Counted from the stretch's first letter, positions 1 to 64,000 are shown. The stretch: 64,000 nucleotides of DNA from Terricaulis sp. (GCA_040080805.1 JBEBHQ010000006.1:380-64379), one strand, 5' to 3'. Numbers and translations are program-made. Notes: generated from the sequence alone by a model not told the origin.

Positions 1-310
1 CCGCCGGCGGCAGGCGCCATTGACGAGGCCGCTACAAAACGCGATTGCACCACCGCTTGCCGGGCGTTGCGGGAGGCGTCGAGTTCGCGCCAGACCGAGG
101 CGTTCACGGCTTCGACGCGCGAGGGCGCGGAAAATGCGCGGCAGTCAGCGTGTAGCCGATCAACGCTCCGGTTTGTTCAACCAGATGCGCGGCCACCTCG
201 CGCGCTGATGTTTGACAAGCGCGCATCAAACAGTTTGTCGGTCCGATTTCCAAGCGCGTCCTGCATGGCATCGCATTCCTACGCCATATAATGGCGCCGG
301 TCTGCCCCAT

Positions 311-619
311 TCAGGCCCGGCGTCGGCTTGGACGAGCCGGGATTGCTCGGCCAATCTTCACATCGACATGCAGACCCGCCGCCGAAGCCATGTTGACCAG
401 GATGTCGATGCTGAACAGATCGATCTTGCCGCGCACAAGATCGGAAATGCGCGGTTGTGTGACGCCAAACAGTTTCGCGGCCTGGGCCTGGCTCAGCCCG
501 GCGCGCGCTATATGATCGCGCACCGCCATCATCAGCGCCGACCGCAGCTTCATGTTTTCAGCAGCAGCTGGGCTCACCTCGATGGCATCCCAAACGCTTG
601 CATACCTCTTGCCGCTCAT
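311..619 (-). CDS. XRE-family HTH antitoxin (HigA-like)
   Basis: 102-aa ORF with an HTH segment GLSQAQAAKLFGVTQPRISDLVRGK. Its start overlaps the stop of the upstream toxin ORF by 4 nt. Confidence 0.8.
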   Translation of the reverse strand: MSGKRYASVWDAIEVSPAAAENMKLRSALMMAVRDHIARAGLSQAQAAKLFGVTQPRISDLVRGKIDLFSIDILVNMASAAGLHVDVKIGRAIPARPSRRRA

Positions 620-957
620 GACCGCATCTCCTTCACCAGTTCCTTGTACCGCTCAACGGCCAGGGCGATGTCTTCGCGACTGGTCCGTTGCGCCTTCTTC
701 TGAAAGCAGTGCAACACGAAGATCGCCTGCGCGAATTTCGCAACATAGATCACCCGAAACGCCCCGCGCGGCTCGCGTATGCGTATTTCGCGCACGCCCG
801 AGCCGATTGCCTTCATGGGCTTCCAATCGTCCGGGTCATTGCCGTTCTGGACGCGGTCGAGTTGGAAACCGGCTTCGCGCCTGGCCCCGTCGGGAAAAGC
901 GCGAAGGTCGTCCAAAGCGGTTCCCCGAAACTCTATTGGCTTTGCCGCCTTTGGCAC
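616..957 (-). CDS. RelE/ParE-superfamily toxin (HigB / Gp49-like)
   Basis: 113-aa ORF with a GTG start. The C-terminal half (GVREIRIREPRGAFRVIYVAKFAQAIFVLHCFQKK) resembles Gp49/HigB-type toxins. The toxin-first order with a downstream XRE antitoxin is the HigBA arrangement. Confidence 0.8.
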   Translation of the reverse strand: MPKAAKPIEFRGTALDDLRAFPDGARREAGFQLDRVQNGNDPDDWKPMKAIGSGVREIRIREPRGAFRVIYVAKFAQAIFVLHCFQKKAQRTSREDIALAVERYKELVKEMRS

Positions 958-1048
958 ATTCTACCTATATACAAGTATCTATATAAGCGGCAAGCCCTGT
1001 ATTGCAACGACGGCCGCCGCCGGCGCCGCCGCCGCCAGCCAGCTGGGC

Positions 1049-1261
1049 CTACCGCGATTCCCGACCGTACTCGCTGGTGGAACGATGCGCTCGCCCGGCG
1101 GCCCATTCATCGAGCACGCGGTCGATGTAGCGCACCAGGCGCGGGCCATATTTCACGAACGGCGGGCCTTCGCCGGTGACGCGCCAGCGATTGAGCGTGT
1201 GCTTGGAGATTTTCAAACGCGACGCGGCTTCTTCGACGGTGAGCAAAATATCGGCGGACAT
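1049..1261 (-). CDS. Excisionase/AlpA-type helix-turn-helix DNA-binding protein
   Basis: ORF track 1049..1297. The segment LLTVEEAASRLKISKHTLNRWRVTGEGPPFVKYG is a typical excisionase-family HTH. The ATG at 1261 is preferred, but the upstream ATG at 1297 is possible. Confidence 0.65.
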   Translation of the reverse strand: MSADILLTVEEAASRLKISKHTLNRWRVTGEGPPFVKYGPRLVRYIDRVLDEWAAGRAHRSTSEYGRESR

Positions 1262-1544
1262 GCGTTGTCTCCTTGTCGCTTGCAGCATCGAATTCAACGC
1301 CGCGCATGCGTTAAGGAAAACGCCGCTATCGCGCGCTCACCAGCGCTTTCTTCCGGCGTTTGAAAACATGATTTGGCGGGCAAGCCGTGGGCCCGTTTCC
1401 TTGCGTTTCCGACGCGGCTCAGGCTGGCTCACGAAAACCCTCGCCGCCCGCCCTTGGCCCTTATTGTCCCATATTAGCCCAGCGCCACAATTCGCGCGGG
1501 CGATGAAAACTGGAATCGGCCACCCGGCGGAATTCCAGCGCAAC

Positions 1545-1907
1545 TCAGCGTTTGGCGCTGTTGTCGTCCAAGAATTTCTCGAGATCGGCGGGCCTATAGG
1601 CCACCAAGCGCGCACCCCGCATCGTCCATTTCGGGCCGATGCTCTTAGCGCGCCAATTCTTCAATGTGCTGACCGACACGCCGAGATATTGCGCCGCCTC
1701 GCCTGGGCTCAACACCACTGGTCGTTCAAGCGCCTCAGAACGCGGCAGCTTTGCCTTCGACGCGTTCACGCGCGGCTTGCGCGCCAGCGCCGCCGGCGCG
1801 ACCTCCAGCGCATCGAACAAGCCCATCTGGCGCGGGTCGATGTCGAACTTTGCCGCCCGTTTGGCCGTTCGCTTTCCGAGCGATTTCGATCGGGTTGGTT
1901 TGGTCAT
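1545..1907 (-). CDS. Excisionase-family HTH DNA-binding protein
   Basis: 120-aa ORF. The C-terminal segment VLSPGEAAQYLGVSVSTLKNWRAKSIGPKW..VAYRPADLEKFL is an MerR/excisionase-type HTH. The N-terminus is basic. Confidence 0.6.
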   Translation of the reverse strand: MTKPTRSKSLGKRTAKRAAKFDIDPRQMGLFDALEVAPAALARKPRVNASKAKLPRSEALERPVVLSPGEAAQYLGVSVSTLKNWRAKSIGPKWTMRGARLVAYRPADLEKFLDDNSAKR

Positions 1908-1963
1908 TGCCTCCGCCTCCGGCCCTCAAGCCAGTCCGAAGCGAGCAAGCGCGAGGCCAGATT

Positions 1964-3343
1964 TCAGCGGCCAAGCCCGAGCCCGCGGCCCAGTTCGAGC
2001 TCCTTGGCAAGCTGTTTCGGAGCAATGAGTTCAACCGCCTTGGCGCCGCCGCGCTCCAACATTCTGACGCCAACCTGATCGCCGATTCCGATCTCCTTGC
2101 CGGCCTTGACTCCCACCAACGCAACCTCGTTGCCACGCCCGATGATCGCGGTGCGACCCGCGAACAAGTGCTTCACCTCGCGCACTTGCCACTCTTGTTC
2201 TGCGCTGAGAGGGGGATCGAATGTCAGGTCGCGATAGACGAGCCCGTGTTCACGGGCATGCGCAAGGCCGGCGCGGTCCAATTCGCCCGCGCGCAATGCC
2301 TCGCGCGCGCCGTCGCGGAAATAGAATTTGCCGCTTTCGCTGCTCACACCCCAGCCTTCGCGCTCCAGATTCTGGGCGCGTTCGCCAAGGGCCTTTTCCA
2401 CTGCTTCCAGGCGTGGCAGCTCGCGCTTCTGCCCACGCCCGATGTGATCAAGTTCGCGGTCAAGCAGGGTGTCGGCGCGTGCGTGCACCTGCGCTGCCAG
2501 CGACTTCGCCGAAATGATTTCGATCTCGGCGCCGCGCCCTCCGGGTTTCAGCGTCACGATGGATCCCTGCTCCAAACCCTCGATCTCGCGCATGCCGGTG
2601 TTGAGCAACACGCGGCCATGGGAAGGGGACTCCAGCACCACCAGCGCGCGATCGGGATTGTCGCCGCGTGGGCCCAATTCCTTGACCTCGCCGACGACGC
2701 GGCCAAGCTTGGGTTCGTACAGACGCCCTCGCGCCAGCTCACGGCGGATGTCCAAGGGACGCGCCGCCTCCAAGCGCTCCAGCCAGTCGGGTTCAAAGGC
2801 AAGCACGTTGCGCCGGGTCTCCTGCGCCAAGCCCATCGCTTCCAATTCACGCGCCCGGGCGCGCAGAGCGTTGGCAAAGTCCGGCGCTTGACCCCGCCCC
2901 AGCTCTTGCATCCGCACTTCGCGGCTTTCGTTGAGTTCGGGCTCCAACGCCCGGTCCAAGCGATTGAGACTGCGCGCTTGCACTTCCCGGTCGAGCCGCA
3001 GCCGCTCATCGGCGATGGACCGTTCGCCAAGGATGCCGGTGGCCACATCGCGGGCGGCCTCGCGCAGTCCGTGGGACACATAGTCGCGCGGCAGCAGCAG
3101 CTCGGCCCCGTCCCGGCGCACGCCGCGCACGATCACATGCACATGGGGATTGTCGGTGTTGTGGTGGTCGACCGCCACCCAGTCGAGTTCCACGCCGAGA
3201 TCGCGCTCCATTTTTTCCATCGTGCTGCGCGTGAAATCCTTGAGATCGCCGTCCTCGCCGACCATCCGCGCTCCGCTCTCCGGCGCCAGCATCAGCCGGA
3301 AATGGCGCCTATCCTCGACGCTGCAGAAATGGAAACTGGTCAT
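1964..3343 (-). pseudogene. 5'-truncated MOB relaxase (VirD2/DUF3363 type)
   Basis: Homology by memory starts at DRRHFRLMLAPE and includes the relaxase histidine motif HHNTDNPHVHVIVRG plus a long DUF3363-like tail. The roughly 100 N-terminal residues that carry the catalytic Tyr region in full-length relatives are absent. The remaining 5' end abuts the rhs start on the opposite strand. Confidence 0.7.
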
Positions 3344-6300
3344 GGCGCGCAAGAGCACGGTGATCGTCACGCGTTTGATCTCTGCCGCGATCGCCGCGAT
3401 CATCTTGTTAGGTCTAGGCGCTGCCTCAGCGAGCGCTCAAGTCGCGCCGCCCCCGGTTCGGACCGCGACCGACGCCAATGGGGTTGATCTTCTCGACGGA
3501 ACGCTGCGGTTGGCCATGCCGAGCATTTCGGTCGGCCAACCTGGCGCAGGCGGCCTCGTCTACACACGCACCTACGACAGCTCCGCGCTGACATGGCGGG
3601 ACGCTTTCGCCGGCGGCGTCCAACGGACCGGAAACTTCAATCTACGCAGGGCGGTGACGCTATTCGGCCGAACATACGTGTTTGGTCCCCCCGGCGCAGG
3701 ATATCCACCACTAGAAGCTGACGGATCCACGCTTACCTTTGACGCCACAACCAACACCTACACGCTGACGACGCCAGACGGCGCGGTCGCCGTGTACTCC
3801 AAAACACTTGCTGGCACATCACCAACGGTGGCGGACGAAGGCCGCATCGTTTCCTACACCGACCCAGGTGGCGTGATTACTACTTTCACCTACACAGTTT
3901 TGAATAGCGGCACGCAACGCCTTCAATCGATCACCAATAGCCTCGGCTACCAGATCGCTTACCGGTATCAAAACAATGATCCAAGCACAGGCGGACTGAC
4001 TCTGCTTGAGGTGATGGCGATCAACAATTCCATCGATTATTGCGCGCCTAGCGCCAATGGTTGCGCGGGAATGACGCAAACTTGGCCGCGACTCACCTTC
4101 GACGCCGCCACGCCAACGACGGTAACCGACGTGCTCGGTCGCGTCACGCGGTACAGCTATGCTGGTGGCCGCCTTAGCGGGCTGCGCCGGCCGTCAAGCG
4201 CCATTGACAATGTGACATTCGCATATGCGAATGGCAGGGTTGCGAGTGTAAGCAACGGTACAGGCAATTGGACATATGCCTATGTCGATAATCCCGACGA
4301 TACGCGTACGACGACCGTCACCGATCCATTGTCGCATCAGCGCGTCGTCGTCAGCAACCTAGCCACCAACTTGGTGCAAAGCGACCGTGACGCGCTCAAT
4401 CGCACGACCAGCTTTCAGTACGATTCCAGTAGCCGCATCACGCGGGTTACGCATCCCGAAGGCAACAATGCCCAATTCGTCTACGATGGGCGCGGCAACT
4501 TAACGAGCACGACGCACGCAGCGAAGGCCGGCTCGGGCCTCGCCAACATCGTCACCAGCGCATCCTATCCGACGACATGCACAAACCAGCGCACATGCAA
4601 TCAGCCCACGTCCGTGAGCGATGCGCGCGGCAATGTCACCGACTTCACTTACGATCCCACGCACGGGGGCGTTCTAACCATCACCGCGCCCGACCCCGAC
4701 GGGGCGGGGCCAGCGGTGCGCCCGCAAACGCGCATCGCTTACCAACAGCTCAGCGCCTATTACAAGAACAGTTCTGGCGCGATTGTCGCTGGGCCGGCGC
4801 TGTGGCTGCCCACGGAAATCTCCGCGTGCGCCACCACGGCCTCCTGCGCCAATGGCGCGGATGAAACCCGCACCGTTATCGATTACGGCGCCAATGGCGT
4901 CGCCAATAATCGGCTTCCGGTCGCCACGACCGTCCGTGCCGGCAATAATGCTGTCTCCGCCAGCTCCAGCGTCGCCTACGACGCCATCGGCAATCCCACC
5001 GCCGTCGATGGCCCGCTCTCGGGAACCGCCGACACCACGCGCACCTATTACGACGCCGCGCGTCAGGTGATCGGCGTGGTTGGGCCCGATCCGGATGGCG
5101 CGGGCACGGGCGCGCTCAAGCCGCGCGCACAACGCTTCAGCTACAATCTCGATGGCCAGGTCGCCAGCGTGGAGACCGGCACGGTCAACGCCGTCACTGA
5201 CGCTTGGCCCACGACTTTCGCCGCGCTTGAGCAAGCCAATCTCGCTTACGACGCCATCGGGCGCAACACGCGCCGCGATTTCGTGGCGGGCGGCGGCACG
5301 CAGGCGGTGACCCAATACAGCTACGACGCGGCCAATCGTCTGGAATGCGCGGCGCTGCGCATGAACCCGGGCGTGTTCGGGTCCCTGCCCGGCGCGTGCG
5401 CGCTCTCCACGCAAGGCGCGCACGGTCCCGACCGGATCTCCCGCAACACCTACACCAACGCCGATGAGATCGCCTCGGTGACCTCCGGTTACGCCACACC
5501 CTCCCCGATCGTGGAGGCGGCGAGCACCTATTCGGCCAACGGCCTGCGCGCGAGCTTGGCCGATGGGGCGGGCAATGTGTCGGTGTTTGTGTATGACGGC
5601 CACGACCGGCTCTCGCGCCTGCGCTATCCCAACGCGTCAGGCGGGGGAACCAGCACCGCCGACTATGAGGAGTACAGCTACGATGCCGCCGGCAATGTCA
5701 CGCAGACGCGGCGGCGCGATGGGCAGCTGATCGGCGCGAGCTATGATGGGCTGGGGCGCGTGACGCTCATGGATGCGCCGGGCACGGGCAATGATGTCAC
5801 GTACGCCTACGACAATTTCTCGCGCCAGACCGCGGCCGGGTCGCTGACCTTTGCCTATGACCAACTCTCGCGGCTGACCAGCGCAGTGGCTGCCCAGGGG
5901 AGTGTGAGCTATCTTTATGACGCCGCCAGCCGGCGCACGCGGATGACCTGGCCGGATGGATTCTACGTGACCTATGACTATGATCTCACCAATGCGATGA
6001 CCGCCGTGCGCGAGAATGGCGCGGCGGCGGGCGCGGGCGTGCTGGCGGCGTTCACGTACGACAATCTGGGCCGGCGCGTGGCGCTCACGCGCGGCAATGG
6101 CGCGGTGACGAACTATGCTTACGACACGGCGTCGCGCCTCCAAACGCTGACGCAGGATTTGCCGGGGACGAGTTATGATCAGACTTACGGGCTGTCGTAC
6201 AATGCCGCCTCCCAAGTGACGCAGCGCAGCGGCTCGAACGCGGCCTACGATCTCTCCGCTCCAGCCAACGGAAATATCGCCTATGCCGACAATGGCTTGA

Positions 6301-7553
6301 ACCAGTACACGAGCGTCGCGGGGGCCACGCCCAGCTACGACGCGCGTGGCAATCTCACGGGCTATGGGGGCGCGACGTATGCGTATGACATCTTCAACCG
6401 TCTGATCTCCGCGACACCCGCGAGCGGGGCCGCGGCGAGCTTGAGCTACGATTCCGCGGGTCGCTTGGCGCAGGTCGCGGGCGCCTCAACCACGCGCTTC
6501 CTCTACGATGGCGCCGACATGATCGCGGAATACAATAGCTCCAACGCATTGCAGCGCCGCACCGTGCATGGCCCCGGCGTGGACGAACCCTTGGTCTGGT
6601 ACGAGGGCGCCGGCACAGCCGATCGCCGCTATCTGATCACCGATCAGCTCGGCTCCATCGTCGCCGCCAATGGCGACACGATCACGGTCAATGCCTACGA
6701 TGAATATGGGCAACCGGCCGCAGCCAACACCGGCCGCTTCCAATACACCGGCCAGATGTGGCTCGGCGAGGCCCAACTCTATCACTACAAGGCGCGGGCG
6801 TATCATCCAGGCCTCGGCCGCTTCAACCAAAGCGACCCGATCGGCTTCGGCGGCGGCATGAATCTGTACGCCTATGTGGGCAATGATCCGGTGAATTTCA
6901 TTGATCCGTGGGGGCTGCAAGAGTCGCCCCTCCCAGGATGTCACCTCGACGCGTGTCCAAGTGACGACGGCGGCGTCGTTGTCACAGCGTGCCCGACAAA
7001 TTCCATCTGCAGCGCCTTCTGGATCGAGAGATTTTTGGAGAATCTCATCGGTCCCGTCGCGCCGAGCGTCGCTGAATCTGCATTCCGCAGCGTTGGGCAC
7101 GACTACACGGTAACCAACAAAGTCTGTAACGCCGCCTTAGGCCCAGCCGCACAGGCAGAAGCCTTGGGGTCGGCTGCATATCCGGGGCAGAATCCCAATT
7201 CCCAGGTGCAGAGCGGACAATTCTATATTGTGATCGATCCGCGCAACGGCCTGCCAGGCGGCATCGTGCGGTCCACGGTCCGCGATGGCGGATACAGTGT
7301 CACCAATGTCACCACGCCGCTGCATGTGTTCGCTGGTCGGGTAGACCGAACCATTTTTGCAAATGCGACGGGAACTTATGTCACAACCCACGGCGTCGGC
7401 ACGAGCCCTGGCATCATATTGCCGCCGCCCATGGGGGTGAATATTCCTGGTCCGGTTCTGGACGCTATCAACCAGTCACAGGGTCCGGAATTATTCAACG
7501 CCGTGGACGGTGCGTTGGCGGAACGCTTAGCGGAAAGCAATCCCGCATGCTGA
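3342..7553 (+). CDS. Rhs-family polymorphic toxin (YD-repeat shell, RHS core, variable C-terminal tip) with an N-terminal Sec signal peptide
   Basis: 1403 aa counted from the ATG at 3342. The N-terminus MARKSTVIVTRLISAAIAAIILLGLGAASASA-Q looks like a signal peptide. Many YD repeats are present (YxYDxxGNxT, YDxxGR). The core terminus is YHYKARAYHPGLGRFNQSDPIGFGGGMNLYAYVGNDPVNFIDPWGL, ending at 6917, followed by a 211-aa tail. Confidence 0.92.
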   Translation: MARKSTVIVTRLISAAIAAIILLGLGAASASAQVAPPPVRTATDANGVDLLDGTLRLAMPSISVGQPGAGGLVYTRTYDSSALTWRDAFAGGVQRTGNFNLRRAVTLFGRTYVFGPPGAGYPPLEADGSTLTFDATTNTYTLTTPDGAVAVYSKTLAGTSPTVADEGRIVSYTDPGGVITTFTYTVLNSGTQRLQSITNSLGYQIAYRYQNNDPSTGGLTLLEVMAINNSIDYCAPSANGCAGMTQTWPRLTFDAATPTTVTDVLGRVTRYSYAGGRLSGLRRPSSAIDNVTFAYANGRVASVSNGTGNWTYAYVDNPDDTRTTTVTDPLSHQRVVVSNLATNLVQSDRDALNRTTSFQYDSSSRITRVTHPEGNNAQFVYDGRGNLTSTTHAAKAGSGLANIVTSASYPTTCTNQRTCNQPTSVSDARGNVTDFTYDPTHGGVLTITAPDPDGAGPAVRPQTRIAYQQLSAYYKNSSGAIVAGPALWLPTEISACATTASCANGADETRTVIDYGANGVANNRLPVATTVRAGNNAVSASSSVAYDAIGNPTAVDGPLSGTADTTRTYYDAARQVIGVVGPDPDGAGTGALKPRAQRFSYNLDGQVASVETGTVNAVTDAWPTTFAALEQANLAYDAIGRNTRRDFVAGGGTQAVTQYSYDAANRLECAALRMNPGVFGSLPGACALSTQGAHGPDRISRNTYTNADEIASVTSGYATPSPIVEAASTYSANGLRASLADGAGNVSVFVYDGHDRLSRLRYPNASGGGTSTADYEEYSYDAAGNVTQTRRRDGQLIGASYDGLGRVTLMDAPGTGNDVTYAYDNFSRQTAAGSLTFAYDQLSRLTSAVAAQGSVSYLYDAASRRTRMTWPDGFYVTYDYDLTNAMTAVRENGAAAGAGVLAAFTYDNLGRRVALTRGNGAVTNYAYDTASRLQTLTQDLPGTSYDQTYGLSYNAASQVTQRSGSNAAYDLSAPANGNIAYADNGLNQYTSVAGATPSYDARGNLTGYGGATYAYDIFNRLISATPASGAAASLSYDSAGRLAQVAGASTTRFLYDGADMIAEYNSSNALQRRTVHGPGVDEPLVWYEGAGTADRRYLITDQLGSIVAANGDTITVNAYDEYGQPAAANTGRFQYTGQMWLGEAQLYHYKARAYHPGLGRFNQSDPIGFGGGMNLYAYVGNDPVNFIDPWGLQESPLPGCHLDACPSDDGGVVVTACPTNSICSAFWIERFLENLIGPVAPSVAESAFRSVGHDYTVTNKVCNAALGPAAQAEALGSAAYPGQNPNSQVQSGQFYIVIDPRNGLPGGIVRSTVRDGGYSVTNVTTPLHVFAGRVDRTIFANATGTYVTTHGVGTSPGIILPPPMGVNIPGPVLDAINQSQGPELFNAVDGALAERLAESNPAC
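6918..7550 (+). other. Rhs C-terminal toxin tip (CT domain), family not recognised
   Basis: This is the sequence after the DPWGL demarcation motif. It is Cys-rich at the start (GCHLDACPSDDGGVVVTACPTNSICS). It looks less G+C-rich than the repeat core. Confidence 0.7.
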
Positions 7554-8032
7554 ACCGTCGCGCCCTCTTGGTCTCGCCGCTTGCCACGTTTGCGTTGGCC
7601 AGCTGCGGGCCAGGTTCGTTCGAATTGTACAAGGTCCCGCTGCGCGAGGCGGACATTGCCTTGCCGCCGGAGCGAACCGCCGATCTGTTGCGGGCGTTGC
7701 GAGCATTCGCGCGTGAGAACGGATTTCGCTTCGCTGTTCGGGAGTTTCGGTCAAGGATCGGAACAAGTCACGCGTTTGAGATGCGCCGGCGCGATCTGTG
7801 GATTGCGGGCGTCAACCCGCTCAAGGATACGCCGCACTACAATCCCCCGTTGGATCCGGATGGGAACTTGATCATGGAGGTTGATCAGGGCACATTCGCG
7901 GTCACTTTCGTACGCGGTGATCGGGACCCCGAACCGGCCACACTTGATGCAATGGTTCAGGCCTTTATTGCCACCATGGAACGGGTGCCGGGCGTGACCG
8001 TCATGATTACGCGCGCGCATTCGCCATATTAA
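7547..8032 (+). CDS. Putative cognate immunity lipoprotein for the Rhs tip
   Basis: 161-aa ORF whose start overlaps the rhs stop (ATGCTGA). It has a signal peptide with lipobox LASC. Its position directly after a polymorphic-toxin tip is the canonical immunity slot. Confidence 0.6.
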   Translation: MLNRRALLVSPLATFALASCGPGSFELYKVPLREADIALPPERTADLLRALRAFARENGFRFAVREFRSRIGTSHAFEMRRRDLWIAGVNPLKDTPHYNPPLDPDGNLIMEVDQGTFAVTFVRGDRDPEPATLDAMVQAFIATMERVPGVTVMITRAHSPY

Positions 8033-8050
8033 GCGGTGACGCAACATTCT

Positions 8051-9078
8051 TACAACGCGGCCAATCGTCTGGAATGCGCGGCGCTGCGCATATGCCGATG
8101 AGATCGCCTCGGTGACCTCCGGTTACGCCACACCCTCCCCGATCGTGGAGGCGGCGAGCACCTATTCGGCCAACGGCCTGCGCGCGAGCTTGGCCGATGG
8201 GGCGGGCAATGTGTCGGTGTTTGTGTATGACGGCCACGACCGGCTCTCGCGCCTGCGCTATCCCAACGCGTCAGGCGGGGGAACCAGCGCCACCGACTAT
8301 GAGGAGTACAGCTACGATGCCGCCGGCAATGTCACGCAGACGCGCCGCCGCGATGGGCAGCTGATCGGCGCGGCGTACGATGCGCTGGGGCGCGTGACGC
8401 TGATGGATGCGCCGGGGACGGCGAATGACGTGACCTATGCCTACGACAATTTCTCGCGGCAGACCGGCGTGGGCTCGCTCAGTTTTGCCTACGACCAGCT
8501 GTCGCGGCTGACCAGCGCTGTGGCGGCGCAGGGGAGCGTGAGCTATCTTTATGACGCGGCTTCCCGGCGCACGCGGATGACCTGGCCGGATGGGTTCTAT
8601 GTGACCACCGATTACGACCTCACCAACGCGGTGACCGCCATGCGCGAGAATGGCGCGGCGTCGGGCGCGGGCGTGCTGGCGAGTTTCGCGTATGACAATC
8701 TCGGGCGTCGTGTGTCGCTCACGCGCGGCAATGGCGCGGTGACGGCTTATGCGTACGATGCGGCCTCGCGGCTGGCGAGCTTGACGCAGGATTTGCCGGG
8801 CACGGCTTTCGATCAGACTTATGGGCTGAGCTACAATGCAGCTTCCCAAGTGACGCAGCGCACCGGCGCGAACGCGGCCTACGATCTGCCCGCGCCGGCC
8901 AACGGAACCACGGCCTATGCCGATAATGGCTTGAACCAGTACACCTCCGTTGCGGGCGCCGCGCCGAGCTACGATGCGCGCGGCAATCTCACGGCGCTAG
9001 GCGGGGCGACGTATGGGTACGACATCTTCAATCGTCTGATCTCGGCAACGCCGGCGGGCGGGGCCGCGACGACGCTGC
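8051..9078 (+). pseudogene. Orphan rhs core fragment (duplicate of 5322-6444, internally deleted, no core end or tip)
   Basis: 8051-8091 matches 5322-5362, and 8092-9078 matches 5458-6444. About 95 nt (5363-5457) are missing, which breaks the frame (stop after ..AALRICR). The track ORF 8112..9332 restarts at an internal GTG. Homology stops well before the RHS core end. Confidence 0.85.
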
Positions 9079-9398
9079 GCGTGACGAAATTCCACCCGGA
9101 CCCGGCCGATCGCAGGCGGCCGCAATATTTCGAGGTTGGCGGCTATCGATTTTCGCAGTTGGGTGCTGCACCCACGCCGGCCCTCCACCGAACGCTTCAC
9201 TCCGGGGGTCCCGACCTCACCGGCCAGTGCGTGAAAATCGCGTTCAACGAACGTAATGAGATTCTCTGGCTTGGCATTCGCCGTTCCGGTTGCGCGGGCG
9301 AGCCGGTGGCCGCAGATATCGGCCCGCCATAATCCAGCCTGAAGCGGGCACAGCTGTCGAAGGGGGTCGCTCCAGGTGTGTATTTGGGACCCAGTTCC

Positions 9399-9485
9399 AA
9401 CCAGCGCCACCGACTATGAGGAGTACAGCTACGATGTCGCCGGCAATGTCACCCAGACGCGCCGCCGCGACGGGCAGCTGATCGG
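9399..9485 (+). repeat. Third short rhs fragment (87 nt)
   Basis: Matches 8282-8368 with 3 mismatches, and matches 5648-5734. It is cut on its right side at the inferred IS66 left end. Confidence 0.8.
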
Positions 9486-9593
9486 TACGCATCCGGCGAA
9501 GGCCGTCTTGCGCGAAGCGGGCTGCCCGTGAGGATCGCCGGCTGACGCTTAGTCTAGGGACGCGTTCTTAGACTAGGCGCTGGCGAGGCGACG

Positions 9594-9952
9594 ATGGACA
9601 TCATTCTCGGCAAGGAGCGCAGGCGCTGGTCGGAGGACCAGAAGCGAGAGATCGTGGCTGAGACGTTTGTCGAGGGCGCGACGGTCACTGATGTGGCGCG
9701 CAGTACGGCGCCAGTCGGAGCATGGTGTTCTCATGGCGCAAGCGCTTTCGGGGCGAGCCCTGGGCGCGACCTCAGCCTGCTTTCATGCCGGTGATGCTCG
9801 CGCCACCCTCGCCGGAGGCGCCGCCGGCAAACGTAGCGTCCGATGCGCCCACGATTGATGTCGCCTTCGCCTGCGGCGCGCGCCTGCGGGTGGCCGGCGC
9901 GGTTGATCCGGCGTTGGTCGCAGGCATCGTCAAGGCGCTGACGCGCGCATGA
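9594..9952 (+). pseudogene. tnpA: IS66 tnpA (orf1) with a 1-nt frameshift
   Basis: MDIILGKERRRWSEDQKREIVAETFVEGATVTDVAR (frame of 9594) continues as QYGASRSMVFSWRKRF... in the frame of ORF 9722..9952. One C appears to be missing in the GCGCGC run near 9701. Confidence 0.8.
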
Positions 9953-10308
9953 TCCCGATTCCGCAAGGCGTCCGTGTTTGGCTCGCCGCCGGCCACACCG
10001 ACATGCGCAAGGGCTTCGACGGACTGGCGCTCGCGGTGCAGGAGCGGCTGAAGATGGACCCGCATACCGGACAGCTATTTGTTTTTCGCGGCAGGCGCGG
10101 CGATCTGATTAAGGTGCTCTGGCACGATGGTCAGGGTCTGTGCCTATTTTCGAAGCGGCTGGAGCGCGGACGATTCGTGTGGCCGCAAATAAACATTTCT
10201 AGCGCCGAGGGGAGCGTGCATCTGACGCCGGCGCAGCTCGGCTATTTGCTCGAAGGCATCGATTGGCGTCTGCCGCAACGGACCTGGACGCCGCAAGCCG
10301 CCGGATGA
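9949..10308 (+). CDS. tnpB: IS66 family insertion sequence element accessory protein TnpB (orf2)
   Basis: 119 aa. MIPIPQGVRVWLAAGHTDMRKGFDGLALAVQ...LFVFRGRRGDLIKVLWHDGQGLCLFSKRLERGRFVWP is the conserved IS66 Orf2 signature. ATGA overlap with tnpA. Confidence 0.92.
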   Translation: MIPIPQGVRVWLAAGHTDMRKGFDGLALAVQERLKMDPHTGQLFVFRGRRGDLIKVLWHDGQGLCLFSKRLERGRFVWPQINISSAEGSVHLTPAQLGYLLEGIDWRLPQRTWTPQAAG

Positions 10309-10407
10309 AGCGACAAATTGAATCAGCACGCACGCAGGGGCGCCTCAAAGCCTGCGAATTGTGCTTCTATCGCGGTCGTGACAGCTGATCGCTCCGACGA
10401 GGTGGAG

Positions 10408-11110
10408 ATGCTGAAGCGCCGGCTGGCCGAGCGCGACCGCGAGCTTTTAGAAGCGCACGCCGCCCGCATCGCCGCCGAAGCTGAGAAATCCAGCGTCGAA
10501 GCTTTGGTCGCGCATCTGCAACTCGAGATCGCCAAGCTCCGCCACGACAAATTCGGCCAATCCTCCGAGCGACGCTCGCATCTGCTTGAACAGCTTGAAT
10601 TGGAGCTCGCCGATCTTGAGGGCGATGTTGCGCAGGATGCGATTGCCGCCGAGGTCGCCGCAACCAGAGCTGCGGGTCATGCGATCACGCCGGCGCAAGC
10701 CAAGCGTAAACCGGCGCGTGGGCCCCTGCCGGAGCATTTGCCGCGCGAGCGCGTTGTGATCGTGTCGCCTTCTTCTTGTCCGTGCTGCGGGTCGGACAAG
10801 CTGGCCAAGCTCGGCGAGGACGTGACCGAGACGCTGGAAGTGATCCCGCGACAATGGAAAGTGATCCAGCACGTGCGCGAGAAATGGAGCTGCCGCGCGT
10901 GCGAGAAGATCACGCAACCGCCGGCGCCCTTCCATGTCATTGCGCGCGGACGCGCCGGCGCGAGCTTGCTGGCGATGATCCTCGCCTCGAAATACGCCCA
11001 ACACCTGCCGCTGACGCGTCAAGGCGAAATCTACGCGCGCGAAGGCGTCGAAATTGATGTCTCGACCATGGCCGATTGGGTGGGCGCGTGCGCGGCGACG
11101 CTCTACCCAC
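10408..11110 (+). pseudogene. tnpC: IS66 family transposase TnpC, N-terminal part only
   Basis: Leucine-zipper-like N-terminus, KLRHDKFGQSSER, and the zinc-finger region CPCCGSDKLAKLGEDVTETLEVIPRQWKVIQHVREKWSCRAC. The reading frame loses sense at 11111, where the IS3 terminus begins. The DDE domain is absent. Confidence 0.85.
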
Positions 11111-11174
11111 TGAGGCGCCCCCCGTTTGGTCCCGCACTTGAAAGGAGAGTCCTTGATCGAGGAAAGGCTCTCAC

Positions 11175-11438
11175 ATGCGGAAATCCCGTTTCACCGAGGA
11201 ACAGATCATCGCCATCCTGGCCGAGCAGGAGCGCGGATTAACCACGGCGCAGGTGTGCCGCAAACACGGATTGAGTCCGGCGACGTTTTACAAATGGAAG
11301 GCCAAGTTCGGCGGCCTGGACGTTTCCGAGGCGCGCCGGCTCAAACTGATCGAGGACGAGAACCGGCGGCTGAAGAAGCTGTTGGCCGAGGCGGTTCTGG
11401 ACAATGCGGCGCTGAAGGACATGCTCGGAAAAAACTAA
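11175..11438 (+). CDS. IS3 family transposase OrfA (HTH)
   Basis: 87 aa. [72 protein letters not shown] is typical IS3/IS407 OrfA. Confidence 0.92.
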
Positions 11439-12322
11439 TCACGCCGGCGGCGAAGAAGGCGGCGGCGGTGAAGGCCGTCGCCGTCCACGGCCTCTCCCAG
11501 AGGCGCGCATGCGCGCTCGTCGGCGTTGACCCCAAAACTGTTCGCAAGCCTGAAGTCCGCGACAACCCGGAAATTCGGGTGCGGATGGTCGCCATTGCCG
11601 AACAACGCCGCCGCTTCGGCTATCGCCGCATCGGCATCATGCTCGCGCGCGAAGGCATCGTGATGAACCACAAGAAGTTGTACCGCCTCTACAGCGAGGA
11701 GCGCCTGACCGTGCGCAAGCGAAAAGGCCGCAAACGCGCGCTGGGATCAAGGAATCCGATGCCCGCCTCCAGCGCGCCGAACGCGCGCTGGAGTCTCGAC
11801 TTCGTCTCCGACACGTTCGGCGCCTCGCGCCGCTTTCGCATCCTCGCCGTGGTCGACGATTGCACGCGCGAGAGCATCGCCATGATCGCCGACACTTCGA
11901 TCGGCGGCGTGCGCGTCGCCCGTGAGCTCGACGCCATGATCCGGCTTTACGGCAAACCGGCGGCGATCGTCTCCGACAACGGCACGGAATTCACCTCGCG
12001 CGCGATGCTCGAATGGCAGGGCCGCGAGCATGTCGCCTGGCATTATATCGAGCCGGGAAAACCCCAGCAGAACGCGTATTCGGAAAGCTTCAACGGCCGC
12101 TTGCGCGACGAATGTCTGAACGAAACCTGCTTTGACAGCCTCGATCACGCCAGACGCACGCTGGCGCGCTGGCGCTACGATTACAATTACGTGCGCCCGC
12201 ACTCGGCCCACAACGGCATGCCCCCGGCGTCGGCGCGCGCTGGGCCCGTGGGCGGGGCGTCGAGCCATGGTGGGGCAAACTCGCCGCCCCGCCCACTACC
12301 CTCCAGCCAAGGATCGGGTTAA
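11426..12322 (+). CDS. IS3 family transposase OrfB (DDE integrase core), expressed as OrfAB by programmed -1 frameshift
   Basis: The -1 frame relative to orfA is open from the slippery run GGAAAAAAC (A6 at 11429-11434). rve-type motifs are present: [48 protein letters not shown]. Confidence 0.88.
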
Positions 12323-12371
12323 GAAAGAAAAGACTCTGCTTCCCGATGAGGGACCGTAAGGGGGCGCCTCA

Positions 12372-12538
12372 GACTCAATCCGTGTTTGCGGCACACCTGC
12401 GCCGTGGTTAATCCGCGCTCCTGCTCGGCCAGGATGGCGATGATCTGTTCCTCGGTGAAACGGGATTTCCGCATGTGAGAGCCTTTCCTCGATCAAGGAC
12501 TCTCCTTTCAAGTGCGGGACCAAACGGGGGGCGCCTCA
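12372..12538 (-). mobile_element. Inverted partial copy of the IS3 left end (167 bp)
   Basis: Appears to be an exact reverse complement of 11111-11277 (IRL plus the first part of orfA). It abuts the right terminus of the complete copy directly. Confidence 0.9.
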
Positions 12539-12650
12539 TGCGTCATCGCGAATGCCGTCAAGTTGGAACAAAAAGGGGGATTCCGTGCCCACCAGGTGCC
12601 CACCAAGGCGCTGGCGCTCGGCGGGAAGTCGCCATAACTCATTGATTTTA

Positions 12651-12727
<77 letters not shown>

Positions 12728-12834
12728 TGGTCGCACGGGCACCGGCTTGAACCGGCGCGCGGCGGGCGACACCTCTAGCCGAGCTTGGCCGCGAAGGCGA
12801 GCCCCGCGCATCACTGTCTTGACGTCGAAGGACC

Positions 12835-13359
12835 CTAGCTCGCCGGCGGCGGGCGGACGATGCGGCCTTGCAGGTTCGCTTGCACTTCGCGCGCATCGAA
12901 GGCGTTCGCGTCGTTGGCGGGTTTGGGGCCGCTGAACATCGCGATCTCCGCGATCGCCTCATAGCGCGTCACTTCGCGATAGCTGGCCGGCTCATCCCAA
13001 AAGCTATCGTACCAAGGGCTCCAGCCGCGCCGGGGCGAGAAGTACCAATAATCAAACGCAAAATGCGAGCGCGCCGGTCCAGTGCCTTGCAAACGCGAAT
13101 GCTCTTCAGTGTCGCGATTGGCGACGATGAAATAATCCTGGCCGTTTTGCAGCGTCACTTCGGCGGCGCGGAAGAGCAGATATGTCTCAACCGTGTCACG
13201 ATCCGTGGTTGTGTTGCCGCGAAAAGTGATGCGGACGCGGTTGGCTTCGATCTGTTGCTCTTGGAAGCCGTAGCGATCCTGCGCGGCGGGCTGGTACGGG
13301 GTGGCGGTGGCGCACGCGGTCAACAAGCCCGCAATTGCGGCGATCACTAAGGTTCGCAT
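12835..13359 (-). CDS. Putative lipoprotein (conserved hypothetical)
   Basis: 174 aa with signal peptide and lipobox MRTLVIAAIAGLLTAC. Confidence 0.7.
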   Translation of the reverse strand: MRTLVIAAIAGLLTACATATPYQPAAQDRYGFQEQQIEANRVRITFRGNTTTDRDTVETYLLFRAAEVTLQNGQDYFIVANRDTEEHSRLQGTGPARSHFAFDYWYFSPRRGWSPWYDSFWDEPASYREVTRYEAIAEIAMFSGPKPANDANAFDAREVQANLQGRIVRPPPAS

Positions 13360-13428
13360 GCGACGATCTCCGAATTCTACCCCGCGCGTTTACTATGTAG
13401 GTAGGCGTTCCCCGGCGCCAATCCCAAT

Positions 13429-13704
13429 CTAGTGATGGGCTAGCAAATCCACCTTGCGGAAGGCCGCTGGCGCAAGCGTCTCGCCGGAAGCAAGCTGAAC
13501 CGAATGGATGACCGCCTCGATTTCGCTGCGCCAGAATTCGAGGAAGCGGTGGATGCGCGGATAGGCTGGCGCGAGGTCGAGCGTTTGCCAAACGAAGCTT
13601 TGTAGCAAAGCTGGGTGGTCGGGCATGTAATAGAGCACTTCAGCGGTGGCGAGGCGCCAGCCGCCCAGTCTCAACTCAAGTTCGCCGTGACGTCCCTGAT
13701 GCAT
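13429..13704 (-). CDS. Usg family protein
   Basis: 91 aa. TAEVLYYMPDHPALLQSFVWQTLDLAPAYPRIHRFLEFWRSEIEAVIHSV matches the Usg-like family pattern as I recall it. Confidence 0.8.
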   Translation of the reverse strand: MHQGRHGELELRLGGWRLATAEVLYYMPDHPALLQSFVWQTLDLAPAYPRIHRFLEFWRSEIEAVIHSVQLASGETLAPAAFRKVDLLAHH

Positions 13705-13767
13705 AAGCTAAGCTGCGGGCGCCTCCCTTAACAAGTCAATACTTTGATATTACTAGCAATTCAGCGC

Positions 13768-14106
13768 TCAGGCTGCCACGCGCGTGCGGGCGCTCGGCTT
13801 GCGCTGGCGCGCCAGCGCCTTGGCGCGCACCATACGCTGTGACGCAAAATGGCACGCGAGGTAGCCAAGCATGAGCGGCGGGGCGCCAACCACGAGGGGC
13901 AGCGTCGGCGACAAGCCGTCAGGGGCAAGCGCCATCGCCACCAGAAACAAGGTTAGCGGAAATCCGATCCCAAGCAGGATCAAGCCCGCCAAGCTCAGCA
14001 GGTGAGCTTCGGCGCGGAGCGTGGCGGCATTGGGTCGTTTGGAACGCATGAGCCAGGCGCTTGCGAAAATCACGCCACGCGAAAACGCGCGCCGCGCGCA
14101 TGACAT
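13768..14106 (-). CDS. Hypothetical membrane protein
   Basis: Two or three hydrophobic helices (LLSLAGLILLGIGFPLTLFLVAMAL, LPLVVGAPPLMLGYLACHF). The start is chosen at ATG 14106 to avoid overlap with the divergent gene. Weak call. Confidence 0.45.
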   Translation of the reverse strand: MSCARRAFSRGVIFASAWLMRSKRPNAATLRAEAHLLSLAGLILLGIGFPLTLFLVAMALAPDGLSPTLPLVVGAPPLMLGYLACHFASQRMVRAKALARQRKPSARTRVAA

Positions 14107-14237
14107 GAAGTGCGAACGCGCAACACGATCAAACGCTTGTGATACACGAAAAACACGGTCTTGATCATGTAACTTTAAGACAGAGGAACTATCTTCGCAA
14201 ACACAGCGTTGCTCCGCAGAAGCTGAGGCGCACTTCG

Positions 14238-14915
14238 ATGTCATTGGGGAACTTGCTGACCGCCGACGAGCACGAGCTCGTTGATCATTACCCAAACCGC
14301 GCCGAACATACGGCGGACGGGGTGGTTCACGCGGTAGGCATGCTCGCGGCCCTGGTTGGCGGCGGACTTCTGGTGGCGGTGGCGCTGATCAATCGCGGCG
14401 TGCCGATGGCCACCGCCAGTGCGCTTTACGCGCTCTGCCTGATGGCGATGCTGGCCGCCTCCGCCGTGTACAATTTCTCCAGACCAACCGCCGCGCGCCG
14501 CGTGCTGCGCCGCATCGACGAAGCCGCCATCTTCCTGATGATCGCCGGCTCTTACACGCCGTTCACCATAAAGCTGCTGCCTCCGGACTTCGCACTCTGG
14601 GTGACGGTGGCGATCTGGACCGCCGCCTTGGCGGGCGCTGCGGGCAAAGTCTTCTGGACCGGGCTTTCCGACCGCGCCTGGTGCGTGGTGTATCTCGCCT
14701 TTGGCTGGCTGGCGGTGCTGGTGCTCGGGCCGGTCGCGCCGACTTTGCCGCCGATCGCGTTCTGGCTGCTGGTCGCGGCGGGCCTCACCTATTCCGGCGG
14801 CGTCGTACTTTACCTCAACCACGCGCTCCCCTTCCGCCGCGCGATCTGGCACGGCTGCGTCGTGCTGGGCGCCGCCGGGCACTACGCTGCAGTGCTGCTG
14901 GGGCTGGTGCTTTAG
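14238..14915 (+). CDS. Hemolysin III / PAQR family channel protein
   Basis: Seven-TM profile with family landmarks: HAVG near TM1, DEAAIFLMIAGSYTPF, and HGCVVLGAAGHY near the C-terminus. Confidence 0.85.
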   Translation: MSLGNLLTADEHELVDHYPNRAEHTADGVVHAVGMLAALVGGGLLVAVALINRGVPMATASALYALCLMAMLAASAVYNFSRPTAARRVLRRIDEAAIFLMIAGSYTPFTIKLLPPDFALWVTVAIWTAALAGAAGKVFWTGLSDRAWCVVYLAFGWLAVLVLGPVAPTLPPIAFWLLVAAGLTYSGGVVLYLNHALPFRRAIWHGCVVLGAAGHYAAVLLGLVL

Positions 14916-15521
14916 CTTCACGGCGCTGCTTTCGTTCGCTTCGGAGTGACATACGCGCATGGCAAAGCGCGCCGCATTTCTGAAATGCGGCCTCGAAGCG
15001 TGTGTGACACCCCCGAAGGGAGGCGGGGCGCGTGGGACGCGCTGGTTTGGTTCCTTTAGTGAGCGCTGTTCCTCGCGAAACAACGCCGCGCGTCGCACGC
15101 GCCCCGTGGTGATTGTTATGCGCCGGGCCGGCACGGGGAGGTATTTCACTCCACTGGACGGTCCCCGGCGGCGTGCGGGCCTGAGCCTCAGGCACGGACC
15201 CCGACGGTTAGTGTGCCCCGTCGGCTTTAGCCTCCTTGCGCTTGGCGTCGCCGCCAATCCTGGGGAGCGCTTCACGCTCAATCACAGCCCCCACTTCTGG
15301 TGTGCCCGGCTAGCAACGAGAACCTCCCGTGCGGGGGATGAACGCAGTATGCGGGCGGTTTTGAGGTGTAGGATAGATTTTTTCGGGGGTGGGTCTTGGC
15401 CTGACGCGGACAGAGGCCTTGCGCGCAAGTGCTCGTGACATGCAGGTCGCTGTCCATTGTCGGGTCGAGAGGCTCTCCGAGATTCCCAATGCTGGTCATC
15501 CGCACGCGCCGATCACTGGCG

Positions 15522-16148
15522 TCACCAAACATTATCCTGCTTTCTCCACTGCCATGGCGGGATGGGGTTTTCCGTGCTCCACAACCCCACCTTTTTGGAC
15601 TTTGCCCAGGCTTCAAGGCGGTTCAGCTTGGCTTGCCGGTCTTTCGGCAGGTGGTCGTAGAACCTGCGCATTACCCATGCATGGCCGATAGTAACCATTC
15701 GCTCGTTTACGTTTAGCCATTCCTCTCCGTTCGCATGTCGCACGTAAATCGTAGCGAGCGTTCGCCCGTAAGAATCCAGCCCGTGTTCTTCAAGAACCAC
15801 CCTTCGCCCGCCGACGAGCTTGATTAGACCGAATGCGGCGATATCCCCCCAATGCTGGCCATCTTCCGGGCAGTCGATGGAATCGAGTCGGATCATCGTC
15901 TGGCTCCACCCCTTGGCGACGATCAACGTGTCGCCGTCCACCACGCGCATAACCTTGGCTTCCGGCAAATCCTTGAGAAGCGCTTGTACATCAGCAGCGC
16001 TGCGTGGCTTCGTTTTGGCGGCACCTCGGCTGTCACCGGAAACAGGCTCAGAATGGCGGGGCCACGGCCGCGCCTGACTCCGATGGAGTGTTCTGAAGAT
16101 AAGCCTGACGATGCTGAACATCTGACCGTGCACCGCGGCGCTGCCCAA
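15522..16148 (-). CDS. Thermonuclease (staphylococcal nuclease, SNase-like) family protein
   Basis: SNase core VMRVVDGDTLIV...IRLDSIDCPE...DSYGRTLATIY...VNERMVTIGHAWV. The N-terminal 70 aa are an unassigned extension and the start is uncertain. Confidence 0.8.
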   Translation of the reverse strand: MGSAAVHGQMFSIVRLIFRTLHRSQARPWPRHSEPVSGDSRGAAKTKPRSAADVQALLKDLPEAKVMRVVDGDTLIVAKGWSQTMIRLDSIDCPEDGQHWGDIAAFGLIKLVGGRRVVLEEHGLDSYGRTLATIYVRHANGEEWLNVNERMVTIGHAWVMRRFYDHLPKDRQAKLNRLEAWAKSKKVGLWSTENPIPPWQWRKQDNVW

Positions 16149-16279
16149 GCTATTTCAGGCGAACCCCGACACGGTGTCTAGGTCCTTCGCATTTTGGGCT
16201 AGAGTTTAGCCACGAAACTGCTCGCACCCCCAATGACCGCAGCTACCGCCATCGGCGAAAAATGGACATGCCCGCGATA

Positions 16280-16582
16280 TTAGTCATCGCCATCTCGACG
16301 TTTATCGGGTGGTGCGTTCGGGTTGAGTTCGTCGAGCCAGGCCGCGCGCTTGACTGGCAGCGGCTTTGTCGCCTCTTGGAATTCGCGCGGGCTCATAAAG
16401 GCGCCGGCCGCGCATGCGCCCGCACCGAATAGAAACAAGAAGGACCAAAACAGCCCACCAGGAACCAGAGCGGCGAAGCTCGGATCATCACGCTGCAAGT
16501 ACAGCCCGTAGAGGCGCAGCACGGCAAGGCCGCCGAAAACCAACAGGCCCGCGAGCATCGCCAAGATCCAAACCGCTCGCAT
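16280..16582 (-). CDS. Small hypothetical membrane protein
   Basis: 100 aa with two clear hydrophobic helices and a charged tail. Confidence 0.5.
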   Translation of the reverse strand: MRAVWILAMLAGLLVFGGLAVLRLYGLYLQRDDPSFAALVPGGLFWSFLFLFGAGACAAGAFMSPREFQEATKPLPVKRAAWLDELNPNAPPDKRRDGDD

Positions 16583-16603
16583 GTTCGGCCTCCATGGAGT
16601 CCA

Positions 16604-17851
16604 TCACTCGTTCTTCCCGCGCTTTTTATCCCGCTCCGCCAGGATCCGCAGCCGCAGCGCGTTGAGTTTGATGAAGCCTTCCGCGTCGGCTTGGTTGTAG
16701 CCGCCGGCTTCGTCGAAGCCGACGAGCTTTTTGGAATAGAGCGAGTATGGCGAAGAGCGTCCCACCGTGCGCACGCCGCCCTTGTAAAGCTTGAGCTTCA
16801 CTTCGCCGCTTACGCTCTCTTGTGAGGCGTCAATCGCGGCTTGCAGCATGTGGCGCTCGGGCGTCCACCAGAAGCCGTTATAGATGATGCTGGCATAGCG
16901 CGGCATCAGCTCGTCCTTCAAATGCATGGCGCCGCGGTCAAGCGTGATGCTCTCGATGGCGCGGTGGCCGTACCAGAGGATCGTGCCGCCCGGCGTTTCG
17001 TAAAACCCGCGCGACTTCATGCCGACATAGCGGTTCTCCACCAGATCGAGCCCGCCCACGCCATGCTTGGCCCCGAGGCGATTCAGTTCCGCCAGCAGCT
17101 CATGCGCCTTCATGGCCTTGCCATTGATGGCGACGAGGTCGCCGCGTTCAAAGGCCAGCGCGACTATTTCCGCGGAATCCGGCGCTTCTTCCGGCGTGAT
17201 GGTGCGGCGGTCGGCGCGCTTGGTGACGATCTCGGGAACTTCGGTGTCGGGGTCTTCCAGCGCCAAGCCTTCGGACGACGTGTGCAGCAGGTTCGCGTCG
17301 ATCGAGAACGGCGCGGCTTGTTCCTTTCCCTGCGCGATCTGGATGTTGTGCTTTTTTGCATAGGCGATGAGATCGGGACGGCCCTCGAAGCTCCATTCGC
17401 GCCACGGCGCGATCACGCGCACGTCCGGCTTCAGCGCATAGTACGAAACCTCGAACCGCACCTGGTCATTGCCCTTGCCGGTAGCGCCATGGCACACGGC
17501 GTCGGCGCCGACCATGTTGGCGATCTCGATCTGACGCTTGGCGATGAGCGGGCGCGCGATCGACGTGCCGAGCAGGTATTGCCCCTCATAGAGCGTGTTG
17601 GCGCGGAACATCGGGAACACGAAATCGCGCACGAACTCCTCGCGCAGATCGTCGATGAAAATGTTCTCCGGCTTGACGCCCATCGCCAGCGCCTTGGCGC
17701 GCGCCGGCGCCAGTTCCTCGCCTTGGCCAAGATCGGCGGTGAAGGTGACGATCTCGCAGCCATAAGTTTCCTCAAGCCATTTGAGGATGATCGACGTATC
17801 GAGCCCGCCCGAATAGGCGAGCACCACTTTTTTGACCTTGCCGTGCGCCAT
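16604..17851 (-). CDS. argG: Argininosuccinate synthase
   Basis: [21 protein letters not shown]-terminus and a full-length match to ArgG. The upstream in-frame ATG at 17893 is less likely. Confidence 0.95.
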
Positions 17852-17933
17852 CTCACAACTCCGCGCGCGCGCCGCGCGGCGCTTTCCTTTCATGGTCGTC
17901 CCGCCAAATCAACGCGGCGCGCAAGATTTAACG

Positions 17934-19934
17934 CTACACCATCACCTGGTTCCCCAGCTCCACAGCCCTTCCGCTCGGGATGTGGAAGAAGTCCGTGGCG
18001 TTGGTGGCGTTGCGGGCGAGGAAGATGAACAGGTGATCTTGCCAGAGCGGCATGCCGGATTGTTCGCTGGGCACGACGGTGCGCCGGGAGAGGAAGAAGC
18101 TCGTCTTCATGATGTCGAACTTGAGGCCGTGCTTGCGCGCTTCGGTGAGCGCCTTGACTACGTTCGGCGTTTCCATGAAGCCGAAAGTCAGCGTCACGCG
18201 TTTCACGTCGGGCAGGAAATCCTCGACCTTGACCCGCTCGCTTTCACGCGCGCGCGGCGTGTTGAGCGTTTTTACCGTGAGCAAGATGATCTGCTCGTGC
18301 AGAACCTGGTTGTGCTTCAGGTTATGCATCAGCGCCGCTGGCGCGATGTCAGGGTCACTGGTGAGGAAGATCGAAGTGCCGCGCACGCGGTGCGGCGGAT
18401 GGTGCGAGAGCGTCTCGAACAATTTCGCGACCGGTTCGTCGCGGCGCACCGTGTCGGCCAGAATACGCGTGCCGCGCACCCAGGTCCAGAACACGATGAG
18501 CAGCCCCGCCGCCAGCGCCAACGGCACGAACCCGCCCTGCATCACGCGCTGTAAATTGGACGACAAGAACACCACTTCGATCAGCACGAACGGCGCCACG
18601 ATCAGCGCCGAGAGCCACACCGGCTGCTTCCACAATTTCCAGATGACGATGAACATCATGCATGTGCTCATCAGCATCTCGCCGGTAATGGAAATGCCGT
18701 AGGCCGCCGCCAGCCGCGTCGACGAGCCGAACGCGAGCGTCAGCACAAGCACGCCGGCCAGCAGCATCCAATTGATCATCGGCAGATAGATTTGCCCGGC
18801 TTGGGTTTCCGACGTGCGGCGGATTTCCATGCGCGGCAGCAGGCCAAGCTGGATCGCCTGCTGGGTCAGTGAAAACGCGCCGGAGATCACCGCTTGACTG
18901 GCGATCACCGTGGCGGCGGTGGCGAGGATCACCAGCGGCAGACGCATGACGTCAGGCGCCATTTCAAAGAACGGACTGAAATCGAAAGTTACATGCTCGG
19001 CGCCAACCGCGCGCGCGGCGGCGCTGGCGACTGCGTATTCTTCATTGATCGAATCGAGCCGGCTCAGCACGAAAGCGCCTTGGCCCAAATAATTCAGCGT
19101 CAGCGCTGGCAAGATGCCCACCCACGCGACGCGGATCGGCTTGCGGCCAAAATGCCCCATGTCAGCGTAAAGCGCCTCCGCCCCGGTGACCGCTAGGAAC
19201 ACCGATCCCAACACGACGAACGTCATGAAGCGGTGATCGATCATGAAATTGATGGCGTAGGCAGGTGAAAGCGCCTGCAAAATCGTGGGATCGCGCATCA
19301 GCTGCGACACGCCCATGGCGCCCATGGTTACAAACCAAATCGCCGTGATCGGTCCAAAAAAGCGCCCTACCACGCCAGTCCCATGCGATTGCACCGCAAA
19401 CAGGCCCACCAATATGCCGATAGCGATAGGCAAAATCAGCGGATCAATTGTGCCCTCGAACGAGGGCACCGCTTTCAAACCCTCCACCGCCGACAACACA
19501 GAGATTGCTGGCGTGATCAGCGCATCGCCGTAGAACATCGACGCGCCGGCGATACCGATGACGAACAAAAGCGGCGTGCGCTTGCCAAGCGCGCGTTGCG
19601 CCAACGCCATCAACGAAAGCGTGCCGCCCTCGCCCTTGTTATCCATCTGCATGACGAAGATGACGTATTTCAGCGTCACCACGATCATCAGCGCCCAGAA
19701 AATCAACGACACGACGCCGAACACTTCGTGCGGTTCGAGCGCGCCGCCGCCTTGCATGACGTGAGCGATGCTTTCCTTGAACGCGTAAAGCGGGCTGGTG
19801 CCGATGTCGCCGTAGACGACTCCGATCGATCCGATAACCAACGCCCAAAAGCCGCCATGGCGCACACCCGAGGCGGCGCCATTCGCGGTCGTGGACTTGT
19901 CAGGATGCGGCGCCTCAGCTGGGGCCTGCGCCAT
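17934..19934 (-). CDS. kup: Potassium transporter Kup
   Basis: 666 aa. GVVYGDIGTSPLY motif, 12-TM core and a C-terminal cytoplasmic domain typical of Kup/HAK. Confidence 0.93.
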   Translation of the reverse strand: MAQAPAEAPHPDKSTTANGAASGVRHGGFWALVIGSIGVVYGDIGTSPLYAFKESIAHVMQGGGALEPHEVFGVVSLIFWALMIVVTLKYVIFVMQMDNKGEGGTLSLMALAQRALGKRTPLLFVIGIAGASMFYGDALITPAISVLSAVEGLKAVPSFEGTIDPLILPIAIGILVGLFAVQSHGTGVVGRFFGPITAIWFVTMGAMGVSQLMRDPTILQALSPAYAINFMIDHRFMTFVVLGSVFLAVTGAEALYADMGHFGRKPIRVAWVGILPALTLNYLGQGAFVLSRLDSINEEYAVASAAARAVGAEHVTFDFSPFFEMAPDVMRLPLVILATAATVIASQAVISGAFSLTQQAIQLGLLPRMEIRRTSETQAGQIYLPMINWMLLAGVLVLTLAFGSSTRLAAAYGISITGEMLMSTCMMFIVIWKLWKQPVWLSALIVAPFVLIEVVFLSSNLQRVMQGGFVPLALAAGLLIVFWTWVRGTRILADTVRRDEPVAKLFETLSHHPPHRVRGTSIFLTSDPDIAPAALMHNLKHNQVLHEQIILLTVKTLNTPRARESERVKVEDFLPDVKRVTLTFGFMETPNVVKALTEARKHGLKFDIMKTSFFLSRRTVVPSEQSGMPLWQDHLFIFLARNATNATDFFHIPSGRAVELGNQVMV

Positions 19935-20076
19935 GATGTGGTATCCCCCTCGGGCAGGCCTCGTTGGCCGACCGCCCGGGCCGCGCGTTTAGACCTTTTC
20001 GAATGGGCCGGCAAATTGTGTCTTGGGGGGCTTGCTGTTTGGTTAGCGGCACACGCGGGCGCGCTGCCATGACCGC

Positions 20077-20283
20077 TTAGAAATCAACGGCGATGCCCTT
20101 GCGTTCCCAATCGCCAAAGCGCGTTGGCTCGAGACCCTTTGGCCCGCCCTGCTCGGGCGGCGTGGCCTCCGCTTCGACGCGGCGCGCGGCGGCTTCCGCG
20201 AGCGCGCGCCGCGCCTCCAGTGTCAGCGGCTTGGGCGCTTCGCGTTTCGGGGGTTCCTCGGTCATCTCAAGGTTCGTTTCCAC
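20077..20283 (-). CDS. DUF1674 (SDHAF4-like) domain protein
   Basis: 68 aa ending GPKGLEPTRFGDWERKGIAVDF, the DUF1674 C-terminal signature. Confidence 0.8.
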   Translation of the reverse strand: METNLEMTEEPPKREAPKPLTLEARRALAEAAARRVEAEATPPEQGGPKGLEPTRFGDWERKGIAVDF

Positions 20284-20378
20284 ATTTCGCCGCCGCCATC
20301 AACCGCAGACGCGCCTTATGGTTGATGAAACATTAACCAGCGCCGCGCGAGCTTCGCGGGTCAGGCCCCTGACTCGCC

Positions 20379-22142
20379 ATGCGCCCATTTCACACCCTCC
20401 CCGCGGCGCTCTGCGCCACCCTCGGCTTTGGCGCCGCCGCACCCATGGCTTGGGCTGACTCCCCGGTTGTCATTGACGGCGCTGACGAGGACGTCCGCGA
20501 AGCGATCCTCGACTTGTTGCCGGACCGCGATCAGCCGGAAACGCTGTTCGAAGCCGAACGTATCGCCGAAGAGGCCGCGGCTCGCGCCATGGTCTGGCTG
20601 CGCTCGGAGGGCTATTACGCCGCGCAAGTGACGCCGGAGGCCAACGAAACACCAGCGCTAGCGCGCTTGGTGATCGCGCCGGGCGTGCGTTTTCGCTTTG
20701 CGGCGGCGCGGCTCACCTTCGACGGCGGCGCGCCCGATCAGGCGACAGCGGATGCGGCGCGCCAAGCAATCGGAGCTGTACGTGAAGGCGCGCCCGCACG
20801 CGCGGCGGACGTGCTCGGCGCACAGGCTGCGGCGCTCGCGAGCTTGCAAAAGGCCGGCTACGCCGACGCGGAGGCTGGTGAGCGCCGCGTCGTCGTCGAT
20901 CACGCCCTGGCCCGGGTCACGCCGGAGTTTCGCTTCAGCGTGGGCGAGCGCGCGCGCTTGGGCGATGTGCGTGTGGAGCCGGCGGCGGCGTTTCGGCCAA
21001 GCTTCGTGGACAGCCTCCAGAATTGGACCAGGGGCGATGCCTATTCACCGCAAGCGTTGTTGCGCCTGCGCCGCGATTTGAGTTCAACCGGCGCCGTGTC
21101 ACGCGTCACCACCAGGCTTGATCCTCCGGGTGGGGATGGGCTGAGCGACGTCGTGCTTGAGGTCGAGCCAGCGCGTCGCAACGCCTACGAATTCGGCCTG
21201 GGCTATTCAACAACCGAAGGCGCCGGCGTCGAGGCGCAATGGACACGGCGCAATCTGAGCGGCCGGGCCGATCCGCTGACGATCGCCACAACGCTCGGTG
21301 AAACACAACAAAACATCACCGCAACGCTAATGCGCCCGCACGCGGCGGGCCTTGGACATGCCGTCAGTTTCGGCGCCTCGGCCGAGCGTGAAACGTCGGA
21401 AGCTTTTACGCGCCAAGGCGTGGCGCTGCATGCCTCCGTGGACGCGGCGCGCCGCCTGCGCACCAGCCGCTCTTACGGCGTGAATTTATCCGCGGACAAT
21501 TACGACGATCTAGCCGGAGGCGTCTCCAATGCAATCGTCCTCTCCAGCTTTTTCAACTTGCGCACAGATTCCACCGAATTCTCGCTCGACCCGCGCAATG
21601 GCTCGATCGCCGAGTTCCGCATTGAGCCTTCGGTGTCAACCGGCGACGAGACCTTGGGCTTCGTGCGCGCCTCGGCGGAAGGGCGCCTCTATCATTCCTT
21701 CGGCGAAGGTGATCGCCTGACTTTGGCCGCGCGCGCGCGCACAGGTTGGCTTGCGCCTGTCGCCGGCGACGCGGACGATGCGCCGCCGGATCGGCGTTTC
21801 TACGCTGGCGGCGGCGGCTCGGTGCGCGGCTATGGCTACAACACGATCTACCCCGCCGAGCGCGACTTGGCCGGGCTCTCCCCGGGCGGACAAGGCTTGT
21901 TCGAGGGCGCCGTTGAAGCGCGCTGGCGCTTCGGCGAGCGCATTGGCGCGGCTGTCTTCGTCGATGGCGGCAACGCCTTTGACGATTGGAGCGATGCGGC
22001 CGACCTTCGTTGGGGGGTTGGCGTCGGCGCGCGCTACGATCTCGGCTTTGCGCCGCTGCGCATCGACATCGCCTTTCCGCTCGACGACAGCGAGACCACC
22101 GATTCCTATGCGCTCTATATCAGCCTCGGACAGGCGTTCTGA
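20379..22142 (+). CDS. tamA: Autotransporter assembly complex protein TamA (Omp85 family)
   Basis: 587 aa with a signal peptide, POTRA-like N-terminal region and a C-terminal Omp85 barrel ending ..ISLGQAF. Followed by tamB with a 1-nt overlap. Confidence 0.85.
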   Translation: MRPFHTLPAALCATLGFGAAAPMAWADSPVVIDGADEDVREAILDLLPDRDQPETLFEAERIAEEAAARAMVWLRSEGYYAAQVTPEANETPALARLVIAPGVRFRFAAARLTFDGGAPDQATADAARQAIGAVREGAPARAADVLGAQAAALASLQKAGYADAEAGERRVVVDHALARVTPEFRFSVGERARLGDVRVEPAAAFRPSFVDSLQNWTRGDAYSPQALLRLRRDLSSTGAVSRVTTRLDPPGGDGLSDVVLEVEPARRNAYEFGLGYSTTEGAGVEAQWTRRNLSGRADPLTIATTLGETQQNITATLMRPHAAGLGHAVSFGASAERETSEAFTRQGVALHASVDAARRLRTSRSYGVNLSADNYDDLAGGVSNAIVLSSFFNLRTDSTEFSLDPRNGSIAEFRIEPSVSTGDETLGFVRASAEGRLYHSFGEGDRLTLAARARTGWLAPVAGDADDAPPDRRFYAGGGGSVRGYGYNTIYPAERDLAGLSPGGQGLFEGAVEARWRFGERIGAAVFVDGGNAFDDWSDAADLRWGVGVGARYDLGFAPLRIDIAFPLDDSETTDSYALYISLGQAF

Positions 22143-25100
22143 TGGCGGAAGCGCCGAAACGCCGTGGCCGCTGGCTCGTTCCCGCGATCGGCGCGGCGCT
22201 CGCCGCGGGCGGCGCCGCGTGGACATTGGGACCGGGCGCCGCCTGGATCGTTGACAATCTCGCCGATGGACAACGTGTGTGGCGCCTCGGGCGCATCGAG
22301 ATTGACGGCGTCTCCGGCGCCTGGGCGGGAGCACTGCGCGCCGAGCGCGTGTCGATCGCCGACGACGAAGGTGTTTGGCTTGACGCCCAGGATCTGAGCC
22401 TCAACTGGCGCCCGCAAGACGTCGTGTTCGGCGCGCTCCGCATCGATCGCGCGCGCGCGCGGCGCATTACACTTTTACGCCAACCCGTGCTGTTGGACCC
22501 CAAATCCCCAGGAGGCGTCAGCGTTGACGTCCAAATCGAGGCCCTGCAGATCGAACAACTGAGCCTTGCCGAGCCCGTGCTCGGCGACGCAGCGGATTTC
22601 TCGGCGGTGCTGTCGCTCGCCGTGCGCGACAAGGCGCTTGCGGCGATCGATCTCGACCTGCGCCGCACCGATTCCGACGCCGACCGCGCCCTGGTGCAAT
22701 ATCGGACCGGCGCCGACTTCGCGCTCAGCGTCGATATCGAGGGCGCCCCACAAGGCGTGTTCGCGCGCGCGCTCGGTGTCGCCGACCAAAGCGTGCGCGC
22801 GACCGCGGACGGTGATGGCGATCCCTACATCGGCGAGGCGAGCTACCAGGCATCGATCGGGAACGCGCAATTGCTCGGCGGCGCCGCGCGTTGGAGCGCC
22901 GCCCAATGGGCCTTCGACGCGCAAGCGCGGCTCGACGTGTTGCCCATACTGGCGACGCTCGCGCGGCGCATCGGACCCAGCCTCAGCCTCAACGCCCACG
23001 GGGCTTCCGCCGGCGCTTTCAGCACTCACGCCGAGACGCCGTTTATCGCGCTCGATCTCAGCGGCGCGCTGGACGAAAATCACGCCCTCGACGGACCAGC
23101 GCAATTTGCGGCGACAACGCACCGCCTCTCCGATATTGCGCGCGAATCTCCCTTTCCGCTTGGGGCGGCACGATTGGAGGGCGAGTTGCGCCGAGCGCGC
23201 GGCACGACTGCCATCCAAGCCACGCTCGACGCCAATGATGTCAATGCGTTCGGTCGCTCCGTCAGCTTCCATGGGCCAGTGAACGTAGCGCTGACGCCAG
23301 ACCGATTCACGCTCGACGGCGATGTCCGCGCGTCTGAGATCGCCCCCGCCCTGTTCGCGCACGCGCGCTTGCGTACTGAGCTTGCATACGACCGCACCCG
23401 CCGTCGCTTTTCGCTCGGCAGCGCCGACCTAAGCGGCGACGCGCTGAGTTTGAACGCGCAAGGCTGGGTCAATCGCGGCGAAGGCGAGTTCAGTGGAGAA
23501 TGGCGCGTGCGCCGCCTCGATGCGTTGCTGGGCCCTGTCACGGGTCAAGCCGCCGGACGCTGGCGCGCCTTTTCCGAGCCCAACGGCGGCGCGCGCATCT
23601 GGACCACGACGATTGCGGGCGCGGGCGAACGCATCGGCGGCGCGCCGGAGATTGTTCCGCAATTGCTCGGCGCCAGTCCACGCCTCGACGCCCGCCTGAC
23701 GTATGAGAACCACGGGCTCACGATCTCGCACGCGCGCATCGACGGCGCCCAGCTGCGCGCCGGCGCCAGCGGGCGCATCGTGCGCGGAATCGCCGAGCTT
23801 GCGCTCGAAGCCAGCGCACGCGGCCCGCTCTCGCTTGGCGGCGCGCGGATCGAAGGCGCCGCCGACGCCACCGGGCGACTAACCGGCCGCTTCGTGCGCC
23901 CGACGCTCAGCGCCCACGCGATCTTTACCAGCTTCAGCGCCGGCGGCGTTATCGTGACCCAGCCGATTATCGATCTCTCTCTGGCGCCAACTGCCCGCTC
24001 CTATGGGGGCCGAGCGGATGTGACCGGCGTTGCGTTCGGCCAGCCGCTCAACGCAGCCGCTGATCTGGCGCTTGCCGACAACGCGCTCGCGCTCACCAAT
24101 CTCGATAGCCGCGTCGGCGCGATGCAGGCGCGCGGCGCCGCGACCTTGGCGCCCGCTGGCGCGAGCGCGCAGCTGACCGTAAGCGGACAGCTCGACGGGC
24201 TGTTCCCTGGCGTGAGCGGGCGCGTGAGCGGCGAGCTTGCGCTTTCGCCGGAGGCGCTGGCGCTCGACGCGCAGCTAGCGGACGTACGCGTGGGCGAACT
24301 GCGCATCCGCGGCGCGACACTTGCCGCCAGCGGACCACTTGACGCGATCGCGGCGCGCTTCGATCTGCGCGGGCGCTTGCGGCAAGCGCCGCTAGCCTTC
24401 GCGGGCACGGCGACCTTGGCGAACGCCGCTGGCGACGCCGATCTTGCGATCGAAGGCCGCGGTACGCTGGCGGGCGCCGCTGTATTCACCCGCGCCCCCA
24501 TGCGCATGAAATGGGAACAAAGCAGCCTCGACACCTCCATCAACGTCGCGCTTGGTGATGGAATCGTCCAAGCACACTGGCGCGAACGCGGGCGCGCGCT
24601 CTCGGGCTCGGCGCAAATCGATGACGCCCCGCTCGCGCCGCTGGCGGCGATCTGGGGCGAGCGCGCGGAAGGCCGCATTGATGGGCGCGCGCAATTGGCC
24701 AACTTAAGCGGCGGGCTATCAGGCGGCGCCGACCTGACATTGACGGGCGCGCGCTTTGCGGGCCGTCAAAGCGGCAGGCTTAACATGCACATTGTCGGCC
24801 GCCTCGATCCAGATCGCCTTGCGGCCACCATCGACGCAAGTTCGACCGAAGGGCTGGTCGCCCGCTTCGAGGCGAATGCGCCCGTTGTCACCAGCACCGC
24901 GCCAATTCGGGTCGCACTGACGCCCGAACGGCGCGGCAACGCGACCTGGTCAGTGCGCGGACCGGCGGAAAGCTTGTGGGCGGCGGCGCGCCTGCCCGAC
25001 CAGTCACTCGAGGGCCAACTCAGCGGCGAGGGCGAACTGCAATTCGGCGCCGGACACCTCTCCGGCGACGGGAGCGTTGAACTCACCGAGGCGCGCTTCG

Positions 25101-26203
25101 AGGACAAACTGACCGGAATCACGTTGACCAATCTCGACGCCCGCATCGCGCTCGACGAGCGCGGGGTTACGCTGGAGCGGTTCACGGCGGGGGGACCACA
25201 CGGCGGCACATTGACCGCGACAGGCGGCAGCGCCAATCCGCGCGAAGGCCGCATCGCCGTCACTGTTCAGGACATGCGCGTCGCCGATCGCCCGGACGCG
25301 CGCGCGCGCGCCAGCGGCGAGCTTACGCTCGCTTGGGAAGGCCTGCATTCAACGCTCACGGGCGCGCTCACAATCGAAGAGGCCGGTATCGATGTCGCCG
25401 CAAGCCCCAATGCCGGAATCGCCACGCTCGACGTCGTCGAGATCAATCGGCCGGACCAGGAAGACGACATCGCAAGCGATGCGCCTCCACGTCGCAACGG
25501 CTCGACCGACATCGACGTGCGCATCACCGCGCCTGGGCGCGTGTTTACGCGTGGGCGCGGCATTGATGCGGAATGGTCGCTCGACCTGCGCCTCGACGGC
25601 ACCGCGCGCGTCCCGCGCCTCTACGGCGACGCGCGCGCCATCCGCGGCACGCTGGCGCTGTCGGGTCAGCCGTTTGAGATCGAAGACGCGCGCATCTTCT
25701 TCAACGGCGACCCCCTCGACGCCCAGATCGACATGACCGCCGTACGCGATACCGCCGACCTCACCGCGCGCGCGCGGCTGACCGGCACGGCGCGCGATCC
25801 GGAACTCGCCTTTTCCAGCAATCCAGCGCTCCCGGAAGACGAAATCCTGCCGCAAATATTGTTTGGCCGCTCGGTCGAGGACCTTTCCGCCTTCGAAGCG
25901 GCGCAACTCGCAGCAAGCCTCGCCGCGCTCTCAGGCCGCGCCTCGCTCGATCTGGTGGACGCCGCGCGCGCAGCGGCGGGGCTCGACCGCTTCAATGTCC
26001 GCCAAGACCAGGACGGCGGTTTTTTGGTCGCCGGCGGAATCTATCTGACGCGCGATGTCTACGTCGAACTGGCGCGCACCGGCCTGGGGCAAGCACAAAC
26101 ACGGGTGGAATGGGCCGTCCGCCCGCGCCTGCTGCTCGTCACCAGCTTCCTCGGCAACGGCGACCAGCGGGTTTCGCTGCGTTGGCGGCGCGAAAGCGAT
26201 TGA
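22142..26203 (+). CDS. tamB: Translocation and assembly module protein TamB
   Basis: About 1353 aa from ATG 22142 (TGATG overlap with tamA). N-terminal TM anchor, long beta-rich repetitive body, and a DUF490-like C-terminus (GGIYLTRDVYVEL...SLRWRRE). Confidence 0.85.
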   Translation: MAEAPKRRGRWLVPAIGAALAAGGAAWTLGPGAAWIVDNLADGQRVWRLGRIEIDGVSGAWAGALRAERVSIADDEGVWLDAQDLSLNWRPQDVVFGALRIDRARARRITLLRQPVLLDPKSPGGVSVDVQIEALQIEQLSLAEPVLGDAADFSAVLSLAVRDKALAAIDLDLRRTDSDADRALVQYRTGADFALSVDIEGAPQGVFARALGVADQSVRATADGDGDPYIGEASYQASIGNAQLLGGAARWSAAQWAFDAQARLDVLPILATLARRIGPSLSLNAHGASAGAFSTHAETPFIALDLSGALDENHALDGPAQFAATTHRLSDIARESPFPLGAARLEGELRRARGTTAIQATLDANDVNAFGRSVSFHGPVNVALTPDRFTLDGDVRASEIAPALFAHARLRTELAYDRTRRRFSLGSADLSGDALSLNAQGWVNRGEGEFSGEWRVRRLDALLGPVTGQAAGRWRAFSEPNGGARIWTTTIAGAGERIGGAPEIVPQLLGASPRLDARLTYENHGLTISHARIDGAQLRAGASGRIVRGIAELALEASARGPLSLGGARIEGAADATGRLTGRFVRPTLSAHAIFTSFSAGGVIVTQPIIDLSLAPTARSYGGRADVTGVAFGQPLNAAADLALADNALALTNLDSRVGAMQARGAATLAPAGASAQLTVSGQLDGLFPGVSGRVSGELALSPEALALDAQLADVRVGELRIRGATLAASGPLDAIAARFDLRGRLRQAPLAFAGTATLANAAGDADLAIEGRGTLAGAAVFTRAPMRMKWEQSSLDTSINVALGDGIVQAHWRERGRALSGSAQIDDAPLAPLAAIWGERAEGRIDGRAQLANLSGGLSGGADLTLTGARFAGRQSGRLNMHIVGRLDPDRLAATIDASSTEGLVARFEANAPVVTSTAPIRVALTPERRGNATWSVRGPAESLWAAARLPDQSLEGQLSGEGELQFGAGHLSGDGSVELTEARFEDKLTGITLTNLDARIALDERGVTLERFTAGGPHGGTLTATGGSANPREGRIAVTVQDMRVADRPDARARASGELTLAWEGLHSTLTGALTIEEAGIDVAASPNAGIATLDVVEINRPDQEDDIASDAPPRRNGSTDIDVRITAPGRVFTRGRGIDAEWSLDLRLDGTARVPRLYGDARAIRGTLALSGQPFEIEDARIFFNGDPLDAQIDMTAVRDTADLTARARLTGTARDPELAFSSNPALPEDEILPQILFGRSVEDLSAFEAAQLAASLAALSGRASLDLVDAARAAAGLDRFNVRQDQDGGFLVAGGIYLTRDVYVELARTGLGQAQTRVEWAVRPRLLLVTSFLGNGDQRVSLRWRRESD

Positions 26204-28389
<2,186 letters not shown>

Positions 28390-28480
28390 GGCGCCCTCCC
28401 TCAGGCGAGGTTTGTGGCGCGCCAGACCGTCTTGGCGATATGTTGGCGACGTGACAAATGCCTTGCCGCTCGAAACAGAC

Positions 28481-29719
28481 ATGCGCGACATAGGCCAGCG
28501 CGCGCGCGCGGCTGCACGGCTGGTGCGCGACGCGCCTAGCCGAACGCGGACGTTGGCTCTGGGTGCAATGGCCCGTGCACTGCGCAAGGCGGCGCCCGCC
28601 ATTCTCGCCGCCAATTCCGAAGATGTGGCGTCGGCGCGCGCGGACGGGCGCGCGGAGAGTTTCATCGACCGCCTCGCCCTGGACCAGGTCCGGCTTGCAG
28701 CCATCGCCGACAGCCTCGAAACCATCGCCGCCCTGCCCGACCCGGTCGGTCAGGTGATGGCGGAATGGACGCGCCCGAACGGTTTGCGCATTGCCCGCGT
28801 GCGTACGCCGATTGGCGTCATCGGCATGATTTTCGAGAGCCGCCCGAACGTCGCCGCCGACGCCAGCGCGTTGGCGCTGCGAGCCGGCAACGCCATTATC
28901 CTGCGCAGTGGCGCCGACAGCGCCCGCAGCGTGAGCGCAATCGTCGCGGCGTTGCGGAACGCATTGACCGAGGCGCAATTGCCGCCTGATGCCTGCCAAG
29001 TGGTTCCGAGCACCGACCGCGCCGCCGTGGGTATGATGCTCGCCGGTCTCGGCGGCGCCATCGATGTCATCGTGCCGCGCGGCGGTAAATCCCTGGTGCA
29101 GCGAGTTCAGAACGAGGCCCGCGTGCCAGTGTTCGCGCACTTGGAGGGCATCTGCCACGTCTATGTTCACGCTGACGCTGACGCCGCGAAGGCTGTCGCC
29201 CTTACGCTGAACGCCAAGATGCGCCGGGTTTCGGTGTGCGGCGCGGCGGAAACCTTGCTTATCGACCGTGCGGCGGCGGCTATCCTACTGCCAGCCATTG
29301 CCGCGGCGCTGACGCAAGGCGGCTGCGCCCTGCGCGGCGATTCCGAAGCCCGCGCGATCGTCGCCATGGAATCCGCCAACGAAGAAGATTGGCGCACCGA
29401 ATATCTGGCCCCGATGCTCGCGGTGCGCGTCATTGGCGGCATCGACGAAGCCATGGCGCACATTGCCGCCTACGGCTCACAGCACACTGAATGCATCATC
29501 ACCGAGAACCAGAACGCCGCCGAGCAATTCTTACGCGAGGTTGATAGCGCCATAGTGCTGCACAACGCATCCACGCAATTCGCCGACGGCGGCGAGTTCG
29601 GCTTTGGCGGCGAGATTGGCATCGCCACCGGGCGCTTGCATGCACGCGGACCGGTCGGCGCCGAGCAGCTGACCACATTCAAATATGTCGTGCGCGGCGA
29701 GGGCCAGACGCGGCCATGA
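28481..29719 (+). CDS. proA: Glutamate-5-semialdehyde dehydrogenase
   Basis: Full-length ProA-like protein with the catalytic region [11 protein letters not shown]. The ATG at 28481 is chosen; the longer track ORF start overlaps proB. Confidence 0.94.
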
Positions 29720-30267
29720 GGCGCGCGCTTCCCCTCGCTTATCCCGGCATGAAGGTCGGCCTGTTCGGCGGCAGCTTCGATCCCGCGCACGAAGGCCACG
29801 CGCATGTCGCGGAAACCGCGCTCAAACGCCTGCAACTCGACCGGGTGTGGTGGCTCATCTCGCCGCAAAACCCGCTGAAGCCGAAATCGAGCCCGTTTGC
29901 CGAGCGCATGACGTCAGCGCGCGCGCAAGCGCGGAGCCGCGCGATGGTGGTCACCGATTTCGAACACCGCTTCGGCTGCGCCTACACCTTCGAAACACTG
30001 CGCGCCTTAAAGCGGCTCTACCCTGGCGTGCGGTTTTACTTGATCATGGGCGCGGACAACCTTGCCCATTTTCGCAAATGGCGAAATTGGCGCGAGGTGG
30101 CTGAAGCGATCCCGGTTGTGGTTGTGTCGCGTCCGGGGGTTGGGGCCCGTCAGCGGCTAAGTGCTCCCGGTGGCTGGATTTTCTTGAGCGCCCGCCATCA
30201 CCGCCAATCCTCCTCGGCCCTGAGGGGGCCAAAGCGGCGCGCTGTGGCAAGACCCTCGCTGAAGTGA
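29716..30267 (+). CDS. nadD: Nicotinate-nucleotide adenylyltransferase
   Basis: [14 protein letters not shown] motif. ATGA overlap with proA. Confidence 0.9.
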
Positions 30268-30317
30268 TAGCGTCCCACACCTGGGGCAAAACAAGGAACC
30301 ACGACCTGTCACCTGAA

Positions 30318-30728
30318 ATGAAACGCGCGCCGACCGCCACCCGAGCCGGCAAAAAACCAACCAAGGACCGGCCCCGCCCTGGCATCGACGTCGATGCGGC
30401 CACGCAGGTCGTTATGGCCTCGTTGGAGGACGATAAGGCCGAGGAGATCGTCACCATCGATATTCGCGGCAAATCCTCCTTCGCGGACATGTTGGTAGTG
30501 GCCTCTGGCCGCTCCACCCGGCACGTTGCCGCGCTCGCGGATCACGTATTGCGCAAGCTGAAGGAATCCGGCGTTAAGGACGTTCGCGTCGAGGGTTTGC
30601 CCAGCGCTGACTGGGTGCTTGTCGATGCCGGCGATGTGGTGATCCACCTGTTCCGGCCCGAAGTGCGGGCCTTTTACAACATCGAGAAAATCTGGGCTGG
30701 CGGCCCTGTTCCAGCGCCCACGAACTAA
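30318..30728 (+). CDS. rsfS: Ribosome silencing factor RsfS
   Basis: LEDDKAEEIVTIDIRGKSSFADMLVVASGRSTRHV...WVLVDAGDVVIHLFRPEVRAFYNIEKIW. Confidence 0.9.
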   Translation: MKRAPTATRAGKKPTKDRPRPGIDVDAATQVVMASLEDDKAEEIVTIDIRGKSSFADMLVVASGRSTRHVAALADHVLRKLKESGVKDVRVEGLPSADWVLVDAGDVVIHLFRPEVRAFYNIEKIWAGGPVPAPTN

Positions 30729-30729
30729 A

Positions 30730-31200
30730 GTGCGCGTGTTGATTGCTGCGGTCGGACGGCTGCGCGACGGGCCGGAGGCTACGCTCACCGCTGACTACAT
30801 GGCCCGCGCCGCCAACGCTGGGCGGCAAATCGGATTCAAATCCGTCGATTTGGTTGAAGTCGAAGGCAAACCTCCTGGCGATCCACGCGCCGAGGCGTCC
30901 GCGCTGTACCGTGCGACGCCCGATGACGCCCGCAAAATCCTGCTTGATGAGCGCGGCACGGAATGGACGTCGCGGCAGCTCGCCGAAAAACTCGCACGCT
31001 GGCGCGATGACGGCGTGGCGTGCGCCACATTTTGGATCGGCGGCGCCGATGGCGTTTCACAGAGCGTTAAGGATCAAGCTGATGAAAAGCTCGCCCTTGG
31101 CCGCCAAACTTGGCCCCATCGGCTCGTCAGAGCCATGATTTCCGAGCAAATTTACCGGGCTGTGACGATATTGTGCGCTACTCCCTACCACCGGGACTGA
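30730..31200 (+). CDS. rlmH: 23S rRNA (pseudouridine1915-N3)-methyltransferase RlmH
   Basis: 156 aa, GTG start, SPOUT family with FWIGGADG and the C-terminal EQIYRA..I....PYHR. Confidence 0.9.
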   Translation: MRVLIAAVGRLRDGPEATLTADYMARAANAGRQIGFKSVDLVEVEGKPPGDPRAEASALYRATPDDARKILLDERGTEWTSRQLAEKLARWRDDGVACATFWIGGADGVSQSVKDQADEKLALGRQTWPHRLVRAMISEQIYRAVTILCATPYHRD

Positions 31201-31273
31201 AGATTCCGGGCTCGCGTTTCCAGGCAAAGTGGAATCCGGTTTGCCATCCGGGAAACGCGGCGAACGAAAAACG

Positions 31274-32419
31274 ATGGTGGGTTACATGGCACGAGGCGCA
31301 GCACGCGCCAGCGCCCTTGTCGCGTGCGCGACGGGAGCGCTTGCGGTCTTTTTGGGGGCGGCCGACGCCCAGACCACGCGCAATATCTCCCAAGTCGAAC
31401 GCGACCGCCGCGCGGAATCCACACGCGCCGAGCAATTGCGCGCGCAGGCTGACGCCGCCCGCAGCGAAGTTGGCGTGCTTGACACACGGTTGGTCGAGTC
31501 CGGGCGCCGGCGCGCCGAAGCTGAAGCCGCCGCAACTGCCGCCGAGGCGCGCCTAGCAGCGCTCCAGCTCCGCATTGACGAAGGCGCCCTCCATCGACGC
31601 AATGCCCGCGACGCCTTCGAGGCCGCACTGATCACGGCGGCGTTCGCACAACACAGGATCGAGCCACGCGTCGTGCGCGCCGGCATCTTTGCGCGGGCAG
31701 CCGCGCCGGCGTTCAACGCGCAAGAGCGCCGGAGTGGGCGGGCCCTCGCCGAGGCGCGGAACCTCGCGGCGCAAGCCACTGAAGAACGAGCCCTTTTGGC
31801 TGACGCGCAAATGGCGATCGATGCGGAACGCTCGGAACTGACATCTTTGTTGGCCCGCCGGCGCGCTTCGCAAGCGCAACTGACGAGCGATGCCGCCGCT
31901 GCCGAGCGGCGCGCGCGAACGTTTGCCGCCGAAGCCCGTACGCTGCGTGAATTGGCCCAACGGGTGCAACCGGCCGCCGCGAGGCGCGCCACGCCTGGCA
32001 TCGCGACCGTCCCCACGGCTTGGCTCGCGCCTGCGGAAGGCCGCATCACCCGTGGTTTTGGCGTCCGCATCGGCCAGGGGCCGGCTTCGCAGGGCGCGAC
32101 CTTGCGAACCCGCGCCAGCGCGCAGGTGGTATCCCCCGCAGCGGGCGAAGTGACCTATGCCGGCACGTTCCGCAGCTACGGGAACGTCTTGATCCTGAAC
32201 CTGGACGGGGGGTACGCTGTGGTCCTGACCGGACTGGAAGCCATGAGGGCCAGGGTCGGTGAAACGGTGCGGGCGGGCCAGCCTATTGGCGAAATGCCAG
32301 CTTCTGACACGCCGGCGCCGGAATTGTATGTAGAAGTTCGACGGAATGGCCAAGTGGTCGATCCGGGACGCTGGCTCAACGCACGCGGGCTTGCGGCGGG
32401 GAGCCCCCGGACCGGTTAG
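31274..32419 (+). CDS. M23-family peptidoglycan DD-metalloendopeptidase / EnvC-like murein hydrolase activator
   Basis: Signal peptide, long coiled-coil region rich in A/R/E, and a C-terminal LytM/M23 domain (VVSPAAGEVTYAGTFRSYGNVLILNLDGGY). Confidence 0.85.
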   Translation: MVGYMARGAARASALVACATGALAVFLGAADAQTTRNISQVERDRRAESTRAEQLRAQADAARSEVGVLDTRLVESGRRRAEAEAAATAAEARLAALQLRIDEGALHRRNARDAFEAALITAAFAQHRIEPRVVRAGIFARAAAPAFNAQERRSGRALAEARNLAAQATEERALLADAQMAIDAERSELTSLLARRRASQAQLTSDAAAAERRARTFAAEARTLRELAQRVQPAAARRATPGIATVPTAWLAPAEGRITRGFGVRIGQGPASQGATLRTRASAQVVSPAAGEVTYAGTFRSYGNVLILNLDGGYAVVLTGLEAMRARVGETVRAGQPIGEMPASDTPAPELYVEVRRNGQVVDPGRWLNARGLAAGSPRTG

Positions 32420-32454
32420 GGCAAATCGGGCGCGCCGCCCGGGGAGAGCAGGGA

Positions 32455-33765
32455 ATGCGCGTAACGTGGATTGCGGCGCCAATTGTTGGTTTGGCGGTTT
32501 GCGTCGGTGCGCTGGCATGGTCCGCGCCTGAAGATCGCGGTCGCGGCGACATTTACCGTGAACTCGAATTGTTCGCCGACGTGCTCGCCCGCGTTGAGCA
32601 AGATTACGTAACCGAAATCGATGAGCAGGAAGCGATGGAAGCGGCCATCCAGGGCATGCTCGCCTCGCTCGACCCGCACTCTTCTTACATGGACGCCGCC
32701 GAATACCGTGACATGCAGGTGCAGACGCGCGGCGAATATGGTGGGCTCGGTATTGAAGTCACCAGCGAAGACGGCGTCGTCCGGGTGGTTTCTCCCATCG
32801 ACGACACGCCGGCTTCGCGCGCGGGCATCCTCGCGGGCGACTATCTCACAGCAGTCGACGGTGAAAGCATTGTCGGCCTTACTGTGAATGACGCCGTGCG
32901 CCTGATGCGCGGCGACGCCGGCACCAACATCACCGTCACAATCGCGCGTGAAGGGGTTGAGCAATTCGACGTCACACTGACGCGCGAAATCATAAATGTG
33001 CGCGCGGTCACCGCCCGCCTTGAAGGCGGAGACGTGGGGATCATTCGGATTTCGACGTTCAATGAGCGCACTGGCGATATGCTGGCTGAGGCCATTCGCA
33101 CGCTGCGCCGCGACGCGGGCGCGCGCCTGCGCGGCGTGGTCGTGGATCTGCGTAACAATCCAGGCGGTTTGCTCGACCAAGCCATCGAGGTCTCGGATGC
33201 GTTCCTCGATGGCGGCGAAGTGGTTTCAACCCGCGGGCGCCAAGCAGCAGACGTGCAGCGCTACAACGCCCGCCGTGGTGATGACCTCGCCGGCGTGCCG
33301 GTCGTGGTGCTGATCAACGGCGCCTCCGCCTCCGCCGCCGAAATCGTCGCCGGCGCGCTACAGGATCGCAACCGCGCGCTGATCGTCGGCACCACATCGT
33401 TCGGCAAGGGCTCGGTGCAAACCGTCATCCCATTGGAAGGCGGCCGCGATGGCGCGCTGCGGCTCACGACGGCGCGCTATTACACCCCGGCGGGCCGCTC
33501 GATCCAAGGCGCGGGCATCGACCCGGACATGGAAGTCTCGGCGCGCCGTGTGAGCGCCGAACAGCTTCGCCGCCTCGGCCTCTCGGAAGCAGATCTGCCG
33601 AACGCGCTCAACAATGAATCGGGCGCGCAACGTCGAGCGCCGCACGTGCCGCAAGATCAGCCGCCGGAAAATTGGGACACTGCGGAAGATTACCAATTGA
33701 AGCGCGCGACCGATTTCCTGCGCCAAGGCTTGGTTGCCGAGCGTTTGCGGGAGCGCGCCGGCTAG
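32455..33765 (+). CDS. ctpA: S41-family carboxy-terminal processing protease
   Basis: PDZ region GIEV...VVSPIDDTPASRAGI..GD and the S41 catalytic region NGASASAAEIVAGALQD...GTTSFGKGSVQ. Confidence 0.92.
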   Translation: MRVTWIAAPIVGLAVCVGALAWSAPEDRGRGDIYRELELFADVLARVEQDYVTEIDEQEAMEAAIQGMLASLDPHSSYMDAAEYRDMQVQTRGEYGGLGIEVTSEDGVVRVVSPIDDTPASRAGILAGDYLTAVDGESIVGLTVNDAVRLMRGDAGTNITVTIAREGVEQFDVTLTREIINVRAVTARLEGGDVGIIRISTFNERTGDMLAEAIRTLRRDAGARLRGVVVDLRNNPGGLLDQAIEVSDAFLDGGEVVSTRGRQAADVQRYNARRGDDLAGVPVVVLINGASASAAEIVAGALQDRNRALIVGTTSFGKGSVQTVIPLEGGRDGALRLTTARYYTPAGRSIQGAGIDPDMEVSARRVSAEQLRRLGLSEADLPNALNNESGAQRRAPHVPQDQPPENWDTAEDYQLKRATDFLRQGLVAERLRERAG

Positions 33766-33850
33766 CGCCCGTTAACACACGGTAAATCAACATTAATCGC
33801 GGTTTTGGCGCTAGTGACGTACGCGCCGAATTGGGCGATGTTTCGCGTCA

Positions 33851-35059
33851 ATGATTCGCCTGCCATTCAGCGCGCAAACGCGCGGGCCCGCGCGAAGGTC
33901 CGTGACGCCGCAAAACCAACGACGCTTGCCGCAGATCAATCACAGGATCGCGGCACTCGCCGCAAGCGGCGCGTTGGCCCTTACCGCCTTCCTTGCGATC
34001 CAGGTGTTCGGTGATCCGGGCGCTGCCGGCCCGCGACGCGTTGTCTCGCTGACGCCCTCGGCGGCGGCGGCGGATGCGCCGCGCATGTCGTTCACGGACG
34101 CCGCCGTAGAAGGCTCGGAGCTGGAGCAATTCTCGCTCGATGATTTGCCCCAGGTTCCCGGCGCTGAAATTGGCGAGATCGACTCAAGCGGCCAATTGCG
34201 CGTCGCTGTCGTCGAGGCGCCCGAGGCCAGCGTTCGCCCCGTCGCCCCGCCTCTGCCGCGCGCGCCGTTCGCGGGACTGACCGAGGCCGGCCCGAACGGC
34301 CCTCTGCCCATCGTCGCCGCCAATGGACGCACGCCGGCGCAAGCCTATGCGCGCCCGTTCACCGCCCAACAGGCGCGGCCGATGATCGCCGTCGTCATCG
34401 GCGGCCTCGGTTTCAATGCTGTCGCCACCACCCAGGCGATCGACGAATTGCCCGCGGAAGTTACGCTTTCCTTTGTGCCGTACGCCTCCAACCTACAGAG
34501 CTGGATCGACCGCGCACGTGCGCGCGGGCACGAGGTTTTGCTTGAGTTGCCGATGGAGCCGTTCGATCCTGATGCGGACGATACCGGCCCACAAACACTG
34601 CTCTCCTCGGCGACCGCGCCGCAAAATATTTCGCGGCTCGAGCAATTGTTATCACGAGGCGCTGGCTATTTTGGCGTCACCAATTATCAAGGCGCGCGTT
34701 TCGCCACCTCCGCGCAAGCGTCCCAACCCGTAGTGCAGGCGTTGCGCCGCCGTGGACTTGTGTTCATCTCATCGGGCATCGGCCAACGCACCGCGCTGAG
34801 CGTGGAGGCGCAACGCGCGGGCCTCACCAACACCGCCGCCGACCGCATCATTGATGCGCGCCGCGAAGCCGACGCGATCGACGACCAATTGCTCAATCTT
34901 GAGGCGTTGGCGCTGCAAAATCAGAGCGCAATCGGCGCCGGATTCGCTTATCCTGTGACCATGGAGCAGGTTGGCCGCTGGTCTCGTGATGTGAGTGCGC
35001 GCGGTTACCAATTGGCGCCCGCCTCCGCTGTGCTGAGCGCGCGCGCCGCGCGCAGATGA
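33851..35059 (+). CDS. Divergent polysaccharide deacetylase family protein (YibQ-like)
   Basis: N-terminal TM anchor. The C-terminal domain IAVVIGGLGFN...LSFVPYA...GHEVLLELPMEP...NYQGARF resembles the divergent deacetylase family. Confidence 0.8.
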   Translation: MIRLPFSAQTRGPARRSVTPQNQRRLPQINHRIAALAASGALALTAFLAIQVFGDPGAAGPRRVVSLTPSAAAADAPRMSFTDAAVEGSELEQFSLDDLPQVPGAEIGEIDSSGQLRVAVVEAPEASVRPVAPPLPRAPFAGLTEAGPNGPLPIVAANGRTPAQAYARPFTAQQARPMIAVVIGGLGFNAVATTQAIDELPAEVTLSFVPYASNLQSWIDRARARGHEVLLELPMEPFDPDADDTGPQTLLSSATAPQNISRLEQLLSRGAGYFGVTNYQGARFATSAQASQPVVQALRRRGLVFISSGIGQRTALSVEAQRAGLTNTAADRIIDARREADAIDDQLLNLEALALQNQSAIGAGFAYPVTMEQVGRWSRDVSARGYQLAPASAVLSARAARR

Positions 35060-35556
35060 CTATCGCAAAAGATTCCAAGCTCTATCGCCCGAATGTTGGT
35101 CTCGCGTTGTTTCATCGTGATGGGCCTGTGTTTCTTGGCAAGCGTCAGGCCACCGCCGGCCCCTACCAGTGGCAGATGCCCCAAGGCGGCGTGGACAAAG
35201 GCGAAACACCGCTGCAGGCGGCTTTTCGCGAGCTTGAAGAAGAGGTCGGCGTGCAGGCCAAACACGCTGAATTGCTCGAAGAAACAGCTGATTGGCTATA
35301 TTACGAATTTCCAATGGACCTGCGCAAGAAAATGAAACAACGCGGGCGCTATATTGGGCAAATGCAGAAATGGTTCGCGTTCCGGTTCAAGGGCCGTGAC
35401 GCCGACATCAGACTCGATACACATACCCCGGAGTTCGAAGACTGGCGCTGGGCGGCGCTCGAGACAACGCCGGAGCTTGTGATACCATTCAAGCGCGCCA
35501 CCTACGAAGAGGTGGCGCAACGTTTCAAGAAATTCAGCGTGGGGGAATCCAAATGA
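35056..35556 (+). CDS. rppH: RNA pyrophosphohydrolase (Nudix)
   Basis: YRPNVGLALF...WQMPQGGVDKGETPLQAAFRELEEEVG Nudix box. ATGA overlap with the upstream gene. Confidence 0.92.
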   Translation: MTIAKDSKLYRPNVGLALFHRDGPVFLGKRQATAGPYQWQMPQGGVDKGETPLQAAFRELEEEVGVQAKHAELLEETADWLYYEFPMDLRKKMKQRGRYIGQMQKWFAFRFKGRDADIRLDTHTPEFEDWRWAALETTPELVIPFKRATYEEVAQRFKKFSVGESK

Positions 35557-35593
35557 CCGTCTGCCCTATGGGCGCCGCCAGAGCGCCCTTCGC

Positions 35594-36442
35594 ATGAAAA
35601 AATCATCAATCGCAACACCGATCGTGTTTGTACACGGCGCGTTTTGCGGTGGGTGGGCGTTCGATACATTCCGCGAGTCATTTGAGGCCGCGGGATTCGA
35701 AACCCACGCTCCCAACCTTCCACATCACGAACGCGGCGCTGACCTTGAGCAACTCGCGCAAACCGGGCTCAAGGAATACGCTCAAAGTATCGGGCAATAC
35801 GCGCGTGAGCTGCGCGCGCCCCCGGTGCTGATCGGACATTCGTTAGGTGGCCTGGTGGTTCAACTCGCGGCGATGCAGGCGCCTGTCGCGGGCCTTGTGT
35901 TGCTTGCGCCGTCCGCGCCGTGGGGCGTGCCGCCGACGACGCTCGACGAGCACGGCAACCATTTCGGCCTTTCACTGCTGGGTGATTATTGGCGCAGGCC
36001 GGTGCCACCGGATTTCCGAGTCGCGCGCGCAACCACCATCGACCGCTTGTCACGCGACGACGCCCGCCGCACCTTCGCGCGCTTCGTCCCGGAATCAGGC
36101 CGCGCCATCCGCGAAGCGGTGCAATGGTGGCTCGACACTTCGATGGCCGGGCAAGCGCCGGTGTATCGTATCGCGGCGCCGGTGCTGGGGCTTGCGGGCG
36201 GACGCGACAGGGTCAACCCAGCCTCCACGATACGGCGTGTCATTGCACGCTTTCCCGGCGACCAGGCGCATTTCCACGAGTTTTCCGAGATGAGCCATTG
36301 GCTGGTCGGCGAGCCCGAAACGCCCGACGTCGCCAAGCTCACGCTGCAATGGCTGGAAGCACGCGGCATCGGCGCCAAGCCTGCACGTGCAAAGCGCAAA
36401 CAGCTCTCGCTGTTTGGCTTCGGCGATAGCGCGGGGGCTTAA
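35594..36442 (+). CDS. Alpha/beta hydrolase
   Basis: IVFVHGAF... and the nucleophile elbow GHSLGG. Confidence 0.8.
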   Translation: MKKSSIATPIVFVHGAFCGGWAFDTFRESFEAAGFETHAPNLPHHERGADLEQLAQTGLKEYAQSIGQYARELRAPPVLIGHSLGGLVVQLAAMQAPVAGLVLLAPSAPWGVPPTTLDEHGNHFGLSLLGDYWRRPVPPDFRVARATTIDRLSRDDARRTFARFVPESGRAIREAVQWWLDTSMAGQAPVYRIAAPVLGLAGGRDRVNPASTIRRVIARFPGDQAHFHEFSEMSHWLVGEPETPDVAKLTLQWLEARGIGAKPARAKRKQLSLFGFGDSAGA

Positions 36443-37407
36443 GGCGGCGGCGCGCTTTTCGAGCGGAGCGTGATCAGCACGATTTCAGGCGGGTTTAGAA
36501 AACGCACGGGAAGAATACTCGTGCCGATTCCGGCGGTGACGTAGATGATCTTGCCATTCTCGCGCGTGAGGTGACACGCAAAGCGTTTGTTGCGCAGAGG
36601 AAGGATTGGCCGTCCGATAAACGGGAAGGTCACCTGCCCACAATGGCCGTGCCCCGCCAACATCAACGCCGATCCCGCTTCGGCCTCCGCGAACGGATCA
36701 GGCGAATGGCTGATGACAATCGTATCACGACGAGGGGCGCCATCGAGGGCCGCAGCCAAATCGGGGTCACCGGTGTCTTCGTCAGCCAAACCGACGACGA
36801 CAAAACTGCCGTCGCGCCGAGCGATGACGACATTGCGATTCCAAAGTGTCGCGACACCAGCCTCCTCCATCGCGCGCGCAATGCTCTGACGCCCGTACCA
36901 GGAATCGTGGTTGCCGAGCACGCCAACCACGCCAAACGGTGCGTTGAAAGCTGCAAAGGTCGCGATGCCGCCCAACACCTCGGATTGCGCCAAACCCGTG
37001 CGCTGCGCTTCCGGCTCATGGCTGCCAGCATAATCTCCCAACAGCACGACAAGATCAGGGTGCAGCGCATTCACACGCCGGACGATGCGCCCCATGCGCG
37101 CCGCGTCAACGTGGGGGCTCGCGACATGGGTGTCGCCAAGGGCGGCGATAAAGATGGGCGCACCGTGCCATTCGGCGCTGACGATTTCGACACGGCGCAC
37201 GACCAGCATGTTCGGCTCGATCAGCCAAGCATATACGTTGAGCAGATACGCAGTGGCGAACAGCGCCAACCCCGCGCCCGCAACCCAACGCTTATACGGC
37301 CCCCAATTCTCCCAGCATCGCACCAGCCAGAGGCTCGACAGGGCGATCACAATCAGACCAGCAACGGCGCCTATTAAGGCTGGCCAGAGTTGGGGGTGCG
37401 GAAGCAT
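36439..37407 (-). CDS. Membrane-anchored metallophosphoesterase
   Basis: Three N-terminal TM helices, then calcineurin-like motifs GDTH, GDYAG, GNHD, GHGH. Confidence 0.85.
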   Translation of the reverse strand: MLPHPQLWPALIGAVAGLIVIALSSLWLVRCWENWGPYKRWVAGAGLALFATAYLLNVYAWLIEPNMLVVRRVEIVSAEWHGAPIFIAALGDTHVASPHVDAARMGRIVRRVNALHPDLVVLLGDYAGSHEPEAQRTGLAQSEVLGGIATFAAFNAPFGVVGVLGNHDSWYGRQSIARAMEEAGVATLWNRNVVIARRDGSFVVVGLADEDTGDPDLAAALDGAPRRDTIVISHSPDPFAEAEAGSALMLAGHGHCGQVTFPFIGRPILPLRNKRFACHLTRENGKIIYVTAGIGTSILPVRFLNPPEIVLITLRSKSAPPP

Positions 37408-37425
37408 GCGCCCTCCCTGACCGCC

Positions 37426-37827
37426 CTAGCGCGTCATCGCCGCTTTCATCGCCTCGAGCCGCGACAACGCGCGCTGCGTTGTTTCGCGCTGTGCGTCGCT
37501 GGCGGCGTCGCGCACGTCATCCTGTGCGTTCTTGAGCTGTTGCTCGAATTGCGCGGGATCTATCTCGGCCAGATCGATCGCTTCTTCCGCCAACACCGAC
37601 AGGCCCTCCGGCGTTACATCGGCGAAGCCGCCATTGACGAAGATGCGCCGCTCGGCGCCGTCGTTCATCACCCGCAGCGCGCCCGGCTTAATCATGCTCA
37701 TCACCGGCGCGTGGTTCGGCGAAACGCCGAACTCACCTTCCGAGCCAGGCACGACAACATGATCCACCTCGCCATGGAACAACTCACGCTCCGGCGAGAC
37801 GAGGGCGAAAGAGAGTTTATCAGCCAT
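37426..37827 (-). CDS. atpC: F0F1 ATP synthase subunit epsilon
   Basis: 133 aa. LVSPERELFHGEVDHVVVPGSEGEFGV..NHAP is typical of AtpC. Confidence 0.93.
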   Translation of the reverse strand: MADKLSFALVSPERELFHGEVDHVVVPGSEGEFGVSPNHAPVMSMIKPGALRVMNDGAERRIFVNGGFADVTPEGLSVLAEEAIDLAEIDPAQFEQQLKNAQDDVRDAASDAQRETTQRALSRLEAMKAAMTR

Positions 37828-37830
37828 GCT

Positions 37831-38031
37831 CTAGAACCAGCCCTTTTTCTTCTTGGGCTGATCTGGCTCTGACGCCGGCGGCGGGGTAGCTGCGCGCGGC
37901 GGCGGCGCCTGCCGGGCGCTTTGCTGCGGAGCTGGCGCTGCCGCCGGGCGCGCCTGAGAGGGCGCCGCGCCCTTTTGGGCGGGAGACGCAGCGGGCTGTT
38001 TTGCCCCGAGTTTATCCACGAACCACGTCAT
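37831..38031 (-). CDS. Small proline/alanine-rich hypothetical protein wedged between atpD and atpC
   Basis: 66-aa ORF with a canonical GGAGG 7 nt upstream of the ATG. It starts 15 nt after the atpD stop and ends 3 nt before the atpC ATG. Low-complexity body with a KKKKGWF tail. Confidence 0.5.
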   Translation of the reverse strand: MTWFVDKLGAKQPAASPAQKGAAPSQARPAAAPAPQQSARQAPPPRAATPPPASEPDQPKKKKGWF

Positions 38032-38046
38032 CAGGTGTCCTCCGTT

Positions 38047-39900
<1,854 letters not shown>

Positions 39901-39904
<4 letters not shown>

Positions 39905-40779
39905 AACGCCTCCGCGCCGGAAATGATTTCAATCAGTTCCTTGGTGATGTTGGCTTGGCGCTGGCGGTTATAGCGAAGCGTCAGCTTTTTGATCAGATCG
40001 CCGGCATTGCGTGTGGCGTTGTCCATCGCCGACATCTGTGCGCCGTAGAAGCCGGCCTGATTTTCCAACAAGGCCTGCAGGATTTGGCCGTTCAGATAGC
40101 GCGGGAGCAATTCTTCGAGGATCTCCGCTTCGCCCGGCTCGTACTCGTACACGGCGCCCTTCAAATCAGGTGGGCTGACGCCTTCGGGAGCGCGCGCCGG
40201 GATCAGCTGCGCCACAGTCGGGGTTTGGCTGATCACCGATTTGAAGCGCGAGAAGATCAGTGTAGCGACATCAAATTCGCCCGCCTCGAACATCGCGCGC
40301 ACGGCATCGCCGACCACCCTTGCCGCATCCGCGCCGAGACTTCGATACGCCGAGAGATCAACGTACTTCACGATCAGCCCAGCATATTGGCGGCGCAACT
40401 GGTCGCGGCCCTTTTTGCCGACGCAAACGAGCTTCACGGTTTTGCCGGCGGCCTGCAGCTCGGCGATTTTTTCCCGCGCGCAGCGCACGATCTGCGTGTT
40501 GAACCCCCCGCACAAACCGCGCTCGGAGGTCGCGACCACAAGCAGGTGCACCTCGGCCTTGCCCGTCCCGCGCAGCAGCGGCGGCGCGCTCTCACCCGAA
40601 ACCGCCGCCGCCAAATTGGCGATCACCCGCGCCATGCGCGCGGCGTAAGGGCGCGCGGCCTCGGCTTGGCCCTGCGCCCGCTTCAGCTTCGCGGCCGCCA
40701 CCATCTGCATCGCCTTGGTGATTTTCTGCGTGGATTTCACGCTGGCGATACGATTACGGAATTCTTTTAAGCTCGGCAT
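39901..40779 (-). CDS. atpG: F0F1 ATP synthase subunit gamma
   Basis: 292 aa. [32 protein letters not shown] ... [15 protein letters not shown]. Confidence 0.96.
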
Positions 40780-40788
40780 GCCGGGTCC

Positions 40789-41436
40789 CTAACGCTGAGC
40801 AATGGCGAGGCGGCCGGCCACGCCAATGAAGAATGCGCCGATCGCGCCCTCAAGCCAGCGCAACAAAATTCGGTTCCAAGCAATAACGCGTGCGCGGCTG
40901 GCGGCGAAGGCGATGAAAGAAAGCCAGATCGCGCCAAACAGTGCATGGATGGCGATCAACAACACGCCGATCGAGGGCGCGCTTGGACCCGACGCAAATT
41001 GCGGCAAAGCGGCGAGGTAGAAGATTGCGACTTTGGGGTTGAGAATGTTGGTGAGCAAAGCGTGGCGGAATGGTTCAGCGAGCGTGTATGGGCGCGTCGG
41101 TCGCGCCATCGTCGGCGTCTGAAGCGTCCTTTCTGGCACGGGGGGTCCAAGCGCTCTCTGCAGGAATTGCACGCCCAGCCAAGCAAGGTAAAGCGCACCG
41201 GCAATTCTCACCGCGGTGAACAGGGCCGGCGCCGCCGCAAGGATCGCGAGCGCGCCAAAGCCGAACAAGGCCGCATACCACACAGCGCCCGCGAGAACGC
41301 CGGCAACCGCCGCGAACCCGAAACGCAGGCCGCCGCGCGCGCCGTGGCTCGCAACCAGAAACGTGTCCGGCCCCGGCGTCAGCGTCACGGCCAGCGCAAG
41401 CGCCGACCAGGCAAGGAGAGCACCAGGCTCGATCAC
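40789..41436 (-). CDS. LysE family amino-acid exporter
   Basis: About 215 aa from GTG 41436 (GTGA overlap with the atpA stop). [11 protein letters not shown] motif about 20 aa from the start and a six-TM profile. The longer track ORF would overlap atpA. Confidence 0.8.
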
Positions 41437-42971
41437 GCCGCGAACGATTTCGTGAACTCGTCCAGCGCCGCTTTGATTTTGTCTTCGATGCCGTCGGCTT
41501 TGATGTCTTTCTTGTCGCGGATCGAAGTCAACAGCGCGGCGTGTTTGGCGCGCAGCCACGCCACCAATTCGCTTTCGTAGCGCTGCACGGCGCTCGCTTC
41601 GACCTTATCGAGATAGCCGCGCGTGCCAGCGTAGATCAGCACAACTTGCTCTTCGACCGGGCATGGCGAGAATTGCGGCTGCTTCAGCAGCTCTGTCAGG
41701 CGCGCGCCGCGATTCAGGAGGCGCTGGGTTGCGGCGTCCAAATCCGAACCGAACTTCGCGAACGCCGCCATTTCGCGGTATTGCGCGAGTTCGCCCTTCA
41801 ACGGACCGGCGACCTGTTTCATCGCCTTGATCTGGGCGTTGCCGCCGACCCGCGACACCGAGATGCCGACGTTCAGTGCCGGGCGGATGCCTTGGTAGAA
41901 AAGATCAGTTTCGAGGAAGATTTGCCCGTCCGTGATCGAGATCACGTTGGTGGGGATGTAGGCCGAAACGTCGTTGGCCTGCGTCTCGATGATCGGCAGC
42001 GCCGTCAGCGAGCCGCCGCCATTGTCTTCGTTCAATTTCGCCGCGCGTTCCAGCAGGCGCGAGTGCAGATAGAACACGTCGCCCGGATAAGCTTCGCGGC
42101 CCGGCGGGCGGCGCAGCAGCAATGACATTTGACGATACGCTACCGCCTGCTTGGACAAATCGTCATAAATGATCAGCGCGTGCATGCCGTTGTCGCGGAA
42201 ATACTCGCCCATGGCGCAACCAGCGAACGGCGCAATGAATTGCAGCGGCGCGGGCTCCGAGGCCGTGGCGGCGACAATGATCGAATAGCTAAGCGCGCCT
42301 TTGTCCTCGAGCGTCTTGACCAGTTGCGCCACCGTCGAGCGCTTTTGGCCGATGACGACATAGATGCAGTAGAGCTTTTCCTTCTCGCTTAGATTTTTGT
42401 CGTGCGCTTCGCGTTGATACAAAATCGCATCGATGGCAACAGCGGTCTTGCCGGTCTGGCGGTCTCCGATGATCAGTTCGCGTTGGCCGCGGCCGATCGG
42501 GATCAGCGCATCGATCGCCTTGATGCCGGTTTGCATCGGCTCATGCACGGATTTGCGCGGGATGATGCCCGGCGCTTTCACATCAACGGTGCGGCGCTCG
42601 GCGGCCTTTATCGGCCCCTTGCCGTCGATCGGTTCGCCCAGCGGATTGACCACGCGACCGAGCAGCCCCTTGCCGACTGGCACGTCCACGATTTCGCCGA
42701 GGCGCTTGACGGTGTCGCCTTCCTTTAGGCCGCGGTCTTCGCCGAAGATCACGACGCCGACATTGTCGCGCTCAAGGTTCAGCGCCATGCCTTTCACGCC
42801 GCCCGGAAACTCGACCATCTCCCCCGCTTGGACGTTTTCAAGCCCGTAGACGCGGGCGATGCCGTCGCCGACAGACAGGATGCGGCCAATCTCGGCGACC
42901 TTGGCTTCGGCGCCAAAGCCCTTGATCTGCTCTTTCAGAATGGCGGAAATTTCAGCGGCGCGGACGTCCAT
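41433..42971 (-). CDS. atpA: F0F1 ATP synthase subunit alpha
   Basis: 512 aa with P-loop GDRQTGKT and a full-length match. Confidence 0.97.
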
Positions 42972-42982
42972 GTTGATCCTCT

Positions 42983-43567
42983 TCAGGCGGATTTGAGCTG
43001 AAGACGCAGCGCGTCCAGCTTGGATTTTACGGAAGCATCGAATTGGCGAGAGCCGACGCGGACGACGAAGCCGCCGATAAGGCTCTCATCGACGCTCGTT
43101 TCAGCTTCGACCTTGGCGCCCAGTTGCTTGCCAAGCGCCTCGACGATGGCGGTTTTCTCCGTAGGCCCCAAAGGCCGGGCGGAGACGATCTCAACTTGGC
43201 GCGCGCCGCGGTCCAGGGCGACCAGCGCGCGATACGCCGATCCAATGCCGGGCAGTTCCGCGGCGCGGCGGTTGCTAGCGACGACACCGATGAGTTTGCG
43301 GCCCAGATCGCTAATGCCGAGCTTTGCCGCCACGGCTGTCAGCGCACGCGCTTTCTCCGCCGGGTCGATCAGCGGCGAGCGCGCCACACCGCGCAATTCC
43401 GCGCTCTGGAACCACGCCGCGGCGAGCTTGGCGAAATCCTGCTCGACAGCCTCTAAGCTCTTGGCTTCCTTAGCTAAATCGAAAGCCGCACGGGCATAGC
43501 GCGCCGCCGCTTCGGAAGCCTCGCCATCGAACCTGTCGGCCACTTCTGTCTCGCTAAATTCCGCCAC
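42983..43567 (-). CDS. atpH: F0F1 ATP synthase subunit delta (OSCP)
   Basis: 194 aa. OSCP-like ([11 protein letters not shown]..., C-terminal [20 protein letters not shown]). Lies directly upstream of atpA. Confidence 0.9.
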
Positions 43568-43757
43568 GGGCGGCTCCGATCAGTTCGGAGCGCCCGTGGC
43601 TGGGTGACGCCGCTTGGGAAACCCCAAACGCCTAGCGGCCGCGATGCAATGCGCGCAGCCCCTGACGCGCGCGCGGATTACCATGCCGTGTTCGGACTTG
43701 ACAACCGGCCCCGCGCCCCCCCGATCAGCGACAAAATCGCCGGGGGGAAATGACCAA

Positions 43758-45428
43758 ATGACCGACGCCCAAGCGTCCGCGCGGAGCCGCACCGAAGTGA
43801 GCCCGGCCAAGCTTCGCCAGGTGGTGATCGCCTCCTCCGCGGGCACCGTGTTCGAATGGTACGACTTCTTCGTCTACGGGGCAGTCGCCTCGATCATGAC
43901 CCCGCACTTCATTTCCAACTTGCCTGACGCACAGGCGTTCGTGTTCATTCTGCTCACGTTCGCCATTGGATTCATTACCAGGCCATTTGGCGCATTGGTG
44001 TTCGGCAAGATCGGGGACTCAACCGGGCGCAAAGGCGCCTTCCTCATCACAATTACCATGATGGGGCTGGCCACCTTCGCGATCGGCCTGCTCCCGACCG
44101 CTGCTCAGATCGGCATCTGGGCGCCTATCCTCTTGGTGACGTGTCGCGTGCTGCAAGGTTTTGCACTTGGCGGCGAATATGGCGGTGCGGCGATCTACGT
44201 CGCCGAGCATGCGGCGCACAACAAACGCGGCGCGTCGACGGGTTGGATTCAGATTTCCGCCGCCTTCGGACTCGTCGGCGCCCTTGCCGTGGTTTTCGCT
44301 ACCCGTGGCTTCATGGGAGAGGAAGCATTCCGCGCTTGGGGCTGGCGCATCCCGTTTCTGCTGTCGATCGGCTTGCTCGCGATCTCGGTTTGGATTCGCC
44401 TGCAACTTGAGGAAAGTCCCGCGTTCCAAAAGCTCAAAGCCGAGGGGCAAGTTTCAAAACGCAGTTACGCGGAGAGCTTTTTCCATACGCCGAATGTGCG
44501 TATTGTGCTGCTGGCGTTGTTCGGGATCATGATGGCGCAAGGAGTGGTCTGGTATACGGGCTTCTTCTATTCGCAGTTCTACCTTGAGCGCATTCTAAAG
44601 ATCGATTCCAAAACGGTAAACTTCGTGATGATGAGCGTCGTGCTCCTATCGGCGCCGCTCTACTGGTTCTTCGGCGCGCTCTCGGATCGGGTCGGACGCA
44701 AGCCCGTCATGCTGTTCGGCATGCTGCTGATGCTAGCGCTCTACTTTCCTGGGTTCAATTTGCTGACGCGCGTGGGCAATCCGGGCTTGGCGCAAGCATC
44801 CGCGACCTCCCCGGTCACGGTCATCGCCGACCCCGCAGATTGCAGCTTCCAGCTCGATTTGACCGGAGGCGCCCGGCTGTTCGCAACGTCATGCGACATT
44901 GCCAAAGGTGCGCTCGCCAACGCCGGCGTTAGCTACGTCACGGAAAACGCGGCTCGCGGCACGATCGCACAAGTCCGCGTCGGCGCCCTCCTAATTGAAA
45001 GCACCAACGCCACGGGGCGACCAATGGCGGAAATCCGCGCGGCCCGCACCGCATTTGAGGGGCGCCTTCGCGGGGTGCTAACAAATGCGGGCTACCCGAG
45101 CGCCGCCGACCCAAATCAAACAAACCTGCCCGCCGTCATCGGAATATTATTGCTGATGGCGCTCGCCGCCACCGCACTCTATGGCCCGCAGGCCGCGGCG
45201 CTGGTGGAGCTCTTCCCCACGCGCATCCGCTACACCGCGCTTTCCCTGCCCTATCACATTGGCACGGGCTGGTTCGGCGGCCTATTGCCGGCGATCGTGT
45301 TCGCCATCAACACGGCAACGGGACAAATCTATGCTGGGCTCTGGTTTCCATTCACCGTGACCGCGATCGCGGCGACGGTGTGCTTGCTCTTCCTGCCGGA
45401 GACCAAGGATCGCGACATTCACGCCTAA
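43758..45428 (+). CDS. MFS transporter, metabolite:H+ symporter (MHS) family
   Basis: SAGTVFEWYDFFVYG and GKIGDSTGRKG motifs. 12-TM profile with an inserted loop. Confidence 0.85.
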   Translation: MTDAQASARSRTEVSPAKLRQVVIASSAGTVFEWYDFFVYGAVASIMTPHFISNLPDAQAFVFILLTFAIGFITRPFGALVFGKIGDSTGRKGAFLITITMMGLATFAIGLLPTAAQIGIWAPILLVTCRVLQGFALGGEYGGAAIYVAEHAAHNKRGASTGWIQISAAFGLVGALAVVFATRGFMGEEAFRAWGWRIPFLLSIGLLAISVWIRLQLEESPAFQKLKAEGQVSKRSYAESFFHTPNVRIVLLALFGIMMAQGVVWYTGFFYSQFYLERILKIDSKTVNFVMMSVVLLSAPLYWFFGALSDRVGRKPVMLFGMLLMLALYFPGFNLLTRVGNPGLAQASATSPVTVIADPADCSFQLDLTGGARLFATSCDIAKGALANAGVSYVTENAARGTIAQVRVGALLIESTNATGRPMAEIRAARTAFEGRLRGVLTNAGYPSAADPNQTNLPAVIGILLLMALAATALYGPQAAALVELFPTRIRYTALSLPYHIGTGWFGGLLPAIVFAINTATGQIYAGLWFPFTVTAIAATVCLLFLPETKDRDIHA

Positions 45429-45486
45429 CCGACATTCATTTCGTTTATGAACCAGAGCTTAAGCCGCTTCGCACAATGATACCGAC

Positions 45487-45744
45487 ATGACGGCGATCCC
45501 CCACGCCGCCGAGGCTCTCTCCAACGCCTCAGGCCGTTTTGAGCGCGCAAGCCAGCGTTTGCTCGGGGCGGCCTCTGGCACGGACAACGATGTCGGCGCG
45601 GCGCTCGTCGATGTCATGGGCGCCAAGGCGGACTACAAAGCCAGTCTCGCCGTGATCCGCTTCTCCAACGAAATGTGGAGCGCCCTGCTCGATCTCAGTG
45701 CTTCGCCGCCGCCTGCTCATCCTTCGTACGCGCGCGGATATTGA
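45487..45744 (+). CDS. Hypothetical small protein with faint resemblance to the flagellar rod protein C-terminal motif
   Basis: 85 aa. DVGAALVDVMGAKADYKASLAVIRFSNEMWSALLDL recalls the rod/hook C-terminal helix (..A...Y.AN.kvi.t.dem...ll.l). The 3' end overlaps the convergent TerC gene by about 50 nt. No obvious SD. Confidence 0.35.
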   Translation: MTAIPHAAEALSNASGRFERASQRLLGAASGTDNDVGAALVDVMGAKADYKASLAVIRFSNEMWSALLDLSASPPPAHPSYARGY

Positions 45745-46474
45745 GTAGCTCGACCACCAGCGAGAAAGCGATGGCGAAATAGAGATAACCGCGCGGGATG
45801 TGGAAGCCGAGCCCATCGGCCAGCAGCGCGACGCCCACAAGCAGAATGAACGCCAGCGCCAACATCTTCATGGTGGGCTGATCTTCGATGAAATCGGCCA
45901 GCGGCTTGGCGGCCACGGCCATCACAAGCGTCGACAGCACCACGGCGAGAATCATCACCGCGAGGATATCGGTCATGCCCACGGCGGTAATGACGCTGTC
46001 GAGCGAAAAGACGATGTTGATGACGGCAAGCTGGATCAGCACATCGGAGAAATTATTCTTGGCCTCCGCTTCCTCGTGCGCGGCGCCTTCGACCGAGGCG
46101 TGGATTTCCTGCGTGCCCTTCACCAAGAGGAATAGGCCTCCGCCGAGCAAAATGAGGTCCTTGATGGTGAAATAGGTGAAGGCGTGGATGGCGTGCTCGT
46201 CGTTGGTGCCAAGCACCAGCGCGGCCCACCCTTCCGGCAGCGCAAACAGCGGACTTTCGTCGAGCTGGATGATCCAGAAGATGCCCGACAGCATCACAAT
46301 CCGCAGCACCATCGCCCCCCACACGCCAAAGCGGCGGGCGTTGGTTAGCTGGCGTCCCTTGAGCTTGCCGATAGCGATCGACACGAACAGCAGATTGTCG
46401 ATGCCGAGCACGATCTCCAGAAACGTCAGCGCCGAGAGGCTGACCCAAAAGGCGGGCGTTGCGAGCAAGTCCAT
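45695..46474 (-). CDS. TerC family integral membrane protein
   Basis: 259 aa. FLEIVLGIDNLLFVSI and LDSVITAVGMT repeat halves. Confidence 0.88.
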   Translation of the reverse strand: MDLLATPAFWVSLSALTFLEIVLGIDNLLFVSIAIGKLKGRQLTNARRFGVWGAMVLRIVMLSGIFWIIQLDESPLFALPEGWAALVLGTNDEHAIHAFTYFTIKDLILLGGGLFLLVKGTQEIHASVEGAAHEEAEAKNNFSDVLIQLAVINIVFSLDSVITAVGMTDILAVMILAVVLSTLVMAVAAKPLADFIEDQPTMKMLALAFILLVGVALLADGLGFHIPRGYLYFAIAFSLVVELLNIRARTKDEQAAAKH

Positions 46475-46577
46475 TCATGAATCTCCGGGCGCTCAAACGC
46501 CCGAAGCCGGCGCGAACGTCAAGACAGATGATGCGGCGTGTGCTTAGCTGGCGCTGGACGCGGCTGGGGAGGCTTTG

Positions 46578-47099
46578 ATGCGATTGGTATTTTCGGCGAT
46601 GGCGCTCGTGTTGGCGCTAGGAGGATGCGCGGCGCCTCGAACCTGGGTGCTCAGCCCCGCGGACGCGGCGACCGCGATGATTTCAGGCGATCGCCTGACC
46701 TTGACGCGCGTCGCCAGCGAGACCGGCGGCGGAGATCCTCTGATCTTGCTGACGCTGACGCACGCCGATGGCCGCGCGATGCGCTTCGAGGAAGCCAACC
46801 ACGCACCCTATGACCTGCGCGCGCAGGCCGCCGGCGGCCCGCTGGCGCAAGCCATGGGCCTGCTCGGCAATGAGCAACCCACTCTTTTCCATGCACGCGA
46901 CGAAGTGAGCCAGAGCGCACCCTTCCTCTGCGCGCCCGACGGCGCCGCCAGCATCGGCATTCTGGAAGCGGTCGATGGCGTGCGGATCGTTGGCTTGAAG
47001 CAGGGTTTTGAATTCGAAACCGCCGCCGATGGCGCCGTTGAGGCCCTGCCCTTCAGCCCCGACCAAATCTGCGCGCGGCTCAGGTTTCGGCGCGATTAG
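46578..47099 (+). CDS. Hypothetical lipoprotein
   Basis: Signal peptide with lipobox LALGGC. GGGGAGG SD upstream. Confidence 0.6.
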   Translation: MRLVFSAMALVLALGGCAAPRTWVLSPADAATAMISGDRLTLTRVASETGGGDPLILLTLTHADGRAMRFEEANHAPYDLRAQAAGGPLAQAMGLLGNEQPTLFHARDEVSQSAPFLCAPDGAASIGILEAVDGVRIVGLKQGFEFETAADGAVEALPFSPDQICARLRFRRD

Positions 47100-47122
47100 C
47101 TTGGCGGCGGCAGGCGTCGCAC

Positions 47123-49393
47123 TCACAAAAACGAATACGGGTCCACGTCGATCTGCACGCGCACTGCGGAGTGAAGTTTCACGCGGCTGGTCCAGGCGGC
47201 CAGAAACGCGCTCACATCGACGCCGCGATTGGCGCGGATGAGAAAGCGGCGCCGGTGCATGCCGCGGATCACCGAGAGCGGCGCGGGCGCCGGTCCCCAA
47301 AGGTCGAGGCCTTCGACGTGCGGGGCTTTCTCCCCCAACAGCCGCGCGGCGTCGTTGGCGTGTTGTTCGGTCGGCGCGGAGACGATGATCGCGGCGAGAC
47401 GTCCATAGGGCGGCATGCCGGCGGCTTCGCGTTCGGCCACCTCGGCAGCGAAGAATGCGTCGCGATCTTGCGCGGCGAGCGCCTGCATTACCGGCTCATG
47501 CGGCGCATAGGTTTGGATCAGCGCCCTTCCCTTCTTCTCATGGCGGCCTGCTCGACCGGCGACCTGGCTGACCAATTGATAGGTGCGCTCACCCGCGCGC
47601 AGATCGCCGCCTTTCAATCCTAAATCCGCATCGACCACGCCGACGAACGTCAGCAGCGGGAAGTTGTGACCCTTGGCCACAATCTGGGTGCCGATCAGGA
47701 TATCGATCTCGCCCGCCTCCATGCGCTGCACCAAAGTGCGCACGGCGTCGCCGTTGGGCGTGGTGTCGGATGAGAATATCTCGATGCGCGCCTCGGGGAA
47801 GTGTGTGCGCACTTCTTCCTCGATGCGCTCAACACCCGGGCCAATGGAAACAAACGAATCCGGGATCAAGCATTCGGGGCACGCCTTCGGCTTGGGCATC
47901 GAAAAGCCGGTGAGGTGGCACACCAGCCGGCCTGAATACTTATGCTCAACCAGCCAGGATTCTGTCTCTGGCGATTTCATGCGGTGGCCGCAGGCGCGGC
48001 AGAGCGTCAACGGCGCATAACCGCGGCGGTTCATGTAGAACAGCGATTGCTCGCCGCGCAGCAACGCCTCGCCGGCGCCGCGTATCAGTTTGGGCGAGAG
48101 CCACTGGCCTTTCTCCGGCGGATCGATCTTCAAATCGATGAGTTCGATATCCGGCAGTTCGGCAAGCCCGTGCCGAGACGGCAGCTTTACGTGCGCGTAG
48201 CGACCGGACTGCGCGTTGAACAACGTCTCCAGCGAAGGCGTCGCGCTGGCCAGGATCACAGCGCACTCGCCCAATTTGGCGCGCGCCACCGCCAAATCGC
48301 GCGCCTGGTAGGCCACGCCCTCTTCCTGTTTGTAGGAAGGATCATGCTCTTCATCGATGACGATGAGTTTCAGGTTTGGGAACGGCAGGAACAAAGCGGA
48401 GCGTGCCCCCACAACCAGCCGCGCCCGCCCCGCCGCCACTTCGCGCCAGGCGCGCCGGCGCGCCTTGTGCGCAATGGCGGAGTGCCACTCAACCGGCGTT
48501 ACGCCGAAGCGCGCTTCAAAGCGCCCCATCACCGCTTGCGTCAGCGCAATTTCCGGCAACAGCACCAGCACTTGCGCGTCAGGCGATTGCGCCAAAGCTT
48601 CGGCCGCCGCTTCGAGATACACTTCCGTCTTTCCCGAACCGGTGACCCCGTCCAGCAGCGACACATGAAAGCCGCCCGCACGCACGACCGCGCAGACCTC
48701 CGCCGACGCCGCTTGCTGGATGTCGGAGAGCGCCTTGCCCGCGCGCGCGAGGTTCGGGCTCGGGAACGGCGGATCCTCGCTAATCTCCAGCTTGGTCAGC
48801 GCGCCCGCATCGACGAGACCTTTAACCACCGCTGAGGATGTCTCCGCGCGCCGCGCCAGCTCGGCGGCGCTGACGGCTTCCTTCGCCGCCTCTTCCAGCA
48901 CGCGCGCGCGCGCCTCGCTTGTTTTGGCGGGCGGCTCGCCGGTGACCGCGAGCACAATGTGCGTCGGCGGCGGCAACAGCGCTTCTGGCGAACGCGCCAC
49001 CATGCGCAAGATATCGCCGGGCGGACGCACCAGATATTTCGCCGCCCAGTCCACGAACAGCCGCGAAATCTCCGGCAGCGGCGGACCAGGCAGCACCTCC
49101 TCGATGGCTTTGAGGTTGGCCGCGCCGGGATTGCCCCTATCGACGCTCCACACCACCCCGCGCACCAAGCGCGAACCAATCGGCGCGATCACATGCTGGC
49201 CTAGCGCCAAGCCCAGAGATGACGGCGCGCGATAATCGAACGGCTCGGGCAGCGGCAATGGGAACAACACAGCCACTTTGTCGAGCGCGACCCCCACCTC
49301 CCCGCCCGAAGGCGCAAACAACGGCCCCAGCGGCACCGGCGCGCGCTGGCGCTTCAACGCCTCCAAGGCGCGACGACGGGCGGTCGAGGTCAT
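47123..49393 (-). CDS. priA: Primosomal protein N' (replication restart helicase PriA)
   Basis: 756 aa. Walker A GVTGSGKTEVY, DEEHD box and a Cys-rich zinc insert (CRACGH...CPEC). Confidence 0.95.
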   Translation of the reverse strand: MTSTARRRALEALKRQRAPVPLGPLFAPSGGEVGVALDKVAVLFPLPLPEPFDYRAPSSLGLALGQHVIAPIGSRLVRGVVWSVDRGNPGAANLKAIEEVLPGPPLPEISRLFVDWAAKYLVRPPGDILRMVARSPEALLPPPTHIVLAVTGEPPAKTSEARARVLEEAAKEAVSAAELARRAETSSAVVKGLVDAGALTKLEISEDPPFPSPNLARAGKALSDIQQAASAEVCAVVRAGGFHVSLLDGVTGSGKTEVYLEAAAEALAQSPDAQVLVLLPEIALTQAVMGRFEARFGVTPVEWHSAIAHKARRRAWREVAAGRARLVVGARSALFLPFPNLKLIVIDEEHDPSYKQEEGVAYQARDLAVARAKLGECAVILASATPSLETLFNAQSGRYAHVKLPSRHGLAELPDIELIDLKIDPPEKGQWLSPKLIRGAGEALLRGEQSLFYMNRRGYAPLTLCRACGHRMKSPETESWLVEHKYSGRLVCHLTGFSMPKPKACPECLIPDSFVSIGPGVERIEEEVRTHFPEARIEIFSSDTTPNGDAVRTLVQRMEAGEIDILIGTQIVAKGHNFPLLTFVGVVDADLGLKGGDLRAGERTYQLVSQVAGRAGRHEKKGRALIQTYAPHEPVMQALAAQDRDAFFAAEVAEREAAGMPPYGRLAAIIVSAPTEQHANDAARLLGEKAPHVEGLDLWGPAPAPLSVIRGMHRRRFLIRANRGVDVSAFLAAWTSRVKLHSAVRVQIDVDPYSFL

Positions 49394-49556
49394 TCGTCGC
49401 GGAATCTAGGGGGTCGAGGGATTCGAGGGAAGCGGCGGGGACCGCCGAGGTTGGCCTGGAGGGCCGCACAGCGAAAGCCGCCGCGAGCAAAATTATGGCG
49501 GGACGGGCAATGTTGGCCCGGAGCGGACGTTGAGTGCCCATGCTAGGCTTCGTCCC

Positions 49557-49997
49557 ATGAAGCTGTTCTTGGTTTCACCATCGTTCAACGCAGTCGAGCG
49601 CGGACAGGATGCGACGCGGCCCTACTTGGACGAGGCGGTGGACGTGATCTTGCGCGCCATCCAGCCGACCGGAAACGAAAGCATCATTGGGGTATGGCAC
49701 GACAATGAAAGCAGCATGGGCTCCGAGCCGTTTGAGGCCGAGTATGCTGGCAAGCGCGTAAAGAGCTTGAGGGATCGAGATTTGCTGCGCTCTGTCCTGA
49801 GGCGCGTCGCTGACCCTTGGGACAATTACTTCATGTGGGTCCGTTGCCAGACAACGTGCCGCTTTGTGTTCTTTGGCTATGACGCCCAGGCATTTCTCTG
49901 CCTGCGTCACGAAGATGCGCCTCCGTCGGCCTCGCCGCTGATTCACGTCGAAGATTGCACACCGATGCTCGCAGAGACGGATTTCTTTGACGGTTAG
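49557..49997 (+). CDS. Hypothetical cytoplasmic protein
   Basis: 146 aa from ATG 49557. No signal peptide. Looks less G+C-rich than its neighbours. No family recognised. Confidence 0.5.
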   Translation: MKLFLVSPSFNAVERGQDATRPYLDEAVDVILRAIQPTGNESIIGVWHDNESSMGSEPFEAEYAGKRVKSLRDRDLLRSVLRRVADPWDNYFMWVRCQTTCRFVFFGYDAQAFLCLRHEDAPPSASPLIHVEDCTPMLAETDFFDG

Positions 49998-50031
49998 TGA
50001 AGCGTCCGCGCCCGGCACCCAGCGGGCGCCA

Positions 50032-50847
50032 TCATCGGCGCGGCCTGCGGCTTGGCGGCGGTTCTTGCGGCGCTGTTGCGCAGATGTCTTCGCGGTCTCT
50101 GTCCCAGTAGCACTCAAAGCCGTCGCTCCGATTATCGCGGACCCAACCGGCTTCGCCGGCAGGTCCCTCCAGGCGCAGCCACTGGCCAAGGCGCGATGCC
50201 GCGCCGGCGGGTAATGGCGCCTGTTCGTCGTCCAATAGCCAGTGGATGACGGGGCGAGGGTCCGCGTCGGACTCAACGTCGTCCCATGCGTAGGTCAAGC
50301 CGAATACGCGGCCCAGTCGCCACACATCATAGTCGGTTATGCCCTCCTCTGTCTCTTCGCCGATGCGATAGACAACGTTGCACACGTCCAAGCCGTAGCC
50401 ATCCCCCGGTTCGACGACCACGCCGCGCACTGGAACAATGAAATCTGTCTGCTCCGGCGCAAAGGCCCAGGCTTCGGCAGCGAGGATCGCTGTCTGGGGA
50501 GCATCATCGTTGGGCGCGCCGCGCAGCGGCGTCTCGTGTTTGGTGCGCAGCCAGCCCCTGGAGCAGGTCGGGCAGCGTGCTTCATAGAGGCCGGTGACTG
50601 TCGGCGGCGCTTCGTTCGCTGGCGCCGGCCCAGCGCGACGCCGCTGGCATTCCTGATAAACGCCCGCAAGGCGCGCCGCTTCAATGTCGCGAGCCGCCTG
50701 GCGCTCCTGACTCCCCGGCGCAACCGGATCGATGGCGGGTCCGGCGGCCGCGCTCGCGTCTGTCGCGGCAGTCTCGGCCACGCGAGGCGAGCATCCGCTC
50801 GCAGCGAGAACAAACGCCGCCGCCAGCGGCAGAAGGAAGGTCTTCAC
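50032..50847 (-). CDS. Hypothetical lipoprotein
   Basis: GTG 50847 preceded by GGGGGA. VKTFLLPLAAAFVLAASGC lipobox. No family recognised. Confidence 0.55.
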   Translation of the reverse strand: MKTFLLPLAAAFVLAASGCSPRVAETAATDASAAAGPAIDPVAPGSQERQAARDIEAARLAGVYQECQRRRAGPAPANEAPPTVTGLYEARCPTCSRGWLRTKHETPLRGAPNDDAPQTAILAAEAWAFAPEQTDFIVPVRGVVVEPGDGYGLDVCNVVYRIGEETEEGITDYDVWRLGRVFGLTYAWDDVESDADPRPVIHWLLDDEQAPLPAGAASRLGQWLRLEGPAGEAGWVRDNRSDGFECYWDRDREDICATAPQEPPPSRRPRR

Positions 50848-51094
50848 GCGCAATCCCCCATTATAACTGGGGACAAGGCTAGCTGCGTTCGCGACGTTGT
50901 TGAAGGGCGCCAGCACCGGGACCGGCGATGGCTGCTCAGCGCAAGCCGCGAGGCCTCTGTTCAGTTTGTCCCATAATCAGGAAGATGCGGGCGTGCATCC
51001 AATGACTTGTACGCCGGCATCTGCGTTTCCGGGGCGCGAGTGCGATCCCTGACAAAGCACTGGCACGAGGGCCGGCAAAATGGGAGATCGCGAG

Positions 51095-52579
51095 ATGAGG
51101 CGCATGTTTGCAAGGCTCATTCTCTCTGTCGCGACCCTGACCGCCGCGTCATGTTCGCCAGCGTCGACCTCGAGCGCATCGTCGCCTGTTGCGAACGGCG
51201 AGACGCAGTACCTGGCGTTTCAGGTCTTCACCGGATCGCCCGATCCTCACGTCGCTTTTGGCGGCGAGCCGCTGCTTGGCGAAATGCCGTCTTCAACCGA
51301 ACTGGACGGGTTCGCCCGCAGTCTGATCGCGCGCATGGACACGACGGGGCGCGATGGCAGGCGACTAGCGCTCATATTTGGCCCCCTTTCGTTTGATCAT
51401 ACTGATGAGCAGGTCGCATCCTTGATCGGATCTGGATTCGACATTGCTCTTGCCCGTGACGTGGCCGTGGGATTTCACATCGACGATTCCATGTTCTGGG
51501 GGCGTCGGCGCGATCTCCTCGCCGATCCGAGAAATGTCGAGCGGATGGATTGGGACGGCCCTCTCTCCACGGGGCGCCGGCTCGCCTGGGGCCCTCGGCC
51601 TTCTCGCGCGCCTCCGCACATGTGCATCAATAGTGCAGCCATTGAAGCCGAGGTCTGGCGCCGTGGCGATGAGGTCATAGGCGCGGCGCTCCACGCCGGC
51701 CTCGAACGCTTGCGGCGCGCCGGGCGCGAGGATCTTTTTGCGGGCGTGATCGTCGGTTGGGAGACGCAGATCGGACGAGAGTTCGAAAGCGGGCGCGTGC
51801 TCGGTTATTGCGCCCTCGCCAATCGCGGGCTTCGACGCGGCGCTTCGCGCGAAGCCATGGATCAGGCGCGCGTGGAAGCGCTCGAACACTTTATCTCGAT
51901 TTGGTCCACATCGATCGCGTCCGCGGGCGTGCCCCCGTCACGCATCTATTCGCACGTCGCGTTTATGCCGAGGCGGCAATTTGACTCATCGGAACACGAG
52001 AACGGCGAGACGTACGCTGCGCGAACAAACTTCTCGCCGCCGGAGACCGCCTTCGGTAGAGAACGCCGCGCTGGCTTTTCAACCTATCCCGAAGCCGGAA
52101 TCATTGAAGAAATCCACGATCAAGTCCGCCGCGCCGGCGGGGCGCCTTGGGCCTCCGCCGAAGGCGCCAACGTCGCCTTGGGAGGCGATCCCTCGGCCTC
52201 GGGCATGGCGACGGAGACCTATCTCGCGCGCCTGTTCAATCGCGGCGCAGCGCTGGTCAATATTTTCGGCTGGGGAATTGGAGACGCTGACAACGGATTT
52301 CGCCGGGCTGCGGAAAGCCCGGACGCGATCGCGGCGTATCGCAAGTTCCTGCGCGGAGAGGCGCTGATCGAAGGGCCGATCACGGCGTCAATTCTAGAGC
52401 GCTTGCCTGTCAAGATTCACCGCATCCACGCCGAGCTGCCGCAATGGGTCAGGGCCCATAACGGGCAAGCCCGCGCGCAGCCTCATGTTGAGGCGCTTGA
52501 TGCCGCACTTGCGGCCCAGGATTGGGCGCGCGCGGAAGCGGAAGCAGACGCGTTGCTCGCATTGATGGTCGAGGAGTGA
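51095..52579 (+). CDS. Hypothetical lipoprotein (about 494 aa)
   Basis: MRRMFARLILSVATLTAASC lipobox. Long ORF with coding-like composition. No family recognised. Confidence 0.6.
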   Translation: MRRMFARLILSVATLTAASCSPASTSSASSPVANGETQYLAFQVFTGSPDPHVAFGGEPLLGEMPSSTELDGFARSLIARMDTTGRDGRRLALIFGPLSFDHTDEQVASLIGSGFDIALARDVAVGFHIDDSMFWGRRRDLLADPRNVERMDWDGPLSTGRRLAWGPRPSRAPPHMCINSAAIEAEVWRRGDEVIGAALHAGLERLRRAGREDLFAGVIVGWETQIGREFESGRVLGYCALANRGLRRGASREAMDQARVEALEHFISIWSTSIASAGVPPSRIYSHVAFMPRRQFDSSEHENGETYAARTNFSPPETAFGRERRAGFSTYPEAGIIEEIHDQVRRAGGAPWASAEGANVALGGDPSASGMATETYLARLFNRGAALVNIFGWGIGDADNGFRRAAESPDAIAAYRKFLRGEALIEGPITASILERLPVKIHRIHAELPQWVRAHNGQARAQPHVEALDAALAAQDWARAEAEADALLALMVEE

Positions 52580-52692
52580 CCGCGATCGGCGAATTTCTTC
52601 CTTCGCAGGCGCAACACGGCGGCCGGCTCGATTGAATTGCCAGGCAAGGCTTCGGTGCGCGTTTCCCTAGGATCGCACGGCTGTGTCATTCG

Positions 52693-53526
52693 CTATTGCG
52701 CAGAGGCGAATAGAGCTCCAATCGCCGCCGCAGCCTCGTCAGAATAGATGGCGTCGCCGTGGCGTCCAGGAGTTTCGACTATCGAAACGTTGGCGCCTGC
52801 CCCCCTGAGGCGCTCGGCAAACGCGGTGACGGTCGCCAAGTCAGCCTGGGCGTCATCGCGCGCCGCAAGCAAGAGGATGGGCGCGCGCGACTCTGTAGCA
52901 AACCGAAAATAGTCAAAGGCGGCGAGATCTTCGTCCACCTCTAATCGCACCAGGGGACGCACTACGGCGGGGATCATATTGCGACCCATGGCCACGATGT
53001 CGGAAGACGTACTCTCCAGGATCAGTCCTGAAAAACCTCCGGTGCGCGCGAAGTTTGACGCCGATGCGCCGCCAAATGAAAATCCGTAGGCGTACACAGG
53101 GCCCGAACCAATCCAACCGGCCGCTCGGAATTCAGCCACCAAGGCTGGGCCCAACTGCACCAAGGCTCCCGCTGTGGCCGGTAGCGTTGTGCCGGAGCGG
53201 CCGGGGTAGTCGAATGTGACGATATCGGCGTCGGTGAGCGCTGCGAGTCTCGCCAGACGCCTGCTCGACCTCGCCGTGAAATGACCACTGCCGCCTGCAA
53301 ACAGCATGACTGCGTCCGTGTCGACTCGATCTAGGCGCACGGCGTGAACGACACCCAGGCCGTCGATAGGGAAGAGAGCCTCTGACTGAATGTAGCCTTC
53401 AGGCGTGACCAAGCGCACGTCGGCAGCTGGTTGTTCGAGTGCGGGGATAAGTGAGGTCTCATCAACGCTGACCGCGCAAGCGGCAAGCGCGAGCGAAACC
53501 GCGAACGTGCCAACAAGAGCTTTCAT
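52693..53526 (-). CDS. Alpha/beta hydrolase, exported (lipoprotein-like signal)
   Basis: MKALVGTFAVSLALAAC. Nucleophile elbow GFSFGG, and acid and His contexts near the C-terminus (ARDD, GRHGD). Confidence 0.7.
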   Translation of the reverse strand: MKALVGTFAVSLALAACAVSVDETSLIPALEQPAADVRLVTPEGYIQSEALFPIDGLGVVHAVRLDRVDTDAVMLFAGGSGHFTARSSRRLARLAALTDADIVTFDYPGRSGTTLPATAGALVQLGPALVAEFRAAGWIGSGPVYAYGFSFGGASASNFARTGGFSGLILESTSSDIVAMGRNMIPAVVRPLVRLEVDEDLAAFDYFRFATESRAPILLLAARDDAQADLATVTAFAERLRGAGANVSIVETPGRHGDAIYSDEAAAAIGALFASAQ

Positions 53527-53763
53527 GATTTCCCCTCAGATCGCGTCCACAACAATCGCTCCGACCTGAACGTCGTCTGAACGCGTCCGGCGTCGGTTCG
53601 CGCGAAATTGCTCCATGCGTCCTTCAAAATGGGACGGCCTTCCCACCATCCGATCCGAAAACGACATCTGACCGCCTTCGGCGAATTTGAACCGCGCCCT
53701 GCAACCCGTCCGAGTGACCACCTTTAGAAAAGCGCCCCCACCGACGCTGGCACTTGTTCACAA

Positions 53764-54696
53764 ATGCTCAGTATTCTTCCGCCCATGGCCGCCGCCGCCC
53801 TTCTCGTCCAATGGGTCGCGCATTTGCGCGATGAGCGACGTTTCGCGGCCAATTCGGTCGAGGCTTATGAGCGCGACGTGGCGGCGTTTTTGGGGTTCCT
53901 CACCAGCCATCTCGGCGGCGAAGCGAAGGCCGCGGACCTCGCCCAGCTCGAACCGCGTGATCTGCGCGCTTACCTAGCGCACCGCAGGCAAGGCGCGGAC
54001 GCGCTGGCGGACCGTTCGATTTCGCGGGCGCTGGCGGCTATTCGCGCCTTCTTCCGCTATCTGGAGCGCCGCCACGGGATCGCCAACGCGCGGCTTTCGC
54101 TGGTGCGCGGGCCGAAACTCAAGCGCACGCTGCCGCGGCCCGTCTCGGAAGAAGCGGCGCGCGCGCTGATCGCGGATGCCGGCGAAGCCGCCGCCCTGCC
54201 CTGGATTGGCGCGCGCGATGCGGCGTTGATCACATTGCTCTACGCGGCGGGCCTGCGCATCTCCGAAGCGCTGGCGCTCACCGGCGCGGATCGCCCGCTT
54301 CCGGGGACGCTGCGCGTCACCGGCAAGGGCGGCAAACAACGTCTTGTGCCGCTGCTGGCGGCGGCTCGCGATGCGGTCGAGCGCTATGCCGCGCTCTGCC
54401 CCTACGCGCTCACGGACGATGCGCCGCTGTTCCGCGCCGCGCGTGGCGGGCCCCTGAGTTCGCGCATGGCGCAGGCCCTGATGGCGCACTTGCGCGCACG
54501 CTTAGGTCTGCCTTCGTCGGCGACGCCACACGCTCTGCGGCATGCTTTCGCCACGCATCTGCTCGCAAACGGCGGCGATCTGCGCGCGATACAAGAGCTG
54601 CTCGGACACGAATCACTCTCGACGACTCAGGGCTACGCCGCCGTCGAAGCGAAAAAAATATTGCAGGCGTATCGCGCCGCCCACCCACGCGCGTGA
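53764..54696 (+). CDS. xerC: Tyrosine recombinase XerC
   Basis: 310 aa. The N-terminal SAM-like domain (WVAHLRDERRFAANSVEAYERDV) and catalytic residues in RISEAL, HALRHAFATHLL, LLGHESLSTTQGY. Confidence 0.9.
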   Translation: MLSILPPMAAAALLVQWVAHLRDERRFAANSVEAYERDVAAFLGFLTSHLGGEAKAADLAQLEPRDLRAYLAHRRQGADALADRSISRALAAIRAFFRYLERRHGIANARLSLVRGPKLKRTLPRPVSEEAARALIADAGEAAALPWIGARDAALITLLYAAGLRISEALALTGADRPLPGTLRVTGKGGKQRLVPLLAAARDAVERYAALCPYALTDDAPLFRAARGGPLSSRMAQALMAHLRARLGLPSSATPHALRHAFATHLLANGGDLRAIQELLGHESLSTTQGYAAVEAKKILQAYRAAHPRA

Positions 54697-54916
54697 CGTT
54701 TTTCGTGCATGCGAACACCGCTGCGCGCCTTTGTTTTCAAGGTTCGCAGAGCATTCTCGCAGTCAATTTTTCCGTGCGAAATCAAACGCGCAAAAAACTA
54801 TGCGCTTGTTTGCACAGAAACTTTTCGCAAACCAAATTGCTTCAAACAAATACTCGGAGAGTCAAACAACTCCCACCAACCCAACGTCCAACACCAGTAA
54901 AGATGAGGAAACTAAG

Positions 54917-55177
54917 ATGGCTAAGAAAGTAAAGAAGGCGGCCAAGGCCGCTCCGAAGGCCCGCAAAGCGCGCAAGACCGTCGCCCGCAAGCCCGCCGCC
55001 AAGAAGACCCGCAAGGTCGCCAAGCGCAAGACCGCCAAGAAGGCCGTGCGCAAGGTCGCCCGCAAGACGACCCGCAAGGTCGCCCGCAAGACCGCGAAGA
55101 AGCCGGCCCGCAAGGTCGCTCGCAAGAGCACCCGCAAAGTGGCCCGCAAGGCCGCCCCGGCCGCCGCCGCTGTCTAA
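54917..55177 (+). CDS. Histone H1-like lysine/alanine-rich repetitive DNA-binding protein
   Basis: 86 aa. MAKKVKKAAKAAPKARKARK... with reiterated RKVARK units. GAGGA SD upstream and a strong terminator downstream. Confidence 0.75.
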   Translation: MAKKVKKAAKAAPKARKARKTVARKPAAKKTRKVAKRKTAKKAVRKVARKTTRKVARKTAKKPARKVARKSTRKVARKAAPAAAAV

Positions 55178-55189
55178 AGAAGTCGAGCA

Positions 55190-55224
55190 AGAGGGGCGCT
55201 GATGAAGCGCCCCTCTTCGCTTTT
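55190..55224 (+). terminator. Rho-independent terminator
   Basis: AGAGGGGCGC-tgatgaa-GCGCCCCTCT perfect 10-bp stem followed by TCGCTTTT, 13 nt after the stop codon. Confidence 0.85.
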
Positions 55225-55527
55225 GGACCCCTGCTCTCGTCCACGAGGCCAAATGCGTTCTCCGGTCATAAGAAGCCCTCGCTCCCGGATCGAACGCCGC
55301 CGACTGACCTGCATTCCCAAACGCTGACGAGGCTGCGCCTCCCCCTCCCCTGATTTCAAAAAGTATACGATCCGCTTGACTGCTTTCACGCGGCGCGATA
55401 CTTTGCTTTTCAAAGTTCTTTGGTGGAGCTCAAACATGACCCGTGAAGAGATGCTTGACGACCTTGCGTACGCTCGCTCGCCGAAGAGGGCCGGCATGCG
55501 CCGCTCATCGGGGGCGCCTTCCTGGTT

Positions 55528-56052
55528 TTGTTCGGCCTTCTGTTGGCGATCGCCTGGACGGCGCACTGGACTCTGAGCGCCGGAATTTTCGGCCCGATGC
55601 CGCGGAGCGTTGTCGGCATTGTGTGGGTCGGATTTGGCCTGTGCGCTGCGATGGGCTCGGTGCTTGTAGGCCGAAGCATGCGGCACAAGCCGGGCAGGAG
55701 CGCAATCGGCAATCGGATCGATCGTACGATCTGGCGCGCCACCGCTTGGGCCATCTTGTCAGTGGTAGCCGGCACGCTCGCGGCGATGGCGCTGCGCGGT
55801 GACACCGGCGCGCCCAACGCCATCATGGCCGCCGCCTTTGGATTCTATGGCGTAGCGTTGCTGACGACAGCGCACATGTCTGAGCAGCGCTGGCTCGCTA
55901 GCTTCGGCGCCCTCTCGCTGGCCGCTGGCAGCGTGCTTTGGGCGTTGAACGATGAGCCATGGGCATATTTGGCTGCGGCGCTTGCGGCGATTCTCGTCCT
56001 GGTGATTCCCGGCGCCGCGATGATGCGGCACGAACCGAAAGCCACGGTGTAG
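55528..56052 (+). CDS. Hypothetical multi-pass membrane protein (possibly frameshifted; true N-terminus may start at 55436)
   Basis: Five or six hydrophobic helices. The upstream frame encodes MTREEMLDDLAYAR, which would join ..LAEEGRHAPLIGGAFLVLFGLLL with a 1-nt correction near 55475-55477. Confidence 0.6.
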   Translation: MFGLLLAIAWTAHWTLSAGIFGPMPRSVVGIVWVGFGLCAAMGSVLVGRSMRHKPGRSAIGNRIDRTIWRATAWAILSVVAGTLAAMALRGDTGAPNAIMAAAFGFYGVALLTTAHMSEQRWLASFGALSLAAGSVLWALNDEPWAYLAAALAAILVLVIPGAAMMRHEPKATV

Positions 56053-56054
56053 CC

Positions 56055-56357
56055 GTGTCATCGTTCGACCACACCGAAATCGACGACATAATCCACGGTC
56101 GGCTGCGGCTGGGGATCATGGCGTATCTCTCGACGGTCAGCCCTGCCCCATTCGTGGAACTCAGGGCCAAGGTCAACGCTACCGACGGCAATCTCTCCAC
56201 GCACCTCTCGAAACTTGAGGAAGCCGGGTATGTGCGCATTGACAAGTGTTTCGTGGACAAGAAGCCCCGCACCAATGTGCACTTGACCAAATCGGGGCGT
56301 GCGGCTTGGATTGACTATCTCGCTAGGCTGCAAGCGCTGATCAGCGCCGCGAAGTGA
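56055..56357 (+). CDS. Winged-helix transcriptional regulator (HTH_34-like)
   Basis: 100 aa from a GTG 3 nt after the upstream stop. IIHGRLRLGIMAYLS...FVELRAKVNATDGNLSTHLSKLEEAGYVRIDK...TNVHLTKSGRAAWIDY. Confidence 0.8.
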   Translation: MSSFDHTEIDDIIHGRLRLGIMAYLSTVSPAPFVELRAKVNATDGNLSTHLSKLEEAGYVRIDKCFVDKKPRTNVHLTKSGRAAWIDYLARLQALISAAK

Positions 56358-56375
56358 ACGCCTCAATTGACCCTC

Positions 56376-56933
56376 TCAGGACGCCGCGCTAATCGCCCAA
56401 CGCGCCACGCCGGGATATGGCGGCTCGTTGGTGTCGAGAAAGCCATTGCGCGACAGAGTGTGTGCAGCGTGCACATCTTCCGCGTCGAGGTGGACGATGA
56501 CGCGGCGCGCGCCATTGCCAAACGCCCATGCCGAAAGCGCGCGCACGGTTTCCCCGCCAAAGCCCCTGCCCCGGTATTCCGGCAGCAGACCGAACGCGAG
56601 CTCTACATCACCATCGTCGTCGGGCCGGCCGATCAGGGCGGCAATGCCAACCAAGCGCGGCGGCGAACGCTCGCCTTCGTTGGCCAAGAGCGCCCAGCCA
56701 TACCAGCCTTGGCCGTCCGGGTCGTGAGCGAGGTTTTTCTGGGCCCAGTCGAATGAGGCCAGCTCAAACGGCGCCGGCGGCCACAAAGGCTCGTGCATCA
56801 CCGCTATCGCGTTGAAGAAAGCCGACCGACTGCCCGCCTGCAGGGCCGCCAAATCCCGATCCAGCGCCAGCAACGCCAGACGCTCCGCCGTCAGCACCAA
56901 CAATGGCCTGCTCCCCTCGATTCGCGTGCCCAT
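56376..56933 (-). CDS. GNAT family N-acetyltransferase
   Basis: LLPEYRGRGFGGETVRALSAWAF acetyl-CoA binding motif. Confidence 0.85.
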   Translation of the reverse strand: MGTRIEGSRPLLVLTAERLALLALDRDLAALQAGSRSAFFNAIAVMHEPLWPPAPFELASFDWAQKNLAHDPDGQGWYGWALLANEGERSPPRLVGIAALIGRPDDDGDVELAFGLLPEYRGRGFGGETVRALSAWAFGNGARRVIVHLDAEDVHAAHTLSRNGFLDTNEPPYPGVARWAISAAS

Positions 56934-56996
56934 TCAACCGAACTGAGCCGGCCTGAAAAGTGAGCATTCGTCAATACTCACAGGTGGGTCAAACGC

Positions 56997-58394
56997 TTAC
57001 GCCTGCATGAGCCACCCATCGACGCCCTTGGCGGCTTCGCGGAGGGCTTCAGACATGGTGGGGTGGGCGTGGCAGGTGCGGGCGATGTCCTCGGCGCTGG
57101 CGCCGAATTCCATCGCAACGCAAACCTCGCCGATCATCTCGCCGACGCCAGCGCCGATCATGTGGGCGCCGACGACCTTTTTGGTGGCGGCGTCCTCCAG
57201 CACTTTGACCATACCTTCGGTCTCGTGATTGGTGCGCGCGCGCGAATTGGCTGCGAACGGAAACTTGCCGACTTTGTATTCGACGCCCGCGGCCTTCAGC
57301 TCTTCTTCGGTCTTGCCGACGCCGGCGACTTCCGGATCGGTGTACACGACGCCCGGGATCACATCGTAATTCACGTGCCCCCAGAGGCCGGCGATCATTT
57401 GCGCGACGGCGATCCCCTCCTCCTCGGCCTTGTGCGCGAGCATCGGCCCGTAGGTGCAATCACCGATCGCGTAGATGCCGGCGACATTGGTCTTCAGATG
57501 ATCCGTGGCGATGAAGCCTTTCTGATCGAAGCCTACGCCTGCCGTCTCAAGCCCCAGATTGGTGGTGAGCGGTTTGCGCCCGATTGACACCAGAACCACA
57601 TCGGCCTCCAGCGTGCGCGCCTGCCCGCCTTTTGCCGGTTCGATGGTGACTTCCACGCCGGTGCGGGTTTTACTCACGCCCGTAACTTTCTGACCGAGTT
57701 CGAACGTGAAGCCTTGCTTCTTCAGGATACGCTGGAACGCGGTGGCGATTTCGCCGTCCATGGTGGGCGTGATGCGGTCGAGATATTCAACCACCGTCAC
57801 CTGGCTGCCAAGGCGCCGCCACACCGAGCCCAGTTCCAGGCCAATATAACCCGCGCCCACCACGATGAGCCTGGCGGGAACTTTTAAAAGCGTCAGCGCG
57901 CCAGTGGAGGACACAACGTGTTCTTCGTCAATTTCAACGCCCGGCAAATCGGCCGGCGACGAGCCAGTGGCGATAACGATGTTTTTCGTTTCAAGGGTTT
58001 GCTTGCCGCCATCATTGAGCACAACTTCAACACGCCCCGCCGCCGCAATGCGGCCGGCGCCTTTGATGTAATCGACCTTGTTCTTCCTCATCAGATATTC
58101 GACGCCCTTAGTCAGGCCATCGACCGCGTCGTCCTTCTGTTTCAGCATTTGCGGCAGATCGAGCGAGAGCCCTTCGACCTTCACGCCCATCGACGGAAAT
58201 GTCTTCGCCGCCGCTTCGTAATACTCGCTGGCGTGCAGCAGCGCCTTTGAGGGAATGCAGCCGACATTGAGGCAGGTCCCGCCGAGCTTGCCGCGCTTTT
58301 CAATGATGGCGGTTTTCAGTCCAAGCTGACCGGCGCGGATTGCACAATTGTAGCCGCCAGGGCCACCGCCGATAATGACGAGATCATAGGACAT
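56997..58394 (-). CDS. lpdA: Dihydrolipoyl dehydrogenase (E3)
   Basis: [12 protein letters not shown] and the redox centre [14 protein letters not shown]-terminal HAHPTMSE. Confidence 0.97.
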
Positions 58395-58484
58395 GGATGC
58401 TCCGCGAGCGCACGCGCCGAACGCGCGCGAATCGGCGCGACGATAGAAACGCCCGCGACGCGGATCAATCCGCGATTGCCTCGC

Positions 58485-58979
58485 TTACGCCCCGTGGCGG
58501 TTCCAATAGGCGCGGTCAGCGGCGTCGACGATGAACACCAACAGCCCAACGACCAGAACAATAGCCAGCACGCCGATCTGCGCTTCCGAGGATTCAGGCG
58601 CGGCCGCAAGCGCTTCAGGCTTCAGATAGGCGTTCGGATCGACGCTCTGAACCGTCGCCAACAACCCGCCCTCGTTCTGCTGTGCCACCGCCCAGCGCCC
58701 GCCATAGCAGGCAAAGCCGAGCAACCAGAGCCAGAAGCCCTGCGTGCGGCGGATGAGCCTGATAGCGGAGATGAGAAAGAAGAGCCCCGCGCCGTACCAA
58801 AGGCCCGCTTCAAGCCATGTGGAGGCGCCCACCACCGCAATCTGGTCCTCGCTGAGCACGGCGCCAAGATCGATCGGCAAATGCGCAAGCCCGACCGTCG
58901 CCGCGAACGCCGCGCCAAGGCTCACCAATACCAGGGCCAAAAGCGCCAAAATGGCCGGCCAGCGCAAAATGAACGTCAT
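58485..58979 (-). CDS. Hypothetical membrane protein between sucB and lpdA
   Basis: About 164 aa from ATG 58979 with four hydrophobic helices. No family recognised. Confidence 0.5.
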   Translation of the reverse strand: MTFILRWPAILALLALVLVSLGAAFAATVGLAHLPIDLGAVLSEDQIAVVGASTWLEAGLWYGAGLFFLISAIRLIRRTQGFWLWLLGFACYGGRWAVAQQNEGGLLATVQSVDPNAYLKPEALAAAPESSEAQIGVLAIVLVVGLLVFIVDAADRAYWNRHGA

Positions 58980-59050
58980 AACGTGTCCCCTGCCCCCGCT
59001 CCCCCGAGCGAAAAAGCAGTTTACCGGCAATGGGAGACGGAGTCAGCCCT

Positions 59051-60232
59051 TTAGAGGTCCAAAAGCATCCGCTCGGGGTCTTCCAGGCCTTCTTTCACGC
59101 GCACCAAGAACGTGACGGCCTCTTTGCCATCGACGATACGGTGGTCATAGCTGAGCGCCAGATACATCATCGGGCGCGCCACCACCTGGCCATTGATGAC
59201 AATTGGCCGCTCCTGGATTTTGTGCATGCCGAGGATGCCAGATTGCGGCGCGTTGAGGATAGGCGTGGACATCAGCGAGCCATAAACGCCGCCATTGCTG
59301 ATCGTGAACGTCGCGCCTTGGAGATCCTCGAGCTTCAAACGCCCGTCACGTGCCTTGAGCCCAAGCTCGCCGATCTCGCGTTCAATCTCGGCCATGGTTT
59401 TGTGGTCGGTATCGCGCACCACGGGAACAACCAGGCCACGATCCGTGCCAACGGCGATGCCGAGATCATAGTAATTCTTGTAGATGATATCGTCGCCGTC
59501 GATTTCCGCGTTGACGTTGGGAATCTCCTTCAGCGCCGCGACGCAGGCCTTCACGAAGAAGCTCATGAAGCCGAGCTTCACGCCGTGCTTCTTCTCGAAC
59601 TGATCCTTGTACTTCGAGCGCGCGGCCATCACGGCTGACATGTCAGCCTCGTTGAACGTCGTCAGCATCGCGGCTGTGTTCTGGGCTTCCTTCAAGCGGC
59701 GCGCGACAGTCTGGCGCAGGCGCGTCATCTTCACCCGCTCCTCGCGCTCGCCAAGCGTTCGCGGCAGTGAAGCTGGCGCGACAGGCGCGGGCGCGGGGCC
59801 GCGCGCTTCCAACACGGCGAGCGCATCGGACTTGGTCAACCGGCCATCCTTGCCAGTGCCGGCGAACGTCGAAAGGTCAATGCCGCTCTCGGCGGCGATG
59901 CGCTGCACCGACGGCGGGGCCTGAGCGGCGGCTGGCGCGGCAGCGGGCTTGGCGGCTTCCGGCTTCGGCGCCGCCGCAACCGGCGCGGCCTGAGCGCCGA
60001 CTGCGCCCAGATGCCCGAGCAACGCGCCGATCTGCACGGTCGCGCCCTCGGCGGCGACAATCGCGGTCAGCACACCTGCCTCTGGCGCGGAGACCTCCAC
60101 CGACACCTTGTCGGTCTCCAGCTCCACCAGGGTTTCATCCTTGCGCACCGAATCGCCGGCGCGCTTCAGCCACTTGGCGACTGTCGCCTCGGAAACGCTT
60201 TCACCAAGTGTGGGCACTACAATATCGGTCAT
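59051..60232 (-). CDS. sucB: 2-oxoglutarate dehydrogenase E2, dihydrolipoyllysine-residue succinyltransferase
   Basis: Lipoyl domain [15 protein letters not shown]-rich linker, and catalytic SYDHRIVDG. Confidence 0.96.
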
Positions 60233-60238
60233 CTCACA

Positions 60239-60649
60239 TCATTTCGTTGCTGAGGGCGCATCATGACTGGGCAATACGGGCGAATCGGATTTGGTCCAAA
60301 ACACCCCGTCATTGCCATTGTTTTTCTGCACGAGCCGTACGCGCTTGGGATCGAGGCCGCGCATGAGCCGCGCGTTGACCGCGATCCTCTCGGCATCGTC
60401 ATCTCCAAATTCGGTAGAGTGTGTCGCGCACCCGCAGGTGCGGCAGTGGTGAAATTCCAACATGCGATCGCCCCACATGTATATGAAAGTGTCGGGCGGG
60501 CTGGCGAAGGCTACCTCGCGCTGCGGATAATAGGCCCAGAGGCCGCCGTAGAGCCGACAATGAGAGCAATTGCAGTCGAGCACCCATTCGGGTTCTTCCA
60601 CCTCGAAGCGCACGGCGCCGCAATGGCAGGAGGCGCTCACCTTGCTCAT
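60239..60649 (-). CDS. GFA (glutathione-dependent formaldehyde-activating / CENP-V) family protein
   Basis: CHCGAVRF...CNCSHC...HHCRTCG zinc-binding Cys pattern. ATGA overlap with the sucA stop. Confidence 0.85.
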   Translation of the reverse strand: MSKVSASCHCGAVRFEVEEPEWVLDCNCSHCRLYGGLWAYYPQREVAFASPPDTFIYMWGDRMLEFHHCRTCGCATHSTEFGDDDAERIAVNARLMRGLDPKRVRLVQKNNGNDGVFWTKSDSPVLPSHDAPSATK

Positions 60650-63618
60650 CCGAGCGCGCTCTCGAGCAGCGCTTCCAATTCCCTCAAATGCTTCGACATC
60701 TGCCCCGCCGCGGTAGAGGCCGTGGCCGGGCGGCCGGCATAGCGCGCGCGCTTGGCCTTGATGTCGAGCTTGCCGAGCGTAAGCTCAATCCACGGATCGG
60801 CGAAACTCCAGCCGCCCATATTCTTGGGCTCCTCTTGGCACCAGACGAGTTCCGCGCTCGGGAAGCGCGACAGCTCCGTCATGACCGATTTCATTGGCCA
60901 GGGATAAAATTGCTCCAAACGCAACAGATAGATGTCGCCCTGCCCGCGCTTCTCGCGCTCATCCAGCAGGTCATAATAGACCTTGCCCGAACACATCACC
61001 ACGCGGCGTATCTCGGCGTCGGGCTTCAGGGCGACGTTCGTGTGCCCGCTTTGGGTTTGCGCATCATCCCAAAGCACGCGGTGGAATGAAGCGCCCTCCC
61101 CCATCTCCGCCAGGGTTGATACGCACTTCTTGTGGCGCAGCAGCGATTTCGGCGTGAACACGATCAGCGGCTTGCGGAAATCGCGGTGCATTTGCCGGCG
61201 CAGGGCGTGGAAATAATTGGCCGGCGTCGTACAGTTGACGACTTGGAGGTTATCTTCCGCGCATTGTTGCAGGAAGCGCTCAATACGCGCCGAGGAGTGC
61301 TCGGGCCCCTGCCCCTCATAGCCGTGCGGCAATAACATCACCACGCCGGACATGCGCAGCCATTTGCGCTCGCCGGAGGAAATGAACTGGTCGATGATGA
61401 CCTGCGCGCCATTCACAAAATCGCCGAACTGCGCTTCCCAAAGCGTCAGCGTCTTCGGATCCGCAAGCGTATAACCATACTCAAAGCCGAGCACCGCCTC
61501 TTCCGACAGCAACGAATCGATGACTTCATAATGCGCCTGGCCCTGGCGAATGTGATTGAGCGGCGTGTAACGCTCTTCCGTCGTCTGATCGACAAAGTGG
61601 GAATGGCGCTGGCTGAACGTGCCGCGGCAGGAGTCTTGGCCCGACAAGCGCACGTGGAAGCCCTCGTCCAGCAGCGTGGCGAACGCCAGATGTTCCGCCA
61701 GCGGCCAGTCCACGCCCGCACCGTCGTCGATCGCCTTGCGGCGCGCCTCGACCACGCGCTGCACGGTTTTGTGCATATCAAAGGCGCGCGGCAAGTCTGT
61801 GATGCGCCGGCCTAATTCCTTGAGCCATGCCACCGGCGCCTCGGTTTTGCCGCGGCGATCGTCATCCTCCGGCAAAGCAAAGCCAGACCATACGCCATCC
61901 AGCCAATCGGCCTTGTTGGCGCGATAATTCTTGCCCGCATCGAACTCGCCATCGAGAAACGCACTGAATGCGTGGTTCATACCCTCGACTTCGTCGGCGG
62001 TGACCACGCCTTCCTTTACCAGACGCTCGGCGTAAATGGTCAGTGTCGTTTGCTGGTCTCGCACACGCCGATACATAAGCGGCTGCGTCATCGTTGGGTC
62101 GTCGCCTTCGTTGTGCCCAAAGCGCCGATAGCAGAACATGTCAACAACGACGTCCTTGCCGAACAATTGGCGATACTCGGTGGCGACCTTCGCGGCGAAC
62201 ACTACTGCTTCGGGATCGTCGCCGTTCACATGGAAGATCGGCGCTTGAACCATGAGTGCGACATCCGACGGATACGGGCTTGAGCGAGAATAATGCGGCG
62301 CTGTGGTGAAGCCGATCTGGTTGTTGATGATGAAGTGCATGGTGCCGCCAGTGCGGTACCCACGCAGACCCGAAAGCGCAAAGCATTCCGCCACCACGCC
62401 CTGCCCCGCGAACGCGGCGTCGCCATGAATGAGCAGCGGCATCACCCGTGCGCGCAGCGCGTGCAGAGCTTCAGCGTCTTCCGTCCAGGTCGCGCGCTTG
62501 GCTTGCTTGGCGCGCGCCTTGCCGAGCACGACGGGGTTGACGATTTCAAGATGACTGGGATTGGCGGTGAGCGAGAGGTGGACGTTGTTGCCGTCGAAGG
62601 CGCGATCCGATGATGCGCCCAGATGGTATTTCACATCGCCCGACCCCAGCACATCGTCCGGCGTGGCTGAGCCGCCTTGGAATTCATGGAAAATCGCGCT
62701 GTAAGGCTTGCCCATCACCGCCGCGAGCACGTTGAGGCGGCCCCTGTGCGCCATGCCAAGGATGATTTCCTCCACGCCGAGCGCCCCGCCGCGCTTGATG
62801 ATCTGTTCAAGCGCGGGGATCATGGCTTCGCCGCCATCGAGTCCGAAGCGCTTGGTGCCCGGATGACGCTTGTGCACAAATTTTTCAAAGCTCTCGCCTT
62901 CGATGAGCTTGCGCAAAATTGCACGCTTGCCCTCGGGTGTGAAGGCGATCGCTTTGTCGGGCCCTTCGATGCGCTCCTGGATCCAGCTCTTCTCGGCTGG
63001 GTCAGTGATGTGCATGAATTCGACGCCGACGGTCCCACAATACGTGCGCTTCAGGATCGCAAGCATCTCATTGACGCTCGCGGACTCCAAGCCAAGTACG
63101 CCGTCGATAAAGATGGGCCGGTCGAGATCGCCCGGGCCAAAACCGTGGTTCACGGGATCGAGTTCAGCCGGCGGCTCGCGTGCTTCAAGGCCGAGCGGAT
63201 CAAGCGTCGCGGCGAAATGACCACGCATGCGATACGCGCGGATCATCATCAGCGCCCTCACGCTGTCGCGCGCGGCTTGCTGCACATCCCGCGCTGCGGC
63301 CTGCGGCAGACGCGCCTTCACTTGGCGCTCAAGCTTCTCGGCGAGCCCCGCCCAATTGCCGTCCATCAACGCGGTGATTTCTGTCGCCTTCGCCCGCGCC
63401 ACATCGGCGCGATACCAAGACGGCCCAGAGACAGCGTGCCGGATAGCGTCGGGATTGTCCTTCAATTGTTGGAAGAACACGCGCCACGAATGGTCCACGG
63501 AACCCGGATCCGCCAGATAGCGCGCGGCCATTTCTTCCACGAAATTCGCATTGGCGCCGTCGAGAAAGCTCGTTTCGAGCAACGCCATGTTGGACAAGCT
63601 GCGAGCCTGATCCGCCAT
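60646..63618 (-). CDS. sucA: 2-oxoglutarate dehydrogenase E1 component
   Basis: 990 aa. Full-length SucA-like protein with the ThDP region (GDAAFAGQG), the transketolase-like domain and the C-terminal OGDH domain. Confidence 0.97.
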   Translation of the reverse strand: MADQARSLSNMALLETSFLDGANANFVEEMAARYLADPGSVDHSWRVFFQQLKDNPDAIRHAVSGPSWYRADVARAKATEITALMDGNWAGLAEKLERQVKARLPQAAARDVQQAARDSVRALMMIRAYRMRGHFAATLDPLGLEAREPPAELDPVNHGFGPGDLDRPIFIDGVLGLESASVNEMLAILKRTYCGTVGVEFMHITDPAEKSWIQERIEGPDKAIAFTPEGKRAILRKLIEGESFEKFVHKRHPGTKRFGLDGGEAMIPALEQIIKRGGALGVEEIILGMAHRGRLNVLAAVMGKPYSAIFHEFQGGSATPDDVLGSGDVKYHLGASSDRAFDGNNVHLSLTANPSHLEIVNPVVLGKARAKQAKRATWTEDAEALHALRARVMPLLIHGDAAFAGQGVVAECFALSGLRGYRTGGTMHFIINNQIGFTTAPHYSRSSPYPSDVALMVQAPIFHVNGDDPEAVVFAAKVATEYRQLFGKDVVVDMFCYRRFGHNEGDDPTMTQPLMYRRVRDQQTTLTIYAERLVKEGVVTADEVEGMNHAFSAFLDGEFDAGKNYRANKADWLDGVWSGFALPEDDDRRGKTEAPVAWLKELGRRITDLPRAFDMHKTVQRVVEARRKAIDDGAGVDWPLAEHLAFATLLDEGFHVRLSGQDSCRGTFSQRHSHFVDQTTEERYTPLNHIRQGQAHYEVIDSLLSEEAVLGFEYGYTLADPKTLTLWEAQFGDFVNGAQVIIDQFISSGERKWLRMSGVVMLLPHGYEGQGPEHSSARIERFLQQCAEDNLQVVNCTTPANYFHALRRQMHRDFRKPLIVFTPKSLLRHKKCVSTLAEMGEGASFHRVLWDDAQTQSGHTNVALKPDAEIRRVVMCSGKVYYDLLDEREKRGQGDIYLLRLEQFYPWPMKSVMTELSRFPSAELVWCQEEPKNMGGWSFADPWIELTLGKLDIKAKRARYAGRPATASTAAGQMSKHLRELEALLESALG

Positions 63619-63751
63619 CTCGGAAACCCTGAGCGCTTTGAGGGAAATGTGAAGCGCGCGCCCGACGCAGGCGTGTTCTTAAAGTGCGTCGCCCCGGGAA
63701 AGAAGGGCTCGATACGGGTCAGACTGCCATCGTTTCGGCAGCGGCGTCCAA

Positions 63752-64000
63752 TCAGCCCCCCAACACGTCGGTCATTGTCCGCCCCAGCGCCGCTGGATGT
63801 GGCGCGACGCGGATGCCGGCGGCTTCGAGCGCCGCGATCTTGCTTCCGGCATCGCCCTTACCGCCTGAAATGATCGCGCCCGCATGGCCCATGCGCCGGC
63901 CCGGAGGCGCGGTGCTGCCAGCGATGAATCCGACAGTGGGCTTCCAGCGGCCTCTCTTTTTTTCGTCGGCGAGAAATTGAGCGGCGTCTTCCTCCGCCGC
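63752..64000 (-). CDS. sucD: Succinate--CoA ligase subunit alpha, C-terminal part (runs off the window)
   Basis: My own translation of the minus strand gives ...[63 protein letters not shown]. This contains the phospho-His loop of SucD. It is absent from the ORF track because the start lies outside the window. Confidence 0.9.

Follow-up and report, generated by a model that had tools for sequence, protein, structure and literature searches.

A predicted START/SRPBCC-fold toxin tip on a Sec-signal Rhs protein of Terricaulis sp. and its lipoprotein immunity candidate

An intact module of an Rhs gene and a lipoprotein gene lies in the stretch of Terricaulis sp. DNA analysed here (64,000 nucleotides, referred to as the window). 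We consider it fairly probable that the pair forms an intact Sec-dependent, non-T6SS Rhs toxin–immunity module, in which an envelope-acting tip of START fold is blocked by the co-translated lipoprotein. The toxin domain is new, the class of Rhs toxins with a Sec signal has been catalogued before, and the locus offers a good experimental lead.

Leader, shell and cassette junction of the Rhs protein

In the ORF listing of the window a single frame is open from 3150 to 7553, and translation from the ATG at 3342 (3342–7553, + strand) gives an Rhs protein of 1403 aa with the N-terminus MARKSTVIVTRLISAAIAAIILLGLGAASASA-QVAPPP. Support for the start at 3342 comes from P0104 and P0099, full-length homologues that open with the same kind of leader as the window protein and then run into the same 'PPP..D..GVDL' segment. 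As read from the sequence, the leader (aa 1–32; 3342–3437, + strand) is a predicted Sec-type signal peptide, composed of the n-region MARKSTVIVTR, a hydrophobic core and an A-S-A/Q cleavage motif, with Kyte-Doolittle means of 2.0–2.45 over aa 7–30. The protein thus has the predicted cleavable leader with n-, h- and c-regions, and lacks any other secretion leader domain, as in the Sec-dependent class of Zhang et al. 2012. An earlier sequence-only reading had proposed that a Sec signal takes the place of a PAAR- or VgrG-binding N-terminus, and indeed the leader is of the Sec type and no such domain was found in Pfam or NCBIfam. That reading also implied that such a leader is odd on an Rhs protein and called the delivery route unclear; the leader is less odd than this, since Zhang et al. 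2012 (PMC3482391) list the combination of signal peptide and RHS repeats among their delivery classes, while the doubt about delivery in a diderm stands. For a protein of more than 150 kDa in a diderm, a Sec leader leaves both outer-membrane passage and target-cell entry unexplained. Experimental examples of the class are WapA of Bacillus subtilis and Streptococcus suis, both monoderms in which Sec export suffices to reach the surface, whereas the window host is evidently a diderm, so called because tamA/tamB and lipoprotein genes occur in the window.

The N-terminal region and YD/RHS-repeat shell (aa 33–1118; 3438–6695, + strand) were delimited by Pfam and NCBIfam matches and by homology to P0104, which aligns with the window protein end to end (40% identity over aa 29–1388). 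The protein matches Pfam RHS_repeat (PF05593) in 9 stretches with E = 3e-41 and YD_repeat (TIGR01643) with E = 7.5e-29. The Rhs-associated core that follows (aa 1119–1192; 6696–6917, + strand) covers the full NCBIfam model Rhs_assc_core (TIGR03696, positions 1–76, E = 3.6e-22), which confirmed the earlier placement of the core end at ..DPVNFIDPWGL, nt 6917. By analogy with studied Rhs proteins, its ..DPIGF..DPWGL segment, with 18 aa between the two motifs, is a predicted autoproteolytic site that would release the tip.

Downstream of the core lies a tail of 211 aa (6918–7550) that had no match in Pfam, NCBIfam or PDB by sequence search, and that consists of two parts, a 55-aa linker and a 156-aa toxin domain. 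The linker, a Cys-rich pre-toxin segment with 4 Cys (aa 1193–1247; 6918–7082, + strand), was recognised by comparison with P0005, in which it is 82% identical over 60 aa and precedes an unrelated tip rich in Gly; other proteins that bear the toxin domain do not conserve it. As judged from these alignments, the linker belongs to the scaffold lineage and not to the toxin cassette, and because P0005 has the same linker but another tip, the cassette junction is placed about 55 aa past DPWGL rather than at DPWGL. Tips differ between close scaffolds, as P0005 and the window protein illustrate, and sister cassettes carried by this Rhs lineage (L011 and P0005) combine Gly-rich membrane-type tips with membrane or exported immunity genes. 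The repeats, the DPxGL core with a variable tip and the co-occurring immunity-candidate gene downstream are those of an Rhs/YD-repeat polymorphic toxin. The tip (G+C 0.59, GC3 0.65) and the immunity ORF (0.61, 0.70) do lie below the repeat core (0.66, 0.80), as had been claimed in support of a swapped cassette, but the Rhs gene is just as low as the tip in its 5' third (0.59, 0.67).

Family and predicted fold of the toxin domain

The toxin domain (aa 1248–1403 plus stop; 7083–7553, + strand) has no sequence match in Pfam, NCBIfam, PHROGs or PDB. An exhaustive search returned 252 clusters of relatives at E ≤ 1e-3, in which the domain is always C-terminal, and on sequence comparison it represents an unnamed, fairly widespread family of polymorphic-toxin tips. 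The idea that the tip recurs on other scaffolds was borne out: besides Rhs proteins, it is carried by a TPS protein (P0108), a DUF637/CdiA-like protein (L006), a Tc-like SpvB-TcdB-RHS protein (P0114) and phage portal proteins (L008, P0049 and P0052), and it is also found in orphan arrays, where further tip/immunity cassettes adjoin it (L007 and L011). In P0108 the domain is joined via a low-complexity linker, and no cytoplasm-entry domain was recognisable ahead of it.

An AF2 model of the domain, built from a 43-sequence alignment, reached a pLDDT of 96.2 and a pTM of 0.89. Foldseek against PDB returned dozens of entries, uniformly SRPBCC with probability 1.00, among them the AHSA1-like 3q63, 1xn6, 3otl and 1xfs, TcmN ARO/CYC (2rer), Bet v 1 and PYL, with 3q63 as the best match (E = 5e-5). 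The modelled domain thus has the START/SRPBCC helix-grip fold, in which a curved antiparallel sheet wraps a long C-terminal helix, and it shares the topology β-α-β5-long α with the AHSA1-like/SRPBCC proteins (these four and 3q6a) and the TcmN aromatase/cyclase. The TM scores of 0.5–0.58 across the SRPBCC matches indicate fold and not function, as SRPBCC proteins have many different roles. Sequence identity to these proteins is 8–15%, with no match at the profile level, and they are cytoplasmic proteins, not secreted toxins, that lack the disulfide and the signature of the tip family. Consistently, none of the 43 members matched the SRPBCC models of Pfam (Polyketide_cyc, AHSA1, START, Bet_v_1 and others) even at E ≤ 1, or any other Pfam family, and a PDB profile search with the toxin domain gave chance-level FlgI matches only. 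The earlier description of the tip as unassignable therefore holds for named families but not for the fold, which AlphaFold and Foldseek now assign to START/SRPBCC.

With residue 1 of the core numbering set at Rhs aa 1248, the family alignment shows H6, P34, G60, N75, T77, H81, G85, R89, N130 and D142 to be invariant, and the window copy keeps every one of them. Periodicity, read from the family alignment and the secondary structure of the AF2 model, places conserved residues at i, i+2 on the strands and at i+4 on the long C-terminal helix (N130-G134-F138-D142). His6, Tyr8, Asn75, Thr77, Arg89, Asn130 and Asp142 would form the conserved face of the strands and helix, with His81 in a nearby loop, so that the invariant residues appear to lie on one face, fitting that of a ligand cavity. 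The polar invariant set, which is unusually polar, is accompanied by several invariant glycines, and the signature HDY..N.T..H..R..N..D together with the disulfide pattern sets the toxin family apart.

The tail does contain the Cys, His and GTSPG strings to which the sequence-only reading drew attention, but neither catalytic interpretation is supported. Cys15 is paired with a C-terminal Cys (..PGC) in 45 of 78 members and, where the C-terminal Cys is lacking, with a second Cys 5–8 residues downstream in about 25 of 78, while 2 of 78 have neither. Because Cys15 covaries with a second Cys, is absent in these two members and, by strand periodicity, faces away from the conserved face, we read it as a disulfide partner, and C15 and C156 probably form a disulfide. 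The same covariation and absence, together with a fold that is helix-grip and not papain, speak against a papain-like Cys/His pair. Of the string 'THGVGTSPG' the family conserves just the two glycines of 'THGxG', G104 and G106, and the Ser position varies (N/A/G/T), so GTSPG is not a GxSxG motif. Paired Cys residues are typical of proteins folded outside the cytoplasm, and this pattern counts for action in the envelope.

The immunity candidate and the proposed mode of action

The immunity candidate is a lipoprotein of 161 aa (7547–8032, + strand) with a LASC lipobox (aa 17–20, Cys20). Its start shares 7 nt with the toxin stop (ATGCTGA), where the sequence reads CCGCATGCTGAACC; both the overlap and the lipobox had been reported before and were confirmed, and the same overlapping arrangement of stop and start occurs at four other loci. 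At each of the 12 non-redundant loci whose sequence extends beyond the tip, the adjacent gene, which lies 0–10 nt from the tip or overlaps it, encodes a protein of 144–161 aa with a lipobox or an N-terminal membrane anchor. At nine of them, the window and eight others, this protein belongs to one family homologous to the window ORF, which upholds the earlier view of an Rhs polymorphic toxin whose cognate immunity candidate is an exported lipoprotein. The lipobox, LASC in the window, is AGC, ASC or LGC in homologues and gives way to an uncleaved TM anchor in distant ones, and the lipoprotein and TM-anchored clades are related (hhalign 97.8%, P = 9e-13). At the remaining 3 loci the partner of the toxin comes from another lipoprotein family (hhalign 42%), and immunity pairing is therefore not one-to-one; the earlier reading had asked whether the tip always sits beside a homologue of the lipoprotein, which holds for 9 of 12 loci, and a small exported neighbour is present at all 12. 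The AF2 model of the 161-aa protein (pLDDT 83.5) had no convincing structural relative in a structure search.

The most likely reading is an envelope-acting toxin on a lipidic target. The 1403-aa precursor would be exported by Sec, as its leader suggests; the YD-repeat shell would enclose the C-terminal region, as in solved Rhs structures, and the aspartyl motif of the core (..DPWGL) would cut the tip free. The active part would be the 156-aa helix-grip domain of START/SRPBCC type, stabilised by its disulfide, whose putative cavity may bind a hydrophobic envelope molecule and act on its polar head group, with an isoprenoid carrier lipid or lipid II, a phospholipid, lipid A or a quinone as candidate ligands. 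The site of action would be the periplasmic face of the inner membrane in the target, or another part of its envelope, and the co-translated lipoprotein is expected to bind and block the toxin there, protecting the producer. An attack on a rival's envelope is suggested because the tip is always followed by an exported immunity candidate. Action on the envelope or periplasm had been proposed from one lipobox; the exported partners at 12 of 12 loci extend this to the whole family, and these sequence data strongly indicate the periplasm or envelope as the compartment of action. They point moderately to weakly to a lipidic substrate and catalysis, and catalysis appears more likely than mere sequestration.

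Colicin M/Cmi and the T7SS pair TelC/TipC provide a working analogy, in which a lipid-linked envelope precursor is attacked from the periplasmic or outer side. Colicin M and TelC cleave lipid II, are active only outside the cytoplasm and are countered by membrane-anchored or lipoprotein immunity. A toxin of the colicin M/TelC type was nevertheless rejected, as there is no similarity in sequence or fold, the colicin M fold and the lipocone being unrelated to helix-grip.

Alternative readings, locus and related systems

The domain might act without catalysis, as a stoichiometric 'lipid thief' at the outer face of the inner membrane that extracts or sequesters an essential hydrophobic molecule, such as undecaprenyl phosphate, a quinone or a phospholipid, or as one that misroutes lipids between membranes. 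START/SRPBCC proteins usually bind and carry hydrophobic ligands (2026 review, PMC13525633), and the fold assigned by Foldseek and the exported immunity candidates are equally compatible with this; however, the conserved face presents at least 8 invariant polar residues, more than simple carriers need, and a toxin of which few copies are delivered would gain little from one-to-one sequestration. These two arguments are not decisive, and we regard the thief as unlikely. Entry into the target cytoplasm, where the domain could be an RNase or bind ribosomes or acyl carriers, is very unlikely. There are claims of RNase activity for some Bet v 1/PR-10 proteins. In TA-like pairs, members with a START fold have been called toxins, and ribosome or acyl-carrier binding was once proposed for RatA/PasT and Rv0910, but these toxin labels have themselves been revised (PMC13525633). 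Many Rhs and CdiA tips are cytoplasmic nucleases, as is generally known (Zhang et al. 2012), whereas here each of the 12 immunity candidates is exported or anchored in a membrane, the Cys residues come in pairs and a cytoplasm-entry domain is not recognisable. The least probable reading is that the C-terminal domain is no toxin but a ligand- or receptor-binding module for adhesion or the sensing of hydrophobic signals, with a lipoprotein partner that is not an antidote. Helix-grip is above all a binding fold and the tip is known here from sequence and model alone, but the domain follows the DPxGL release site, has been exchanged between Rhs, TPS, Tc-like and portal scaffolds, occurs in orphan arrays with other tip/immunity cassettes and always has a small adjacent gene, and because of these features together we take it as a polymorphic-toxin tip.

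The surroundings of the module raise the further possibility of a non-functional relic, an Rhs gene in, or recombined against, a mobilisable element, with its delivery partners lost and expression or secretion gone. The gene adjoins a 5'-truncated RlxS relaxase, the two ORFs overlapping head-to-head at 3342–3403, and no secretion genes lie nearby. Downstream are a tip-less orphan Rhs core fragment (8033–9150, + strand), a copy of main-gene nt ~5304–6470 (direct repeats D1 and D3; 88–97% nt identity, 90% aa identity over 322 aa, RHS_repeat E = 7e-28) that has lost its own core end and tip, and a third, very short core fragment (9399–9485, + strand; direct repeat family D2; 95–97% identity to 5648–5734 and 8282–8368), followed by an IS66 element that an IS3 element interrupts, and then by tRNA-Arg. 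We read the surroundings as a decaying integrated element next to tRNA-Arg in which the module sits, and with IS elements and truncated genes around it, the module is not certain to be expressed in this strain. Yet the ORFs are intact over 1403 and 161 codons with every invariant family residue kept, stop and start overlap as in four other loci, and the high GC3 of the core argues for a maintained coding frame, so we give the relic a low probability. A scan of about 40 ORFs spread over the 64-kb window found no T6SS, PAAR, VgrG or eag gene, in agreement with the absence of T6SS context noted before; the ORFs examined in the rest of the window are housekeeping genes, such as argG, kup, tamAB, obg, proBA, the atp operon, sucAB-lpd and priA.

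The Sec-dependent ('T2SS-class') RHS toxins (PMC3482391) resemble the window protein in their signal peptide, RHS repeats, DPxGL core and variable tip, as well as in the adjacent immunity gene and the orphan fragments downstream, but the tip family of the window is not in the Pfam-derived models of that catalogue. The T6SS effectors RhsA, Tse5 and RhsP (PMC8636562) likewise have a YD-repeat cage, a C-terminal aspartyl autoproteolysis motif and an encapsulated tip. A T6SS-delivered effector was rejected: the window protein has a Sec leader instead of a PAAR, prePAAR/TM or VgrG-binding N-terminus, and no T6SS, vgrG or Eag chaperone genes are linked to it in the 64 kb. A 'START-domain-like helix-grip' tip has been noted in passing for Cystatin-type lipoprotein toxins of Bacteroidota (Burroughs, Nicastro & Aravind 2025, PMC12419801; mentioned again in PMC13525633), and PMC12419801 gives no family definition, sequences or experiments for it. 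Compared by description, at the level of fold class, it agrees with our toxin tip, whereas the Cystatin-type toxins differ in their lipobox and Cystatin-like scaffold, their phylum and the jelly-roll or BamE-like folds of their immunity proteins. Finally, the portal-borne members L008, P0049 and P0052, with an adjacent terminase gene and an immunity-like gene downstream, recall the MuF-type phage-head toxins that are thought to be packaged into capsids (PMC3482391); their partner, however, is the portal itself or a short protein with a 'KYxPDQPRVPAG..GGQWT' motif rather than MuF, and the window copy is borne on an Rhs protein, not on a phage.

An Rhs toxin gene with a swapped C-terminal cassette

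The reading frame containing the Rhs gene is open from 3150 to 7553 (+), and its 1403-aa product starts at the ATG at 3342, as given in the ORF list. This start is supported because two full-length homologous proteins, P0104 (40% identity over aa 29-1388) and P0099, begin directly with a similar leader and have a 'PPP..D..GVDL..G' segment in common. Read from the sequence, aa 1-32 are organised like a Sec signal peptide, with all three regions and an A-S-A|Q site. The protein carries nine RHS repeats (Pfam, E=3e-41), as well as YD repeats and a complete Rhs-associated core at aa 1119-1192 that ends in ..DPVNFIDPWGL (NCBIfam). The 211-aa tail after this motif had no match in Pfam, NCBIfam or PDB sequences. 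The next ORF, a candidate immunity gene (7547-8032 (+), 161 aa), begins within the stop codon of the Rhs gene (..GCATGCTGA..) and has the lipobox LASC. The sequence-only reading had described the Rhs protein, the end of its core, the 211-aa tail and the overlapping lipobox ORF, and all of these points proved correct against the ORF list, Pfam and NCBIfam.

The first ~55 residues of the tail (QESPLPGCHLDACPSDDGGVVVTACPTNSICSAFWIERFLENL.., with four Cys) share 82% identity with the same stretch of P0005, a sister Rhs protein that matches at 75% identity across the final 360 residues of the core and then continues into an unrelated glycine-rich tip. The linkers in other carriers of the toxin domain are unrelated to the one in the window. 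As the linker is common to P0005 and differs elsewhere, the conserved 'GHDY' near aa 1248 marks where the swapped cassette begins, and residues of the tip (aa 1248-1403) are numbered from aa 1248. The same reading had claimed a lower G+C content for tip and immunity ORF, which holds against the repeat core (GC3 of 0.65-0.70 vs 0.80) but does not set them apart from the first third of the gene, where GC3 is also low (0.67). Along the Rhs gene, the tip-like value of 0.67 covers 3342-4500, and the value of 0.80, like that of an orphan Rhs copy downstream, covers 4501-6917. This pattern suggests that recombination with Rhs copies already in the genome has homogenised the middle of the gene.

The Rhs module sits in an island ending at tRNA-Arg(CCG). 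At the left end of the island lies a HigB/HigA-like pair (311-957 (-)) of a Gp49/HigB-like toxin and an HTH_37/HigA-like antitoxin, followed by two HTH_17 (excisionase-type) genes (1049-1297 and 1545-1907) and an RlxS/DUF3363-type relaxase (1964-3403 (-)) that lacks ~100 N-terminal residues, its profile match running from model position 125. The relaxase remnant overlaps the start codon region of the Rhs gene head-to-head (3342-3403). Apparently, the Rhs module either entered a mobilisable element by insertion or recombined against one. The orphan copy, a tip-less Rhs core (8033-~9150 (+)), begins one base past the immunity stop codon, shows 88-97% nucleotide identity to nt ~5304-6470 of the main gene with a 95-nt deletion, and its frame enters unrelated sequence after '..LISATPAGGAATTL'. 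It is followed by a third Rhs fragment of 87 nt, also tip-less (9399-9485 (+)), and by an IS66-family element (TnpA-like HTH, TnpB and TnpC) with an inserted IS3 (9594-12538). The IS66 DDE transposase is interrupted by the IS3-family element after ~57 of 284 profile positions, and the remaining IS66 part is absent; the ends of the IS3 element are 167-nt perfect inverted repeats (11111-11277 and 12372-12538). The tRNA-Arg(CCG) gene (12651-12727 (-)) comes after these IS elements. Rhs loci are typically found in such surroundings, which leave room for doubt about whether the module is still in use.

The toxin-domain family and its predicted fold

Word-indexed search strongly under-reported the tip family, with one relative found by sequence and eight with a profile query, whereas an exhaustive HMMER search, run against 1.84 billion representatives, brought up 252 clusters at the E<=1e-3 cutoff, 84 of them at E<=1e-10. 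These matches place the tip in a genuine and sizeable family that has no name, comprises at least 250 sequence clusters and lacks a Pfam, NCBIfam or PHROGs model. Not one of 43 aligned members matched a Pfam model even at E<=1, and PHROGs gave no match to the toxin domain. Keratin and FlgI, the sole tip matches in the Pfam, NCBIfam, PHROGs and PDB (phmmer/hmmsearch) searches, were at chance level and were rejected. An IMG/VR scan gave no relatives, and the BFVD viral fold library gave nothing at E<=1e-3. In line with the sequence-only reading, in which the tip could not be matched to any toxin family, the Pfam, NCBIfam, PHROGs and PDB searches gave no hit to a characterised toxin domain.

In 149 of the best HMMER matches, the domain is C-terminal or ends a few residues short of the C-terminus. 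At least 45 of these 149 carriers are Rhs proteins, the full-length ones with Sec leaders. Other carriers include a TPS-domain protein (P0108), a DUF637 CdiA-like protein (locus L006), an SpvB-TcdB-RHS protein of 3053 aa (P0114), a giant protein of 6665 aa (P0066) and phage portal proteins adjoining a terminase gene (L008, P0049, P0052). With a 10-sequence alignment as query, the tip family was found in six genome loci and five metagenome loci. At L010 (20-10504), from an 'Anaerolinea' MAG (Chloroflexota), a protein of >3494 aa ends in the toxin domain and a homologous TM-anchored immunity protein comes next; the family therefore reaches beyond Pseudomonadota.

AlphaFold2 modelling of the tip on the 43-member alignment gave a pLDDT of 96.2 and a pTM of 0.89, with the predicted element order β1-α1-β2-β3-β4-β5-β6-long αC. 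The top Foldseek matches in PDB were all START/SRPBCC helix-grip proteins (probability 1.00, E down to 5e-5, TM 0.5-0.58), among them the AHSA1-like proteins of unknown function 3q63, 1xn6, 3otl, 1xfs and 3q6a, and further the TcmN aromatase/cyclase, Bet v 1-type allergens and PYL receptors. According to this model, the tip is a START/SRPBCC domain at the level of fold, with sequence identities of 8-15% and no sequence profile joining the families. Ten positions are invariant in the alignment (H6, P34, G60, N75, T77, H81, G85, R89, N130 and D142), and Y8, C15, V50, V62, G70, T102, G104, G106, G134, P135 and F138 are nearly so.

This conservation bears on the catalytic motifs proposed from the sequence. 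A papain-like pair had been suggested between the Cys of NKVC (C15) and the His of TTPLHVF (H81), but the fold is not papain-like and C15 is paired as in a disulfide. C15 occurs with the C-terminal ..PGC Cys and no further Cys in 45 of 78 members, and with a Cys 5-8 residues downstream, the C-terminal Cys being absent, in ~25; two members have no Cys at all. It lies on strand β1, on the opposite face to the conserved H6/Y8/N12/V14. C15 was rejected as a nucleophile, since the pairing pattern and strand face fit a disulfide instead. H81, being invariant, may well be functional. The GTSPG string, noted as GxSxG-like, is not a GxSxG elbow, as only the glycines of 'THGxG' are conserved in the alignment.

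Exported candidate immunity proteins and the proposed activity

DNA past the tip was available for 12 non-redundant loci (the window, L001/L011, L002/L003, L004, L005, L006, L007, L008, L010, L012, L013 and L015). In all 12, the next gene overlaps the tip stop codon or begins a few bases past it, and encodes a 144-161-aa product that has a lipobox or is anchored by an uncleaved hydrophobic N-terminus. Nine of these proteins form one family, in which a lipoprotein clade including that of the window aligns with a TM-anchored clade (hhalign 97.8%, P=9e-13), bearing out the expectation that the lipoprotein co-occurs with homologous tips. The lipoproteins of the other three loci could not be linked to this family (hhalign 42%); they represent another ~150-aa lipoprotein family, with no detectable relation to the first, after a subgroup of the toxin family (L012:505-981, L013:806-1252, L015:3667-4137). 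Apparently, at least two families of exported proteins serve to neutralise toxins of this one fold. The closest match to the window lipoprotein in the protein collection has 91% identity. Its AlphaFold2 models, built on a three-sequence alignment and of moderate quality, reached a pLDDT of 83.5 at best and 58-69 in the other four, and Foldseek found no convincing relative of the immunity model, the best match being the spermine synthase N-domain (E=8e-4, TM 0.48), with ribosomal S10-like α+β folds ranked after it.

Exported antidotes are expected for toxins acting outside the cytoplasm, and the candidate antidotes found here argue for such action. The envelope is further indicated by the paired Cys residues and the Cys-rich linker, by the TPS-borne member (P0108), which has no recognisable cytoplasm-entry domain, and by the cassettes of L011 and P0005 on the same Rhs lineage, where the tips are glycine-rich and of a membrane type and the immunity genes are for membrane or exported proteins. 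We strongly infer that the tip acts in the periplasm or envelope. P0005 and L011 (69-1379, 1376-1891, 2025-3277 and 5657-7198) represent sister Rhs scaffolds and an orphan array with other tips; these are glycine-rich and hydrophobic (glycine-zipper-like), and the paired immunity genes encode multi-TM or signal-peptide proteins. Most of the cargo of this Sec-leader Rhs lineage may act on the envelope.

Residue periodicity, read from the alignment and the AlphaFold2 secondary structure, places conserved residues at i, i+2 on strands (H6/Y8, G60/V62, N75/T77, V87/R89/I91 and T102/G104/G106) and at i, i+4 on the C-terminal helix (N130/G134/F138/D142). The conserved face would correspond to the ligand-cavity face of the helix-grip fold. 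Two to three His together with Arg, Asp, two Asn, Tyr and Thr would line the cavity, the glycines giving space. Catalytic START relatives include polyketide cyclases and the catalytic domains of Rieske oxygenases with a 2-His-1-carboxylate site, which the polar lining of the tip presumably resembles; the tip may hold a 2-His/1-Asp metal site. In our best reading, the tip would be an enzyme that holds an envelope lipid, or a precursor linked to a lipid, by its hydrophobic portion and acts at the head group; which molecule is targeted is a guess. The main alternative is pure sequestration of a lipid instead of catalysis; the predicted lining appears far more polar than a plain lipid carrier requires. 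For the enzymatic reading, colicin M/Cmi and TelC/TipC offer an analogy, as these toxins work exclusively outside the cytoplasm and are held in check by immunity proteins anchored in the membrane, although the colicin M and TelC folds are unrelated to that of the tip.

The most likely reading, which we regard as reasonably probable, is a START-fold toxin that acts on the envelope, is borne by an Rhs scaffold exported through Sec and has a lipoprotein as its antidote. A wider proposal is put forward tentatively, as something we would sooner doubt than assert: the tip would be the founding member of a family of START-fold enzymes that act as toxins by destroying or modifying, from the periplasmic side, an envelope intermediate that is a lipid or is linked to one. 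Its vehicles would be an Rhs lineage that depends on Sec, needs no T6SS and is specialised for envelope-acting cargo, and in other bacteria phage or GTA portal proteins, which would inject the toxin together with DNA.

Novelty of the tip and routes of delivery

The system is of the Rhs polymorphic toxin-immunity kind and of its Sec-dependent class, and its Rhs protein, immunity gene, orphans and mobile-element context are ordinary. The tip is a new domain variant from an uncatalogued family, whose fold has been noted for polymorphic toxins once before. A START-like fold as a polymorphic-toxin tip was mentioned in a single sentence of a comparative genomics study (Burroughs et al. 2025, PMC12419801), for Bacteroidota and on another scaffold. 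A 2026 START review (PMC13525633) echoes this mention, neither source giving experiments, and our literature search on SRPBCC/START interbacterial effectors found nothing beyond it. Toxin-immunity modules themselves are well known, and unknown Rhs tips are where new antibacterial chemistries turn up. For this tip family, the START/helix-grip model is very confident, the polar signature is fixed and the pairing with exported immunity proteins is consistent. If the tip does attack a lipidic envelope component, it would represent a new toxin mechanism and possibly a new envelope vulnerability, combining lipid chemistry and the START fold without shown precedent in interbacterial toxins. Its value as a lead for a new toxin mechanism is moderate to high, while that of the overall system type is low.

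Zhang et al. 2012 (PMC3482391) list 'Signal peptide + RHS repeats' as one of the delivery classes (T2SS/Sec), and the Rhs architecture described here is therefore already known. No T6SS, PAAR, VgrG or Eag genes were present among ~40 ORFs scanned in the 64-kb window, in agreement with the earlier observation that no T6SS cluster is visible there, and the Rhs protein has no PAAR-type domain at its N-terminus. Overall, the observation of the sequence-only reading was confirmed and its interpretation supported in part. Beyond 12.8 kb, the window holds housekeeping genes throughout. Among these, 12 kb downstream, are tamA (Omp85/POTRA) and tamB (1405 aa) at 20379-26203 (+), which serve housekeeping outer-membrane assembly with no sign of a link to the Rhs gene; their presence confirms a diderm host. 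Our literature search found no experimental study on how Sec-leader Rhs proteins exit a diderm cell or enter a target, and the family is a handle on how such proteins reach their targets without a T6SS.

It is likewise a handle on the purpose of toxin domains fused to phage portal proteins. The toxin domain forms the C-terminus of HK97-type portal proteins at L008 (8558-10522, Hyphomicrobium MAG) and L009 and in P0049 and P0052. The portal-fusion proteins match Pfam Phage_portal (E=9e-89), and their genes lie directly after the large-terminase gene and are followed by an immunity homologue. This arrangement suggests that the toxin is delivered by a capsid- or GTA-borne route. Many short members of the family carry a 'KY(S/N)PDQPRVPAG..GGQWT' motif, followed by a Gly-rich linker and the toxin domain.
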